DNA of 60,287 nucleotides from Candidatus Kapaibacterium sp. (lineage in GTDB: Bacteria; Bacteroidota; Ignavibacteria; Kapaibacteriales; UBA2268): NCBI GenBank assembly GCA_032027125.1, contig JAVSMQ010000001.1, positions 1,234,242 through 1,294,528 on the forward strand, in the 5' to 3' direction. The notes below the pieces were generated by a model, which was given only the letters and a program-made list of their open reading frames with translations, did no database searches and had not been told where the DNA came from. The position numbers and the translations under genes are program-made. Shown here piece after piece: positions 1-60,287 of the stretch. How positions within the stretch are numbered: the stretch's first letter is position 1; each line of letters starts with the position of its first letter.

Positions 1-421
1 TTGCAATTGTCCCGCCAACTGCAAATAACGCAAGTCCATATACAGAACTGTCCGCCAGCATATCCAAACTGTCGGCAACCAAGCCCATCGAATATGATAT
101 AATGCCTGTCAACATCTCGATTACAAAAAATGAGAAGTTGATTAATAATACTGCAATTATAATTTTCTTCTCACGGTTTTGATTATCAATGGTCGGAAAA
201 TTATCAATTGGAACTGATGAAAGTATTGATGTATCAAACTTCAATGTGTCAAGCTGCTGGAAAATTTGCGAATTATCACCCGTATGTACAACCTGCAAAA
301 GCCTTTTATCCAGGTCAAATTCCAATGATTGAATATTTTTCAATTCATCAAGTCTCATCCGAATTATTTGTTCTTCGGAAGGGCAGTCCATTTTTGATAT
401 TTTAAATATAGTTTTGTTCAT
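1..421 (-). CDS. Cation transporter (CDF-like) with N-terminal heavy-metal-binding (HMA-like) domain; runs off the window edge
   Basis: Manual translation from ATG at 421: MNKTIFKISKMDCPSEEQIIRMRL...IIIAVLLINFSFFVIEMLTGIISYSMGLVADSLDMLADSSVYGLALFAVGG. MDCPSE metal motif plus the S..L.ADSLDML.D CDF-type TM motif. Not in the ORF track because it is truncated. Confidence 0.85.
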   Translation of the reverse strand, partial: MNKTIFKISKMDCPSEEQIIRMRLDELKNIQSLEFDLDKRLLQVVHTGDNSQIFQQLDTLKFDTSILSSVPIDNFPTIDNQNREKKIIIAVLLINFSFFVIEMLTGIISYSMGLVADSLDMLADSSVYGLALFAVGGTIA

Positions 422-801
422 ATCTGATTATTATTCATTGAATTTTCACACCAGTCTCCGGGAAGAGTTTTAATGTTTAATATTTTAGGATTTTTCATAG
501 ATATTGTCTGCCTTTTAATATTATACCAAACTTGCTTATCTAAATACTCTCAAAATTGATTTACAAAATTAATACAATTCTGCCGTTTCATCAAAAAATA
601 ATGTTTAACATTTTCATTGATTGGGAATATTTCAATGGTGGATGATATTTTTCATTTTGTACATGACATCCCATTGAGAGTGTATTGTCTTAATGTATCT
701 CTTATTATAATACTTATCATTACCCATAAGTAACATTTAAAAATGTTTAATTTAAAGTAACAGTTTATATTTTTATACTCACGGTTGAAACTAAAATCTC
801 G

Positions 802-1095
802 ATGGTCAGAGCAATTGACACGGTAATCAGAGCAATTGACGCGATGGTCAGAGCAATTGACACGGTGGTCAGAGTAATTGACACGGTGGTCAGAGTAATT
901 GACACGCTGGTTGGAGCAATTGACGCGATGGTCAAAGCAATTGACACGGTGGTTGGAGCAATTGACACGGTGGTCGGAGCAATTGACACGGTGGTCAGAA
1001 CAATTGACACGGTGGTCAGAGCAATTGACGCGATGGTCAGTGCAATTGACACGGTGGTCAGTGCAATTGACACGGTGGTCAGAGTTAATGACAAA
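802..1095. repeat. Tandem array A: about 14 copies of a 21-bp unit (gtggtcagagcaattgacacg)
   Basis: Directly visible periodicity; translates to heptads VVRAIDT / SEQLTRW / SDHRVNC in different frames. Confidence 0.97.
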
Positions 1096-1098
1096 CAT

Positions 1099-1350
1099 CT
1101 TTAGCTTCAACCACCCAAGTTTTAGTATCAACCACCCAAGTTTTTGTATCAACCATCCAAGTTTTTGTATCAACCATCCAAGTTTTTGTATCAACCATCC
1201 AAGTTTTTGTATCAACCATCCAAGTTTTTGTATCAACCACCCAAGTTTTTGTATCAACCATCCAAGTTTTTGTATCAACCATCCAAGTTTTTGTATCAAC
1301 CATCCAAGTTTTTCAATCTACCACTCAGGTTTTTCCGCAAATCACCCAAG
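1099..1350. repeat. Tandem array B: about 12 copies of a 21-bp unit (ttttgtatcaaccatccaagt), degenerate at both ends
   Basis: Directly visible; heptads FCINHPS / LYQPSKF / IQKLGWL in different frames. Confidence 0.97.
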
Positions 1351-1638
1351 TTTTTTCGCATTACAAAATATCGTAGCTTATTTATATTTAAATATTTTCA
1401 AAATTGTATCAAAAATCAAGGAAGTTATGGGACATGATAAGTTTTTTAATACGGACTTCAATATTTTTTTAAATCCATAGATAAATAACTATTTAAGCAA
1501 ATATGAATAGTCAACTTGTAAAATATGTGAATTATATAACATAAATTAATTTAGTTGTAACAAAGTATGTTGCATAAAGCCTTACCTTTGAACAATTAAA
1601 AATATCAAAATTTTTTAAACTCAAAAGAGGACTTTACT

Positions 1639-2232
1639 TTGAAGAAATGTAAGTGTTTGCTTATTGCTGCACTGGTATTATTTCCGTTTTTGTTTGTGAG
1701 TATGCAGGCACAGACAGGACAGATTAACCGAAACGTTATCGGTTCGGGGGGTATGGTTGGTACCGTTAATGCAAATGGCTCAATAATCAGTAGTCAAACC
1801 GGTCAGTTTGCAATTTATAGTTTATTAAATTCCACACAGGGCTCTGCAAATTATTATTTAAATCAGGGGTTTTGGATTCCTGCACCCGTGATAGGAACAG
1901 ATGTTAAGGAGGAGTTTGGGACGACAAATAAGGATTTGTTTAATTACCCAAATCCTGTTACAATGAATACTACATTTGAATTTAACCTAAATGCATCATC
2001 ACATATTACTTTAAAAGTATTTGATATGATGGGAAATGAAGTTAAATTGTTGTTGGACGAATTTAGGACTTCGGGTTTACAGAAAATAGATTGGGATACA
2101 AAAGGTGACAATGGATTAGAATTACCTGCAGGTTCATATTTGTATGAAGTGCAGATTCACGCAACTGATATCACCGGTGCCGGCTCTTTTAGCAGCTATG
2201 CACTTAGAAATATTATGATTATAGTTAGGTAA
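1639..2232 (+). CDS. Small secreted protein with T9SS type A sorting (FlgD-like Ig) C-terminal domain
   Basis: Signal peptide, VIGSGG...GQ...LNQGFW N-domain, NYPNP...LKVFDMMG.EV...WD...G.ELPAGSYLY CTD; TTG start after AGAGGA. Confidence 0.85.
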   Translation: MKKCKCLLIAALVLFPFLFVSMQAQTGQINRNVIGSGGMVGTVNANGSIISSQTGQFAIYSLLNSTQGSANYYLNQGFWIPAPVIGTDVKEEFGTTNKDLFNYPNPVTMNTTFEFNLNASSHITLKVFDMMGNEVKLLLDEFRTSGLQKIDWDTKGDNGLELPAGSYLYEVQIHATDITGAGSFSSYALRNIMIIVR

Positions 2233-2281
2233 TCATGAAAACAAACAAATTTTTTGTATCATTATCAATGAGTATTTCATT

Positions 2282-5200
2282 ATGAAAAAATTATTATTTA
2301 TAAGTCTTGTAATAATATCTTTGTTTATAACTCAAATGAGTATTTTTGCTCAAACGAGATTTATCAGCTATCAGGGCAATATCCTTGATCAACAGGAAAA
2401 GCCATTTGTGGGTACCCATCAAATGACTTTCGAAATGTACGATAGAGAGTTTGGGGGGAATCAGATTTGGAGCGAAATACAGAACGTAGCGTTCTTTAAT
2501 GGTTATTTCAATGTTTACCTTGGTTCAACCACTCCATTTAATCAATCATTTAATTTTAACCGTGAAATTTGGCTTCAGGTAACTGTCGGTAATTCTGTTC
2601 CTTATACGAGAACGAATTTGACAATGGTTCCTTCATCATTTTTCGCACAAAAATCGGCATTATCCGGTATAGCAGATTCAGTTGTTTTGAAAGCTATCAG
2701 GATAGAAAATTTGGCTGATGAAGTTATCACGATGGGTGGAGATTTAACCGGATTTTTACCAAATCCGAAAATTAGAGCCGGAGCTTTACTGGAAAGCATT
2801 GCTGACGGTTCAATTACTCAGAAAATGCTTTCGCCGAATGTTACTACCAGACCAAGTGGACCGGCAAGCGGAGATTTGACAGGATTTTATCCTGACCCTG
2901 TTATTGCAAAGGGAGCTGTTAAGACAGACCGTATCTTTGACAGAGCCGTTACTTATGAGAAGCTACAAGATGCTTTGGGTCCCATTGGAACTATGATTAG
3001 ATGGGATGGTACTAAATGGGTGGAAACATTAATTGGTGATTGGGAGAGAGGAAGACTTTCTGATGTCAAAGGTATTGATGGATTATATGCCACTACTGTT
3101 GCAGACTCAAACAATTTCCTCACTACCAGTGTTGGTATGCTTGATAATGGCGTTACAAGCAGCAAAATTGCCGATAGAGCAGTTACATATAATAAATTGC
3201 AAAATGCTGCCGGATTAGCCGGTACATTTTTAGCATGGAACGGAACAAATTGGGTTGAATCTTCTATATCACAGTGGGAAGCTGACGGTGTAATCGGTAA
3301 TGAGATTCTCAATGCTACACCAAACCGTGGTTTAGTAAGAGCCGGTGCAGGTACTTCTGCAAGCCCCTACACTTTGGGTATTGATCCAAACGGCAATTTC
3401 ACAGCAGGAATAATTACTGCTAATTTAATTGGTAATGCTACAACTGCAACAAGTACAGTTAATTTCACAGGCAATCTTGCAGGTGATGTAACAGGTCCGA
3501 TGGGTGCTACCGTTATTGGTGCTAACAAAATAGTAACAGGAATGATAGTTGACGGTACTGTACTTCCGGCTGATCTTTCAACAGGAATTTATGGAATAGA
3601 TATTTCCGGCAATGCTGCGACTGCTACAATATCCACGAATTCTACAAATGCTGTTAACTTCACAGGTAATCTTGCAGGTGATGTAACAGGTCCGATGGGT
3701 GCTACAGTTATTGGTTCAAACAAAATTGTAACAGGAATGATAGTTGACGGTACAGTCCTTCCGGCTGATCTTTCAGCAGGAGTATATGCAATTGACATTT
3801 CAGGAAATGCTGCTACTGCTACTTTATCAACTAATTCAACAAATGCTGTAAATTTCACAGGCAATCTTGCCGGTGATGTAACCGGTCCAATGGGTGCTAC
3901 AGTTATTGGTTCAAACAAAATTGTAACAGGAATGATAGTTGATGGTACAGTACTTCCGGCGGATCTTTCAGCAGGAACTTATGCAATTGATATATCAGGA
4001 AATGCTGCTACTGCTACTTTATCAACCAACTCTACAAATGCTGTGAACTTCACAGGCAATCTTGCCGGTGATGTAACCGGTCCAATGGGTGCTACAGTAA
4101 TCGGTGCAAACACAATTGAAACAGGAATGATTGTTGATGGTACTGTACTTCCGGTTGATCTTTCAGCAGGAATATATGCAATTGACATATCAGGTAATGC
4201 GGCTACTGCTACATTATCAACCAATTCAACAAATGCAGTTAATTTCACAGGCAATCTTGCCGGTGATGTAACCGGTCCGATGGGCGCTACAGTAATTGGT
4301 GCAAACACTTTAGTAACAGGAATGATTGTTGACGGTACAGTCCTTCCCGCTGACCTTTCAGCAGGAGTATATGCAATTGACATTTCAGGCAATGCAGCTA
4401 CTGCTACTAATTCAACAAATGCCGTAAACGCAGTTAATTTCACAGGCAATCTTGCAGGTGATGTAACCGGTCCGATGGGTGCTACAGTAATCGGTGCAAA
4501 TAAAATAGTAACGGGAATGATTGTTGACGGTACAGTACTTCCGGCTGATCTTTCAGCAGGTACTTATGCTATTGACATTTCAGGCAATGCTGCTACTGCT
4601 ACTTTATCAACTAATTCTACAAACGCTGTAAACTTCACAGGCAATCTTGCCGGTGATGTAACCGGTCCAATGGGCGCTACAGTAATTGGTGCTAATAAAA
4701 TAGTAACAGGTATGATTCTTGACGGAACAGTACTTCCGGCTGATCTATCAGCAGGAACTTATGCAATTGATATATCAGGCAATGCGGCGACTGCTACTTT
4801 ATCAACAAATTCTACTAATGCTGTTAATGCAGTTAATTTCACAGGCAATCTTGCCGGTGATGTAACCGGTCCGATGGGTGCAACTGTTATTGGTGCAAAT
4901 ACAATAGTAACAGGAATGATTGTTGATGGTACAGTACTTCCAGCTGATCTTTCAGCAGGAACTTATGCAATTGACATATCAGGCAATGCTGCTACTGCTA
5001 CTAATTCTTCAAACTTCACAGGCAATCTTGTAGGTGATGTAACCGGTCCAATGGGCGCTACAGTTATTGGTGCTAATAAAATAGTAACAGGAATGATAGT
5101 TGATGGTACAGTACTTCCGGCTGATCTTTCAGCAGGAACTTATGCAATTGACATTTCAGGCAATGCAGCTACTGCTACTTTGTCAGCTAATTCAACAAAT

Positions 5201-6745
5201 GCTGTAAATGCTGTAAACTTCACAGGCAATCTTGCCGGTGATGTAACAGGTCCAATGGGCGCTACAGTAATTGGTGCAAACACAATAGTAACAGGAATGA
5301 TTGTTGACGGTACAGTACTTCCAGCTGATCTTTCAGCAGGAACTTATGCAATTGACATATCTGGAAATGCTGCTACTGCTACTTTATCCACCAATTCTAC
5401 AAATGCTGTAAATGCAGTAAACTTCACAGGCAATCTTGCCGGTGATGTAACCGGTCCGATGGGTGCTACAGTAATTGGTACAAACAAAATAGTAACAGGT
5501 ATGATAGTTGACGGAACAGTACTTCCGGCTGACCTATCAGCAGGTACTTATGGAATAGATATTTCCGGCAATGCTGCTACTGCTACTTTATCAACCAACT
5601 CTACAAATGCTGTGAACTTCACAGGCAATCTTGCAGGTGATGTAACCGGTCCGATGGGTGCAACAGTAATCGGTGCTAACAAAATAGTAACAGGAATGAT
5701 TCTTGACGGTACAGTACTTCCGGCTGATCTTTCAGCAGGTACTTATGCAATTGATATATCAGGAAATGCTGCTACTGCTACTTTGTCAGCTAATTCTACA
5801 AATGCTGTAAACGCAGTTAATGCTGTAAATTTCACAGGCAATCTTGCCGGTGATGTAACAGGTCCAATGGGCGCTACAGTAATCGGTGCAAATAAAATAG
5901 TAACGGGAATGATTGTTGACGGAACAGTACTTCCTGCAGATTTATCGGCAGGTACTTATGCAATTGATATATCAGGCAATGCAGCAACAGCTACATTGGC
6001 AGCAAATTCAACAAATGCAACCAACGCAGTAAACTTCACAGGCAATCTTGCAGGTGATGTAACAGGTCCGATGGGTGCAACAGTAATTGGTGCAAACACA
6101 ATAGTAACAGGAATGATTGTTGACGGAACAGTACTTCCTGCAGATTTATCGGCAGGAACTTATGCAATTGACATATCAGGTAATGCTGCTACAGCTACTT
6201 TGTCAACTAATTCAACAAATGCTGTTAAAGCAACAAATTTAATTGGAGCAGGTTCGACAACAAATGCAGTTGATTTACAAACTGCTGAAGTAGCCGGCTC
6301 ATTAGCAGATGCGAATGTTGACAATAATTTGACAATTGATGCCGGAACTATCAATAATACCCCAATAGGTTCTGTTACGCCGAGCACAGCTGCATTTACT
6401 TCAGCCGTCATATCAAATAATTCAGCAGTTACACCTACACTATTAATATCAAATGCTGATGTTTCTGATGCAAGCGTAGCTTTAAGATTAAATGGCGGTG
6501 CTATCGTTTTGAAAACAGTTGATGCAGCCGGCGTTGCAGATTTATCAAATTATGGATATGCAAATATTATTAAAATCAATACTGCACCTACTGCACTTCC
6601 AATAGGAGTAGAAGGACAAATAATACATATATATAACTATGCAGTTGGTGCTTTGACTTTTGCGGGTGTTTCAGTTGCCCCTTCTAAAATATTTACATTT
6701 GTATGGATAGGTGGAGCTGTTAACGCCTGGATAGAAGTTCTCTAA
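2282..6745 (+). CDS. Large secreted fibre/adhesin-like protein with 14 tandem ~65-aa repeats
   Basis: Signal peptide, ISYQG.I.D...WSE.Q...GYFNVYLG N-domain, repeats NFTGNLAGDVTGPMGATVIGANKIVTGMIVDGTVLPADLSAGTYAIDISGNAATAT; variation between repeats is mostly synonymous. Confidence 0.85.
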   Translation: MKKLLFISLVIISLFITQMSIFAQTRFISYQGNILDQQEKPFVGTHQMTFEMYDREFGGNQIWSEIQNVAFFNGYFNVYLGSTTPFNQSFNFNREIWLQVTVGNSVPYTRTNLTMVPSSFFAQKSALSGIADSVVLKAIRIENLADEVITMGGDLTGFLPNPKIRAGALLESIADGSITQKMLSPNVTTRPSGPASGDLTGFYPDPVIAKGAVKTDRIFDRAVTYEKLQDALGPIGTMIRWDGTKWVETLIGDWERGRLSDVKGIDGLYATTVADSNNFLTTSVGMLDNGVTSSKIADRAVTYNKLQNAAGLAGTFLAWNGTNWVESSISQWEADGVIGNEILNATPNRGLVRAGAGTSASPYTLGIDPNGNFTAGIITANLIGNATTATSTVNFTGNLAGDVTGPMGATVIGANKIVTGMIVDGTVLPADLSTGIYGIDISGNAATATISTNSTNAVNFTGNLAGDVTGPMGATVIGSNKIVTGMIVDGTVLPADLSAGVYAIDISGNAATATLSTNSTNAVNFTGNLAGDVTGPMGATVIGSNKIVTGMIVDGTVLPADLSAGTYAIDISGNAATATLSTNSTNAVNFTGNLAGDVTGPMGATVIGANTIETGMIVDGTVLPVDLSAGIYAIDISGNAATATLSTNSTNAVNFTGNLAGDVTGPMGATVIGANTLVTGMIVDGTVLPADLSAGVYAIDISGNAATATNSTNAVNAVNFTGNLAGDVTGPMGATVIGANKIVTGMIVDGTVLPADLSAGTYAIDISGNAATATLSTNSTNAVNFTGNLAGDVTGPMGATVIGANKIVTGMILDGTVLPADLSAGTYAIDISGNAATATLSTNSTNAVNAVNFTGNLAGDVTGPMGATVIGANTIVTGMIVDGTVLPADLSAGTYAIDISGNAATATNSSNFTGNLVGDVTGPMGATVIGANKIVTGMIVDGTVLPADLSAGTYAIDISGNAATATLSANSTNAVNAVNFTGNLAGDVTGPMGATVIGANTIVTGMIVDGTVLPADLSAGTYAIDISGNAATATLSTNSTNAVNAVNFTGNLAGDVTGPMGATVIGTNKIVTGMIVDGTVLPADLSAGTYGIDISGNAATATLSTNSTNAVNFTGNLAGDVTGPMGATVIGANKIVTGMILDGTVLPADLSAGTYAIDISGNAATATLSANSTNAVNAVNAVNFTGNLAGDVTGPMGATVIGANKIVTGMIVDGTVLPADLSAGTYAIDISGNAATATLAANSTNATNAVNFTGNLAGDVTGPMGATVIGANTIVTGMIVDGTVLPADLSAGTYAIDISGNAATATLSTNSTNAVKATNLIGAGSTTNAVDLQTAEVAGSLADANVDNNLTIDAGTINNTPIGSVTPSTAAFTSAVISNNSAVTPTLLISNADVSDASVALRLNGGAIVLKTVDAAGVADLSNYGYANIIKINTAPTALPIGVEGQIIHIYNYAVGALTFAGVSVAPSKIFTFVWIGGAVNAWIEVL
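3461..6227 (+). repeat. Intragenic tandem repeat, 14 units of about 177-213 bp (mode 195 bp)
   Basis: 14 occurrences of NFTGNL(A/V)GDVTGP; unit length varies in steps of 9 bp. Confidence 0.95.
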
Positions 6746-6801
6746 GATTAACATTACATAACAATTTACTATAACTAATTATAAGAAACACAAAATATAA
6801 T

Positions 6802-6838
6802 AGGGGTTGTACCGGAACTGGTACAATCCCTTTTTTTT
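6802..6838 (+). terminator. Intrinsic terminator after the fibre gene
   Basis: aggggttgtacc-ggaact-ggtacaatccct hairpin followed by a T run. Confidence 0.85.
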
Positions 6839-7084
6839 GAATTTTAGCTGTATGTCAATTGAGAAATTTATTTTGAAATTTTGTGTAGCAATACAGTTTT
6901 CAGATGATTTTTTGGGAATACATCAGAGAGGATTCAACAAGTCATTAGGACCTTTCTTTAAAATGCTTTACGATTCAAAGAATTAATTATGCTCATATAT
7001 AAGAAGATAAATCCGGTTATTTATTGAAAATGCCAAATTGATAATCAAAGTTGATAACTAAACTCCATTTATCAAACAAAACTT

Positions 7085-7753
7085 TTATTTTAATTCAGTT
7101 TGGGCAGTATTTGTAATTCCAAATAAATCGTATGGTTTTTCCACAAATTTATCATTGAATAAATAAACAGTAAGGACAATATAAGCAATAAAACCCAATA
7201 CAATAACCAACTGTGCAAAACTGGTTTTTTGAATATTCTGTCTGTCTTTTATTACGCAGACTTCTCCCGGGCAGTATTGGGCTTTTTCTTTATAAATCAA
7301 AGAATATACTTTACAGCCGATACATATACCGAAAGCAGATTCAAAAAACAGAAATACCAAGCAAATTAAACAGATAATACCGGTAACAGGGCTGAATGAA
7401 TTTACTACTACCTGAAGAATTAACATTGTAAATGCCAAAACAATACCGATAATCCAGGCAAACTTTTTTTGCTGTGCACCGACATACTCCGGTACCTGAT
7501 TACGAACTATCCAACGACCTAGGATCAAAGATGGTGCGAATTTCGGATTTATAAATACTCGGATTAGAATATCAGTCAGAAAGATTACTATTGCATACTT
7601 AAGAAATGTGAAATCCTGATGCCCTCCTGCCTGATTTATAGCGATGAACATCATTACAAACAAAATACCTGCTCCTGCTCTGATTTCACGTTCATTTAAC
7701 ACGGGTATGTTATACCCTTCGACATTTTCACCGAATTGAAATATTTTTTCCAT
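7085..7753 (-). CDS. DUF4395-family membrane protein
   Basis: LNEREIRAGAGILF, PEYVGAQQKKFAW, FESAFGICIGCKVY motifs. Confidence 0.8.
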   Translation of the reverse strand: MEKIFQFGENVEGYNIPVLNEREIRAGAGILFVMMFIAINQAGGHQDFTFLKYAIVIFLTDILIRVFINPKFAPSLILGRWIVRNQVPEYVGAQQKKFAWIIGIVLAFTMLILQVVVNSFSPVTGIICLICLVFLFFESAFGICIGCKVYSLIYKEKAQYCPGEVCVIKDRQNIQKTSFAQLVIVLGFIAYIVLTVYLFNDKFVEKPYDLFGITNTAQTELK

Positions 7754-7837
7754 TTTTTGTTTTCCTAAAAAGTGTTATTTTAAAAAACTGTTATTAATAA
7801 ACTTTGTTAAAATCAAGTTATTAAATTTCAATTATAA

Positions 7838-7966
7838 TCATTCAATTTCGCATAAGATATATAATGAATTATAACAGGACATTTCATTGCAACTTTCTTT
7901 AGTTCCTGCCTGCTTTCCGGTTATGACTTTTTCAATAATCTTAGTTTTTGTTGAATCATTTTTCAT
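7838..7966 (-). CDS. Possible 42-aa peptide (MKNDSTKTKII...KESCNEMSCYNSLYILCEIE)
   Basis: Manual translation; ATG start just downstream of a promoter-repeat copy with AGGA upstream; three Cys. Confidence 0.3.
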   Translation of the reverse strand: MKNDSTKTKIIEKVITGKQAGTKESCNEMSCYNSLYILCEIE

Positions 7967-8103
7967 AAAATTGTTCCTAACTCATTTATTTACGTTAACA
8001 AAATAAATAAGTTGCAAGATTATGTAAATATTGATTCCAACAAATAAAAAAATATCCTTTACTTATGAAAAGATACTATAAAACTCAATTTTAGAGGATG
8101 GGA

Positions 8104-8523
8104 TTACTTGAAAATCAAAACAGCAAGTACGACAATAGTCAGACTGATTAATAAAGAAATTTTACCTAGCGGCTCGATTTTTTTCATACTTGTCTCAAAA
8201 TCTCCTTTTTTCGCTTCCTTTGCTTTTATACTTATGACAACAATTATTATTGTTAAAACCAGTACCAATGATAGTTTAGCAATAAGCAGGGGTGTTATGG
8301 ACAGCAAACTCCAATAGGGTGTCATTAAATATCCGCCGGAAAGAATCAACAACGCTAAACCAATGTGTCCCATTTTACTTAATGTCATAACATTTAATCT
8401 GAATTTCTGTGATTCGGTTTTCTCCATTTTTGAAGCTGCAATTCCAAGGAACAAGAAAGCAAAACTTGTTCCGACACCCATTGCCAAGCCAAGAAAATGG
8501 ACTATTAACATAACATTTCTCAT
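8104..8523 (-). CDS. Four-TM membrane protein (CopD/DUF2269-like)
   Basis: HFLGLAMGVG...GLALLILSGG...AKL.LV hydrophobic pattern. Confidence 0.7.
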   Translation of the reverse strand: MRNVMLIVHFLGLAMGVGTSFAFLFLGIAASKMEKTESQKFRLNVMTLSKMGHIGLALLILSGGYLMTPYWSLLSITPLLIAKLSLVLVLTIIIVVISIKAKEAKKGDFETSMKKIEPLGKISLLISLTIVVLAVLIFK

Positions 8524-8784
8524 AATTTTTCTCTCGTATATTTAGTATAATTAAAAATAAAATTAGACAACACAATATTTATCTTTCAAACTCATAATAA
8601 AAGATATGCAAAACTATGAAAATATTGAGAATATACCAAACAAAAAGATGAACATAGCATCATGAAATTTTCTTAGGAGTATATTATATTACGTGGGGTA
8701 GAAAAATAATCAAAAAAAAGTACAAAAATTCAATTAAACATAAGATATAAAATCAAAGTTATTATGTTATTTGAAAACCTCAAT

Positions 8785-8934
8785 TTATGCAATTTTGATT
8801 TTTCCTTCTCTGACTTGCTTTAAGAATATTTTCTGTTCTTCCAAAGTCATATCTACCATTTTTTCAGCAAGTTTTTCCTTGATTAAACGGAAATATTTAA
8901 CTGTGTCAAACTTTTTTTCATTCATTGTTTTCAT
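8785..8934 (-). CDS. Small 49-aa protein of the type found downstream of PIN toxins (orphan antitoxin-like)
   Basis: Manual translation MKTMNEKKFDTVKYFRLIKEKLAEKMVDMTLEEQKIFLKQVREGKIKIA; overlapped by an upstream stub EFHSPKEFINYENNE*. Confidence 0.6.
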   Translation of the reverse strand: MKTMNEKKFDTVKYFRLIKEKLAEKMVDMTLEEQKIFLKQVREGKIKIA

Positions 8935-8989
8935 AATTAATAAACTCCTTAGGTGAATGAAACTCTTATTGAAAGTAACCTTTTTTCAT

Positions 8990-9517
8990 TTATAAAAATG
9001 CACTTTTATTTTTCTTAATATAATCCATGTTTAATGAATTTAAATCATCTTCATAAACAAAGAATTTCTGGTCAAGCTCATCCCAAATCTCATTTGCAAT
9101 TTCTTCAATTAGTGATAGAATCTCTTGTCTTGTAATTCTATCCTTTGGTACAGTTTTATCAGGGAACTGGTCATTTGCTTGTTCGACTAACTTTGCAGTC
9201 TTGTTCGCCCCAATTTTTCTTAATGAATCAATTGTTTCATGAGCAAAATCACCTGCTGAATTAATGTAGAACTGATTAAATCCACCATTATTAATCTCTC
9301 TTTCCAAATTTTGGTTATAGTAAAAATACTTTTGGGGGTCAGTTAATTTATCTAAACAATTACCATATTCACAAAGCTCCGAAATATAATTATTCAGTTC
9401 AATTATACTTCTGTTTATATTATCCGAGTTTATCAACTTATCAATATCAGGTTTTGTATTTCCTGAGTAATCATCTGATTTGACAGAGCCACCAAATATT
9501 TTTTTAAATATATTCAT
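8990..9517 (-). CDS. DUF4375/DMP19-family protein
   Basis: LEREINNGGFNQFYINSAG...L.KIGA...LDQKFF.YE.DL signature; start placed at MNIFKK. Confidence 0.85.
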   Translation of the reverse strand: MNIFKKIFGGSVKSDDYSGNTKPDIDKLINSDNINRSIIELNNYISELCEYGNCLDKLTDPQKYFYYNQNLEREINNGGFNQFYINSAGDFAHETIDSLRKIGANKTAKLVEQANDQFPDKTVPKDRITRQEILSLIEEIANEIWDELDQKFFVYEDDLNSLNMDYIKKNKSAFL

Positions 9518-9604
9518 AATATTCCAGTTTTTTTGGTTGTACATAACTGCTATGTGAAAGAAACGTGGGTTTGCGGACGATTCCGCATTAAGTCACAATG
9601 AAAA

Positions 9605-9859
9605 TTAATCAAATGGTTCTTTGGGAAGTATATTTAAACTTCTAACATATCGCTCATTATCATAAGGCTTATCAAATTTCAAAACATTAAATATCTCAAC
9701 AGCCACACATTGTCCAATCATTTGTTTAGTTTGAAAATCATCAAATCCCTGCTTTAGCAATCTTTCATAAGTTGATATTGTCTCAGGCGGGTCGTTAAGC
9801 CTAAGTTGATTTTCGATTATCTCAAAAATCTTTTCTCTCAATTTTTCATTTGTTTCCAT
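9605..9859 (-). CDS. Conserved hypothetical protein
   Basis: IENQLRLNDPPET..TY.RL...G motif; clean 84-aa ORF. Confidence 0.75.
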   Translation of the reverse strand: METNEKLREKIFEIIENQLRLNDPPETISTYERLLKQGFDDFQTKQMIGQCVAVEIFNVLKFDKPYDNERYVRSLNILPKEPFD

Positions 9860-10046
9860 ATTTCAGAGTTTTATTAGTTTACGAAATATTTCATTTATCT
9901 ATGACCACTCAATAAATATATTTTACAAAATTAGGAAAATATTGAGAATATTCCAAACATAGATTTGATAATTCAGTAAATCTGAATTTTTTCAATTTTC
10001 ATTTGTTTTCACAGAAAGTGTCAGTTTTAATTTCTTTATAAAATCA

Positions 10047-10099
10047 GTAGTGTGCTGAATGTAAGCCTCAGCAGGAGTTACCGGTAATCAGCACACTAC
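10047..10099 (-). terminator. Inverted repeat / likely terminator after the protease gene
   Basis: gtagtgtgctga ... tcagcacactac 12-bp perfect arms. Confidence 0.55.
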
Positions 10100-10129
10100 A
10101 TTAAAAGATAATTGTATAATGAAGTGGTT

Positions 10130-11161
10130 CTACATTATCTGTTCAGCCACCTCAACCTTCAGCAGCGAGCGAACATTCTCAATCTGGTTAATAATAGTTG
10201 CGACAGATGAACCTGCAAAGAGCAGTCCAACTGCAATATCATCCAGAGTTGTTATAAGTGAACCCGAGTCTCCACCGGCAGACATATTGGTTGTGATGAT
10301 TTGGTCCTTAAACCTTGCTACCCTTCCGCTGCCATAATTAACATCCACAGTTGCATTGACTGCTGTGATTCTGCCTGTAGTGTAGTTCGTTGTTCTTCCC
10401 GTCTTTTGAACAATCGTACCTACAGTCACTTTAGATTTGGGTTTCCAGCCCCGCACGTAACCTGTCCAATAGATTTCCCTGTCAAGGTCGTGGAACTGTC
10501 CTTCGGCAACTGCAGCATCAACGAGATTGTTTTGGAGTGCAAGAGGAACAGTTGGTGTAAACGCTATTGGTATAAACCGGCTCAAACGTGCGATTCGGTC
10601 AGCCGGATCTACACCGCCATCGTACGGTCCGGGCTGTAGGATTGGGTCGCCGAGTGAAGCATCGTTACTGTTTGCCAAAACATGGTTGTTACTGAGAATG
10701 TAGTACTTGGCAGGGATCCCGACTCCGGGTTGTGGTATAATATCATAAACACAGGTGGCTATAGTACCTGCAGTAATTTTATAATGTCCCACGCTGTACC
10801 CTCCTTCAGCCGGACGGCTGCGTTTTGTAAGAGTCTGTATGCCTGTATTCAGCGGTTCGCTGCCTCCTGCAAAAGGATAACCGACTTCAAGTACGTCGGT
10901 TTGCATATCAGCCAATTTCGTAGGAACAAGGTCACCTTTACTAACCTGATTCTTGTCCAGCTTCTGGTTAACCAATACAACCAGTGCAGGCTCACCTGTG
11001 GGCTGTCCGTTTTTCCATTTAACGCCGACTCCCATACCGACTACATTTCCAGAGCCTCTTTTCACAGGGTCTAAAAAAGCTTCAACACTTGCTGTGTGTG
11101 CTTTTTGTGCCTCTGCCATTGCCGGTTCTGACAATGTCATTTTCTTCACATCCAAAGTCAT
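10130..11161 (-). CDS. Trypsin-like (S1) serine protease, NAL1-like
   Basis: Triad motifs LSNNHVLA, VDAA, GDSGS; V.KTGRTT.YT.G; N-terminal GVGVG.K...V.V..K...TDV domain; no signal peptide. Confidence 0.85.
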   Translation of the reverse strand: MTLDVKKMTLSEPAMAEAQKAHTASVEAFLDPVKRGSGNVVGMGVGVKWKNGQPTGEPALVVLVNQKLDKNQVSKGDLVPTKLADMQTDVLEVGYPFAGGSEPLNTGIQTLTKRSRPAEGGYSVGHYKITAGTIATCVYDIIPQPGVGIPAKYYILSNNHVLANSNDASLGDPILQPGPYDGGVDPADRIARLSRFIPIAFTPTVPLALQNNLVDAAVAEGQFHDLDREIYWTGYVRGWKPKSKVTVGTIVQKTGRTTNYTTGRITAVNATVDVNYGSGRVARFKDQIITTNMSAGGDSGSLITTLDDIAVGLLFAGSSVATIINQIENVRSLLKVEVAEQIM

Positions 11162-11178
11162 GATTATTCCTCCGTTTG

Positions 11179-11406
11179 TTATAAAATTTGTGCCTCTACG
11201 ACACCTATTTCTTTCACATCAGTTTCATATCCATCTAACTTTTTCGGAACAATATCTTTAAGAAGTAAAGCTGACTCAGCAACCTTATGGGTTACAAATA
11301 CCACAATGACTGCCTTACCTGCTTTCTCTCCAATGCCTACTCCGGTTACATTGGGCAGACTCATAAGCCGTTCCTCGTTTTTCTCTTTTACTGAATCAAT
11401 ACTCAT
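11179..11406 (-). CDS. Stand-alone homologue of the protease N-terminal domain
   Basis: NVTGVGIGEK...IVVFVTHKV...IVPKKL.GYETDVKEIG aligns by eye with NVVGMGVGVK...LVVLVNQKL...LVPTKL.DMQTDVLEVG; GGAGG SD before MSIDSV. Confidence 0.75.
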   Translation of the reverse strand: MSIDSVKEKNEERLMSLPNVTGVGIGEKAGKAVIVVFVTHKVAESALLLKDIVPKKLDGYETDVKEIGVVEAQIL

Positions 11407-11706
11407 CTTAGTACCTCCTTTATACAAAAACGGAATATTATTCATAAAATTTAAACTACAGTCGGTGAAATCATCAAAAAAACGTTTATCATACTTATTA
11501 ACAAATTCTCAAAAAATATCATTTAAAAATATAATTATTTTCAAAAAAAAACAAGTAATATATTGTAATTAATAATATTTTTTGAACGAAATATATATTT
11601 AATAAACCTTGTTATATTTACTATTTATTAAATCAAAGATTTTAAATATACATAAGAAAATAACCTGCAATTTAATATTGCCCGTTAACAACTGAATATA
11701 TTTAAA

Positions 11707-13029
11707 TTAATGCACTTCTGCCCAGCCAAAACCTTTTACATTTGTTACTTCAAAGTCATTTACATAAATATCAGCTTTTATATTAAATACTCCTTCATAT
11801 TTTTTTACCGCACTTACAACCTGATTGTTATTTATTGCTTCACCGTAAATAACTGTTGATTTACCGTTAGGCACACTTAATGTGAGTTTGAATTTTACAG
11901 GATAATTTTCCCAATACTCAATTACTTCAAATTGTATGTTATTCATAGACCACTCAAATGCTGCCAGACGTGAACCGTTTTCATTTTTCTTGCTGTGGTA
12001 CGGGTCATCATAATAAAAATGTGCCATTGAAAGTGTACTAATTTCGCCTGATGCATCTTTGACCTCAACAATCGAAATCATCATAGCTGCCTGAATCCCA
12101 TAATAACCTTCGATTTCGGGAAATTGCAGTGCAAAAAACTGCCAGGTTGCCGAACCCAAAACCGGAAGGCTTTCAGCATTAAAACCCTGAACTACATAAT
12201 CAATCCACATATTTCCTTTTGTACCGGAAAAATAGGGCTTTCCGTTTTTTATAATATTGAAATGTTCTACTTTCAATAAAGGGATTGTGAAGTAATAGGA
12301 ACCTTGTCCGGTCATATCATCCTGCGACTGCTCCAAATATTTGTTCACATCACTATTATACTTATCATTAATTATATCGCGTTGGTTTTTGTTAAGCCAT
12401 TGAGGAAGAAACGATGATGGTCCATATCCAACCTGAATTGTTCCGAATGTATCAGTCATTTCAAGTTCGTATTCCCACTCGTCAAGCAAGTCCGGTTCAG
12501 TAATCACACGACCTGTCATCCGGTATTTTGCACCTGCTTCTCCCATTCGTCCTGAAAAGAGGGTGAGACTTATTAAACCTCCGTATATAGGATTAGCATC
12601 AACAGTTATCGCAAAAGGACTGGAATATTCAACGTTATTTTCATTTTCCAAAATGAATGGAGCCAGAACATACCCTTTTGTCTGTTCATCACAATACGAC
12701 CATTCTGCAATGTATGGAGGTTGATTAGGCATTATTTGATATTGTACTATACTGCTAATTGCTGCGGTTATACCGTTATCATCCGTAATATTACCAAAGA
12801 AACACCACGAACTCATATTATACCGCGGGTGATATTTGGAAAACCAACCGGCTAATTGTTCAGGGCTCTGACCAGGTGGTAAAATTGCTTTTGAACTATA
12901 AAAGTTCTGAATTGTCTCATTGCCGATCGGCAGGCTTTTTATATCATTTTTGAGTTTTTTCAATGCCTGTTTAATGTCGGTAGAAACGACTTTTTCGGTA
13001 TGTAAAAGGTATCGGAAAATCTTGTTCAT
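11707..13029 (-). CDS. Lipocalin-like / AttH-CrtC (hydratase-like) domain protein
   Basis: SSWCFFGNI, SYYFTIP, GNMWID, WQFFALQ, YEG and G.GWAE resemble AttH/CrtC-family motifs; start placed at MNKIFR. Confidence 0.55.
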   Translation of the reverse strand: MNKIFRYLLHTEKVVSTDIKQALKKLKNDIKSLPIGNETIQNFYSSKAILPPGQSPEQLAGWFSKYHPRYNMSSWCFFGNITDDNGITAAISSIVQYQIMPNQPPYIAEWSYCDEQTKGYVLAPFILENENNVEYSSPFAITVDANPIYGGLISLTLFSGRMGEAGAKYRMTGRVITEPDLLDEWEYELEMTDTFGTIQVGYGPSSFLPQWLNKNQRDIINDKYNSDVNKYLEQSQDDMTGQGSYYFTIPLLKVEHFNIIKNGKPYFSGTKGNMWIDYVVQGFNAESLPVLGSATWQFFALQFPEIEGYYGIQAAMMISIVEVKDASGEISTLSMAHFYYDDPYHSKKNENGSRLAAFEWSMNNIQFEVIEYWENYPVKFKLTLSVPNGKSTVIYGEAINNNQVVSAVKKYEGVFNIKADIYVNDFEVTNVKGFGWAEVH

Positions 13030-13205
13030 AATGCCTCTTGTTAAAAATTTTACTGGAAACAGCTTTTGGTCAAAACACATTAAAATTACTTACAAATTTA
13101 GCGAATTATTTAATGCAATCCAAACAAAATAAATAGGCATGACTATGAAGGTGAGATTAGGTAGTTAAGACCTTTTAACTGAAAACTATTTTAGTATTTC
13201 CAAAT

Positions 13206-13514
13206 TTATTCAAAATCGTAATTTCTTTTTTCTATTGGAATCTGCTTAACTTTTGCAATATTATCTAAAATCTTATCAAAAGTTTTATTTAATCTTGTCA
13301 AGCTTGGAAATGTTTCAAAAAAGATATCTTCTAAATCTTCCCTGCCAGCATTTTTTAATTCATTTATTAAAAGAATTGATTTATCAATATATTCTTCTTC
13401 GTCATTGCATTCATCTGCCAGTAATCCGAATTGTAAAGTCAAATCGTGATTAAATTTCTTAGATTCGGTCATAATAGCCCGGTATGTCTCATTTGATAAA
13501 TTATCAGTATCCAT
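13206..13514 (-). CDS. Hypothetical protein
   Basis: 102-aa ORF, MDTDNLS.ETY.AI...HDLTLQFGLL. Confidence 0.7.
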   Translation of the reverse strand: MDTDNLSNETYRAIMTESKKFNHDLTLQFGLLADECNDEEEYIDKSILLINELKNAGREDLEDIFFETFPSLTRLNKTFDKILDNIAKVKQIPIEKRNYDFE

Positions 13515-13543
13515 TTAAAAATATTTATCCGTTTTTTGTAAAT

Positions 13544-14026
13544 TCATTCTTTTTCACGTATTTTATCTATAACCCAAGGTATAATAGTATCAAATTCGAT
13601 TTGAACTAATCCTTGTATATCATTAAAAAAAGTTAAATCGTTTGCTTCAGAAAATCCAATTGAGAAATTATCCGCAATCGTTGTCAAATCGAATGTGAAT
13701 CCACCGTTAGGTAAGGAAACCCTACAATCTTTACCTTTTAAAATTTTTCCTTTAAAATGAAACCATCCGCTAATATTATGAAATCCATTGAGAAGGGTCT
13801 CAAAACTCATAATTTCAATTTCTTTTTTATAATCTATACCTACATCTATAAATAATTTTAAAATCTCATTCGGAAATATTTTGTCTCTATAGGCAATATA
13901 ATTTTTACATTCATTACATATACATAAATCTGCTCCACTTTCTTTAATCTGTGAATACGTATCCAATGTTAATTGTTTATCAAACTCAAATGTCCAATCA
14001 CGATATGTAAGTGTTCTAATTTTCAT
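13544..14026 (-). CDS. Hypothetical protein with CxCxxC motif
   Basis: CICNECKNY...G.D..KE.E...GWFHFKG...IPWV. Confidence 0.75.
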   Translation of the reverse strand: MKIRTLTYRDWTFEFDKQLTLDTYSQIKESGADLCICNECKNYIAYRDKIFPNEILKLFIDVGIDYKKEIEIMSFETLLNGFHNISGWFHFKGKILKGKDCRVSLPNGGFTFDLTTIADNFSIGFSEANDLTFFNDIQGLVQIEFDTIIPWVIDKIREKE

Positions 14027-14062
14027 CTTTTTGTCAATAATTATCCATAAAACAATTTTTGC

Positions 14063-14506
14063 TTAGTATGACGCAAAACCAGTGTTAGGCATCGTTTTAT
14101 TCTTTTTCAGTTTTTTAATCAATGTTTTTCCAATATACACAAATATCAAATAAGGTATGAATATTAGATATCCGAAAATTGCCTTAATTGGCCAACCAAT
14201 TCCCATAATACTGGTTTCAAGGCTTTTCACTTGCTCCATGTTCTCAGGTGAAACATTTCTATAAAATTCTGTTTCGCTCATTCCATCCATATTGTATCCA
14301 TAGTGTTTTAGTAAAATCAAATCTGATTCATAGCTATACCAAGCAAAAATCATCGCCAGAATTCCATGTACAAACAAGCTAATCATGGAATATAAAATCA
14401 AAGTCCGTTTGGCTTTTAATCTGTTTAGTATGATAAGAAGTAAAATCGGAGACGCAAGGAGTAATCCAAAAATCAGAAAGTTTGTTATTGTTATTAATGA
14501 CTCCAT
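14063..14506 (-). CDS. Hypothetical membrane protein in an integron-cassette-like unit
   Basis: Three hydrophobic segments; bracketed on the coding strand by GTTAGGC (14546-14552) and GCCTAAC (14084-14090). Confidence 0.7.
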   Translation of the reverse strand: MESLITITNFLIFGLLLASPILLLIILNRLKAKRTLILYSMISLFVHGILAMIFAWYSYESDLILLKHYGYNMDGMSETEFYRNVSPENMEQVKSLETSIMGIGWPIKAIFGYLIFIPYLIFVYIGKTLIKKLKKNKTMPNTGFASY

Positions 14507-14688
14507 ATCAATCAATTCGTATTTCGATGTTGTTTTTAAAATGAGGCCTAACAATTATTTTGACGCAATAAGTAAAATTATATTTAATAAAATATTTGTA
14601 AATGCTTGGGCTCCAAAAACTCACTTATCTACATTCTTTCAACAAATGATTTACAAACTTACCAGATTTTAATAATCTGCAAAATAAG

Positions 14689-15006
14689 CTAAGCAATTAC
14701 GATTTCAATCCCGGTCTTTTCAATTTCACGGGCAAAAGGATTTTGTGAAATAAAATCTTTATTTGATATTGGATGCGGCTCAATACGGGTATCAAATTCA
14801 GAAGCTAATATTAATAACTGAACCTGCATCTCAAATTTATCTGAATCCTCTAAATTATTCATTATGAAAGCAATGTCAATATCACTATCAACAACCTGTT
14901 TATTTTTGGCATAAGAACCAAATAAATAAACTTTTGCCAAACTATTAAAATTTTCTGCTACCTTTTGTATGTATGGTCTTACTGAATTAAAAATTTCATT
15001 ATCCAT
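14689..15006 (-). CDS. Minimal nucleotidyltransferase (MNT) antitoxin
   Basis: YLFGSYAK...DSDIDIA motif; overlaps the HEPN gene. Confidence 0.9.
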   Translation of the reverse strand: MDNEIFNSVRPYIQKVAENFNSLAKVYLFGSYAKNKQVVDSDIDIAFIMNNLEDSDKFEMQVQLLILASEFDTRIEPHPISNKDFISQNPFAREIEKTGIEIVIA

Positions 15007-15386
15007 TCTCTGTTTTCCTTAATTTTTTCTATCCAGAAGGAAGTATATTCATAAGTACATTTTTGCTTAAAACTCATTTTGTAATCATCGTAGCGTGTGT
15101 TAATATTAAATGCTGTTACGGTAGCAAAAAATAATTTCTTATCATCTGATAAATCTAAATTATTCAATTCGGCAAGTCTTAGTAGATTATGTATAAACGG
15201 AGGATGTGCATTATGAATCTTGATATAAAGAGCTTTTAATAACTTCTCAACAGATAAATGCCCCACAAATAATGCAAAGCTATATCTATTATTCTCAAAA
15301 AGTGTCATCATAGTTTCAAAATCATCATCAGAACTTGTAATCCAATAATCTAAATACTTCTCAATATTAAAATCTTTATCTGGCAT
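14979..15386 (-). CDS. HEPN-domain protein (HEPN-MNT TA)
   Basis: ALF.GHL.VEKLLKA...PPFIHNLLRL...RY motif. Confidence 0.9.
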   Translation of the reverse strand: MPDKDFNIEKYLDYWITSSDDDFETMMTLFENNRYSFALFVGHLSVEKLLKALYIKIHNAHPPFIHNLLRLAELNNLDLSDDKKLFFATVTAFNINTRYDDYKMSFKQKCTYEYTSFWIEKIKENREWIMKFLIQ

Positions 15387-15760
15387 TTTTTGACGAATAA
15401 GTTAAACATAAATAAATTTACGTAAATACGGTCTGTTTATTATTAATGTCTATTTGAATTTTGATAAAATGATATACATTTACCTACATCATCTCAATAA
15501 ATGATTTACAAACTTACCAAATTCTTAAATACAATCCAAACAAAAAAGATGTCTTGTACTTTAAAAATGAAACTCTTCTAATTCAAAACTTCAAACTAAG
15601 AACTAAAAACTATTTAAGAATTTCCAAATCTTATAAAAATTCGCTGATTTTAATTTGGGTTGGGATTTTAGTTTACATTTTGACACATTATAAAGAATCA
15701 GACTTCTGAGAACTGAACCTTCTACAATAAAACAATAATACGAAAAATGCAAATGTGCTA

Positions 15761-16429
15761 TTAGCGGTAATTTATTCTTCTAATTTCATCTATCTCTGCA
15801 AAATCCTTCTTTAATACAAGTACTCCAAACGGGGTCATCCCAATACAATATTTTAGTCCACTGGCTTGCTCTACATATAACATCACATACCCGGTCTTAT
15901 AAAAAATAATATCGCCACTTTTTAGAACATTTGTTCGTTCTAATTGATTTCTTAGCTCTTGTTTTGATAGTGAGTTAGAAGATAAATATCTATTATTATA
16001 CAACACATAATTCATCATTGAAGGAGAGTCAAATCCAATATTCGGATCTCTACCACCTAACCTAAACTTAACTCCCCGCTCTTTTAGTTCAAAAATGGAA
16101 CTCAGAATAGCTGTAACTCTTGGTTGTTGTGAATAGAGAAGTTTTATATCCATAAATGTAAGATTAATACTTTGACCAACAAATTTATTGGCTTCTGATA
16201 ATCTTGTCTCTAAATCAAGAACTCTTTGCTGACTTTCAATAATCTTAACATTCAGTTCAATAGCTTCTTTTTCTAATTTACCAACTTCACGGGCTGTCCA
16301 AAGAAGCCATACAAATCCAATCAGGATAGGAATAATTGTGTAAATAATCACTCTACGCCTTGCTTTCTTTTCTTTGATAAGAATTGAATTGTAGAGACTA
16401 TTTAGATTGATATTTGCTTCATTTTCCAT
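15761..16429 (-). CDS. Membrane-anchored coiled-coil protein with a degenerate NlpC/P60-like domain
   Basis: TM + coiled coil, then F.LGG.DP..GFDSPSMMNYV and LKSGDIIFY..GYVMLY, versus canonical GFDCSG and PGDLVFF..HVGIY. Confidence 0.6.
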   Translation of the reverse strand: MENEANINLNSLYNSILIKEKKARRRVIIYTIIPILIGFVWLLWTAREVGKLEKEAIELNVKIIESQQRVLDLETRLSEANKFVGQSINLTFMDIKLLYSQQPRVTAILSSIFELKERGVKFRLGGRDPNIGFDSPSMMNYVLYNNRYLSSNSLSKQELRNQLERTNVLKSGDIIFYKTGYVMLYVEQASGLKYCIGMTPFGVLVLKKDFAEIDEIRRINYR

Positions 16430-16431
16430 CT

Positions 16432-16755
16432 TTATAACTTTTCCAAAATTTTATTAAATAATGTACTTTCTATAGAAGTATTATTATTAATATTTGATAT
16501 CAAATATTCTAAATCTAAAATCTTATCTTTTCTTTTTGATTTTTCGCCTTGAAGATACAACGGAACGACAAGATTAATAAGACCAAATCCATATTTGGCA
16601 TATTCAATTATAACCTTTTCATTCAAAGAAGCAGTAATTGGCAATATTAGAAAACATATTCCGATTATAATCAAAGAAATTGATAAAATATTAAATGTTC
16701 TGATACTGCCATTTAATATCTTAATTCGTGATTCTATGTATTCTTTACTGTTCAA
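16432..16755 (-). CDS. Two-TM hypothetical protein
   Basis: Two hydrophobic helices; TTG start; ends 2 bp before the next gene. Confidence 0.6.
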   Translation of the reverse strand: MNSKEYIESRIKILNGSIRTFNILSISLIIIGICFLILPITASLNEKVIIEYAKYGFGLINLVVPLYLQGEKSKRKDKILDLEYLISNINNNTSIESTLFNKILEKL

Positions 16756-17061
16756 ATTGCAATCAATATTCTAAAAACTAAAGCACAATTCACGATTTTT
16801 CTAATAAACAAAATTGAATTTAGCTGAATGAAAATTTTCTTGAACAATTGTATAAACGCAATGAGCAAAATAATATTTAACAAAATATTTGTAATTGCTC
16901 TTATTCAAATACTATATCACTTATCTACATCCCTTCAATAAATGATTTATAAAATTAATCAAAATTCAATTATCTTTTGAATAATAACCGATTTGATTTG
17001 GAGCCAGATTCTATCTATAAGAACAGTCCTCATTTATCATCATTTAGTAGCAACTCAATTA

Positions 17062-17742
17062 TTAGTAAATAAAAGGGATTAATGAATAAGTTGATTTCTT
17101 ATATTCATCCCATTCATCTTTAAATTCAATTCTCAATAATTCTTCCTCATCTTTAATTCTCCAAAGTATTACACCGATTACAAATAAATCAAGTATTAAG
17201 GGAATGATAGAGACAAATGTAATTGGAATTCCAACTATGAAAACAATAATCCCTAAATATCTTGGATGTCTTATTATACCATACGGACAATTTTTAATTA
17301 ATTTATGATTATCCTGAATTGTTACGTTTAGACTAAAATGCTTTCCTAAGACAATTATTGACCAATTCATGAAGAAAAAACCAATAATCGAAAAAAGTAA
17401 TCCGATAAGTCGAATATAATCATTATCACTAAACGTAAAAATACTATATCTGTCAAAATATGGTGAAAAAATCATTATAAGAATTGGGACAATCTGCAAA
17501 GTTAAAATTGTGAATTTTTGTCGTTTGACTAATTTCTTTTTATCACCATCCCCAAAACCACGACCTTCATTTGGAACAAAAATTACCACTAAAAAAGTTG
17601 AGAATGTCATTATCACTAAAAATGCCATCCGGTAAAAATTTCCAAAATAGCCATCTAAATCTGAAATACCCCATCCCAAAATTGGTAACAAAACAAAAAT
17701 TACTATTCCGACTAAAAATGATATTATTTTTTTCATAATCAA
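17062..17742 (-). CDS. Isoprenylcysteine carboxyl methyltransferase (ICMT/PEMT) family membrane protein
   Basis: LGKHFS...HKLI...PY.IIRHPRYLG...RI..EE..L...F..EW..Y. Confidence 0.9.
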   Translation of the reverse strand: MIMKKIISFLVGIVIFVLLPILGWGISDLDGYFGNFYRMAFLVIMTFSTFLVVIFVPNEGRGFGDGDKKKLVKRQKFTILTLQIVPILIMIFSPYFDRYSIFTFSDNDYIRLIGLLFSIIGFFFMNWSIIVLGKHFSLNVTIQDNHKLIKNCPYGIIRHPRYLGIIVFIVGIPITFVSIIPLILDLFVIGVILWRIKDEEELLRIEFKDEWDEYKKSTYSLIPFIY

Positions 17743-17986
17743 AACCTTTTACTTTTTGTAAATCTGATTTTTTTTGCATATATAGTAACAATTTTAAACG
17801 GAATTTTATTTATATTATTTTAATACAAGCTCTATTAGAAACTCTCTGCGATGGCATTAATAGACTGAAATAATATTAATAAATCAATCTCACTTATCTA
17901 CATCATCTCAATAAATGATTTACAAATTTAAATAAAAATGAGCAGTTAATCAAAGAACTCACAGGAATATTATTTGTTTATAGTTT

Positions 17987-18020
17987 ATTCATCCGATGAC
18001 TTAGAGCCATCGGATGAGTA
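17987..18020. terminator. Palindrome after hom (terminator or REP)
   Basis: ttcatccgatg-acttagagc-catcggatgag. Confidence 0.55.
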
Positions 18021-18033
18021 TTATAAAAAAAAA

Positions 18034-19230
18034 CTAAAACCTCGGCTCACCTACATTTCGGATTATAGAAATTTCATTATCTTTGAAAATATCGGAACTG
18101 ATAAGTTTCTCAAAATTGATTTCACCTTTGATATAGTGATATTCCGGCGAACTGTATGTTTCCCTTATAAAGCTGAATAATGATAAATCGAAATTGTGCG
18201 ATGCCGGAAATCTCACATAAACATCAATTGTAAAGTCATTACTCAGTTTTGATGTGTGATTCTGATAATATTTCTTGTACTCGTATTTGTAATCATAAGT
18301 TAGAGCCGAAATATCAGAAAGGACTGCCGAACCGGTTGGCAAACTTCCTGCCCCCTTTCCATAAAAAAACTGATTTTCCGAAAAGAAACTTTCAACTTTT
18401 ATACCGTTGAATTCATAATCAACATTGAAAAGCGAACTTGATTTTTCAACGAATTTCGGCAGCACAAATGCGTAAATATTTGAACCGACTTTTCGGCAGT
18501 ATGCTACAAGTTTGATATTAAATCCTTTTTCCTTTGCGTATGTAATGTCAAAATCGTTTATACGGGATATACCGAGATTATAAATTTGTTCCGGTTTGAC
18601 AATATGTCCGAAAGTATGCGCCAGTAAAATGCAGAGCTTATATTTCGGGTCGTAACCTTCTATGTCAAGTGTCGGGTCAGTTTCCAGAAAACCGTTGACC
18701 CTTGCAATTTCGAGTGCAGCATTGAAATCCACATTTTCATTAAATACTTTTGTCATAATGTAATTTGTCGAGCCGTTGAAAATACCTTCAACCGAATTGA
18801 GTAAATCGTTATCATAATATTCTTCGAGATTACGTATAATCGGAATAGAAGCACAGCACGAAGCCTCATAGAGCAAAGCTGAATTATATTCTTTCTGCAG
18901 ATGAAACAATTCCTCAAAATGTTCTGCCACCATTTTTTTATTTGCCGTAACAACTTTTTTGCCGGACTTCAAAGCGCGCGTTACAATTTCATAAGCTGCT
19001 TCGGGGTCGTCAATCAGTTCAACTACAACATTTATTTCAGGATTATTCAGAATTTCATCACGGTCGAAAGTGAAATAATCCATCGGTATACTTCTTTCTT
19101 TTGAGCGGTCTTTCACGCATATTTTAACAATTTCAGCCTTCATTCCTTTCGTCTGCTCAAGAACATTGAAAAGCCCTTGTCCTACACATCCGAATCCGAA
19201 AATTCCCAACTTTATTTTATTTCTCTGCAT
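18034..19230 (-). CDS. hom: Homoserine dehydrogenase
   Basis: GFGCVG, VVTANK, YEASC.ASIPII, GIFNGSTNY, E.DPTLDIEG.D, GKGAG.LPT.SAV. Confidence 0.95.
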   Translation of the reverse strand: MQRNKIKLGIFGFGCVGQGLFNVLEQTKGMKAEIVKICVKDRSKERSIPMDYFTFDRDEILNNPEINVVVELIDDPEAAYEIVTRALKSGKKVVTANKKMVAEHFEELFHLQKEYNSALLYEASCCASIPIIRNLEEYYDNDLLNSVEGIFNGSTNYIMTKVFNENVDFNAALEIARVNGFLETDPTLDIEGYDPKYKLCILLAHTFGHIVKPEQIYNLGISRINDFDITYAKEKGFNIKLVAYCRKVGSNIYAFVLPKFVEKSSSLFNVDYEFNGIKVESFFSENQFFYGKGAGSLPTGSAVLSDISALTYDYKYEYKKYYQNHTSKLSNDFTIDVYVRFPASHNFDLSLFSFIRETYSSPEYHYIKGEINFEKLISSDIFKDNEISIIRNVGEPRF

Positions 19231-19273
19231 TTTTATTTTCCTTATTTTCTATTCTATATAGTTTAGTTAAATA

Positions 19274-19333
19274 GTTACCCTGAGCTTTGCCGGAAGGTGC
19301 AACAATTTGTCCTTCGAGTTTGCTCAGGATGAT
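19274..19333. repeat. REP-like palindrome pair (GTyAyCCTGAGC...CGAAGG type)
   Basis: gttaccctgagctttgccggaagg ... ccttcgagtttgctcaggatgat form an imperfect inverted pair. Confidence 0.65.
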
Positions 19334-19410
19334 ATTCTTACAATTTTTCATTGATTGGATTACTTTGTTTTCAAAATAATTATGTCAAACCACCAAATTT
19401 AAGCCTATGA

Positions 19411-19537
19411 GTCTGTTGAAAAAGTCAATATTTCCAAATCTCAAGTCAAACAAGGATGTTTGACCTACTTTGATTTCAATAACTTAGTAGTACAAGAATC
19501 CTTGCTTGTTTATCGTTAAAATACTTTCTCAACAGTC
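19411..19537. mobile_element. MITE copy 1 (127 bp, 15-bp imperfect TIRs, IS1182-like ends)
   Basis: gtctgttgaaaaagt ... actttctcaacagtc; highly similar inverted copy at 54046-54174. Confidence 0.75.
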
Positions 19538-19539
19538 AT

Positions 19540-20715
19540 CTAAATATATAATTCGTGAACCGCTTTGTTTTCTTTAATTTTATTTATTGCCGAATTTATA
19601 TCCTCAATTAAGTCCTCGTAATGTTCAAGACCGACAGACAGCCTTATGAGCGAATCTTTAACGCCCGAGTTAATCCTTATATCACGCGGAATTGATTTGT
19701 GTGTCATAGCTGCAGGATGACATATTAAACTCTTTACTCCGCCAAGGCTTTCTGCAAGTTTGAAATATTTTGTAGAAGAAGCAATTTTTTGAGCAATATC
19801 ATAATCATCATTTTTGAGAGTAAATGAAATCATACCTCCGAATGCTTTTTGCTGACGAGAAGCAATATCGTGATTTTTATGAGTAGTAAGACCCGGATAG
19901 AATACTTCTGCAACATTAGGGTTTTCTACAAGTGATTTTGCAACCTCAAAAGCATTGACGGAATGCTGCTCAACCCGGAATTTCAAAGTCTCAATTCCTC
20001 GTATTAAAAGCCAGGAATCAAATGGTCCTAATATTCCGCCTGAAGAATTTTGAATAAATTTGATTTTATCAGCCAATTCCTGTGTACCGACTACAACAAG
20101 ACCGGCAATCAAATCCGAGTGTCCACCGAGATATTTCGTTGCGCTGTGTATAACAATATCAGCTCCGAGCAACAGCGGATTTTGAAGAATCGGAGATGCA
20201 AAAGTATTGTCAACTACAACTAAAGCACCTGCGGCGTGAGCAATTTCACTGATTACTGTAATATCCGAAATTTTTAAAGTCGGATTAGTGGGAGATTCAA
20301 GCCATACAAGTTTTGTTTTTTCAGTAATGGCATTTGCAACATTTTCAGCATCAGTTGTATCAACGTATTTAATATTCAGACCGAATTTCTGATAAATATG
20401 TGTGAAGATTCTGAATGTTCCTCCGTAAATATCATCAACTGCTATAATTTCATCACCGGTTGACAATAATTTTATAACAGCGTCTATGGCTGCCAGTCCG
20501 CTTGCAAATGCAAATCCGGCTTTACCGAATTCAAGTTTTGCCGATAAATCCTCAAGCACTTTACGTGTCGGATTATTCGAGCGGGCGTAGTCGTAACCTT
20601 TATTTACACCAGGTGCTTCCTGCACATAAGTAGAAGTCTGGTAAATGGGAGTGCTGATTGCTCCCGTCAGTTCATCAGCGGCAAGTGAATGCAATATACT
20701 CGTTTCGAGTCTCAT
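19540..20715 (-). CDS. metB: Cystathionine gamma-synthase/lyase (trans-sulfuration PLP enzyme)
   Basis: PIYQTSTY, YARS.NPT, ESPTNP, VDNTF, HSATKYLGGHSD, AESLGGV.SL, RLSVGLE; under a SAM riboswitch and upstream of hom (metB vs metC not resolvable). Confidence 0.85.
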   Translation of the reverse strand: MRLETSILHSLAADELTGAISTPIYQTSTYVQEAPGVNKGYDYARSNNPTRKVLEDLSAKLEFGKAGFAFASGLAAIDAVIKLLSTGDEIIAVDDIYGGTFRIFTHIYQKFGLNIKYVDTTDAENVANAITEKTKLVWLESPTNPTLKISDITVISEIAHAAGALVVVDNTFASPILQNPLLLGADIVIHSATKYLGGHSDLIAGLVVVGTQELADKIKFIQNSSGGILGPFDSWLLIRGIETLKFRVEQHSVNAFEVAKSLVENPNVAEVFYPGLTTHKNHDIASRQQKAFGGMISFTLKNDDYDIAQKIASSTKYFKLAESLGGVKSLICHPAAMTHKSIPRDIRINSGVKDSLIRLSVGLEHYEDLIEDINSAINKIKENKAVHELYI

Positions 20716-20784
20716 AAAATACTCCAATATAATTATAATGAATAAGTTTGAATTTCTGATTATTTGGCAGAGTCGTGTCGGAAG

Positions 20785-20821
20785 AAAAAAAAAATCTCTC
20801 CCGATAAGTCGGAAGAGATTT
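20785..20821 (-). terminator. Riboswitch-controlled terminator
   Basis: Minus strand aaatctcttccga-ctta-tcgggagagattt followed by a T run; contains cttatc complementary to the P1 gataag. Confidence 0.8.
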
Positions 20822-20850
20822 CTATAAAATTATATTGATATCTCATCTTT

Positions 20851-20955
20851 CTTATCTATCTTCGGCATTTGTCGAAGCTGGAATTAGCACCTTAAACAAT
20901 TAAGTTTAGGTTGCTAAGACGTCTCAGGGCCAGTCCCTCAGTCTTTCTTGATAAG
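20851..20955 (-). promoter_or_regulatory. SAM-I riboswitch
   Basis: Minus strand CTTATCAAGA..GAGGGACTGGCCC.GA...GCAACC...GGTGCTAATTCC...GATAAG; upstream of met genes. Confidence 0.95.
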
Positions 20956-21150
20956 TAAAATTACAAAGAACAATATTCAAAAGTAAGAAAAATAATTATA
21001 ACAGCCAAATAAAATATTTCGTATCACCAATAAATTCACAATTAACAATACCACTCTTACATCCATATTCCGTGTATTCATAGTTGAATGAATTTCTCAC
21101 ACGCTTTTTCAAGATGCTGTTAAACATACGAACAACTGCAAAGAATGCAA

Positions 21151-22215
21151 CTAATTAATTTCAACATTTGTTGACAGAATATCGGTAACGTATTGAACTA
21201 TTGAAATCATTTTTGCATAATTCATTCTTTTAGGACCTATCAATCCGATAGAGCCGCAGGCGGTACCTACCTTGTAAGTGCTTTTTATGAGGCTGTATTC
21301 CTGAAGAATATTATTGTTAATTTCCTTGCCGATATAAACCTGAACTTTATCACTTTCATCAAATTGCTCAAACAGATGAATTATAATATCCTCATTCTCC
21401 ACAAGTTCAATTACTCCCCTCACTTTATTAGGATTCTCAAATTCGGGATAATCAAGCAAGTGGTGAGTACCTGTTATTGCAACCTTATCACCGGAGGATT
21501 CGCGAGCAAATATTTTATCTACAGAATCAGTAAATAATCTTATTAATGGTGTGTGACGCAAAGTAAAATCATTTATAATATCACTGAAATTATCTCTTAT
21601 ATAATTCAAATTTCTGCCGGAAATTTTTTCATTTAGCATCCTTGAAATTTCGTCTAAATTTTTAATATCGTTTTCAAAATCTGCTTCGATAGTTACTGTT
21701 CTTATAATATTGGATTCGAGAGCTACTACAACGAGAATTTTTGTTGAGCTTAGTTCAATAAGTTCAATTTTCTGAACAGTGAGGTCGCGGATATTCGGAA
21801 ACTGTACAATTCCCAGATATTTTGATAACAATCCTAAAATTTTGGATGCATTTTTGAAAACCGTATCATTGCCGGCGTTAGTCAGAGAGTCGCTAACAGT
21901 TAAAATTTCCTTTTTATTTAATTTTTCAATCTTACTGATTGTATCCACATAAAAGCGGTAACCTTTGTCCGTAGGTATTCTGCCTGCTGAAGTATGGGGA
22001 TGGCTGATATATTCGAGGTCTTCGAGGTCGGACATGATATTTCTCAAAGTAGCAGGTGAGAGTTTAAGCTCATCCTGAATAAACTTTGATAAATACCTCG
22101 AACCTACCGGCACGGCATTCAGTATATACAATTGAACGATTTGACGCAATATCTCACGCTCGCGGTCGTTTAGTTCGCGCTGAATCTTATTGGCAATATT
22201 TATTGATTTGTGCAT
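21151..22215 (-). CDS. hrcA: Heat-inducible transcription repressor HrcA
   Basis: PVGSR.L, SPATLRNIM.DLE, PHTSAGRIPTDKGYRFYVD, IGPKRMNY. Confidence 0.97.
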   Translation of the reverse strand: MHKSINIANKIQRELNDREREILRQIVQLYILNAVPVGSRYLSKFIQDELKLSPATLRNIMSDLEDLEYISHPHTSAGRIPTDKGYRFYVDTISKIEKLNKKEILTVSDSLTNAGNDTVFKNASKILGLLSKYLGIVQFPNIRDLTVQKIELIELSSTKILVVVALESNIIRTVTIEADFENDIKNLDEISRMLNEKISGRNLNYIRDNFSDIINDFTLRHTPLIRLFTDSVDKIFARESSGDKVAITGTHHLLDYPEFENPNKVRGVIELVENEDIIIHLFEQFDESDKVQVYIGKEINNNILQEYSLIKSTYKVGTACGSIGLIGPKRMNYAKMISIVQYVTDILSTNVEIN

Positions 22216-22252
22216 TACTATTAGGACGAATTAAACTGCAAAATCAATAAAT

Positions 22253-22501
22253 TTAATCATTTACTTTATCGCCGGCGAGGAATTTAACTACAAAAACGCT
22301 TTTATGAATCTCAAATATTTCCTTGAGTTCGGTTTGCAGCAGGTTCATGATTACATCATATTCACCGGAGACCTGTGTACTGATGTTATTTCTAAGGATG
22401 CTGACACCTGCATAAGATTCCATTTTAGCAATAAAACCTTTAACTACGGGAATAAATTCTTCTGTCAAAGGATAAAGACTGATATCAATTGTTAATTTCA
22501 T
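22253..22501 (-). CDS. YkoF-like thiamine/HMP-binding protein
   Basis: IDISLYPL..EFIP.V..FI...N..STQV.GEYD.IM. Confidence 0.75.
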   Translation of the reverse strand: MKLTIDISLYPLTEEFIPVVKGFIAKMESYAGVSILRNNISTQVSGEYDVIMNLLQTELKEIFEIHKSVFVVKFLAGDKVND

Positions 22502-22594
22502 AATATTCTAATAAAGAAATAAATAATAGTAGAATAAAATAAGGTAATTTTATTGTAAAAATAGTAATACGGGAAGTTAATGACAAATTAAAAA

Positions 22595-23056
22595 TACAAA
22601 ATTTAAACACATAAGAAGCATAAGTTCTTAATGTCAATAATTACGTATATATCCTGATTTGCCTTATATGGTTCAGATGGATTTAATTTAAATTCTCATT
22701 AACAAGACAAAATTTAATCACATAAGACACATCAGTTCTTAATGTTAATAATTACCTATATGCCCTTATATTCCTTATATGGTTCAGATGGATTTAATTT
22801 TAATTCTCATTAACAAGACAAAATTTAATCACATAAGACACATAAGTTCTAAATGATAATAATTGCTTATATGTCTTTATATGGTTCAGATGGATTTTTT
22901 TTAAATTCTCATTAACAAGACAAAATTTAACCACATAAGACACATAAGTTCTAAATGATAATAATTGCTTATATGTCCTTATATGGTTCTGATGGATTTT
23001 TTTTAAATTCTCATTAACAAGACAAAATTTAATCACATAAGACACATCAGATGGAT
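22595..23056. repeat. Tandem array of about 4.5 units (102-111 bp), each with a REP-like cacataagacacataag...cttatatgtcyttatatgg hairpin
   Basis: aattctcattaacaagacaaaattt recurs at 22691, 22802, 22904 and 23006. Confidence 0.92.
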
Positions 23057-23233
23057 TTTTGAATTCTGAATTATCATAGGTTCAAATTGCTTTTACTTCA
23101 GATTAACTTTGTTTCAGGGATGGAGTTTATCCTATGGTAAATCAGATAAAATATTATTTGGCAAATATTTGTATATTTTTATCGTTAACAAGAAATAAAG
23201 GTATTATAACATTTCTGGTTATCAATCGAAACA

Positions 23234-25039
23234 ATGCAGCTTACAGATGAACAACTAAATATCATAAATTCTACCGGCAATATAAAAATCAATGCTGTTG
23301 CAGGCTCGGGAAAGACCTCAACACTCATTGAATTTGCAAATGCCAGACCTAAAGACAGTAAAATTCTTTATATAGCTTTTAATAAATCTGTAAAGTTGGA
23401 AGCCGTCAAAAAATTCACGGGCAAAGGGCTTTTAAATGTTAAAGTCGAAACAGCCCATTCTCTTGCATATAAGCACGTAGTCTATCAGCACAATTATAAA
23501 GTCCGCCCGCAGGGATACAAATCGCATGAAACAGCAGGATTGCTCGGATTAAAAGTTGGCGGTGAGAAACATGCCGAATATATAATAGCTAACCATATCA
23601 ATAAATTCATTTCTTATTTTTGTAACAGCGATGCTGAAAAAGTACAGCAGTTGAATTATCTTGATGTTGTTTTTGACGCCAAAGCACAAATATTTGTCAG
23701 AAAATTTTATGATTATATCGAACATCAAACCCGTCTTCTCTTAGGAAAAATGAATAAAGGCGACATTGATATAACCCACGATTTTTATCTTAAAAAATTC
23801 CAATTATCAATGCCGGTTCTGAATTACGATTATATCCTATTCGACGAGGGACAGGATGCTTCGGCGGCAATGCTTGATATATTCCTTCGCCAGAAAGCAG
23901 CGAAAGTGATTGTCGGAGATACTCACCAGCAGATTTATTCATGGCGGTATGCAGTAAATTCATTGGAGAAAGTTGATTTCAGGAATTTCAATCTTACGAG
24001 AAGTTTTCGGTTTAGTCAGGGTATCGCTGATTTGGCTATGGAAATACTGCAATGGAAAAGGGAATTCTCTGAATATAAACCGCTTCAGATTTATGGTGAC
24101 GGTTCGAGTGGCGGCAAAAAAGTTAAGGCAGTAATAGCAAGAACAAATCTCGGACTGCTGCTGAAGGCAATAGAATATATTACCGAGGAAAGAAAATCGA
24201 AACATATTTATTTCGAAGGAAATTTCAATTCATATACTTACGCAGACTCCGGCGCATCACTCTACGACGTACTTAACCTTTATAACAACAACAGGAAGTT
24301 AATAAAGGACAGTCTCATTAAAGAGATGAAAAATATGCACGAACTTGAAGAATATATTGAAAAAACTGAAGATGCAGAGTTGTCAATGATGGTTGAAATT
24401 GTAAGAGAGTACGGCAATGAAATACCAGGTATTATTAAAAAAATCAAAGACAAACATGTTGAAAATGATGAAAAAGAAAAAGCTGATATGATTTTCTCGA
24501 CAGTGCATCGAAGTAAAGGGATGGAATATGATGAGGTTCATCTGGCAAATGATTTCATAACGTATGAAAAAATCGAAAAGCAACTGCACGATAATTGGGA
24601 GGGTGAACCCAATTTATCGAAAATGAATGAAGAAGTTAATCTTTTATATGTCGCTGTAACAAGAACAAGAAACACAATATATATCCCTGATGAAATCATA
24701 TCTGAAGGCATTCTTTATCCTTCTGAAATCATTATTGAGAGTGTTGAGCATAGCAAAGAAACAATAAAGCCGGATAAAAGTAAATCCAAAAAGGCAAAGA
24801 AGAAAAGCTATTCTTTTGAACAAATAAATGATGAAAAACAAAAGCCGGATAAAATTGCTCAAATCAAAGAAAATAATAAAGATGCCTATAAACCATGGAC
24901 GACCGAACTTGATGATGAACTGACAGTAATGTTTTGCGAAGGGAAAAATATTAAATCAATGGCAAAACATTTTGGCAGGACAAACGGTGCAATAATTTCA
25001 AGAATAAAAAAATTAGAGCTTGAAGAAATTTACGCGTAA
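23234..25039 (+). CDS. UvrD/Rep-like SF1 helicase with C-terminal HTH-like extension
   Basis: AVAGSGKTST, DEGQD, VGDTHQQIY, SFRF, STVHRSKGME, LYVAVTR; tail AYKPWT.E.D..L...HFGRT.GAI.SR. Confidence 0.9.
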   Translation: MQLTDEQLNIINSTGNIKINAVAGSGKTSTLIEFANARPKDSKILYIAFNKSVKLEAVKKFTGKGLLNVKVETAHSLAYKHVVYQHNYKVRPQGYKSHETAGLLGLKVGGEKHAEYIIANHINKFISYFCNSDAEKVQQLNYLDVVFDAKAQIFVRKFYDYIEHQTRLLLGKMNKGDIDITHDFYLKKFQLSMPVLNYDYILFDEGQDASAAMLDIFLRQKAAKVIVGDTHQQIYSWRYAVNSLEKVDFRNFNLTRSFRFSQGIADLAMEILQWKREFSEYKPLQIYGDGSSGGKKVKAVIARTNLGLLLKAIEYITEERKSKHIYFEGNFNSYTYADSGASLYDVLNLYNNNRKLIKDSLIKEMKNMHELEEYIEKTEDAELSMMVEIVREYGNEIPGIIKKIKDKHVENDEKEKADMIFSTVHRSKGMEYDEVHLANDFITYEKIEKQLHDNWEGEPNLSKMNEEVNLLYVAVTRTRNTIYIPDEIISEGILYPSEIIIESVEHSKETIKPDKSKSKKAKKKSYSFEQINDEKQKPDKIAQIKENNKDAYKPWTTELDDELTVMFCEGKNIKSMAKHFGRTNGAIISRIKKLELEEIYA

Positions 25040-25275
25040 TTAATTCAAAAAGTTAATATTAGAAAAGAAATTTAAACAATATAAATCACATAAGTAATCA
25101 TAAGAAAAGATTGTAAATCAGTGTTTAAGTTTTTCTTTGAGATTTTGTGAACCTTAAATAGATTTGCAATCATCGGTTGGATTGTATCATAAATTATACA
25201 CTAATACATCAACTCATCAAGTCAATTTTAGTTAATTTTGAATAAACTAAATTCAGCCACTTTTCGTAAATCTAA

Positions 25276-25803
25276 TTGATGGAAAATGTAATGAATTATA
25301 TTGATATTGAATTTGATAAATTGACTCGGTCTATAGAAAACATAGTAACCGGAGATGTGTTTGATACCGAACTTGTTCTTCTAAATTCAAAAAATAAAAA
25401 TGAAATTAGAAAATATGACTGGCTTTTTGATTGGCATAGTCAATTGGATTTAATTGATAGAGAAGTCTATAAATTAACTATCATAGGAAACCCAAATGTA
25501 ATCCAAGGATTAATTAGCTTTTCGGACAGAGGTGACCATATTTATATAAATTTGATAGAAAGTTCAGAATTTAATAGAGGAAAAAATAAAATTTACTATG
25601 GAGTACCCGGAAATTTAGTTGCTTTTGTATGTAAAGTGTCTTTTGAAAAAGGGTATGATGGATTTGTAGCATTTGATGCAAAAACAAATTTAATAAAACA
25701 TTATCAGGAAACAATCTCAGCAACCCATTTCAAAGGTACTCGAATGTTTATCAAACCTGATTCAGCCTTGAAATTAGTTAATCAATATTTTAAACAGGTA
25801 TAA
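25276..25803 (+). CDS. GNAT-fold-like conserved hypothetical protein
   Basis: IQGLIS...HIYINLIES..FN.G..K.Y.GV.GNLVAF.CK.SF..GY.GFV.F.AKT.LI.HY. Confidence 0.75.
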   Translation: MMENVMNYIDIEFDKLTRSIENIVTGDVFDTELVLLNSKNKNEIRKYDWLFDWHSQLDLIDREVYKLTIIGNPNVIQGLISFSDRGDHIYINLIESSEFNRGKNKIYYGVPGNLVAFVCKVSFEKGYDGFVAFDAKTNLIKHYQETISATHFKGTRMFIKPDSALKLVNQYFKQV

Positions 25804-25805
25804 AA

Positions 25806-25955
25806 ATGGGACTTATTAAAGAACCTCGCAATGTTGACTTTTATGTAATTGATAAAGTATGGACAGCTAAAGAATTAAAAGAATTCAGAATGATAATTCA
25901 AGAACAAAAACAACAGTCATTAAAGAAGAAATTAATTTCCACAAAAAAGAAATAA
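25806..25955 (+). CDS. Small basic 49-aa partner protein
   Basis: Manual translation MGLIKEPRNVDFYVIDKVWTAKELKEFRMIIQEQKQQSLKKKLISTKKK, starting 2 bp after the upstream stop. Confidence 0.65.
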   Translation: MGLIKEPRNVDFYVIDKVWTAKELKEFRMIIQEQKQQSLKKKLISTKKK

Positions 25956-26235
25956 TCTTTGTATTAATTCTGATATTCAGCAATTTTTCAAAAACATACC
26001 GCTTGAATTAAGATTATTTTGTAAAGCAGTTGTTTCACTTTTTATTACTTTTACAAACAATCTAAAGAATTACAATCATCGGTAAGATATTTTTGTTACT
26101 TTTTCACCAGTCTTCCAATTGGCTGATATTTATAGTCAGTAATATGTCAAATACTGTTTCCTTCTATTAAATGTAAATTATTGAATTCACACTACTTTCT
26201 TTAATAATTCGTTATCCGAATTTGAAAATATGAGT

Positions 26236-26319
26236 TCCGTTGGAGGTGCTGTATCCAAAAGATATGGCTGAGAGAGTCTCCTCGAACCTGATCCGGGTAA
26301 TACCGGCGTAGGGAAACGG
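26236..26319 (+). promoter_or_regulatory. TPP riboswitch
   Basis: GGAGGTGC...GCTGAGA...GAACCTGATCCGGGTAATACCGGCGTAGGGAA with ccgtt/aacgg P1. Confidence 0.95.
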
Positions 26320-26401
26320 TTGTGAATCATCCGCTTAGAATTTGCTCTCCTTATGACCCCACGGGAAACTCGAATTGTTGAATAAACTTAACGAGGTTTC
26401 T

Positions 26402-28795
26402 GTGAAAAGTTTTATAGTTTTGTTGCTTTTTATTTTTCCCGCAATAATTATTGCGGAAGACTTTGCCGAATCCCGTGCAGATTCCGCCAGAGTATATCGT
26501 GTTCCCAGCATTACAGTCAGTTCGACACGTGCTAACGCCCAAAATTCCCCCGTTCCGTTTGCCGAAATATCAAAATCGGAAATAGAACAGTCAAATACGG
26601 CTATTGATTTACCTCAACTCTTGAGCGAAATGCCGTCTATGCTTTCATATTCCGAGAATGGTAACGGAATCGGATATTCCTATATTTCTCTTCGCGGTTT
26701 TGACCAACGACGAATCTCCATAATGGTTAACGGCATTCCCCAAAATGACCCCGAAGACCATAACTTCTACTGGATTAATCTTTCCGATATAGGTTCAACA
26801 CTTGAAAATATTCAGGTTCAGCGCGGTGCAGGTTTATCATCTTATGGTCCGGCAGCAATTGGCGGAAGTATTTTGCTTTCAACTGTGAATTATGTGAAAT
26901 TCAGGGGTGTAAATATTTCTTCCGGTATCGGTTATCAGGAATATGGTGCCGGTAATGAAAATTTATCCCAAATATCAAGCCGGTATGCTGTAGAATATTC
27001 TTCAGGATTGACCGATAATTATGCATTTTATGCAAAGCTCGGACGCATAAATTCATTCGGTTACAGAGACCAGTCCTGGGCTTATCTCAATAGTTATTTT
27101 TTCTCTGCTATGAGATTTGACGGTGATTTAACCACCCAATTAAATATTTACGGCGGCTCACAGACTGACGGACTTGCATATAACGGTGTTCCGTATTCAT
27201 ATATTAAAGACCCTTCTCTCCGCCGGTCAAATTACAGCTATTTCAGTTATGATTCAACTGATGGAAATACAATTACCTGGACAACTAAAAGACGTCCACA
27301 GGAAGTAGAGAATTTCTCACAGCCGCAGCTCGAAATTCTTAATGACTGGAGAGTATCGGATAAAGTAACATTTAAATCAGCGGTATTCTTTAAAATGGGT
27401 GAAGGTTATTTTGATTATGACGGTACAGGATGGACTGGTGCAAACACATTCAGATTAAACCCTGAAAATGGATTTATTGATGCTGAAGACCCGCAAAACC
27501 CGATTATCAGAGCTTTTGTCGGCAACCGTTACGGAGGATGGATACCAAAAGTGGAATTTGAACACGATAAGGGTAAATTGATGGTAGGAGCAGAAGTCAG
27601 AATCCACCGTTCCGAACATTGGGGAAAAATAAATTTTGCTGAAAATTTACCCGAAAATTACGACCCTGATTATAAATTCTATTCATATAACGGAGTCCGT
27701 AATATTTATTCTTTATTTGCAAGCGAGAGTTTTAATGTTACTGATGAATTAACAATAAATGTCGAAGGACAGCTTGTCAGTCATTTGTATGCAATCGAAA
27801 ATGAAAGAGCTGGCAAGAATTTTACTACTTATCAGACAACTGATGGCGGCATAGTTGGAAACGGCGACAGATTATTTGAGGTAAATTATTTATTTTTTAA
27901 TCCGAGATTTGGATTGAATTATAATTTTACTGAAACTCAGCGTGCTTATATTTCGATTGCCCATACTTCAAGAGAACCACGCAGAAATAATCTTTATGCT
28001 GCAAGTGATGCTGCTTTCGGTTCGACACCATTATTTGAAAGCATAAAAAATGAAGATGGACAAGCATTGTATAATTTTCTTAATCCTCTTGTTAAGCCTG
28101 AAAAAATGCTGAATTTTGAACTTGGGTGGGCATATCGTGACGAAAATTTTGCTTTAAATATTAACGGTTATCTGATGGAATATACAGACGAACTTGTCAA
28201 AAGTGGACAGCTTGATATTTTTGGCGCTCCGATTGACGGTAACGCTCCAAAAACACGCCATTATGGCATTGAATTATCGGGTAGTGCAAAAATATTCGAA
28301 TCAAAATCTGCCGGAACACTTCAAATTACCGCAAACGGGACATACAGCAAGAATCTGATTATAGATTATTGGTATAATTTTAAAAACGGTGATTTTATAT
28401 CGCTTAAAGATAATTCTATAGCCGGTTTCCCTGATTTAATGGCAAATGTCAGACTTAGTTATACAATTTCAGACTTTTTCGCATCATTTTCTTTAAAACA
28501 CGTGGGAGAATTCAGGACTGATAATTTTGGTGATTTGCTTACAAGCGACCCTAGATTTCAGCAATTACTCGGTGGCAGCGGTGAATATTATACCGTTAAT
28601 ACTGTAGATGCTTATACTGTAATGAATGCTGATTTTTCATATACTTTTACAGAAATTCCGGGATTAAATAATTTAAAACTACGGCTTCATATATATAATT
28701 TGACATATGAATTATATGCAGCAACAGGATTTGGCAGAGAATATTTCCCTGCTGCGGAAAGAAGTTACTTTTTGGGATTTGAGTTAGGATTGTAA
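26402..28795 (+). CDS. TonB-dependent receptor, probably thiamine uptake
   Basis: Plug motif GIGYSY..LRGFD..RI...VNGIP.NDPE, IQVQRGAG, barrel-like C-terminus; TPP riboswitch upstream; GTG start after GAGG. Confidence 0.92.
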   Translation: MKSFIVLLLFIFPAIIIAEDFAESRADSARVYRVPSITVSSTRANAQNSPVPFAEISKSEIEQSNTAIDLPQLLSEMPSMLSYSENGNGIGYSYISLRGFDQRRISIMVNGIPQNDPEDHNFYWINLSDIGSTLENIQVQRGAGLSSYGPAAIGGSILLSTVNYVKFRGVNISSGIGYQEYGAGNENLSQISSRYAVEYSSGLTDNYAFYAKLGRINSFGYRDQSWAYLNSYFFSAMRFDGDLTTQLNIYGGSQTDGLAYNGVPYSYIKDPSLRRSNYSYFSYDSTDGNTITWTTKRRPQEVENFSQPQLEILNDWRVSDKVTFKSAVFFKMGEGYFDYDGTGWTGANTFRLNPENGFIDAEDPQNPIIRAFVGNRYGGWIPKVEFEHDKGKLMVGAEVRIHRSEHWGKINFAENLPENYDPDYKFYSYNGVRNIYSLFASESFNVTDELTINVEGQLVSHLYAIENERAGKNFTTYQTTDGGIVGNGDRLFEVNYLFFNPRFGLNYNFTETQRAYISIAHTSREPRRNNLYAASDAAFGSTPLFESIKNEDGQALYNFLNPLVKPEKMLNFELGWAYRDENFALNINGYLMEYTDELVKSGQLDIFGAPIDGNAPKTRHYGIELSGSAKIFESKSAGTLQITANGTYSKNLIIDYWYNFKNGDFISLKDNSIAGFPDLMANVRLSYTISDFFASFSLKHVGEFRTDNFGDLLTSDPRFQQLLGGSGEYYTVNTVDAYTVMNADFSYTFTEIPGLNNLKLRLHIYNLTYELYAATGFGREYFPAAERSYFLGFELGL

Positions 28796-28811
28796 GAAAC
28801 ATAGGTTGATT

Positions 28812-28847
28812 TACCCCTTCCGAAGGCTGCAAATCCTTAGAAGGGGT
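28812..28847. repeat. Palindrome (REP-like/terminator)
   Basis: accccttccgaagg-ctgcaaat-ccttagaaggggt; related to 41872-41903. Confidence 0.55.
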
Positions 28848-28981
28848 TTGTTTGGAAAAAGTAAATCTATAACGTAGAAATGACAATTTAGAAAGGAAAT
28901 AGGAATCAGGAATCAGAATATTATTGTAGTTCAGGAACATAAATAATTGACTATTCCCATTTATGCTAAGATTTTAAAAAC

Positions 28982-29012
28982 ATACAAGCCCTTGATTTAC
29001 AAGGGCTTGTAT
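28982..29012 (-). terminator. Hairpin downstream of tRNA-Arg
   Basis: atacaagcccttg-attta-caagggcttgtat perfect 13-bp arms. Confidence 0.7.
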
Positions 29013-29034
29013 AATAAACTAAAACATTTTCGAG

Positions 29035-29108
29035 TGATCCCGACTGGATTCGAACCAGTGGCCCCAAGTTTAGGAAACTTGTGCTCTATCCTACTGAGCT
29101 ACGGGACC
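29035..29108 (-). tRNA. tRNA-Arg (anticodon CCT), CCA not encoded
   Basis: GGTCCCGTAGCTCAGTAGGATAGAGCACAAGTTTCCTAAACTTGGGGCCACTGGTTCGAATCCAGTCGGGATCA cloverleaf. Confidence 0.97.
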
Positions 29109-29115
29109 AATAAAT

Positions 29116-29574
29116 TTAATTTATTGTGTCATTACCTTCAAGCATTATTCTGCCGGGCATTTTTCCAATATCTGAATGGTCGAAATGCAATGCGGCTATA
29201 TAATTTTTAAGCAGTCGGCTGTCAATTATATGAAAACCTGACATTAATGCACGTTCTATAAGTAACTCCAATTGTTCGTTATCAATTAATCCAAGGGATG
29301 AATACTGAATTAAGTCACCATAACATTCAGGGGTAAACAAATCTTTTTCCATTGAATGTAAAATTCTGAAGCCTTTTGTTTTAAAATAATCCGGACCATT
29401 TTCAGGTATTTTGACAGTTTCAACTTTTTCAGCCAGCCAACTGAAAGCAGTCGAGATTTCGCTGGTAGTATAGCCCAAATCCTCAAGCTCCCGAATATTT
29501 GCATCCGATAATATCCTTGTATCTCTTAAAGAAGAGATTACATAGATTATTATTTCCATTATTCTTTCAGCCAT
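29116..29574 (-). CDS. DUF494 (Smg-like) protein
   Basis: ERIMEII.Y...L.DLGY...EISTAFSWL...FRILH..E. Confidence 0.8.
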   Translation of the reverse strand: MAERIMEIIIYVISSLRDTRILSDANIRELEDLGYTTSEISTAFSWLAEKVETVKIPENGPDYFKTKGFRILHSMEKDLFTPECYGDLIQYSSLGLIDNEQLELLIERALMSGFHIIDSRLLKNYIAALHFDHSDIGKMPGRIMLEGNDTIN

Positions 29575-29996
29575 TATGCTCCAGCCTTAATTTCTTTTAA
29601 GTACTTATCTTCGATTTGCGACATTTTCATGCGAAGTTCATCAGTATCATCAGTATATCCTGCTAAATGTAGTGCTCCGTGTATCGCAAGCCGTAAAATT
29701 TCATCCCGAAAGGATACATTGTAATCAAGTGACTGCATTTTTGCAGTTTCGCCGCTGATATAAATTTCTCCTTCAAGCGGATTATCATCAATTTCGAATG
29801 TAATAACATCAGTCGGATAGTCGTGACCAAGATATTTAACATTCATTTCATGAATAAACCCGTCAGTACAAATAACTACCGTAATCTCACCATTACGCTT
29901 AATTTCTTTATCTGCCACATACTTGACTGCTTTAGCTAAAAGCTTGACTTGTATGTACTTTATCGCACTCTCGTTATATACATTTATATTTATCAC
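29574..29996 (-). CDS. ybeY: rRNA maturation endoribonuclease YbeY
   Basis: YLGHDYPTDVITF, GEIYIS, IHGALHLAGY.D. Confidence 0.95.
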   Translation of the reverse strand: MININVYNESAIKYIQVKLLAKAVKYVADKEIKRNGEITVVICTDGFIHEMNVKYLGHDYPTDVITFEIDDNPLEGEIYISGETAKMQSLDYNVSFRDEILRLAIHGALHLAGYTDDTDELRMKMSQIEDKYLKEIKAGA

Positions 29997-30253
29997 ATGC
30001 AGAATGACGATAACTCAATAATAATAGTATAAAGAGATAGTTGGCAGTGGATTTTGACTGATTTTTTCAGATTTGATTAAAGAAAAGTTCAAAAATTTGA
30101 TAATACTTTATTCCTTTCAAAAAAATAAAAATTTATTTGCAAAGAAATTTGTGCTTTTGATAAAAGAAGAATTTTAATATTAATGATTTAATAAAGGAGC
30201 AATTTTAAAATCTTATAAAGTTAAAATACAAAATTTACTGATTCGTTACTATT

Positions 30254-30276
30254 TTTGTACAGAATATTGTACAGAT
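30254..30276 (+). promoter_or_regulatory. yefM-yoeB operator (two TGTACA cores 12 bp apart)
   Basis: tgtaca at 30256 and 30268, the core known from YefM-YoeB operators. Confidence 0.7.
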
Positions 30277-30301
30277 TTTATAAATAATTGGTAAATTTGA
30301 T

Positions 30302-30556
30302 ATGCTTACAACAACAATTACTGATTTCAGAAAAGATATTAAAAGTTACTTAGACAAAGTTACAGATAATTATGAAACCCTGATTATCAATCGCGGTGGT
30401 GACAGCGGAGTAGTAATAATGTCTTTAGATGAATTCAATTCGTTAAATGCAACAAATCATGAGTTGTCGTCGAAGAAGAATGAAAAGAGGCTTGATTCTG
30501 CAATTCAGAAATTTAGAACCGGAAAATCTTTTACAAAAGAACTAATTGAAATATGA
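30302..30556 (+). CDS. yefM: Phd/YefM antitoxin
   Basis: TDFRKDIK.YLD.V...ETLII.R...VV.MSL.EFNSL. Confidence 0.92.
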   Translation: MLTTTITDFRKDIKSYLDKVTDNYETLIINRGGDSGVVIMSLDEFNSLNATNHELSSKKNEKRLDSAIQKFRTGKSFTKELIEI

Positions 30557-30810
30557 TATATTCATTTGTTGACGAGTCTTGGGAAGATTATATCTATTGG
30601 CAAAATACGGACAAAAAAATCCTAAAAAGTATAAATGAATTATTGAAAGAAATTTCAAGAACTCCATATTCAGGTCTTGGTAAACCCGAACCTTTAAAAC
30701 ATAAATACCGCGGATACTGGTCAAGAAGAATTAATGATGAACACCGCTTTATCTATCAAATAAGAGGAGATGAGGTTTTAATTGCAAAATGCAGGTTTCA
30801 CTATGATTGA
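30553..30810 (+). CDS. yoeB: Txe/YoeB toxin
   Basis: WEDY.YWQ...GLGKPEPLK...GYWSRRI.DEHR...CRFHY. Confidence 0.95.
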   Translation: MIYSFVDESWEDYIYWQNTDKKILKSINELLKEISRTPYSGLGKPEPLKHKYRGYWSRRINDEHRFIYQIRGDEVLIAKCRFHYD

Positions 30811-31055
30811 ATATTGTTTAGTAGTCTTAAGTCTAATATTTATATTAAGTATAATTTCAATCAAATATCAAAATTAATAAGAATAAATTAAAATCAAATT
30901 TAAATCGGAATTACAAATAAACTTACACAGATATATCAATAGCACTAATTAAAATTTCTGAAAGTTTTAATATTTCACATCTTTTTGTTATTTTTAAAGT
31001 TTAATTAATGAATTATGATAATTTAAAATTAATAACTAAAAAGAAGTAAATTAAC

Positions 31056-31910
31056 ATGGAACAGGAATTACAAAAAATACTTGATTCTTATACTCAAATC
31101 CAAAACAATAAGCCGATTGATGATTTTGAAGGATATTCGGCAACAGAAATGGATTATATTCTCTACGATACTTTTGGAGAAAAAAGCCCGATTAAATTAT
31201 TGAAAATGAAGGAATCAGATTATAATTCGATTCCAATATTGAACATAATTAAATATACCTGCACTTTGATAGAAAATGAAGGTGAAATTAAATTAACCCA
31301 AACCGGTGCTCTGCCAAGAAGAATTGTTCTTGATATTTATGCCAAAGGATTTTTCAAAGAGGATTATATTGAAAAGGGATATGTAAAATTGTTAAAAGAA
31401 GCCGATTCGCTGATAATACACCTTTGTAAAAATTTAATCTTAGTATCAAAATTGGTCAAAGTAAGAAATAATAAAATAAGTATGACTGAATCCGGCAAGA
31501 AAATCATCATGAATAATCATGAATTATTGAAATTGATTTTTCTGACATTCGGTCAGCGTTTCAATATGGGTTATTATGATTTATATGGCGATAGTAATAT
31601 CGGCAACATAGGATTTGGTTATTCAATTTTCTTAGTGAGTAGATTTGGAGTAGTCAAACGTCCGGGTTCATATTATTCAAAAAAATATTTCAAAGCTTTT
31701 CCATATTTGTTAAGTTCATTAGTCCCAAATGATTACCATTCTGTAGAATCACAAGCTGATTCTTGTTATTCACTCCGTACTTTCAGTAGATTTCTTGATT
31801 ATTTTGGTCTTATTAATATTCATTATCAGGGGAAATGGGATTTAGAAGTTTCCTTAATAAAAACGGAATTATTTGACAAATTAATAAAATGCAGTATTCA
31901 CAAATCTTAA
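31056..31910 (+). CDS. Conserved hypothetical protein
   Basis: 284-aa ORF; N.P.DDFEG.S..EM and IKLT.TG.LP motifs. Confidence 0.75.
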   Translation: MEQELQKILDSYTQIQNNKPIDDFEGYSATEMDYILYDTFGEKSPIKLLKMKESDYNSIPILNIIKYTCTLIENEGEIKLTQTGALPRRIVLDIYAKGFFKEDYIEKGYVKLLKEADSLIIHLCKNLILVSKLVKVRNNKISMTESGKKIIMNNHELLKLIFLTFGQRFNMGYYDLYGDSNIGNIGFGYSIFLVSRFGVVKRPGSYYSKKYFKAFPYLLSSLVPNDYHSVESQADSCYSLRTFSRFLDYFGLINIHYQGKWDLEVSLIKTELFDKLIKCSIHKS

Positions 31911-32018
31911 ATTTTATTTCGGCTACGATTTAGCCTGATAGCCGGCTAAGCAGGATTCAAGCAAATTATGAGAAAATTCAAATTTAAAAGTTTATCAAAA
32001 TAATAGCAGGTTTATTTT

Positions 32019-32579
32019 ATGAAAGTTATGTGTCTTAGCTGTAATGATTCAAAAGGTAAAAGGGACTGCCCTGCATTAAACGGAATGATTTGTTCAGTTT
32101 GCTGCGGAACTAAGAGATTGAAGGAAATACAATGTCCGGATGATTGCTTGTATTTGGAAAGCAGTAGTAATTATCTTGCTGTAAAAGGAATTTCTCAGAC
32201 AATTTCAAATACATTTAAAAGCGAAGCTGATGATATTTTTAAAATTCCGGCAGTTTCAATTGAACTTGCAGCTCCATTTGAAAGCTTTTTGTCAAACAAT
32301 TTTTATCTGAACAGTACTATAAATGATGATGATATATATAGTGCATTATCAAAAATATATTTGTGGCAGACCAAACAAAGCAATGATTTTGTTGTAGTTA
32401 GAGATTATGAAAAAATTATTTTTGATGAATTTTGCGAAATTTTCGGCAATTCATCATTATCAGATGATTTAAAATCAAAAACGATTTTGAGAATTCTAAT
32501 GTCTATAAAAAAAGTTTCCGGCGGTGTATTTGGAAACAGGAATTATCTAAGATTTATTTCAGAACAATTCTTTATGTGA
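32019..32579 (+). CDS. Hypothetical protein with Cys-rich (zinc-finger-like) N-terminus
   Basis: CLSC...GKRDCPAL...ICSVCCG.KR...I.CP.DC.YL. Confidence 0.75.
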   Translation: MKVMCLSCNDSKGKRDCPALNGMICSVCCGTKRLKEIQCPDDCLYLESSSNYLAVKGISQTISNTFKSEADDIFKIPAVSIELAAPFESFLSNNFYLNSTINDDDIYSALSKIYLWQTKQSNDFVVVRDYEKIIFDEFCEIFGNSSLSDDLKSKTILRILMSIKKVSGGVFGNRNYLRFISEQFFM

Positions 32580-32732
32580 AGTAATCGGTAAATTCTTGAG
32601 ACAAAATATTCCAAAGCGGGTAATTGAATTATTAGCGGTAATATTTTGAAATTAATTGATATTTCACTACTTTTATTTTTTTCGGATTGCAGTTTATTGA
32701 ATAATCATTTTTGAAAACGCGGGTATAAAATT

Positions 32733-33266
32733 ATGACTGAAGAACATTTAAGATTTCCAATCGGGAAGTTTATAAAAACACCGAATCCTTCTAAAGAGTT
32801 TCTGAATCAGTGTATTACTATTATTGAAGAATTTCCTGCTAAAATCAGACTCGAAACAGAGAACCTGAATGATACACAGCTTGATACCCGTTACAGAGAC
32901 GGAGGCTGGACAATCAGACAGGTTGTTCACCACATTGCTGACAGCCATGTAAACAGTCTGGTACGTTTTAAATTGACTCTCACAGAAGACAAACCTATCG
33001 TAAAACCTTATTTTGAAGATAGGTGGGCAGAGCTTGCCGATAGTAAGTTCATGCCGGTTGAACCTGCTTTGCAAATGATAGAAGGTATCCACAAAAGATG
33101 GGTATATCTTCTCAGGTCAATGTCAGAATCTGATTTCAGTAAAAGTTTTATCCATCCTGAACACGGCAGTGAGGTAATTCTTTCCGATGTCATTCAGCTT
33201 TATGCCTGGCACAGCAAACATCATTTAGCACATATTACAACATTGAAACGCAGTAAACAATGGTAG
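32733..33266 (+). CDS. YfiT/BstA-family (DinB superfamily) thiol transferase
   Basis: LRFPIG, YR.GGWTIRQVVHH.ADSH, YAWH..HHLAHI. Confidence 0.92.
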   Translation: MTEEHLRFPIGKFIKTPNPSKEFLNQCITIIEEFPAKIRLETENLNDTQLDTRYRDGGWTIRQVVHHIADSHVNSLVRFKLTLTEDKPIVKPYFEDRWAELADSKFMPVEPALQMIEGIHKRWVYLLRSMSESDFSKSFIHPEHGSEVILSDVIQLYAWHSKHHLAHITTLKRSKQW

Positions 33267-33282
33267 CTGGGCAGTATAATAT

Positions 33283-33390
33283 ATGTTGAATCAATTTGAA
33301 CAAATAACCATAATTGATGTGACCGCAGATAATGTATCTGATGTCGGAATTTATTGCATTAAGGATAGAAAGTTAAGCGGTTACCGGTTA
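33283..33390 (+). pseudogene. N-terminal fragment of a YoaP/GNAT-like gene
   Basis: IIDVTADNV...GIYCIKDRK..GY resembles YoaP-type N-termini; the sequence then loses coding character. Confidence 0.4.
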
Positions 33391-33700
33391 TTACACCGAA
33401 AGTCTTATAACTATTACACCCCGAAAATAATATTACTATTATTGCAGCATATAAATACTTTTTCATCCAATTCTCCTTTTAAAAAAATCAAGAAATTTTA
33501 AGCCTAATTTTTACAATTAATTCAAATTTATTTAATAAGTCACTTAAACGTTATTGGATTTTGTATATTTTGGAAATTAAGGTTAAGAGTCTTATAATAA
33601 TTCTTTGAATTGATAAATCAATTAATTACTTTTGTAATAGATAATATTCTGATACCTTTAAATATTGCTAAAAAAAATTTATAAATAAAAATTAATAGAA

Positions 33701-35491
33701 ATGCAGAAATATTCAGTAAACCAACACTTAATTGAGACAGTTTTAGCTTGGGTAAATTCCGGTGAGATAGCAATTCCTGAAATTCAAAGACCATTCGTTT
33801 GGGATAGTTCAAAAGTTCGTGACTTAATGGATAGTTTATATCAAGGCTATCCTATTGGCTATGTTATTGCTTGGAGAAATCCCAATGTAAGATTGAAAGA
33901 TGGAAGTATGAGTGAAGGCAAAAAAATACTCATTGATGGACAACAAAGGGTTACAGCATTAACAGCAGCAATTTTAGGTCAATATGTTATAAACAAAACT
34001 TATGAAAGGGTAAAAATAAAAATCGCATTTAATCCGATTTCAGAAAAGTTTGAAGTACAAAATCCAGCAATTTTAAAAGATAAAACATGGCTACATGATA
34101 TTTCTAATGTCTTTAATGGAAATTTCAGTCTCCTGTCATTAGTTCGTGATTATTTAATACTGAATCCTGATTCAGATGAAAATAAAATTGAAAGAGCTTT
34201 TACTAATCTTGTAAATATCCCCAAAAAGCAAATTGGTCTTATTGAGCTATCTCATGATTTGGATATAGAGACAGTAACTTAGATTTTCATTCGTATAAAT
34301 TCAAAAGGAGTCGTATTAAGTCAGGCAGATTTTGCAATGAGTAAAATTGCGTCAAATACTGAATATAATGGAAATGAGTTAAGAAAAGCAATAGATTATT
34401 TTTGTCATTTAGCAATTGCTCCGGAATTTTATAAACACATTGTTGAAAATGATGTTGAATTTACAAAAACAGATTTCTTCCCAAAGATGAATTGGTTAAA
34501 AACAGAGAATGAGGATTTATATGACCCAGACTATAATGACCTGATACGAGTGGCATTTACAACCCAATTTAATAGAGGTAGATTATCTGATTTAGTTAGT
34601 TTACTTTCCGGTAGAAATTTTGAAACAAGAACTTTTGAGGATACAATTGCTGAACAGTCATTTGCAAAATTAAAAAATGGAGTAAACAACTTCATTAACG
34701 AAACAAATTTTAAGCGGTTTCTGATGATTGTTAAATCTGCCGGTTTTATTTCTTCAAAACTTATCCGATCTCAAAATGCCATTAATTTCGCATACATTGT
34801 ATATTTAAAACTAAAAGAATTAGGAGTTAATACTGTTTTAATTGAGAGTTATGTCCGACGCTGGCTTGTTTATTCAATTTTAACAGGAAGATATTCAGGA
34901 TCTCCCGAAAGTTACTTCGATTTTGATATTAAGCAAATTTCTCAAAAACCATTTGACGAATATCTACTGGAAAAGGAAGAAGGAGAATTATCAGATGCAT
35001 TTTGGAATGCTTCATTACCTCAAAGTTTGGATACATCTGTTGCAAGTAGTCCTTATTTCCATGTCTATTTGGCATCACAAGTAAAAGTAAATGATAAAGG
35101 ATTCTTATCATCTGATATTACTGTGAACGACCTTATTTCTCACCGTGGAGATATTCATCATCTTTTTCCTAAGGATTACTTAAAGAAAAAAGGATTAGAT
35201 AAGAGTCAGTATAATCAAATTGCAAACTACGTATATATGCAATCGGAAATAAATATAAAAATTGGGAATAAACCTCCAATTGAATATTTTGATGTATTAA
35301 CAAAACAAATGATTGATAATAACAGACAAGTTAGTGGGATAGTTTCAGAAAATGAACTTTTAGACAACTTAAGAATGAATAGTGTTCCTTTAGAAGTTAT
35401 GCAAATGAACATTGATAATTATTATGATTTTTTGAATCAAAGAAGGAAATTAATGGCAACAAAAATAAAGGAATATTATCACTCATTATGA
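33701..35491 (+). pseudogene. DUF262 (GmrSD-type) protein interrupted by one in-frame TAG at 34280-34282
   Basis: [36 protein letters not shown]...N; both ORFs are in the same frame with 18 open codons between them. Confidence 0.88.
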
Positions 35492-35567
35492 TGAAGTTAA
35501 ATTTAATCATTTAGCTTTAATTCTAAATTATTAGGGCATTGAATTCAAATATTTATTATTTAATAAT

Positions 35568-36929
35568 TCACTCCCTCACCACCTTCCTGCTAACCACCGG
35601 ATAGCCGTTTTCCATTATATTCAGAATGTATGCGCCTTTTCGCAAATCGGATAAATCAATTGTGAAATTTGTTAACTGAATTTCACCTGCTTTGATTATC
35701 TTAACGGTCTGACCGGAAATATTTACAAGCGAGACAGACATATCTGGATTCGGCAGTTCAGCAAATCTGAGATGTATTGACTCTGATGCCGGATTTGGAT
35801 ACAAAAACAATTTCATATTAGAATAATTGCCTGAAATATCTTTTACGCCGCTCGGGATATTATTTATAGTCCACCTAACCGATTGAACATCAATTGTGTC
35901 GTAATTGTCAATTCTGATATTTTGAGTTGTATCGCGGATATAAACTATAAGAGAATTGCTGCCCTCAGCCAACTGATTTTTTTCAATGTCAATACTTTCG
36001 CTGTTTAAATTGATTTGCCCGGAATTCAAGACCCATTCAATTTTCAAAGAATTTTCAAGCGGCTTAACCAATTGTATATTAAAAGTGACAGGGAACGAAT
36101 CCGGTACTACGGTTTCGGATGTCGGTGTAAATGATTCAAGCGGTGATGTCAGTTTGTGGATTCTCGCAATAACAGTCTGCAGGCATACAGGACAAAAAGC
36201 TCTGCCTAAACTCCGCATCAGACAGTTTTCGTGCGGTCTGTACCACTCGGCAGAATTACCTCCGCAGCAGTGCTGATAAATCCCGACACCGAAATCGCCG
36301 TACCAGTTTTTCCATTTAACCATTACGGGGTCGGTTTCTTTAGTCATATTAAACCCCTCACGTGCATACTGGTCACCGGCATAATATTCGTCTTTCAAGC
36401 CTGCAATCGAATGTCCGACCTCGTGCAATACGATTTCACCTGCACCCTGAATTACTGAAGATGTAGCCACCCATCCGCCCGAACCACCGTACTTTGTTGA
36501 ATTGACAAGCATAATAACCTGGTCGTATTGGGGAAAGTTTGATGATAAAGCGCCAGTTATCCGTGCATATTTTGTTGGAGTCAGGAGACGGTCTATACCG
36601 CCTGAATTGAAAGTACTGCCGTAATAGTTGTCAATCAATTTTGTCGGGTCCATTGCAGCTCCGCTAACATTTGAAGGAGTTTTGATAGTGAATACATTGA
36701 AATAATTGCGGTAATTATTGAATGGTTCTTCTTCGAAAAAGTAATCAATAAATCTTCTTGACTGAATATCAAATGAGTCAAGTTCCGACTCTAAATATCC
36801 GTCGCCGAGAACAACTATATTTATCCGGGAGTCAATACTGCCGTTAAAAATTAAGGTATCAACTTCAAATTTTTGAGCAAAAACCGGAACCGATATTAAC
36901 AAAATAATTAGTTTAATCAGCATTTTCAT
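35568..36929 (-). CDS. M64 (IgA peptidase family) metallopeptidase with T9SS sorting domain
   Basis: INIVVLGDGY, YGGSGG, HEVGHS.AGL.DEY, YRP..NCLMR...FCPVC, LYPNPA CTD. Confidence 0.92.
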   Translation of the reverse strand: MKMLIKLIILLISVPVFAQKFEVDTLIFNGSIDSRINIVVLGDGYLESELDSFDIQSRRFIDYFFEEEPFNNYRNYFNVFTIKTPSNVSGAAMDPTKLIDNYYGSTFNSGGIDRLLTPTKYARITGALSSNFPQYDQVIMLVNSTKYGGSGGWVATSSVIQGAGEIVLHEVGHSIAGLKDEYYAGDQYAREGFNMTKETDPVMVKWKNWYGDFGVGIYQHCCGGNSAEWYRPHENCLMRSLGRAFCPVCLQTVIARIHKLTSPLESFTPTSETVVPDSFPVTFNIQLVKPLENSLKIEWVLNSGQINLNSESIDIEKNQLAEGSNSLIVYIRDTTQNIRIDNYDTIDVQSVRWTINNIPSGVKDISGNYSNMKLFLYPNPASESIHLRFAELPNPDMSVSLVNISGQTVKIIKAGEIQLTNFTIDLSDLRKGAYILNIMENGYPVVSRKVVRE

Positions 36930-37431
36930 TAAATATTTCCTTTAGATTTATTTTCATAAGTTCAATAGTATCTCTGCCATTATTTTTGTCAAGTAATTTA
37001 ACAATAATATATGACGAGCCTGACGCAAATCTCGTTCGCAGTGAATATTCTCTTTCAGTAACTTTTGATTCAGCCCAAACGAGGGTACCGTCCTCATCTG
37101 AATATTCATTTTTTAAAATAAATGAATTATCAATAATTATTGTTTTTAAATGGTTTAGTTTATCATCCGTGAATGAAATAATCACATCTCCTTTTTCAGC
37201 TTTCTCCTTACTATCAAAATCTGTTTTCAGGCTGCCCGGAACAATTTTGATATTTATTAATCCGGCACTTGATTTATTTAATAATGAATCATATCTGAAA
37301 AATAAATCCAGAAAAAGAATCTGTGGTTTCGGACTGTTTAATATACTGTCAAAATCAGCTTTCTCTGCAGGCTGTGTAACTTTGCAGGAAACTAAGATTA
37401 AAATTAATAATATGAAAATTAATTTTTTCAA
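36913..37431 (-). CDS. Hypothetical lipoprotein coupled to the M64 peptidase
   Basis: Lipobox ILVSC; overlaps the pgi stop and the peptidase start. Confidence 0.7.
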   Translation of the reverse strand: MKKLIFILLILILVSCKVTQPAEKADFDSILNSPKPQILFLDLFFRYDSLLNKSSAGLINIKIVPGSLKTDFDSKEKAEKGDVIISFTDDKLNHLKTIIIDNSFILKNEYSDEDGTLVWAESKVTEREYSLRTRFASGSSYIIVKLLDKNNGRDTIELMKINLKEIFNENAD

Positions 37432-39071
37432 CTTTTACTGCTTTTATAATAATTTATCAGTGCATTTGTTGATGAGTCGTGACCGGTTATTTCTCCACTT
37501 TTTGCGAAATCTTCAAGTATTCCTTTTGCAAGCTGCTTTCCGAGTTCGACCCCCCATTGGTCGAAAGAATTAAGCTCCCAGATTATACCCTGTACAAATA
37601 CTTTATGCTCGTACATTGCAATCAGCATACCGAGTGTCTCAGGAGTAAGTGATTGATATAAAATCGTATTTGTGGGCTTATTACCCGGAAAGATTTTGTG
37701 AGGCAGCAGCGACTCAATATCCTGATTATTCATTCCGGCAGCTTCCAATTCGTCTCTAACTTCATCCTCTGTTTTGCCTTTCATCAATGCTTCGGTTTGG
37801 GCAAAAAAGTTTGACATAAGTATATCGTGCTGAGATTTATCTCCCGAACGGCAGTCTGTACCGGCGATAAAATCGGCAGGTATTAGTTGAGTACCCTGAT
37901 GTATAAGCTGGAAAAAAGAATGCTGCGAGTTAGTGCCGATTGTCCCCCAAATCACAGGACCGGTTGTATAATCAACAATTGAACCATTTTTCGTAATTCG
38001 TTTTCCGTTACTTTCCATATCCAATTGCTGCAAAAATTCGGTAAATTTAAGCAGGTTCTGGTCATAAGGAATTATCGCATAAGTTGATGCCTGCCAGAAG
38101 TTTGCATACCAGATACCCAAAAGTGCAAGAATTACCGGAATATTTTGCTCGAAAGGAGTATGCCGGAAATGCTCATCCATTTTATTTGCGCCGTCAAGCA
38201 TTTTCAAAAAGTTGTCCGAACCTATCGAGACTGCTATTGACAATCCTATCACCGACCAAAGCGAGTAACGACCGCCTACCCAGTCCCAAAATCCGAAAAT
38301 CCGGTCATTTGCTATACCGAATTTAATGCAGGCTTCGATATTTGTCGAAAGTGCTGCAAAATGTTTTGCTAAAGCAGCTTCATCATTATCTGAATAACTC
38401 AGAAACCACTGTCGTGACTTTTCTGCATTTGCCATAGTTTCCTGAGTTGTAAAAGTTTTAGAAGCAATCAAAAATAAAGTAGTTTCAGGATTCAGCGATT
38501 TTAATTTATCATTAATATCTGTCGGGTCAACATTTGACACAAAATGAACTTTTACATCTCCGGTATAAGGAGCAAGAGCTGTACATACCATTTCCGGTCC
38601 TAAATGCGAGCCGCCGATTCCAATATTGACGACATCGGTTATCGCTTTTCCTGTAAAACCTTTATGAATTCCATTTCTTAAGGAGTCAGCAAATTCCATT
38701 GCTTTATCAAGTTCGATTTTAATATCAGGCATAACATCCTTGCCTTCAAAAGAAACGGAATTACCGGATAAATTTCTGAGAGCGGTATGCAGAACAGCCC
38801 TTTTCTCGGTAAAATTGATTTTTTCACCTGTGAACATTGCTTCAATATTTTCTTTCAAATCGGAATGTTTAGCCAGATTGATTAAAAGCCCAAGGGTTTT
38901 ATCATTAATCAGATTTTTTGAATAATCCAAAAGCAAATCTTCAAAAAAGATTGAATACTTTTCGAATCTTTCCGATTCGGCAGCAAACATATCCCGCATT
39001 GAACGAATTTCAATTTTATTTTTGTGTTCGCTGAGTTCTTTCCAAATTTCATTTTTCAGACTATTTTTCAT
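37428..39071 (-). CDS. pgi: Glucose-6-phosphate isomerase
   Basis: NIGIGGS.LGP, ASKTFTTQET, DWVGGRYSLWS, QQLDMESNGK, FDQWGVELGK. Confidence 0.98.
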   Translation of the reverse strand: MKNSLKNEIWKELSEHKNKIEIRSMRDMFAAESERFEKYSIFFEDLLLDYSKNLINDKTLGLLINLAKHSDLKENIEAMFTGEKINFTEKRAVLHTALRNLSGNSVSFEGKDVMPDIKIELDKAMEFADSLRNGIHKGFTGKAITDVVNIGIGGSHLGPEMVCTALAPYTGDVKVHFVSNVDPTDINDKLKSLNPETTLFLIASKTFTTQETMANAEKSRQWFLSYSDNDEAALAKHFAALSTNIEACIKFGIANDRIFGFWDWVGGRYSLWSVIGLSIAVSIGSDNFLKMLDGANKMDEHFRHTPFEQNIPVILALLGIWYANFWQASTYAIIPYDQNLLKFTEFLQQLDMESNGKRITKNGSIVDYTTGPVIWGTIGTNSQHSFFQLIHQGTQLIPADFIAGTDCRSGDKSQHDILMSNFFAQTEALMKGKTEDEVRDELEAAGMNNQDIESLLPHKIFPGNKPTNTILYQSLTPETLGMLIAMYEHKVFVQGIIWELNSFDQWGVELGKQLAKGILEDFAKSGEITGHDSSTNALINYYKSSKS

Positions 39072-39320
39072 TATCTTATTCCAAAATTATTTGTCATATT
39101 AACTTATTCAAAATTAAAAATTTTTATCGTTATAGACTCAAAAATATTGCTTAATCAAAATATTATTTTATCTTTTTGAAATTATATGATAAAATATTAA
39201 AAAGAGTTCACTATTGTTTATTCAATCTTTTATCATAAATAAAGATTTAGTCAATTATCTGCAACTATTTTCAAAATCAAAACGTATTTATGGCATTACT
39301 ATATAACTTTTGAGATAATT

Positions 39321-41717
39321 ATGAAAAACTTTGTACTTTTTTCTTTTGTCATCTGTTTATTGAGTGTAGAATTGCTGTCTGAGGACAGATTCGTAATTGA
39401 AGGAATAGTCAAGGATAAATCATCAGGTAAAATTATACCCGGAACCGGTATAAGAATTGCTGGTACAAATCGCGGAACCTACACCTCTTCAAAAGGTTTG
39501 TTCAGGTTGTATGTTACTTCGGGAGATACTTTGCTTGTAAAATCAATCGGTTATGCACCTGTCACATCAGTTGTCAAAAGTAATGAAAAGTATGTTTTTG
39601 AATTGATTCCGGTTCCGGTTGTCAAAGGAAATGTTGATGTTACGGCAGAAATAACGGCTCAGCAGATTATCGAAAGGGCTGTTAATAAACGTGATGAAAA
39701 TTTATTAAAATTAAAAACTTTCACAGGTGAACTGTATTCGAAATTAGTTATGGAATTCGGCGGTTCTCTCTTATCTGCAGGAAGCGGAGAAGACGGCAGT
39801 TTCTCACTCTCAACTTCGGTAGGATTGGGGGGAAATGAACCATCCGACAGCAAAAGATTCATAATAATGGAAACTTTCTCGAATGTTCAGAAAGATTATG
39901 AAAAGAAAATCAGCGAAACTACAATCACTAAACGCCGGCAGACTGCAAATGTACCCTCTGACCAAAATTTGATGGCAATTACCGATTTTGTAAGTTTTTA
40001 TGATGACGAGATAGATTTTTTGAAAACAAAAATTCCTTCTCCTGTTGGAACTTACGGGCTTTCGTCATATAATTATACTTTAAAAGAGCGTATTAATCAG
40101 GATGACAAATATATTTATGTCATAGATGTAGAGCCGAAATCAACTTTATATCCCGGGTTTATGGGTGAAGTGCGAATTGTTGAAGGTTCTTACAATATTA
40201 TAGAGATTGACCTGAAACCGAGCAGTACAACGGCTATCCCGTTTTTTGAAAATATTGCTGTCAAGCAAAAATACAGCCAGTCTGAAGAAAAAATCTGGTA
40301 TCCGGCTTTTCTTGATATCACTGCAAAGGCAAAAGTTGAAGTGGTGAAAGGTCTTTTGGATTTTGATGCCGATTTAAAAGCTACAAGTATATTCAGTGAT
40401 GCAAAAATTAATGCAGCCCTGCCGGATTCGATATATACCCGAAACAGGCGAAGCCTCACCGTTTCATCTTTGGCTGATAAAAAGGATACGGTTTTCTGGC
40501 AGAACAACTCGCTTAGAGAATTATCCGAAAAAGAAACCGAGATATATGCCAGAGTTGACAGTGCTGTGAAATCGGATTCATTACAACCTTTCGTTGAAGA
40601 GAATATTTCATTCTCATACTTTACACCTTATTTCGATTTTAACCGTGTCGGTTCAGTATCGCTCGGATTAAGTCCAAGTCTGACGGTGTATGAATTTAAT
40701 TTGAATACGACCGGTTATTTCAGTTTTGGTTTGCAGGACTATTTCGGGAGTGTCGGGCTTGAACTTCCGTATATTAATCTTGACAATGTAATATTTGCTT
40801 TAAGCGGCAGGGTGTATTCGGAGCAGGCTTCATTCGACGGACCAATCGGCAGTTATCCCCGGATAATCAATACTATTGCCGCAGCATTGGTACATGAAGA
40901 TTACAACGATTATTATCAGACTGACGGATTCTCTGTCAATCTCGGAATAAATCACAGAAGTTTGAAATTTAATCTTTCTGCTGACTTTGCAAGAAATTTT
41001 GCTCTGGAAAAGAATACCAATAAATCAATTTTTGAAGATTACAACTGGCGGAAAAATCTCACTGCTATGGAAGGAGATTTTCAAATTGGGAGGGCATCAT
41101 TTTCTTACGGCAGCATCAATACCATTGCAGCACCGGATATATTTGATGCAGAGATAAATCTAAACGGATTTTTAGGAAAGGAAGTCAGTTCAGGGCTGGA
41201 TTTCAGCGGTGCAGCAGGCAGATTGATTTTATCAGTTCCAACGTTCAGTACAGGATATAATCCGATGGTCATGTTCATCACACTTTCCGGCGGTATCACA
41301 AGCCGGGAAACTCCCGTGCAGTATCAGCACCGTATGGGCACAAGATTATTTATGTTTAATAAAATGGGTAATTTCTTCACAGCACCAATTGGTTACTACG
41401 GCGGTGACGAATATTATTCAGCACAGGCGCTGTATAACTTATCGGATTTGTGGTGGCGCTGGCTCGGGCTTCCAACTTATGAAGGCAGAGGATTAGACCT
41501 CACAATCGGCGGAACATTCGGCAGATTTTATAACAACACATCCTCGGTTTACAAATCTACCGGTGATGACGGATATGCCGAAGCGGGCTTTGGTTTTTCG
41601 AGGATACCCACCTTTTTCAGCAATCTGATTTTCTGGTCATTCGACCTAAGATTTGGAATCGGACCTAATGCTGAGGGCAGAACCGGCGGTGCAGTATCTG
41701 TAACACTGCCTTTTTAG
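39321..41717 (+). CDS. Carboxypeptidase-regulatory-like + DUF5686-type outer membrane protein
   Basis: Signal peptide, G.VKD...IPG..I...GT..GT...G.F...SIGY N-domain, FW..N....L...E...Y motif, C-terminal Phe. Confidence 0.75.
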   Translation: MKNFVLFSFVICLLSVELLSEDRFVIEGIVKDKSSGKIIPGTGIRIAGTNRGTYTSSKGLFRLYVTSGDTLLVKSIGYAPVTSVVKSNEKYVFELIPVPVVKGNVDVTAEITAQQIIERAVNKRDENLLKLKTFTGELYSKLVMEFGGSLLSAGSGEDGSFSLSTSVGLGGNEPSDSKRFIIMETFSNVQKDYEKKISETTITKRRQTANVPSDQNLMAITDFVSFYDDEIDFLKTKIPSPVGTYGLSSYNYTLKERINQDDKYIYVIDVEPKSTLYPGFMGEVRIVEGSYNIIEIDLKPSSTTAIPFFENIAVKQKYSQSEEKIWYPAFLDITAKAKVEVVKGLLDFDADLKATSIFSDAKINAALPDSIYTRNRRSLTVSSLADKKDTVFWQNNSLRELSEKETEIYARVDSAVKSDSLQPFVEENISFSYFTPYFDFNRVGSVSLGLSPSLTVYEFNLNTTGYFSFGLQDYFGSVGLELPYINLDNVIFALSGRVYSEQASFDGPIGSYPRIINTIAAALVHEDYNDYYQTDGFSVNLGINHRSLKFNLSADFARNFALEKNTNKSIFEDYNWRKNLTAMEGDFQIGRASFSYGSINTIAAPDIFDAEINLNGFLGKEVSSGLDFSGAAGRLILSVPTFSTGYNPMVMFITLSGGITSRETPVQYQHRMGTRLFMFNKMGNFFTAPIGYYGGDEYYSAQALYNLSDLWWRWLGLPTYEGRGLDLTIGGTFGRFYNNTSSVYKSTGDDGYAEAGFGFSRIPTFFSNLIFWSFDLRFGIGPNAEGRTGGAVSVTLPF

Positions 41718-41764
41718 AATATTTAATTTCTACTCTTTAGCAGTCAAATCCCCCTTTGAAATAT

Positions 41765-42035
41765 TCTGAATCACGGATTTGACAGATTACACCGATGCCA
41801 CGGATTTAAATCAGTGAAATCCTTTAATCCGTGTAATCTGTGATTCTGACAAAGTTAACGTTGTTATATCTAACCTTCTTAAGGTTTCAAATCTTCGGTA
41901 GGTTTCTCGGTTCCATTGATTTAATCCGTGAAATCCTTTAATCCATGTAATCAGTGATTCAGACAAAGTGGATTTGTTTTATGTCCTGCGCCGGTGGAGG
42001 TGTCACGAAGTGACGGAGGTGGATTTGGTTTTAAT
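41765..42035. repeat. Cluster of REP-like palindromes
   Basis: aatcacggatt...aatctgtgatt pair; repeated aatc.gtgaaatcctttaatcc.tgtaatc.gtgattc.gacaaag (41809 and 41923); aaccttcttaaggtt..cttcggtaggtt; gtcacgaagtgac. Confidence 0.7.
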
Positions 42036-42249
42036 CAGATAGAGTCCACTTCAAAGGTGGGCTCCATCTTGTTCGCTCTTTTTTGGTGGTCAGTTGTGCC
42101 ACACTTACAAAGTAGTTGATTTATCACATTTCCGGTTTCCAAAATGAAAAATAGTTTTGAAATTAGTAAAAATATTGTTAAGTTGTTTATAGGTATTATT
42201 AGAAGTCGGAATTAGTTTTATGAATTGCCGGAAAAATTCAGGAATCTAT

Positions 42250-45200
42250 ATGAAAGCGTATTTTCTTTTTTTTATTATAATATTTAATGTTTCTACATTA
42301 TTTGCCCAAAAGGAATATTATAACTGGGATTTTGGGGGTGACAATGTTATAACCTTCAATACACCTGACAGGGAACCTGATATTCTTACTAAAAGTATCT
42401 TAACAACATGGGAAGGGTGCTCATCAATTTCAGATTCAAAAGGTAAGTTTTTGTTTTCTACAAATGGACTTTGGGTATTTAGTTATATCGAAAATCCAAC
42501 AATTATGAAATACAATGACGGTATTTATGACCCAATAACTTTACAAATGAACGGTGGTGTATCTGCCACACAATCTTCAATTATAGTTAAAAAACCGGAA
42601 TCTGATTCAATTTATTATATTTTTACAGTTGGAAGTAAAACCGATCCGAAATGTTCTGAATTAGGTTATAATTATTCAATTATTGATTTAAGTAAAAATG
42701 AAGGTAAAGGTGAAATAATTGAGATCAATAATTTTCTTTATGGACCTTCTACCGAGCAAATTACTGCTGTTAGGCATGGAAACGGTATAGATATTTGGAT
42801 AATAACACACAGAGAAAATTCAAATGTTTTTGAAGTTTTTCTTTTGACAAAAGACGGTGTTAATAAACAAGAAGTTATTTCAAGTTCTGCAGGAACAAAA
42901 TATTCTACCTATGATGGTATCGGATATTTAAAATCAAACCTACAAGGAAATTTGTTAGCAAATGCGGGTTTTAATGATAAAATTATAGAAATATTAAAAT
43001 TTGACAATCTGACAGGCAAAATAAACTTATTAGTTACTGTCAATCTTGAACAGGAAGCAAATGATACTATTGGAAAGCCTTATGGGGTGGAATTTTCACC
43101 TGATAATACAAAATTATATATAAGTTTTTTAGATAGCCCATTTCTATGTCAGTTGGATATCGCAGATTTAAATACAGATTATATTAAAAAAAATATTCAT
43201 TATATCAGTAAATTAGAATCAAGTTATGGAGGACTTCAAATTGCTCCCAATGGAAAAATTTATGTAGTATCAAACTTTAATAAACTTTGCGTAATAAATA
43301 ATCCAAATAGAAAAGGTGATTCCTGTGATTTTTCAATTACAGATATGAAATTCAATTCAAATAACCGGCATTTTGGTCTTCCTAATTTTGTAACCGAAAT
43401 TACTGACTTTTCAATAAAGATAATGTCCAACATAGTATGCGAAGGTGAAGATTTAATTTTAACTGCCATACCTGCTCCTGATTATACAAGTAATAAATAT
43501 TACTGGACATTACCGGATGGTTCAGAATTCATAGGTAAAACAATTAAAATTTCAAATGCTAATTTGACACACTCAGGACTTTATAAGATTAAAGTTGATA
43601 TTAAAGATAGTTTGTTGTATGATTCTATTAATATTGAAGTACACCAACCTCCTTTTGTTAAAATTTCCGGAAATCTGACTTTTTGTAAAAACACATCAAC
43701 TATATTAAGTGCAAATCAAGGCAACGGTTACAAATACAAATGGTCAACAGGTGATACAACTGCAAGCATAATCGTTAAAAAGGAAGGGAAATATATCCTG
43801 ACAATCGAAAATGAATACGGATGCGTTTCGCAGGATTCTGTAATAGTAAGCTACAACAGTGATTTGGAATTTTCTTTGCTGGGTGAAACAAAACTCTGCA
43901 TTGGTGATACACTATTATTAAGTACAGATTTACAGGGTTCCGATTATACTTTCGACTGGTCAACCGGAGAAACAACTCCTTCAATATTGGTAACAAAAGG
44001 CGGAAAATATATCATAAAAGTCAAATCTGATGCCGGATGTGAGGGAATTGATTCAATTATAATCGAAGAATTTGAATCACCTGTTGTCAAGTTTGAAAAA
44101 GCACAATACACAATCTGTAAAGGTGATAATTTTGTACTTAAACCTTTAGAAACCAAACCTGAATATGAATATATCTGGTCTGACGGAATTACAGGTTCGG
44201 AGCGTACTTTCACGGTAAGTGCGGAATTGTATCTAATAGCCAAATCTCAAAACAGATGCACCGATACTGCATTTGTTAAAGTTGAAGTTCTCGAAATGCC
44301 TGTTGCCTCAATACTTGCCGACAAAACAGAAGTATGTTTCGGTGAAAAAATTATATTAACAGCAGAGAATTATAATCCTGAATTTGAATATATCTGGTCA
44401 AACGGAGAGAAAGGAGAAAGTATAAACGTTTCCGAATCAGGCATCTATAAATTAATCGTAACAAATAAAAATCAATGCTCTGATACAACCGAAATTGAAG
44501 TCATAATTCATCCTGATTTAGCATTAGAACTTGAAGCAGACAATACAAATCTTTGTTTTGATGACTCTACAAAAATATTTACAAAAGCAAAATATACTGA
44601 ATATCTCTGGTCAACAGGTGAAACAACAGAATCTATCACAGTTCACGATGCAGGAGTATATCAACTAATCGTAAAAAATGAATTTGGATGCTCGGATTCT
44701 GCTGATATTGAAATATCAAAATTTTATGCAAATGTGACTTTTGATAAAGAGAAGTTAATGTTTGATGAGCTTTGTTTGGGAGATTCTCAAACTCAAAATT
44801 TGAAAATGACAATTGAAACAAATTCAGATTTTGTAGTGAATAGAATTTACACTACATCAAATAATTTTAATGTCATTAATTCAAATTCTTACCTGAAAAC
44901 TTACAAAAACGGTGACGCAGTGGATTTGGAGATAATGTTCAAGCCAAACGATGCAGGAGAATATTTTGATACACTTTTCGTTGAATCCGATGAACCCTGC
45001 ATTTATAAATCAGCAATTCCAATTTACGGCTCATCTAAAGCACTTTTCAGATTTGCACTTCCGGTTATAGAAACAGAAGTAGGTAAAAGAATCGAAATAC
45101 CTGTAAACTCTTCCCTCACCTGCCCGAATGCTGAAAAACTTACGACAGAATACGAAATTACAATTTCGGTTGATAAAGCGTACTTTCAAGCCGACAGTGT

Positions 45201-45732
45201 GAAATTCGGAGATATTATTGAGAATAAAATTGAGGGAAATGACCGCATTTTGAAAATCCAAGCAACAGCGGAATTTGAAAAATTGAACGGTGAATTGAAG
45301 CCTGTTAATATCATTTACGGACAGGCACTCATAGGCAGAAGTGAGACAGTACCGCTGACAATCCAAAATGTGGATTTTCCAAATAATAGGTATTTTCCTG
45401 AATATCAGAACGGCTCTTTAAAAATTGACGGCTGTGTAAATGATTTAAGCGGCATCCAGATATTCAAACCCACAACAATGAAAGTCGCACCTAATCCTGC
45501 TGATGACGACCTGAAAGTGACAGTGGGCACTCAGGAGGAAGGCAGTTTCTCAATCGTAATATATGATTTTCAAGGTCGTGAAGTTGCAAAATCGGAATTC
45601 AAAAGAAGCAACAAAATCTACGAAGAAAAAGACTACACATTCAATATCAACGGTCTTGGTACTGGTGTGTATTCTGTTCATCTAACTGCACCATGGACTT
45701 TGAAAAGAGAGCCGTTGTTGATTGTGAAGTGA
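42250..45732 (+). CDS. Large T9SS-secreted protein (beta-propeller, Ig-like YxWSTG repeats, sorting domain)
   Basis: NW.FG...EG..SISD..G, GVEFSPD, GLQIAPNGKIY, GLPNF, repeated Y.WSTG.TT..I.V...G.Y...GC, VAPNPA CTD. Confidence 0.88.
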   Translation: MKAYFLFFIIIFNVSTLFAQKEYYNWDFGGDNVITFNTPDREPDILTKSILTTWEGCSSISDSKGKFLFSTNGLWVFSYIENPTIMKYNDGIYDPITLQMNGGVSATQSSIIVKKPESDSIYYIFTVGSKTDPKCSELGYNYSIIDLSKNEGKGEIIEINNFLYGPSTEQITAVRHGNGIDIWIITHRENSNVFEVFLLTKDGVNKQEVISSSAGTKYSTYDGIGYLKSNLQGNLLANAGFNDKIIEILKFDNLTGKINLLVTVNLEQEANDTIGKPYGVEFSPDNTKLYISFLDSPFLCQLDIADLNTDYIKKNIHYISKLESSYGGLQIAPNGKIYVVSNFNKLCVINNPNRKGDSCDFSITDMKFNSNNRHFGLPNFVTEITDFSIKIMSNIVCEGEDLILTAIPAPDYTSNKYYWTLPDGSEFIGKTIKISNANLTHSGLYKIKVDIKDSLLYDSINIEVHQPPFVKISGNLTFCKNTSTILSANQGNGYKYKWSTGDTTASIIVKKEGKYILTIENEYGCVSQDSVIVSYNSDLEFSLLGETKLCIGDTLLLSTDLQGSDYTFDWSTGETTPSILVTKGGKYIIKVKSDAGCEGIDSIIIEEFESPVVKFEKAQYTICKGDNFVLKPLETKPEYEYIWSDGITGSERTFTVSAELYLIAKSQNRCTDTAFVKVEVLEMPVASILADKTEVCFGEKIILTAENYNPEFEYIWSNGEKGESINVSESGIYKLIVTNKNQCSDTTEIEVIIHPDLALELEADNTNLCFDDSTKIFTKAKYTEYLWSTGETTESITVHDAGVYQLIVKNEFGCSDSADIEISKFYANVTFDKEKLMFDELCLGDSQTQNLKMTIETNSDFVVNRIYTTSNNFNVINSNSYLKTYKNGDAVDLEIMFKPNDAGEYFDTLFVESDEPCIYKSAIPIYGSSKALFRFALPVIETEVGKRIEIPVNSSLTCPNAEKLTTEYEITISVDKAYFQADSVKFGDIIENKIEGNDRILKIQATAEFEKLNGELKPVNIIYGQALIGRSETVPLTIQNVDFPNNRYFPEYQNGSLKIDGCVNDLSGIQIFKPTTMKVAPNPADDDLKVTVGTQEEGSFSIVIYDFQGREVAKSEFKRSNKIYEEKDYTFNINGLGTGVYSVHLTAPWTLKREPLLIVK

Positions 45733-45850
45733 AAAATGTTGGGAATTCTAATGTGAATATTTAAATTTAATAATTATAGCGGATTTTAAAATTCTAAACT
45801 AAATTATTTAATTTAACGTTTGAAAATGATATTAGAGTAAAGAAGAACCT

Positions 45851-46021
45851 ATGAAGAAGAATGAGGATAAAGTAAAAGATTTTCATGCAGTTGAATTTAT
45901 GAGAAAGGTTAGAAGTGAGCTTACTGAACTGTATTTAATTGATAAACCAAAATATTTAGAACAATTAAATGAAGCAATGCTGGAATTTAAATTAAGACAA
46001 AAGAAAGCCTTCAATTTATAA
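45851..46021 (+). CDS. Small 56-aa protein (orphan antitoxin-like)
   Basis: Manual translation MKKNEDKVKDFHAVEFMRKVRSELTELY...; F.AV.FMR.VR motif resembles the 8785-8934 product. Confidence 0.55.
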   Translation: MKKNEDKVKDFHAVEFMRKVRSELTELYLIDKPKYLEQLNEAMLEFKLRQKKAFNL

Positions 46022-46030
46022 GGTAGCAAC

Positions 46031-46105
46031 GCTACAGATTTGTATTCCGTCCATCTGACCTCACCGTGGACTTTGAAAAGAGAGCAATTGGTGATAGAGA
46101 AATGA
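46031..46105 (+). pseudogene. Remnant 3' end of a paralogous T9SS gene
   Basis: ATDLYSVHLTSPWTLKREQLVIEK* versus GTGVYSVHLTAPWTLKREPLLIVK* at 45658-45732. Confidence 0.8.
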
Positions 46106-46117
46106 CATCACAAATTT

Positions 46118-46150
46118 AACAGTCCAACACAAATCAGGTGTTGGACTGTT
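46118..46150. terminator. Bidirectional terminator hairpin
   Basis: aacagtccaacac-aaatcag-gtgttggactgtt between convergent genes. Confidence 0.8.
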
Positions 46151-46179
46151 TACCTGATTTTTTGTCATATTTCAGCGTT

Positions 46180-47016
46180 TTAATTGAAACCAAATAACGA
46201 TAACTTTTTCCTTATAATCCAATTGCCGGATTTGATATACAGAAAATATATACCGCTCCTTAATTCCTCAAGATTAACGTATGAATTTTGGTTTTTTAAT
46301 TTCATATCCTTTACCAAACTTCCATTTAAATCGAAAATCTTAAGACTTGTGTTATCATTGAAATCTGATGTAAACCTGATATTGACATTTTTCCCACAAC
46401 TGAAAACCTCCGGATTAAACTGTGAATATTCATCCTGAACATCAGTAGCCCCATCACCGGCGGAAATATTTGCAAGCGGTGTATCTTCGAAGGCGCAATC
46501 TATGATTTGAAGATGTGATGAGTTCGATGGAATTAGAACTCTAACCCAGCCATAGTGAAACTGCCCATTGATTTTGAAACGCAAGGCTGCAAATTTATTC
46601 TCTGCACCGAGCCAATCCGCTTCAAAATACATTGCACTGCTGCCCATACCATTATAGCCGTTTGTCCATATTGACAAATTTTCGGAGATATTATCACCGT
46701 AATTCAACATTACCGGAACTCGGTCATCCACTGTCAGAACTTCGTTTTCATTATGATTCCAACCCGAATAGATTTCACAGACAAAATCGCCTCCCTGAAT
46801 ATTATGATGGAAAGAAAAATCATCAATACCATCTGAATTTAAATCCAAATCATAAATTTTCAATTCATTTTCTTCAACTGCTTCAAGGGTTACATAAATG
46901 TTTAAATGTCTAATGGCTGAAAAAGCAGTATTGGTCATAAACAAGAAAAATGGAATCATTAGAACTACTAACAGGACGATTTTTCTGTAACTGAAAAAGC
47001 TTGAAATAATATACAT
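46180..47016 (-). CDS. T9SS-sorted secreted protein
   Basis: Signal peptide, DLNSDGIDDF, HYGWVRV, I.AG, KIFDLNG.LV...SGIYFL CTD. Confidence 0.8.
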   Translation of the reverse strand: MYIISSFFSYRKIVLLVVLMIPFFLFMTNTAFSAIRHLNIYVTLEAVEENELKIYDLDLNSDGIDDFSFHHNIQGGDFVCEIYSGWNHNENEVLTVDDRVPVMLNYGDNISENLSIWTNGYNGMGSSAMYFEADWLGAENKFAALRFKINGQFHYGWVRVLIPSNSSHLQIIDCAFEDTPLANISAGDGATDVQDEYSQFNPEVFSCGKNVNIRFTSDFNDNTSLKIFDLNGSLVKDMKLKNQNSYVNLEELRSGIYFLYIKSGNWIIRKKLSLFGFN

Positions 47017-47100
47017 AACTACCTCAATTTATTGTTAATTAATTGCATTATTAATAACACGTTAATCACAATAAAGTTACATAAAAGTTAACTTTTTTAC

Positions 47101-48948
47101 TTAGATTGCAAAATGAATTTTTATGCTTTCGAGTTGCTTTTTGTTCAAAATTTTTGATAATTCCGATTCAGGTGCTGATTTTATTTTTTCAACAGAGCCG
47201 AAATGCCGGAGCAGTTTATCGGAAGTAATTTTGCCGATACCTTTAATATCATACAAATCCGATTTGATTGTTCTTTTAGAGCGTAACTGCCGATGATATG
47301 TTATAGCAAAACGGTGGGCTTCATCTCTCAGTTTCTGAATCAGTTTAAGACTGCTTGACGTTCTTGGAAGTTGGACGGATTCGCTCTCGCCCGGGAAAAA
47401 TACTTCTTCAAGCCTTTTTGCAAGACCGATAATAGGCACTTTTTTTTCGATACCCAATTTTTCGAGAATTGAATAAGCAGATGAAAGCTGACCTTTGCCG
47501 CCGTCAACAATAATCAAATCGGGCAGGGGTTTATCCTCTTCAATAAGTCTTGAATATCTTCTTTCAACGGCTTCTCTCATAGCAGCAAAATCATCATTTT
47601 GATGTACAGTCTGATTCTTAAATTTCCGGTATTCTGATTTCTTAGGCTGTCCATCCTCAAAATATACCATTGAGGATACTAAATCTGTCCCCTGCAGATG
47701 TGAATTATCAAAACATTCAATTATGCGGGGAGCTTTTGCAAGTCTTAAATCTCTTTGAAGTGACAGCACCGGACGAGGTATTACCTGGTCACGCTTTTCG
47801 TGAGCTAATATATATTCTCTAATCAGATACTCGGCATTGGAGTTTGCCATTTCAATGATTTTTCTCTTTTCTCCAATTTTTGGAATCTGAAAGTCAATTG
47901 ATTTTCCCCGCAGTTTACCGAGCCAGTCTGATAAATACTCTATATCTTCAGTTTCGCAGGGCATAAGAATTTCATAAGGAACATAATCGCTTTCGAGATA
48001 CCATTTTTCCATTGTCCGCTGCAGAATGCTTTCGCTGCTCAAATCTTCAGCATTTTTGATTATGAAATGGCGTTTACCGATTAACTTTCCTTCTCTTACT
48101 TTCAGCACAAGCGAACAGGCAGTATTATCAATTTTTGCAAATCCGAAAATATCTCGATCAATGAGTTCAGAAGAAATTATTTTTTGACGGGATGTATATT
48201 CCTTCAAAATCAGATATCTATTGCGTATAACCGCAGCTTTTTCAAATTCAAGATTTTCGGAATGTTCATTCATTTTCTGCTCAAGAATTTTCTCTACTTC
48301 CCGCGTTCTGCCTTGGAGTATCTGCTGAGAGTGCCGGATATTCTCAGCATAATCATCTCCCGAAATAAGACCTTCGCACGGACCTTCGCATTTCTTGATA
48401 TGATAATCAAGGCAGACCCGGTGCTTTTTTGCTTCAATGGTTTGCGGCGAAATCAAAAGGTCACAGCTTCTAATCAGAAATAATGTTCTTATAATCTTCA
48501 TCATATTATTGACCTGACGGAAATCAGTATAAGGACCGAAATATTTTGAGCCGTCTCTTACAACTGTCCGCGTTATGAAAACTCTGGGATATGGTTCGTT
48601 TGTAATTCTGATGAAAGGATATGTTTTGTCATCCCTAAGTAATATATTATACTTAGGCTTATGATTTTTTATGAGATTATCTTCAAGCAGAAGTGCTTCA
48701 GTTTCGGAATCAACAATGATATATTCTAAATGTGCGATATGAGTCAGAAGTACTTTAGTTTTGGCATCGTGATATTTATTCTTTAAAAAATATGATTTTA
48801 CACGATTGCGGAGATTTTTTGCTTTACCAACATAAATAATCTTGTTTGAAGAATCGAAATATTGATATATTCCGGGCTTAGTCGGCAAATTTGCGACTTT
48901 ATCACGGAACTCATCATTCGGATAATTATGTATTTTTTCTTCTGTCAT
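47101..48948 (-). CDS. uvrC: Excinuclease ABC subunit C
   Basis: PGIY...IYVGKAKNLR.RV.SYF, IECFDNSH, DGGKGQL, RDEAHRFAI, HhH tail. Confidence 0.98.
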   Translation of the reverse strand: MTEEKIHNYPNDEFRDKVANLPTKPGIYQYFDSSNKIIYVGKAKNLRNRVKSYFLKNKYHDAKTKVLLTHIAHLEYIIVDSETEALLLEDNLIKNHKPKYNILLRDDKTYPFIRITNEPYPRVFITRTVVRDGSKYFGPYTDFRQVNNMMKIIRTLFLIRSCDLLISPQTIEAKKHRVCLDYHIKKCEGPCEGLISGDDYAENIRHSQQILQGRTREVEKILEQKMNEHSENLEFEKAAVIRNRYLILKEYTSRQKIISSELIDRDIFGFAKIDNTACSLVLKVREGKLIGKRHFIIKNAEDLSSESILQRTMEKWYLESDYVPYEILMPCETEDIEYLSDWLGKLRGKSIDFQIPKIGEKRKIIEMANSNAEYLIREYILAHEKRDQVIPRPVLSLQRDLRLAKAPRIIECFDNSHLQGTDLVSSMVYFEDGQPKKSEYRKFKNQTVHQNDDFAAMREAVERRYSRLIEEDKPLPDLIIVDGGKGQLSSAYSILEKLGIEKKVPIIGLAKRLEEVFFPGESESVQLPRTSSSLKLIQKLRDEAHRFAITYHRQLRSKRTIKSDLYDIKGIGKITSDKLLRHFGSVEKIKSAPESELSKILNKKQLESIKIHFAI

Positions 48949-49091
48949 AAACCGTTAACTAAAACAACTCAATTTCAATTAATTATAATAACGAAATAGG
49001 AGTTGAAATTATGGAAAAGCGGATAGGAAATTTAATAATGAAATCATTTTACACAGTAGATATATTCACTTATAAGCAGTTATTCAACTTT

Positions 49092-49436
49092 TCATTCATA
49101 ACCCAATGTTAAAAGTACAGTTGTTTCTAATTCAAATAAAGTTGTTGAATTTAATTTGCTTATTTTCTTTTTAATTCTTGTCTTATCAATAACCCGAATC
49201 TGATGACATAAAGCAACTGAAACTTCTTCAAGTCCGCTTTCATCAGGTATAATTTTCAAACAGGTTGGAAGAACTGCCCTTTTTAGGTTTGTTGTAAAAG
49301 GTATTATAATTAATGTTGATGAATATTGAATTATGTCATTATTTTGAAAAATGATGACCGGTCGTATGCCTGATTGCTCAGAGCCTTGTACAGGATTTAA
49401 ATCTGCTATACAAATATCGCCACGCTCAAATATCAT
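49092..49436 (-). CDS. mazF: MazF/PemK toxin
   Basis: RGDI..ADL.PV.GSEQ.G.RPV...QIRVIDK.R. Confidence 0.92.
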   Translation of the reverse strand: MIFERGDICIADLNPVQGSEQSGIRPVIIFQNNDIIQYSSTLIIIPFTTNLKRAVLPTCLKIIPDESGLEEVSVALCHQIRVIDKTRIKKKISKLNSTTLFELETTVLLTLGYE

Positions 49437-49660
49437 AATAAATCTTCTTCAAGTAATCCTTTATTATATTCAGCCATTCCATATTCTGCAAGAGCACTGT
49501 CTTCATTTTTGAATTTATTTAAAGAATCATTTACTTTCATATTCGATTTTTGAACACGTGAACGAATTTTTAAAAAGGAAGAGAAATCAGCCAACTCCAT
49601 AAGCTGCTGCTCGTTTAAGAATTCAAGGTTCTCTTTAATTCTTTCTTTAATAGCTGACAT
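49433..49660 (-). CDS. Putative antitoxin (DUF2281-like) for MazF
   Basis: L.EQQL.EL.DF..FL...ED.ALAE.GM.EY; ATGA overlap with the toxin. Confidence 0.7.
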   Translation of the reverse strand: MSAIKERIKENLEFLNEQQLMELADFSSFLKIRSRVQKSNMKVNDSLNKFKNEDSALAEYGMAEYNKGLLEEDLL

Positions 49661-49900
49661 TATAAATCTCATAACTTAATATTATAATCATTTTTTACAA
49701 ACGTGTTATAATTTCAAATATTTTGTTTATTTGAGTACTTTCTGTGTTGATGAAATCAGTACAATCAGATGAAAAAAATAATTAACTCAATTATGAGGGG
49801 TTTGGTAGTTGCCGGAAAACCATTTATTTACAAATAAACGGACAAAATAACAATAAATAATGATAAATCATTTCATTAGTATCATTAAAAAAATCAAACA

Positions 49901-49933
49901 AAAAACCCCTGATGTGAAAACAAACAGGGGTTT
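49901..49933 (-). terminator. serC terminator
   Basis: aaacccctg ... caggggttt hairpin with an A run on the plus strand. Confidence 0.75.
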
Positions 49934-49959
49934 AAATAAATCTTTAAAAAAAAAACAAA

Positions 49960-51042
49960 TTACATATTGTTTTTACGGAATTCAACCATAAATTTGGCTA
50001 ATGCATCTGCCGATTCAATTGGGCATGCATTATAAACGGATGCTCTTACGCCGCCGACTGAACGGTGTCCTTTGAGACCAATCATGTTCAATGCTTTTGC
50101 TTCGCTTATGAATTTTGCTTCAAGTTCCGGAGTAGTAAGGTTCCAGGTTATGTTCATTAATGAGCGGTCTTCGGCATTTTTGACAGCACCCTTATAAAAT
50201 TCAGGATAAGCATCAATTACATCATAAATCAATTTTGCTTTTTTCTCGTTATTCGCCTGAACTGCAGCAACGCCTCCTTGTTCTAAAATCCATTTAAAAG
50301 TTCTGCCAACAGTGAATACGGGCAGGCAGGGAGGTGTGTTAAACATTGACTCGTTTTCGGTATGAGTTTTGTAATTCATCATTGTCGGAATATCTGATTT
50401 TCCTTTTGATGCAAGCCATGATTTCTTAATAACTACAATTGTTACACCTGAAGGTCCTACATTCTTCTGAGCACCTGCATAAATCAGACTGCATTTGCTG
50501 TAATCAAAATCCATACCCATAAAATCGGATGACATATCAGCAACCAGCGGAATATTCCCTGTATCGGGAAGTGATTTAAACTCAGTACCATAGATAGTAT
50601 TATTGGTAGTGATATGGACATAATCGGCATCCGGCGAGAAATTGAATGATTTCGGCAGATAGTTGAAATTTGAATCATCGCTTGTTGCTGCAACGTTAGC
50701 TTTTCCAAAGAATTTACCTTCTTTCCATGCTTTTTTTGCCCAGACACCTGTTACAAGATAGTCAGATTCTTTGTGCATAAAATTGTAAGGAACCATCAGG
50801 AACTGCATACTTGCTCCGCCGCCAAGAAACAATACATCATACTCATCGGGTGATAATTTCATTATCTTCAGACAGTCGCTCTGAGCTTCCTTGATAACTG
50901 CGTCAAATTCTTTTGAGCGGTGACTGACTTCCATCAATCCCATTCCGGTTCCGTTAAAGTCAATAATTGCTTCAGCGGTTTCTTTAACGACCTGAACCGG
51001 TAATATTGCAGGTCCTGCATTAAAATTATGTGCTCTTGCCAT
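49960..51042 (-). CDS. serC: Phosphoserine aminotransferase
   Basis: NFNAGPA, EVSHRS, NNTIYG, DMSSD, YAGAQKN.GP, GHRSVGG.RAS.YNA. Confidence 0.97.
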   Translation of the reverse strand: MARAHNFNAGPAILPVQVVKETAEAIIDFNGTGMGLMEVSHRSKEFDAVIKEAQSDCLKIMKLSPDEYDVLFLGGGASMQFLMVPYNFMHKESDYLVTGVWAKKAWKEGKFFGKANVAATSDDSNFNYLPKSFNFSPDADYVHITTNNTIYGTEFKSLPDTGNIPLVADMSSDFMGMDFDYSKCSLIYAGAQKNVGPSGVTIVVIKKSWLASKGKSDIPTMMNYKTHTENESMFNTPPCLPVFTVGRTFKWILEQGGVAAVQANNEKKAKLIYDVIDAYPEFYKGAVKNAEDRSLMNITWNLTTPELEAKFISEAKALNMIGLKGHRSVGGVRASVYNACPIESADALAKFMVEFRKNNM

Positions 51043-51350
51043 GTTAATTCTCCAAAATTTAATATTTATTTTTTTACAATCTATAACATATCGGCTCTTG
51101 AAAAAATATTTATTCAAAAGTGCCGAATATTCAATACAAAATTAACCTTTTTAAATTTAATTTCATAATTTTTAGGAATAAAATCACATAAATTATTAGC
51201 TTTTAGAATTAGTAATTCAAATTATAGCCTGATTAATCATTTATTTATTGATAAATGGTTTCAAATGTTTCATTTTGAATCATGTTTCAAATATAATTTT
51301 CAATATTTTAACTATTGTACACATATACATAAGTTATCAGAAAAAACAAT

Positions 51351-51629
51351 TTAAACATCCCTTTTGCAATGAACGATAGTTAATATTTTGACAGTTTCAT
51401 CTTCAAAACTATATATTACCTTGTATGATTGATAAATGACTTCCCGTAAATTCAAAGACCTAAAATCAATTGATTTTCTACCACTTTCGGGAAACAATTC
51501 TAATCTTTTTACTGAATTATAGAGTCTCTGGATAAATATTTTTGCATAATACTCCGAACCCTGCTCTATAAAATTACCGATAGACTTCAAGTCTTGAAGC
51601 GCAGTTCCAGACCATATTATTTGAGCCAT
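51351..51629 (-). CDS. RelE/ParE-family toxin
   Basis: IIWS..AL.DL..I..FI...L..FPESGR...RE.I...Y.VIY...ILTI.H. Confidence 0.9.
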   Translation of the reverse strand: MAQIIWSGTALQDLKSIGNFIEQGSEYYAKIFIQRLYNSVKRLELFPESGRKSIDFRSLNLREVIYQSYKVIYSFEDETVKILTIVHCKRDV

Positions 51630-51832
51630 TTTTCTAATTCCAGTCCTACTTCATCATTTGTGAAAGTATTTCCGTTCTTAAAATCATTCATACCATTTTC
51701 AATTTTCTGCTGCAGATAAAGTAAATACATCATATCCTCAATTGAAGCATTTCCCGGAGCTTCGGAGATAAGTTTTAGAACAGTATCTTTGTGACTTTGA
51801 TCGTTATTCATAGTAGCAATCCAATTATTCAT
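51617..51832 (-). CDS. Cognate antitoxin
   Basis: P.NASIEDMMY.LY..QKIE.G..D...G......V; overlaps the toxin start. Confidence 0.8.
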   Translation of the reverse strand: MNNWIATMNNDQSHKDTVLKLISEAPGNASIEDMMYLLYLQQKIENGMNDFKNGNTFTNDEVGLELEKWLK

Positions 51833-51996
51833 AATGATGAATATGAAGTATTAAATAGGTTATTATTGAGTAATAATTGATAATTGATAATTATTTAATA
51901 TTTTTTACTTTTCAAAACTTTATTAAGCTTTTCAAATATAATTTTCAATACTTCGACTAATGTAAACATATACATAAGTTATCGGAAAAATGATTA

Positions 51997-53496
51997 ATGT
52001 TTAAAAAAATACTTGTTGCTAACCGTGGTGAAATTGCTGTAAGAGTTATGAGGTCTGCCCGTGAAATGGGTATCGAAACCGTTGCAGTTTATCACGAGGT
52101 TGATAAAGAAGCTCTATACGTAAGTTATGCTGACTATGCCTATCGCCTGACAGGCGACACACCCAAAAGTGCATATTTGGATATGGAGCAAATAATTGAG
52201 ACAGCATTGAAAAGTGGTGCAGAGGCAATTCATCCGGGCTATGGTTTTCTATCAGAGCGGGCAGAATTCGCAAAGAAAGTTACCGAAGCCGGAATAAAGT
52301 TTATTGGACCTATGGCTGAATCAATTGAAATGATGGGCAGCAAAACCAAAGCCCGCGAACTTATGATGAATGCAGGTGTGCCTGTTGTTCCGGGAACTAA
52401 AGAAAAAATAACGGATATAGAAAGAGCAAAAATTATTGCTGCAGAACTCGGTTTTCCGGTTCTTCTAAAAGCTTCCGCAGGTGGAGGCGGGAAAGGAATG
52501 AGGAAAGTGTTCGATTCAGCAGACCTCGAACCGGCTTATGAGGCAGCATCAAGGGAAGCTCTAAAGGCTTTTGGTGATGATGCTGTATATATCGAAAAAT
52601 TTATTGAAAGCCCTAAGCATATCGAAATGCAGATACTTGCCGACGAACACGGGAATTGTGTATATCTTGGTGAGCGGGACTGTTCTATTCAGCGCCGTCA
52701 CCAAAAGGTTATTGAAGAAGCACCTTCATCTGTTTTGGATGATGATTTGCGTAAAAGAATGGGCGATGTTGCAGTTAATGCTGCCAAAGCCTGTAATTAT
52801 CATAATGCAGGAACCATAGAATTTCTACTGGATAGAGAACGCAATTTTTATTTCCTTGAAATGAATACCCGTCTTCAGGTTGAACACGCTGTCACAGAAG
52901 TAGTTACAGGTATTAATCTTGTAAAAGCACAGATTAAAATTGCCTGTGGGGAGGAACTTGAATATACTCAGGATGATATAAAAATCAACGGACACGCTAT
53001 TGAATGCAGGATTTATGCAGAAGACCCGTTTAATGAATTTATGCCTGATACCGGAACTATCAATTATCACAGACAGCCTGCAGGTTATGGAGTGCGGGTT
53101 GACAGCGGAGTTGAGTCGGGTTCTGTCGTTTCTATTCATTTCGACCCAATGCTTTCAAAATTGATTACATACGGGCGTGACAGAATCGAAGCGATAAGCA
53201 GAATGGAAATGGCTCTGCGGAACTACAGAATTAAAGGTGTGAAAACCGTAATACCATTTCTGCTTGCTGTTATGCAGCACCCCGAATTTCGCTACGGGTG
53301 GTTTGATACAGGATTTATTGAACATTCATTTGATTTTGAAACACTTGAAAAAATGAAGAGTGAACATCAGGAAATTGTTGCTGCTATTACCGCTTATGGA
53401 TTGCGAATGACTCAAAATGCTCAAAAACCGTCAAAAGTTCAACCGCAGATAAGTAAGTGGAAAGAAAAACATCTGCTTTTAAGAAGATTAATTTAA
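51997..53496 (+). CDS. accC: Biotin carboxylase subunit (acetyl/propionyl-CoA carboxylase)
   Basis: ANRGEIA, HPGYGFLSE, GGGGKGMR, RDCSIQRRHQK, EMNTRLQVEH. Confidence 0.95.
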   Translation: MFKKILVANRGEIAVRVMRSAREMGIETVAVYHEVDKEALYVSYADYAYRLTGDTPKSAYLDMEQIIETALKSGAEAIHPGYGFLSERAEFAKKVTEAGIKFIGPMAESIEMMGSKTKARELMMNAGVPVVPGTKEKITDIERAKIIAAELGFPVLLKASAGGGGKGMRKVFDSADLEPAYEAASREALKAFGDDAVYIEKFIESPKHIEMQILADEHGNCVYLGERDCSIQRRHQKVIEEAPSSVLDDDLRKRMGDVAVNAAKACNYHNAGTIEFLLDRERNFYFLEMNTRLQVEHAVTEVVTGINLVKAQIKIACGEELEYTQDDIKINGHAIECRIYAEDPFNEFMPDTGTINYHRQPAGYGVRVDSGVESGSVVSIHFDPMLSKLITYGRDRIEAISRMEMALRNYRIKGVKTVIPFLLAVMQHPEFRYGWFDTGFIEHSFDFETLEKMKSEHQEIVAAITAYGLRMTQNAQKPSKVQPQISKWKEKHLLLRRLI

Positions 53497-53518
53497 TCAG
53501 AAACCGGAAATTGTTTAA

Positions 53519-54043
53519 ATGAATAATTTATTGCTGAGTATAGGCAAGACGGAATATGAGGTCAGGTATGATGCTAATGACCACAATATAATTTATGTTG
53601 ATGACAAACCATTCGAAGTTGAACTGATGAAAACTTTCGGTTCGGATGTTTTTTCATTTCTTGTAAATCAGAGAATGTTTCAGGTAGGTCTTGATTTTAT
53701 TGATGATTCAAAACTCGAAATCACACTTGACGGAATGTCGTACAAAATACAGGCTACCGATGAAATGCGTAAGGTTCTCCAAAAGTATATTTCAAATGGC
53801 AGTGGCAAATCAAAAAATGCTGCCGGTTCGGTAAAAGCACCAATGCCGGGGCTTGTTGTCAAGATATTTGTTAAAGAAGGAATGCAGGTGCTTGCCGATG
53901 ACAAACTGATTGTAATAGAAGCGATGAAAATGGAGAATACTCTAAAATCACCGGTGAGCGGCATAGTTAAATCAATAAATGTTTCAGAAAGCCAGGCAGT
54001 TGAAAAAGGTACTTTGCTGATAGAGATTGAGCCGGCGGTTTAG
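53519..54043 (+). CDS. Biotin carboxyl carrier protein
   Basis: APMPG...IEAMKMEN biotinylation motif. Confidence 0.93.
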   Translation: MNNLLLSIGKTEYEVRYDANDHNIIYVDDKPFEVELMKTFGSDVFSFLVNQRMFQVGLDFIDDSKLEITLDGMSYKIQATDEMRKVLQKYISNGSGKSKNAAGSVKAPMPGLVVKIFVKEGMQVLADDKLIVIEAMKMENTLKSPVSGIVKSINVSESQAVEKGTLLIEIEPAV

Positions 54044-54045
54044 GT

Positions 54046-54174
54046 AGCTGTTGAATAAGTATTTTTTTAAGATATACAATCAAGGATACTTGAACTACAA
54101 AGTTATTGAAATTAAAGCAGGTCAAAAATCCTTGTTTGACTTGAGATTTGGAAATATTGACTTTTTCAAGAGGC
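54046..54174. mobile_element. MITE copy 2 (129 bp), inverted relative to copy 1
   Basis: Reverse complement matches 19411-19537, e.g. ttgaaaaagtcaatatttccaaatctcaagtcaaacaaggat is identical. Confidence 0.75.
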
Positions 54175-54405
54175 TTTTAAGTAAATGAATTTGGCCTTAT
54201 TATCATACTATATTATAAGGATTTATTTATAGCTGAAACAGTATAAAAAATTATTGAAACATTTGTAAGCATTGCTAACTTACGTTCATCCTGTAAAATC
54301 GCTAATTTTTCTTTTTAATAATGATTAATTTTAGTTATTTTTGTTTACATTCGTTTAGTCTTATGGATAAAATATAATAAATATCGAATTTATAAAGAAA
54401 ATATT

Positions 54406-54696
54406 ATGGAAACTTTAATAAAAATTGATACTGATTTATTGGATAAAGCTAAAACATTTTCCAATTTAAAAACAGTAGAGCAAGTAACAGAAGAAGCCCT
54501 GAAGAATTATATTTTATTAAACAATATTTTCAATAGGGAAAGCAAGCAGATTGTTAATTTCAAGAAGTCTCCAAATTCAGACAATTTCGAAGATTATTTG
54601 GAATTGAAAGAATATAATAAGAAACATATTAAGAGAGTTGATAAGACTATTAATCTTTCAAAATTGGCAAATGAGGCTAATTATGAAATATTTTGA
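54406..54696 (+). CDS. VapB-like antitoxin
   Basis: T.I.ID.DLL.KA......T...V.EEAL..Y RHH-like N-terminus; overlaps the PIN gene. Confidence 0.75.
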   Translation: METLIKIDTDLLDKAKTFSNLKTVEQVTEEALKNYILLNNIFNRESKQIVNFKKSPNSDNFEDYLELKEYNKKHIKRVDKTINLSKLANEANYEIF

Positions 54697-55087
54697 TTCC
54701 GATGTATTGATTAACTCTCTTGTTATTCAGGATTCAAAAAAACATAAAGATGCTAATGATTTATTAGAAAGTTCATTAAAAGAGAAAAATTTTACGGTCT
54801 CACTACTTAGTTTGCAAGAAGTTTCATTTGTTTTATCAAAGTTACATTATTCAAAAGATTTTATTATCAAAAATTTGAATTTTTACTTAAGAAATAATCC
54901 TTTAATTCCCGATACACAAATTTTTCAAAGAGCAATTGAACTGGCAAATCATATTGGATTTTCTAATATCAATGACTGTATTCATATATCTGTTGCGGAA
55001 TCTTATTGTCAGGAATTAATAACGTTTAATAGAAAAGATTTTAGCAAATTGAAAAAATATTCAACAATCAAAATTATTATTTTATAA
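54683..55087 (+). CDS. PIN-domain (VapC-like) toxin
   Basis: YFDSDVLI, LQE, NDCIH...A, LITFN.KDF. Confidence 0.85.
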   Translation: MKYFDSDVLINSLVIQDSKKHKDANDLLESSLKEKNFTVSLLSLQEVSFVLSKLHYSKDFIIKNLNFYLRNNPLIPDTQIFQRAIELANHIGFSNINDCIHISVAESYCQELITFNRKDFSKLKKYSTIKIIIL

Positions 55088-55322
55088 TATTGCGGATAAA
55101 TTGTTGATTTAAATATAATTTAATACACTGAAAGGAAATTTATAAAAGAAATAGAATAGAATTTTAAAATATTTGAAAGCGTGGCTTACTTTCGTTCATT
55201 ATAGAAAACGACCAATTTTTAAGAGTGAGAACGGCAAGAAGGAACGCCCCAAACGGGGTGTTTTCCGTTGAAGCAGTACATTCTCACAAACTTTTTTTAA
55301 CAGACAAATAACTCCTAACCAG

Positions 55323-56663
55323 ATGCAGCAAAGAACATTTAAACTTAAAGCAGGAAGCCGGAATTCAGGCGATGTTCTATACTGGATGAGCCGCGAACAA
55401 AGAGACAGGGATAATTGGACACTGATTAATGCTTATAATGATTCAATTGAAAGAAAATCCAACCTTTATGTAGTTTTTGCACTAACCGATAATTTCCACG
55501 GCGTGTCCAAACGTCAGTTTCCCTTTATGTTCAACGGTTTGAAAGAAGTAAGTCTTAATCTGCAGAAATTAAACATACATTTTCAGATTCTTACGGGAAA
55601 TCCTCCGGAAGAAATAGCTGAATTTGTTAAACAGATGAATGTGGCAGTTGTTTATACAGATTTTGACCCGCTCAGAATTAAACGGCAGTGGAAAAAGAAA
55701 TTGGCTGAAAAAATTGATGCAGCAATATTTGAAGTTGACTCGCATAATATTGTTCCGTGCAGAATTGCTTCAGATAAACAGGAGTTTGGCGCATATACAA
55801 TACGAAACAAGATTAAAAGCCGGCTGGACGAATACCTTACTGAATTTCCCGATATTAAAATCCATCCTTTCAATGAGAATGTTAATAACATATTTCCGGA
55901 ATTGGATTTACCAAACTCTCAAACTTATCCTGCTGAATCAAAGTTGTTTATTTCCGGTATGGCAGAAGCCGGAAATCGTCTAAAATATTTTCTTGAAAAC
56001 CGGTTGAATGATTATGCTCTGTTGAGAAATGACCCTTCAAACAATTTTCAATCGAATTTATCTCTCTATCTGCATTTCGGACACATTTCCGCTCAGAGAA
56101 TTGCTCTTGAGGTAATTAATTGTGATTGCAAAACCGAATCTAAGGATGCATTTCTCGAAGAGCTTATCATCAGAAAGGAATTATCTGATAATTTCTGCTT
56201 TTATAATCAGAATTATGACAATTTTGAAGGGTTTCCTGACTGGGCAAAGAAAACACTTTCAGAGCATCAAGCCGATGAACGGGAACATATTTATACAACT
56301 GAACAGTTTGAAGATGCCCGAACACACGACCCATACTGGAATGCAGCGCAATTGGAGATGGTGGTTGCCGGCAAAATGCACGGATATATGAGAATGTATT
56401 GGGCAAAAAAAATACTCGAGTGGACTGAAAATCCTGAATCAGCTCTTGAAACTGCAATATATCTCAACGATAAATACGAACTGGACGGCAATGACCCGAA
56501 CGGATATGCAGGGATAGTCTGGTCAATCGGCGGAGTTCACGACAGAGCTTGGGGTGAGAGACCTGTATTTGGTAAGATACGGTATATGAACGCTAAAGGA
56601 TTGAAACGCAAATTCAATATAGATGAATATGTCAGAAATATAAATAGATTAATGTGTGAATAA
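55323..56663 (+). CDS. phrB: Class II CPD DNA photolyase
   Basis: YWMSREQR..DNW, VD.HNIVP, HGYMRMYWAKKILEW, HDRAW.ERP.FGKIRYM. Confidence 0.95.
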   Translation: MQQRTFKLKAGSRNSGDVLYWMSREQRDRDNWTLINAYNDSIERKSNLYVVFALTDNFHGVSKRQFPFMFNGLKEVSLNLQKLNIHFQILTGNPPEEIAEFVKQMNVAVVYTDFDPLRIKRQWKKKLAEKIDAAIFEVDSHNIVPCRIASDKQEFGAYTIRNKIKSRLDEYLTEFPDIKIHPFNENVNNIFPELDLPNSQTYPAESKLFISGMAEAGNRLKYFLENRLNDYALLRNDPSNNFQSNLSLYLHFGHISAQRIALEVINCDCKTESKDAFLEELIIRKELSDNFCFYNQNYDNFEGFPDWAKKTLSEHQADEREHIYTTEQFEDARTHDPYWNAAQLEMVVAGKMHGYMRMYWAKKILEWTENPESALETAIYLNDKYELDGNDPNGYAGIVWSIGGVHDRAWGERPVFGKIRYMNAKGLKRKFNIDEYVRNINRLMCE

Positions 56664-56707
56664 CAAATTATCGGACTTGGTGAAAAACATAATTATTGCA
56701 TAAAAAA

Positions 56708-56878
56708 CTAATTTGCTTCAACTGCATCCTTTTTGAAAGGCTTTGTAATTAATCTATCTGTATGCTCTTTTTGCTTTTCTATGATATAATTAATGTATTT
56801 TTTTATATCATAATCAAACTTCTCAAGGATTTTCTCCCGAGTTTTTCTTACTTCTTCTACAATAGGATCTTTAAACAT
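56708..56878 (-). CDS. Small 56-aa protein of the type found downstream of PIN toxins
   Basis: Manual translation MFKDPIVEEVRKTREKILEKFDYDIKKY... Confidence 0.65.
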   Translation of the reverse strand: MFKDPIVEEVRKTREKILEKFDYDIKKYINYIIEKQKEHTDRLITKPFKKDAVEAN

Positions 56879-56945
56879 CACTAATCTCCATAAGTTCTTC
56901 AGGTGTACATAAAATTGGCGAAAACAGATTATTTAATAAAATTAA
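56871..56945 (-). pseudogene. C-terminal stub of a PIN-domain toxin
   Basis: *LILLNNLFSPILCTPEELMEISDV*; P.ICTPEEL is a typical ending of this PIN subfamily; no start codon, preceded by TAG. Confidence 0.55.
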
Positions 56946-57015
56946 CTACACCGTAGCAAGCTTCAGGGAATTTACACCATTTGATTAAAATTCAATGCAT
57001 ATTCGTATTCAATCG

Positions 57016-57234
57016 TCATCTTAAATCCCTGTCTTCACGTAGAATTGATGTAGAGTAATTCGGATTGATATTTTTCAAATTAATTGGAACGAAGTCCGGA
57101 TTTTCAAAAGAAAACCTACAGTTATTTTCGTAAGGAGTAATAATGACATTAACCTGTTTGTAATTAAAATCAATAGGTAAATCAATCCTTACTTTATGGT
57201 TTTTTACAAATAATGTTTGTCTTATTTCATTCAT
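57016..57234 (-). CDS. Small hypothetical (antitoxin-like) protein
   Basis: IRQ...VKNH...I.LP.DF....V.VII.P N-terminus and RE.RD C-terminus. Confidence 0.6.
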   Translation of the reverse strand: MNEIRQTLFVKNHKVRIDLPIDFNYKQVNVIITPYENNCRFSFENPDFVPINLKNINPNYSTSILREDRDLR

Positions 57235-57715
57235 ATTACAAATCCTTAAAACCTTTTAAACGTCAGTTTTTTTCAATTATTGTTGAATTTTCTACTAACA
57301 TCCATCACATCTTTACTTACTTCCCTTACAAATTCTCATCTTTGGTATGACAAATCGTGGGATTTTATTATAAAAACAATAGAACATATCAGCCCTGCTT
57401 TGAAAAAGTGCGAAAACAAGTACATTGTGCAAGTTGTTTATAATTTCGCCGGTAAGAACTATTAGGTAAGTTATGTGTTCTGAAATTGCTATACATACTG
57501 CAATTATATTGTTATGATAATTTATTGCAAATTATAATAAAATAAAATATTTAATGCAGTTATCAGTTAATATAAATAAGTATTCAGAATATTTTATACA
57601 GAAAAAAGAAATGCTGATTGAAATGAAAAAAGAGAATGAGAAAAGCGGAAAGATTTCTGCAAAGAATCATTTTTATATTTATTCAGAAAATTTGTCAATA
57701 AGGGAGGTGAAATAA

Positions 57716-57904
57716 ATGTCACTGTTAACTATTGTTGTTGTTTTGATTATAGTAGGTGTAGGACTTTGGTTGATAAACAACTATATCCCGATGGATAGTA
57801 AAATTAAGTCCCTTTTGAACATTGTTGTTGTAATCGTTGTTATTATATGGTTACTTCAGGCGTTCGGTATAATCGGCAGTCTTTCTGAATTTAAACTTAA
57901 TTAA
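57716..57904 (+). CDS. Thivi_2564-like two-TM membrane protein
   Basis: LI.VGV.LWLIN.YIPM...IK..LNIVVVI.V.IWLL; strong GGAGG SD. Confidence 0.85.
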   Translation: MSLLTIVVVLIIVGVGLWLINNYIPMDSKIKSLLNIVVVIVVIIWLLQAFGIIGSLSEFKLN

Positions 57905-57949
57905 ATTGGTGCTGTTAGAAAGATTTAATGTTCATAATTTTGAAAATAT

Positions 57950-57975
57950 GCCCGGTAACTTTACTGGGCTTTTTT
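57950..57975 (+). terminator. Intrinsic terminator
   Basis: gcccggtaa-ct-ttactgggc followed by a T run. Confidence 0.75.
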
Positions 57976-58009
57976 GTTGTGCTAAGAAATAACTGAAATT
58001 TATATAGAA

Positions 58010-58534
58010 TCATTTCTTTTTTGATGCAACGGCAAGGTCGAATATTTTACTTATTTTCATAAATGGTTTTGCATCAATATCCGAAAAAAGAATTTCGCCT
58101 TTATAAATCAGCATGGTGGCATGGAGTTCGGTCTTTTCTCCTGTTATTTCGATTATTGTTGCACCTATCAATTCTGATATTTTGCTGTCTGAATCCGAAT
58201 ACAAACTAACGGCAGAATTCTCGTATTTAACTTGTTTCAGTATCTTTCTGCACTGAACTGCATCGTCGTTGCTGAAACCGATTACCTTGATATTTTGTTT
58301 TTTAAGTGTATCCGAAATTGCATTCAACAGATTCAACTGGTGAAGACATTTGGAGCATGTTGCACCCAGATACCGAATCAGAATTATAGGTTGAGCGAAA
58401 GACTCCTTTATTATCTCGTGCTTATTTCCATCTAAATCGGTAAGCCAAATATTTGCAGGTTTATCTTTAGAAATAACCGGACTGAATATCATCAGCCCGG
58501 TTAATATCAATATAAAAAAGATTTTGTTCATCAT
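58010..58534 (-). CDS. Secreted redoxin (AhpC/TSA-like) domain protein
   Basis: Signal peptide, L.DLDG, CSKC motif, VIGFS.D; overlaps the oxidase stop. Confidence 0.75.
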   Translation of the reverse strand: MMNKIFFILILTGLMIFSPVISKDKPANIWLTDLDGNKHEIIKESFAQPIILIRYLGATCSKCLHQLNLLNAISDTLKKQNIKVIGFSNDDAVQCRKILKQVKYENSAVSLYSDSDSKISELIGATIIEITGEKTELHATMLIYKGEILFSDIDAKPFMKISKIFDLAVASKKK

Positions 58535-60287
58535 TTGAGTATTATGAATTTATTTGTGTTGTTATAATTACCGCTCGAAACCTTGTAGAAATATGACCCT
58601 TTTGTATAATCAGAGACATCTACAGAAAGCTGGTTCTGCGGCTGACCTACAACATTATTTTCATAAAGCCTTTTGCCGCTCATGTCAAAGACTTCAACCT
58701 TGATATCTTTATCATGAAGAAACTCCGGCAAATCGAAATTAATATTTTGTAAATCCCCGATAACCGGATTAGGATATACACCCTTCAGGTCTATTGGATT
58801 AATATCATCAACCGATGAATTCTTTGGTTGGATTTCTACAACCTGCATCATTCCCAAATCTTCGTGAACGATATTATGGCAGTGAAGAACAGTCTTTCCG
58901 TCAAATCTTTCGAATCTTGTTCTGAATTTAAAATTTCCTTTTGGCGGAATATTGAATACGTCCCACCAAACCGGAGGGTCTTGCTTTTCGCCATTAATTT
59001 CGGTAATCATAAAATCGTTAATATGTATATGGAATGGATGAACCTCGGAGCTTGTATTTACCATAGTCCATTCTTCTACATCACCGACTTTGACAACAAC
59101 ATCTGAATGTGTGGCATCAAAAAGTTTATCGTCAATGAAAAATATATTGAACGGACTTTCCTTTTCCTGAACTGAGAAGGTCATAGTACGGGTATTGGTA
59201 ATTTCACTATCTTTAATAATTTCCAATCTGTCCGGAGCCGGAATTGATGATGGCATAGACATATCATTTAACTGGCCTTTTACATCAATTGAAATGATGT
59301 AGTGATAAGTTATTTCTCCTGAAAATGGCTCTACCTCTGCAATTCTCAATGTGCATAGCCCTTCTGTAACAGGAGCTTTGAATAGCATATCTGCACGATT
59401 TCCAACTGCAAGTTCTATAGAATCAAGATATCCCGGCTCGAATAGATTTACACCGTCAACAGCATATCTGTAAAGCGGAATAAAATTATCACCCTCCATA
59501 GCTGAAATAAACACGTAATTACTTAAATGAGCATTGACAAATCTCCAACGCTGAATTTCTCCTGGTCGCATAGTAATTGTACCGGAGGTTTTTCCGTTCA
59601 ATGTGAAAATTGTTGAATCGGTTCCGGGGAAGATTCCTCCAATATTAGTGGCTTCTTTATTTGGATAAGGAAATTCATAGTTCTGGTCATACGTAAAAGA
59701 CTGGATGACCATCACATGCTCCTCAGCAGCTTTGATTTCAGGAACTTCATCTGTCAGACCTTCTATAACAATTGCACCGGCTAAACCGCCTGACATTTGT
59801 GCCCAGATACTTCCGTGACGGTGAGGGTGAAACCAGTTTGTGCCTTCCTGATGGTCACTTGGAATTGCAATATGATATTGGAATGTTTCGCCGGGCATAA
59901 CCTGAATAAACGGGTTATCAGCACTATCTTTAGAAGATACAAACAATCCATGAGTATGCAGATTTGTTGTGTTAATCTTGTTCGGGATATTATGATTTGG
60001 CGACATGTCATTTTCGTCAGGATTTGGAGGCATGTCATTAAATAATTTAACTCTCATCACATCTCCTGCTTTGACTCTGAATGTCGGTCCCGTTGATAAG
60101 CCGTTATACAATCTTGTGTAAATCTTTCTGCCGTCAATCTCTACTGTATCAAGCGATACATGCAAATCAAGATTCAGAACACCGTTAACTGAACGGGCAT
60201 CAGGCGGAGACGGGAAATTTTCCTGAGCTGTAAGATTAACTGCCATAATAAAAATAGCAGCGGCGATGTAAAGTAGTAATGAATTCT
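58531..60287 (-). CDS. Multicopper oxidase with T9SS sorting domain; 5' end beyond the window
   Basis: TNLHTHG, WFHPHRH, HPFHIH, HCHNIVHEDLGMM, then YPNP CTD; frame continues to the window end through a signal-like hydrophobic stretch. Confidence 0.92.
   Translation of the reverse strand, partial: NSLLLYIAAAIFIMAVNLTAQENFPSPPDARSVNGVLNLDLHVSLDTVEIDGRKIYTRLYNGLSTGPTFRVKAGDVMRVKLFNDMPPNPDENDMSPNHNIPNKINTTNLHTHGLFVSSKDSADNPFIQVMPGETFQYHIAIPSDHQEGTNWFHPHRHGSIWAQMSGGLAGAIVIEGLTDEVPEIKAAEEHVMVIQSFTYDQNYEFPYPNKEATNIGGIFPGTDSTIFTLNGKTSGTITMRPGEIQRWRFVNAHLSNYVFISAMEGDNFIPLYRYAVDGVNLFEPGYLDSIELAVGNRADMLFKAPVTEGLCTLRIAEVEPFSGEITYHYIISIDVKGQLNDMSMPSSIPAPDRLEIIKDSEITNTRTMTFSVQEKESPFNIFFIDDKLFDATHSDVVVKVGDVEEWTMVNTSSEVHPFHIHINDFMITEINGEKQDPPVWWDVFNIPPKGNFKFRTRFERFDGKTVLHCHNIVHEDLGMMQVVEIQPKNSSVDDINPIDLKGVYPNPVIGDLQNINFDLPEFLHDKDIKVEVFDMSGKRLYENNVVGQPQNQLSVDVSDYTKGSYFYKVSSGNYNNTNKFIILK

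Follow-up and report, generated by a model that had tools for sequence, protein, structure and literature searches.

A repeated element, in which promoter-like boxes are followed by a short hairpin, stands upstream of unrelated accessory and defence genes in a co-oriented array in the genome of a Candidatus Kapaibacterium, an uncultured sediment bacterium, and the modules behind it differ between relatives. The window analysed, meaning the whole 60,287-nucleotide stretch, holds four clear and two diverged copies of this head together with three partial sites, and there are about 30 copies genome-wide (30 nhmmer matches, E of 4e-7 or better). We propose, at a probability of about one half, that the element serves as a portable head made up of promoter and leader, with the hairpin acting at the RNA level, and that the arrays are reshuffled by recombination between heads.

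The array, its heads and their cargo

Taking ORFs of at least 80 aa as genes, 15/15 between 7085 and 17742 were on the minus strand, in agreement with the original prediction of a co-oriented array. Its claim of unrelated cargoes also held, as the Pfam families change from copy to copy and are of accessory type. A 20-nt core pattern (up to 3 mismatches) matched at 14638, 15493, 16934 and 17907, confirming the four clear copies predicted (4 matches against 0.05 expected; 0/100 shuffles reached four). The copies at 15477 and 17889 have an identical 29-nt core in common, as had been predicted with the second copy placed at 17891, both being exact matches. Five further sites had been proposed as diverged or partial copies. 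Those at 9891 and 535 are true copies; the site at 7981 retains the stem with a different loop, and those at 8576 and 13088 resemble the promoter part alone. The features are as follows, in the order in which the minus strand is read.

17874-17965, minus strand: head copy A; promoter-like -33/-7 boxes and a hairpin at about 17890-17918; covariance model score 66.1 bits
17062-17742, minus strand: cargo of head A; ICMT/PEMT-family membrane methyltransferase, 226 aa (PF04140, 3e-13)
16901-16964, minus strand: head copy B; found by core pattern, nhmmer and covariance model
15761-16755, minus strand: cargo of head B; 107-aa membrane ORF and 222-aa NlpC/P60-like protein
15460-15550, minus strand: head copy C; hairpin at about 15477-15504, -33 box near 15536-15545; found by core pattern, nhmmer and covariance model
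14689-15386, minus strand: cargo of head C; HEPN (135 aa) and nucleotidyltransferase (105 aa) pair
14605-14668, minus strand: head copy D; found by core pattern, nhmmer and covariance model
14550-14606, minus strand: second leader module; 84% over 57 nt to 16843-16899
13206-14554, minus strand: cargo of head D; 163-aa membrane ORF, then 160-aa and 102-aa ORFs, the last two without a Pfam family
13083-13134, minus strand: promoter part only, no hairpin; 81% to 15499-15550; nhmmer E 0.049
11707-13080, minus strand: 457-aa ORF downstream of the promoter part at 13083-13134
10130-11445, minus strand: trypsin-like protease (343 aa) and 88-aa ORF
9875-9960, minus strand: head copy E, diverged; nhmmer E 4e-11, also found by covariance model
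8990-9859, minus strand: cargo of head E; 84-aa ORF (weak DUF1841 match) and 184-aa DMP19-family protein
8576-8650, minus strand: degenerate head; like copy E (9891) in its promoter part alone
8104-8523, minus strand: CopD-like 139-aa membrane ORF downstream of the degenerate head at 8576-8650
7969-8044, minus strand: degenerate head; stem retained, loop differs; nhmmer E 0.06
7085-7753, minus strand: DUF4395 gene, preceded by a small ORF, downstream of the degenerate head at 7969-8044
526-583, minus strand: head copy F, diverged, outside the array as originally delimited; nhmmer E 7e-8
2-421 and past the window edge, minus strand: cation-efflux/HMA gene downstream of head F

The cargo found behind heads comprised toxin-antitoxin pairs, HEPN-MNT pairs, the type I-E cas3, an Mrr-NACHT protein, DMP19, an Arr rifampin ADP-ribosyltransferase and membrane proteins, with the DMP19, DUF4304 and DUF1801 families represented among array cargo (Pfam). 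Seven copies are solitary, lying outside arrays ahead of single loci such as cas3 and the Mrr-NACHT gene. These solitary copies fit an expression or regulatory role equally well as a capture role.

Anatomy of the head and pairing of its hairpin

All 16 of the 16 copies on the ORF map of 1,190-1,256 kb were intergenic and upstream of a same-strand ORF. The Bacteroidota sigma-A consensus, as summarised in PMC7366714, is TTTG at -33 and TAnnTTTG at -7; we looked for these boxes about 19-21 nt apart, with a start expected a few nt downstream. Both are present and conserved on the coding (minus) strand of the head copies, so that each head appears, from its sequence, to bear a promoter of this type. 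A promoter of this type also lies 22 nt upstream of the window's SAM riboswitch. A scan for sigma-70 promoters and terminators gave no enrichment.

A nearly invariant 29-nt hairpin begins 4-7 nt past the -7 box. Across 64 copies the -7 box and hairpin were at least 90% conserved, and the spacer from -33 to -7 was variable. Similarity between copies spans 40-135 nt, with a variable 5' end and a sharp 3' end just past the hairpin. The head is thus conserved well beyond its -33/-7 boxes, as originally predicted. The extent put forward for this conservation, 30-100 nt past the -7 box, was partly upheld: the stretch common to all copies is about 35 nt and corresponds to the hairpin, and a further 57 nt (the second leader module, of the 14550-14606 type) recurs in certain copies elsewhere and not in all.

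The hairpin has a 9-bp stem and an 11-nt loop, and folded alone has a mean energy of -4.8 kcal/mol (z -1.7). Stem cells were paired in 91.8% of cases, compared with 37-51% when partners were slid. One-sided stem transitions in 86 copies kept pairing as G-U in 90 cases and broke it in 15, where each sequence is counted separately and not as an independent event. Almost no change occurs in the 5' arm, and the 3' arm varies A/G opposite U, an asymmetry that fits pairing on the coding strand. We rejected the idea that such hairpins generally follow promoters in this genome, since none was present at 203 other consensus promoters. RNAalifold predicted no consensus structure from the copies, and nothing in the arrays reached the Rfam gathering threshold. 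The covariation check suggested with the original prediction had a mixed outcome. Stem pairing was high, as above, but true covariation among 88 copies was weak, with 3 double changes, a number reached by 91/500 shuffles. As the 5' arm hardly varies, structure is inseparable here from sequence conservation.

Distribution and variation between relatives

The covariance model found the head in 11/61 genomes of one Kapabacteria-like family and in 0 of 97 genomes from other families of the class. A phage collection gave no match to the motif, and a plasmid collection just two weak AT-rich matches. Heads were 80-93% identical between genera, compared with 70-75% for orthologous genes. Spacer similarity was 0.71 within a genome and 0.65 between genomes, and the loop showed no difference. 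Since within-genome similarity is barely above that between genomes, frequent gene conversion is not evident.

Module content was compared with a strain about 93% identical, represented by one contig of one run (X5). That contig carries an extra 798-nt module between duplicated 15497-15547 segments. It also lacks the 163-aa gene of head D, the 160-aa gene there lying directly behind a head, and it has 31 letters in place of 9944-11511, with the result that the protease module is absent. Three of the contig's joints have sides of just 44-47 letters, repeat sequence included. More widely, a 440-aa anchor gene precedes differing array cargo in genomes G000, G001, G002 and G052, and blastn of 6900-19400 against five relatives matched only DUF4395, HEPN-MNT, hom and the heads. 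These comparisons bear out the predictions that a single promoter-plus-leader unit precedes unrelated, mostly strain-specific cargo and that relatives carry different cargo, joined within the unit or next to it (X5 contig; anchor-gene arrays). The further suggestion of a gene-capture array was upheld in part, as to one shared unit and variable cargo. For the unit as the site of capture, we saw no mechanism, no circular intermediate and no fixed crossover point: degenerate copies lose similarity at differing points inside the hairpin. In addition, seven copies are solitary.

No tyrosine or serine recombinase was found near the arrays examined, consistent with the predicted lack of an integrase. 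In G000, PF00589 matches lie at 1,328,015 and farther, the nearest about 76 kb from the array end, and no tyrosine recombinase lies beside the arrays of G002, G052, G066 or G071. Several other candidate agents were considered and rejected. The sole Y1/RAYT transposase gene (868,763) has no head nearby, and Y1 does not track the motif, occurring in 41/61 genomes and being absent from 5/11 motif genomes. An RNaseH-like/IS66 DDE protein is present in 2/61 genomes. The 440-aa anchor gene encodes a cyclic-2,3-diphosphoglycerate-synthetase-like P-loop protein and not a recombinase. The hairpin is not a CRISPR-repeat mimic, as the genome's type I-E array (4,196,712-4,198,672) has an unrelated repeat. 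As to a recruitment site for a NusG paralogue, such paralogues occur in G000, G002 and G004, unlinked to heads and not tracking the motif. As to a CsrA site, no CsrA was found in G000 and the required loop triplet is not conserved.

Interpretation, alternatives and known systems

We suggest that the element, about 75-110 nt long, serves as a portable expression head. Certain copies open with an intrinsic-terminator-like hairpin that would close the preceding module; a Bacteroidota-type sigma-A promoter would follow, and the mRNA would then start with the 29-nt hairpin at its extreme 5' end. Each head would drive transcription of its downstream cargo independently, the cargo being toxin-antitoxin pairs, defence systems, and proteins of immunity-like or membrane type. 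RNA is the most likely level at which the hairpin acts: as a 5'-terminal stem-loop it could stabilise the transcript, or a factor peculiar to this bacterial family could recognise it. Since one core of 30-50 nt recurs in the same orientation, ordinary homologous recombination between heads can delete, duplicate, excise and re-insert whole modules. The arrays are probably reshuffled in this way, by recombination between heads, and the outcome would be integron-like variable arrays without a dedicated integrase. A more far-reaching version, which we hold only tentatively, lets the head serve at once for expression and for exchange in an integron analogue that lacks an integrase and is limited to this one Kapabacteria-like family. 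Modules, each a hairpin-tagged promoter with a defence, toxin-antitoxin or immunity gene, would be excised and re-inserted through their heads by host recombination or by an enzyme not yet recognised, and by way of the common 5' hairpin the entire mobile defence repertoire, including cas3, would come under one RNA-level factor.

It is also conceivable, if rather doubtful, that the head is a regulon operator, a DNA site overlapping the start through which one transcription factor co-regulates defence and accessory genes. The arrays would then be ordinary defence islands, their shared sequence kept by selection for binding. Such an operator would account for the fixed placement relative to the -7 box in all copies, for copies ahead of single loci (cas3, the Mrr-NACHT gene), for head sequence being better conserved between genera than coding genes, and for the same loop variants in several genomes. 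The two arms do form a palindrome; however, its half-sites are unlike, the 5' arm being invariant and the 3' arm changing A/G only where G-U pairing is kept, with 20 bp between them and a conserved 5' part of the loop that is not palindromic. No recurrent regulator gene lay beside the arrays in five genomes, and the distribution is patchy (11/61 genomes), the genomes that have the motif having it in many copies.

We consider it unlikely that an unlinked site-specific recombinase targets the hairpin as a folded strand, in the manner of attC/IntI or of Xer sites in plasmid modules, with the modules as true cassettes captured there. The sharp common 3' end of similarity right after the hairpin, the apparently strand-specific pairing, the extra X5 module bounded by duplicated heads, and cargo resembling that of chromosomal integrons (toxin-antitoxin pairs, Arr, DMP19) would all suit such a site. 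Against it are the varying break points of degenerate copies, a promoter always at a fixed distance, which recombination would not need, and the recombinase and transposase searches above: a nearest G000 tyrosine recombinase about 76 kb off and none beside four further sets of arrays, Y1 not tracking the motif, and the rarity of the IS66-like protein. Even less probable, in our view, is a selfish miniature element of the MITE, REP or Correia type, carrying an outward promoter and inserting independently of its cargo. It would be multi-copy, patchy and limited to one family, as this motif is, and the slight within-genome signature in the spacer is compatible with it. Yet the 5' boundary is variable and the alignments showed no terminal inverted repeats or target duplications, nor is any Y1 transposase linked to the motif. 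All copies mapped in 1,190-1,256 kb were co-oriented with the next gene, copies cluster in arrays, and the module-sized insertion and deletions of X5 carry cargo.

Chromosomal integrons and integrase-less attC clusters are composed of variable one- or two-gene modules, rich in toxin-antitoxin genes, with a structured repeat at each junction. The arrays described here are alike in these respects. Unlike integrons, they have no adjoining IntI-type tyrosine recombinase, and the repeated element lies 5' of the gene and is similar in primary sequence, not in structure alone. Integron cassettes are mostly promoterless and read from one common promoter, whereas each head here appears to bear its own -33/-7 boxes; as the repeated element would contain the promoter, every module would be self-expressed. 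The Correia/NEMIS repeats of Neisseria are also a source of promoters, and transcripts next to them acquire hairpins at their 5' ends; our element resembles them as a short promoter repeat with a predicted 5' transcript hairpin. Correia elements insert by themselves and are marked by terminal inverted repeats and target duplications; here, in contrast, the 5' edge varies and the head and its cargo move together. Putative mobile promoters are described as highly similar promoter regions before non-homologous genes, within and across genomes (PMC3575422). Near-identical upstream regions before non-homologous genes occur here too, but conservation lies chiefly in a structured leader downstream of the promoter, and the arrays are co-oriented, with strain-variable modules and cargo biased to toxin-antitoxin and defence genes. 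The rAID-1 arrays of Bacteroidales are immunity-gene arrays defined, in their description, by a conserved XerD-family recombinase at the head (bioRxiv 10.1101/471110). They share with ours the phylum-level group, long co-oriented runs of small accessory genes, repetitive intergenic sequences and mosaic G+C; they differ in that no XerD-family recombinase is adjacent here and that our host belongs to another class. Our literature searches found no published description of a promoter-hairpin head.

If the proposed reading is true, integron-like variable arrays can arise and be expressed without an integrase, with a repeated promoter-leader as the joint. The covariance model provides a sequence handle by which mobile defence and toxin-antitoxin genes can be catalogued in a lineage about which little is known. 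The 5'-terminal hairpin common to cas3, the NACHT protein and toxin-antitoxin operons is a candidate for joint post-transcriptional control of defence.

The head repeat and its anatomy

All 15 of the 15 ORFs taken as genes between 7085 and 17742 lie on the minus strand, and their Pfam families are mutually unrelated, in agreement with the original prediction. G+C content forms a mosaic along this array, from 0.27 to 0.39.

Array cargo and neighbouring features in the window (array families from Pfam)
7085–17742, minus: DUF4395
7085–17742, minus: CopD-like membrane protein
7085–17742, minus: DMP19
7085–17742, minus: DUF1841 (weak match)
7085–17742, minus: trypsin-like protease
7085–17742, minus: HEPN + nucleotidyltransferase pair
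7085–17742, minus: NlpC/P60-like protein
7085–17742, minus: ICMT-family methyltransferase
7085–17742, minus: four ORFs without any Pfam family
758–1393: 21-bp tandem repeats in two adjacent blocks (11–12 units each), within overlapping ORFs
2282–6745: 1487-aa ORF of ~14 repeats of 195–213 bp, with weak DUF4469 Ig-like matches; sequencing runs contain copy-number joints within it
18034–19230: homoserine dehydrogenase gene (hom) adjoining the array; no match in four same-genus genomes, DNA match 75% identical in G052 (another genus)
20849–20957, minus: SAM riboswitch
26232–26331, plus: TPP riboswitch
29035–29108, minus: tRNA

The predicted repeat is real: its 20-nt core occurred four times at up to three mismatches, against 0.05 expected, and a profile made from the copies found 30 genomic sites with E no worse than 4e-7. 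On the coding strand, this head consists, in order, of a TTTG box, ~20 variable nt, a TAnnTTTG box, 4–7 variable nt and a 29-nt hairpin (9-bp stem, 11-nt loop). Both boxes match the consensus of the Bacteroidota sigma-A promoter (PMC7366714). A consensus −33/−7 promoter with the same box arrangement lies 22 nt upstream of the SAM riboswitch, which suggests that promoters of this type are in use in the organism.

Similarity between copies extends over 40–135 nt, with a variable 5′ edge and a sharp 3′ edge directly after the hairpin. The conservation first noted past the −7 box corresponds to this sharp-ended hairpin, while a further leader module of 57 nt follows the head in a subset of copies only. 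About 10 copies carry a terminator-like hairpin with a T-run overlapping the −33 box, and the distance from the head hairpin to the first start codon is ~13 to 196 nt. Among the copies originally listed as diverged, those at 9891 and 535 are true members, that at 7981 keeps the stem with another loop, and those at 8576 and 13088 are the promoter part alone.

Four single heads (883,737; 3,874,044; 4,206,154; 4,365,631) make up a tandem-promoter subfamily: upstream of each is an additional module of ~110 nt, common to all four, in which a second promoter-like box occurs. The genes behind three of these heads are cas3, the Mrr-NACHT gene and that of the RNaseH-like/IS66 fusion. Two array heads are each followed by a G+C-rich leader of ~200 nt (L001; 1,195,073–1,195,273 and 1,197,608–1,197,793), 80% identical between them, which G+C-rich structured intergenic stretches of an array in the related genome G001 resemble.

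Pairing of the hairpin

No Rfam family matched the head. Two results count against an RNA structure or are neutral on it: RNAalifold gave no consensus structure for the head copies, and the classical covariation signal was weak (three double changes, reached in 91 of 500 shuffles). Others favour an RNA structure: stem cells were paired in 91.8% of cases versus 37–51% with partners slid, and the mean folding energy of single copies was −4.8 kcal/mol (z −1.7). One-sided stem transitions kept pairing via G-U 90 times and broke it 15 times, these tallies (86 copies, about a dozen genomes) being counts of sequences and not of independent events.

The heads could alternatively be the operator of a regulon, a less probable reading that gains from single copies preceding cas3 and the NACHT gene. 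The 5′ arm of the stem is nearly constant, however, and the 3′ arm varies between A and G at three positions, each opposite an invariant U. This asymmetry fits pairing on the coding strand, that is, in the transcript; a symmetric double-stranded operator would fit it poorly. At 203 other consensus promoters in the genome, the sequence after the −7 box had the same fold energy as a control segment taken 5′ of the promoter; the hairpin is no general habit of this genome's promoters. In one G001 array (C7, L031), other promoters have hairpins of another sequence at the same position, so start-site hairpins may be common to array promoters outside this head family.

Distribution and module variation

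The genome is a single contig of 4.53 Mb (33.6% G+C), and DNA of the window is present in sediment metagenomes.

Head clusters in the genome
1,195–1,252 kb: 16 copies, the right end of the cluster lying in the window
1,841–1,844 kb: 4 copies
3,085–3,092 kb: 3–4 copies

All 16 mapped copies of the first cluster precede an ORF on their own strand. Array cargo across the genome comprises two ParE pairs, a MazF-like pair, a VapC-like pair, two HEPN-nucleotidyltransferase pairs, KilA-N, RhuM, DUF4304, YhcG, an Arr rifampin ADP-ribosyltransferase, an RHS fragment, an alpha/beta hydrolase, a cation-efflux protein and DUF1801 (twice). Seven heads stand alone, with cargo including type I-E cas3, a 1624-aa Mrr-NACHT protein and an RNaseH-like/IS66 fusion protein. 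Just past the third array (L005; 3,095,200–3,095,944) is a 259-nt direct duplication (98%) holding perfect palindromes of 34–44 nt.

A covariance model of the head matched 11 of the 61 genomes sampled from the family (10 of 55 genera), with 1 to 25 copies each, often as arrays. Relatives with the motif bear the labels Candidatus Kapaibacterium or Ignavibacteriae MAG. A class-wide sample of 100 other genomes (97 of other families) gave zero matches at E 1e-4. Another genus has four consecutive heads, each before an ORF pair of toxin-antitoxin size, one ORF being a ParD antitoxin. Between genera, heads are 80–93% identical versus 70–75% for orthologous genes, so the heads are either strongly constrained or passed from genome to genome. 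This family-specific head also occurs on contig L020 (4071 nt; its MAG has the label Acholeplasmataceae) and on L022 and L029 (label Hyphomicrobiales); with such distant taxonomic labels, these contigs are probably mis-binned. On L020, two heads lie just 220 nt apart with no intervening ORF.

Cargo differs between relatives, with junctions in or beside the head. X5, a run of a different study, contains a strain about 93% identical, and three of the joints described here for it are supported by sides of only 44–47 nt. One X5 contig has 798 additional nt flanked by two copies of 15497–15547, the segment from the −33 box through the 5′ arm of the hairpin; here the HEPN-nucleotidyltransferase module end is followed by a head and directly by the 160-aa gene, the 163-aa gene being absent. 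A second contig has 31 nt in place of 9944–11511 (the protease module). A gene for a 440-aa cyclic-diphosphoglycerate-synthetase-like P-loop protein precedes an array in this genome, G001, G002 and G052, with different cargo in each. By blastn, 6900–19400 matched four same-genus genomes and G052 only at DUF4395, the HEPN-nucleotidyltransferase pair, hom and the heads.

Recombinases and the role of the head

As originally predicted, no recombinase adjoins the arrays examined: the six tyrosine recombinase genes of the genome are all at least 76 kb from the arrays, its single serine recombinase gene is distant, and none lies beside the arrays of G002, G052, G066 and G071. In G052, some single heads have a copy of a repeated 418-aa recombinase at 6–15 kb. 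A site-specific mechanism that acts on the head through an unlinked enzyme is a second alternative, likewise less probable. Beside arrays in several genomes, the only recurrent gene families are that of the 440-aa protein and some toxin-antitoxin pairs. Y1 transposases, an IS66-like protein, NusG paralogues and CsrA were rejected as linked factors, as their presence does not track the motif.

The best-supported reading is that the head is a portable promoter-leader unit. It resembles the putative mobile promoters (PMC3575422), and its arrays resemble those of integrons and of rAID-1 (10.1101/471110), although the recombinase defining each of these two is absent beside head arrays. Unlike in these systems, every junction carries a promoter and a sequence-conserved hairpin. 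Our literature search found no description of the element. The head would supply each accessory module with its own transcription and a 5′-terminal hairpin on the transcript and, because it recurs in a single orientation, host recombination between heads would add, remove and shuffle modules.
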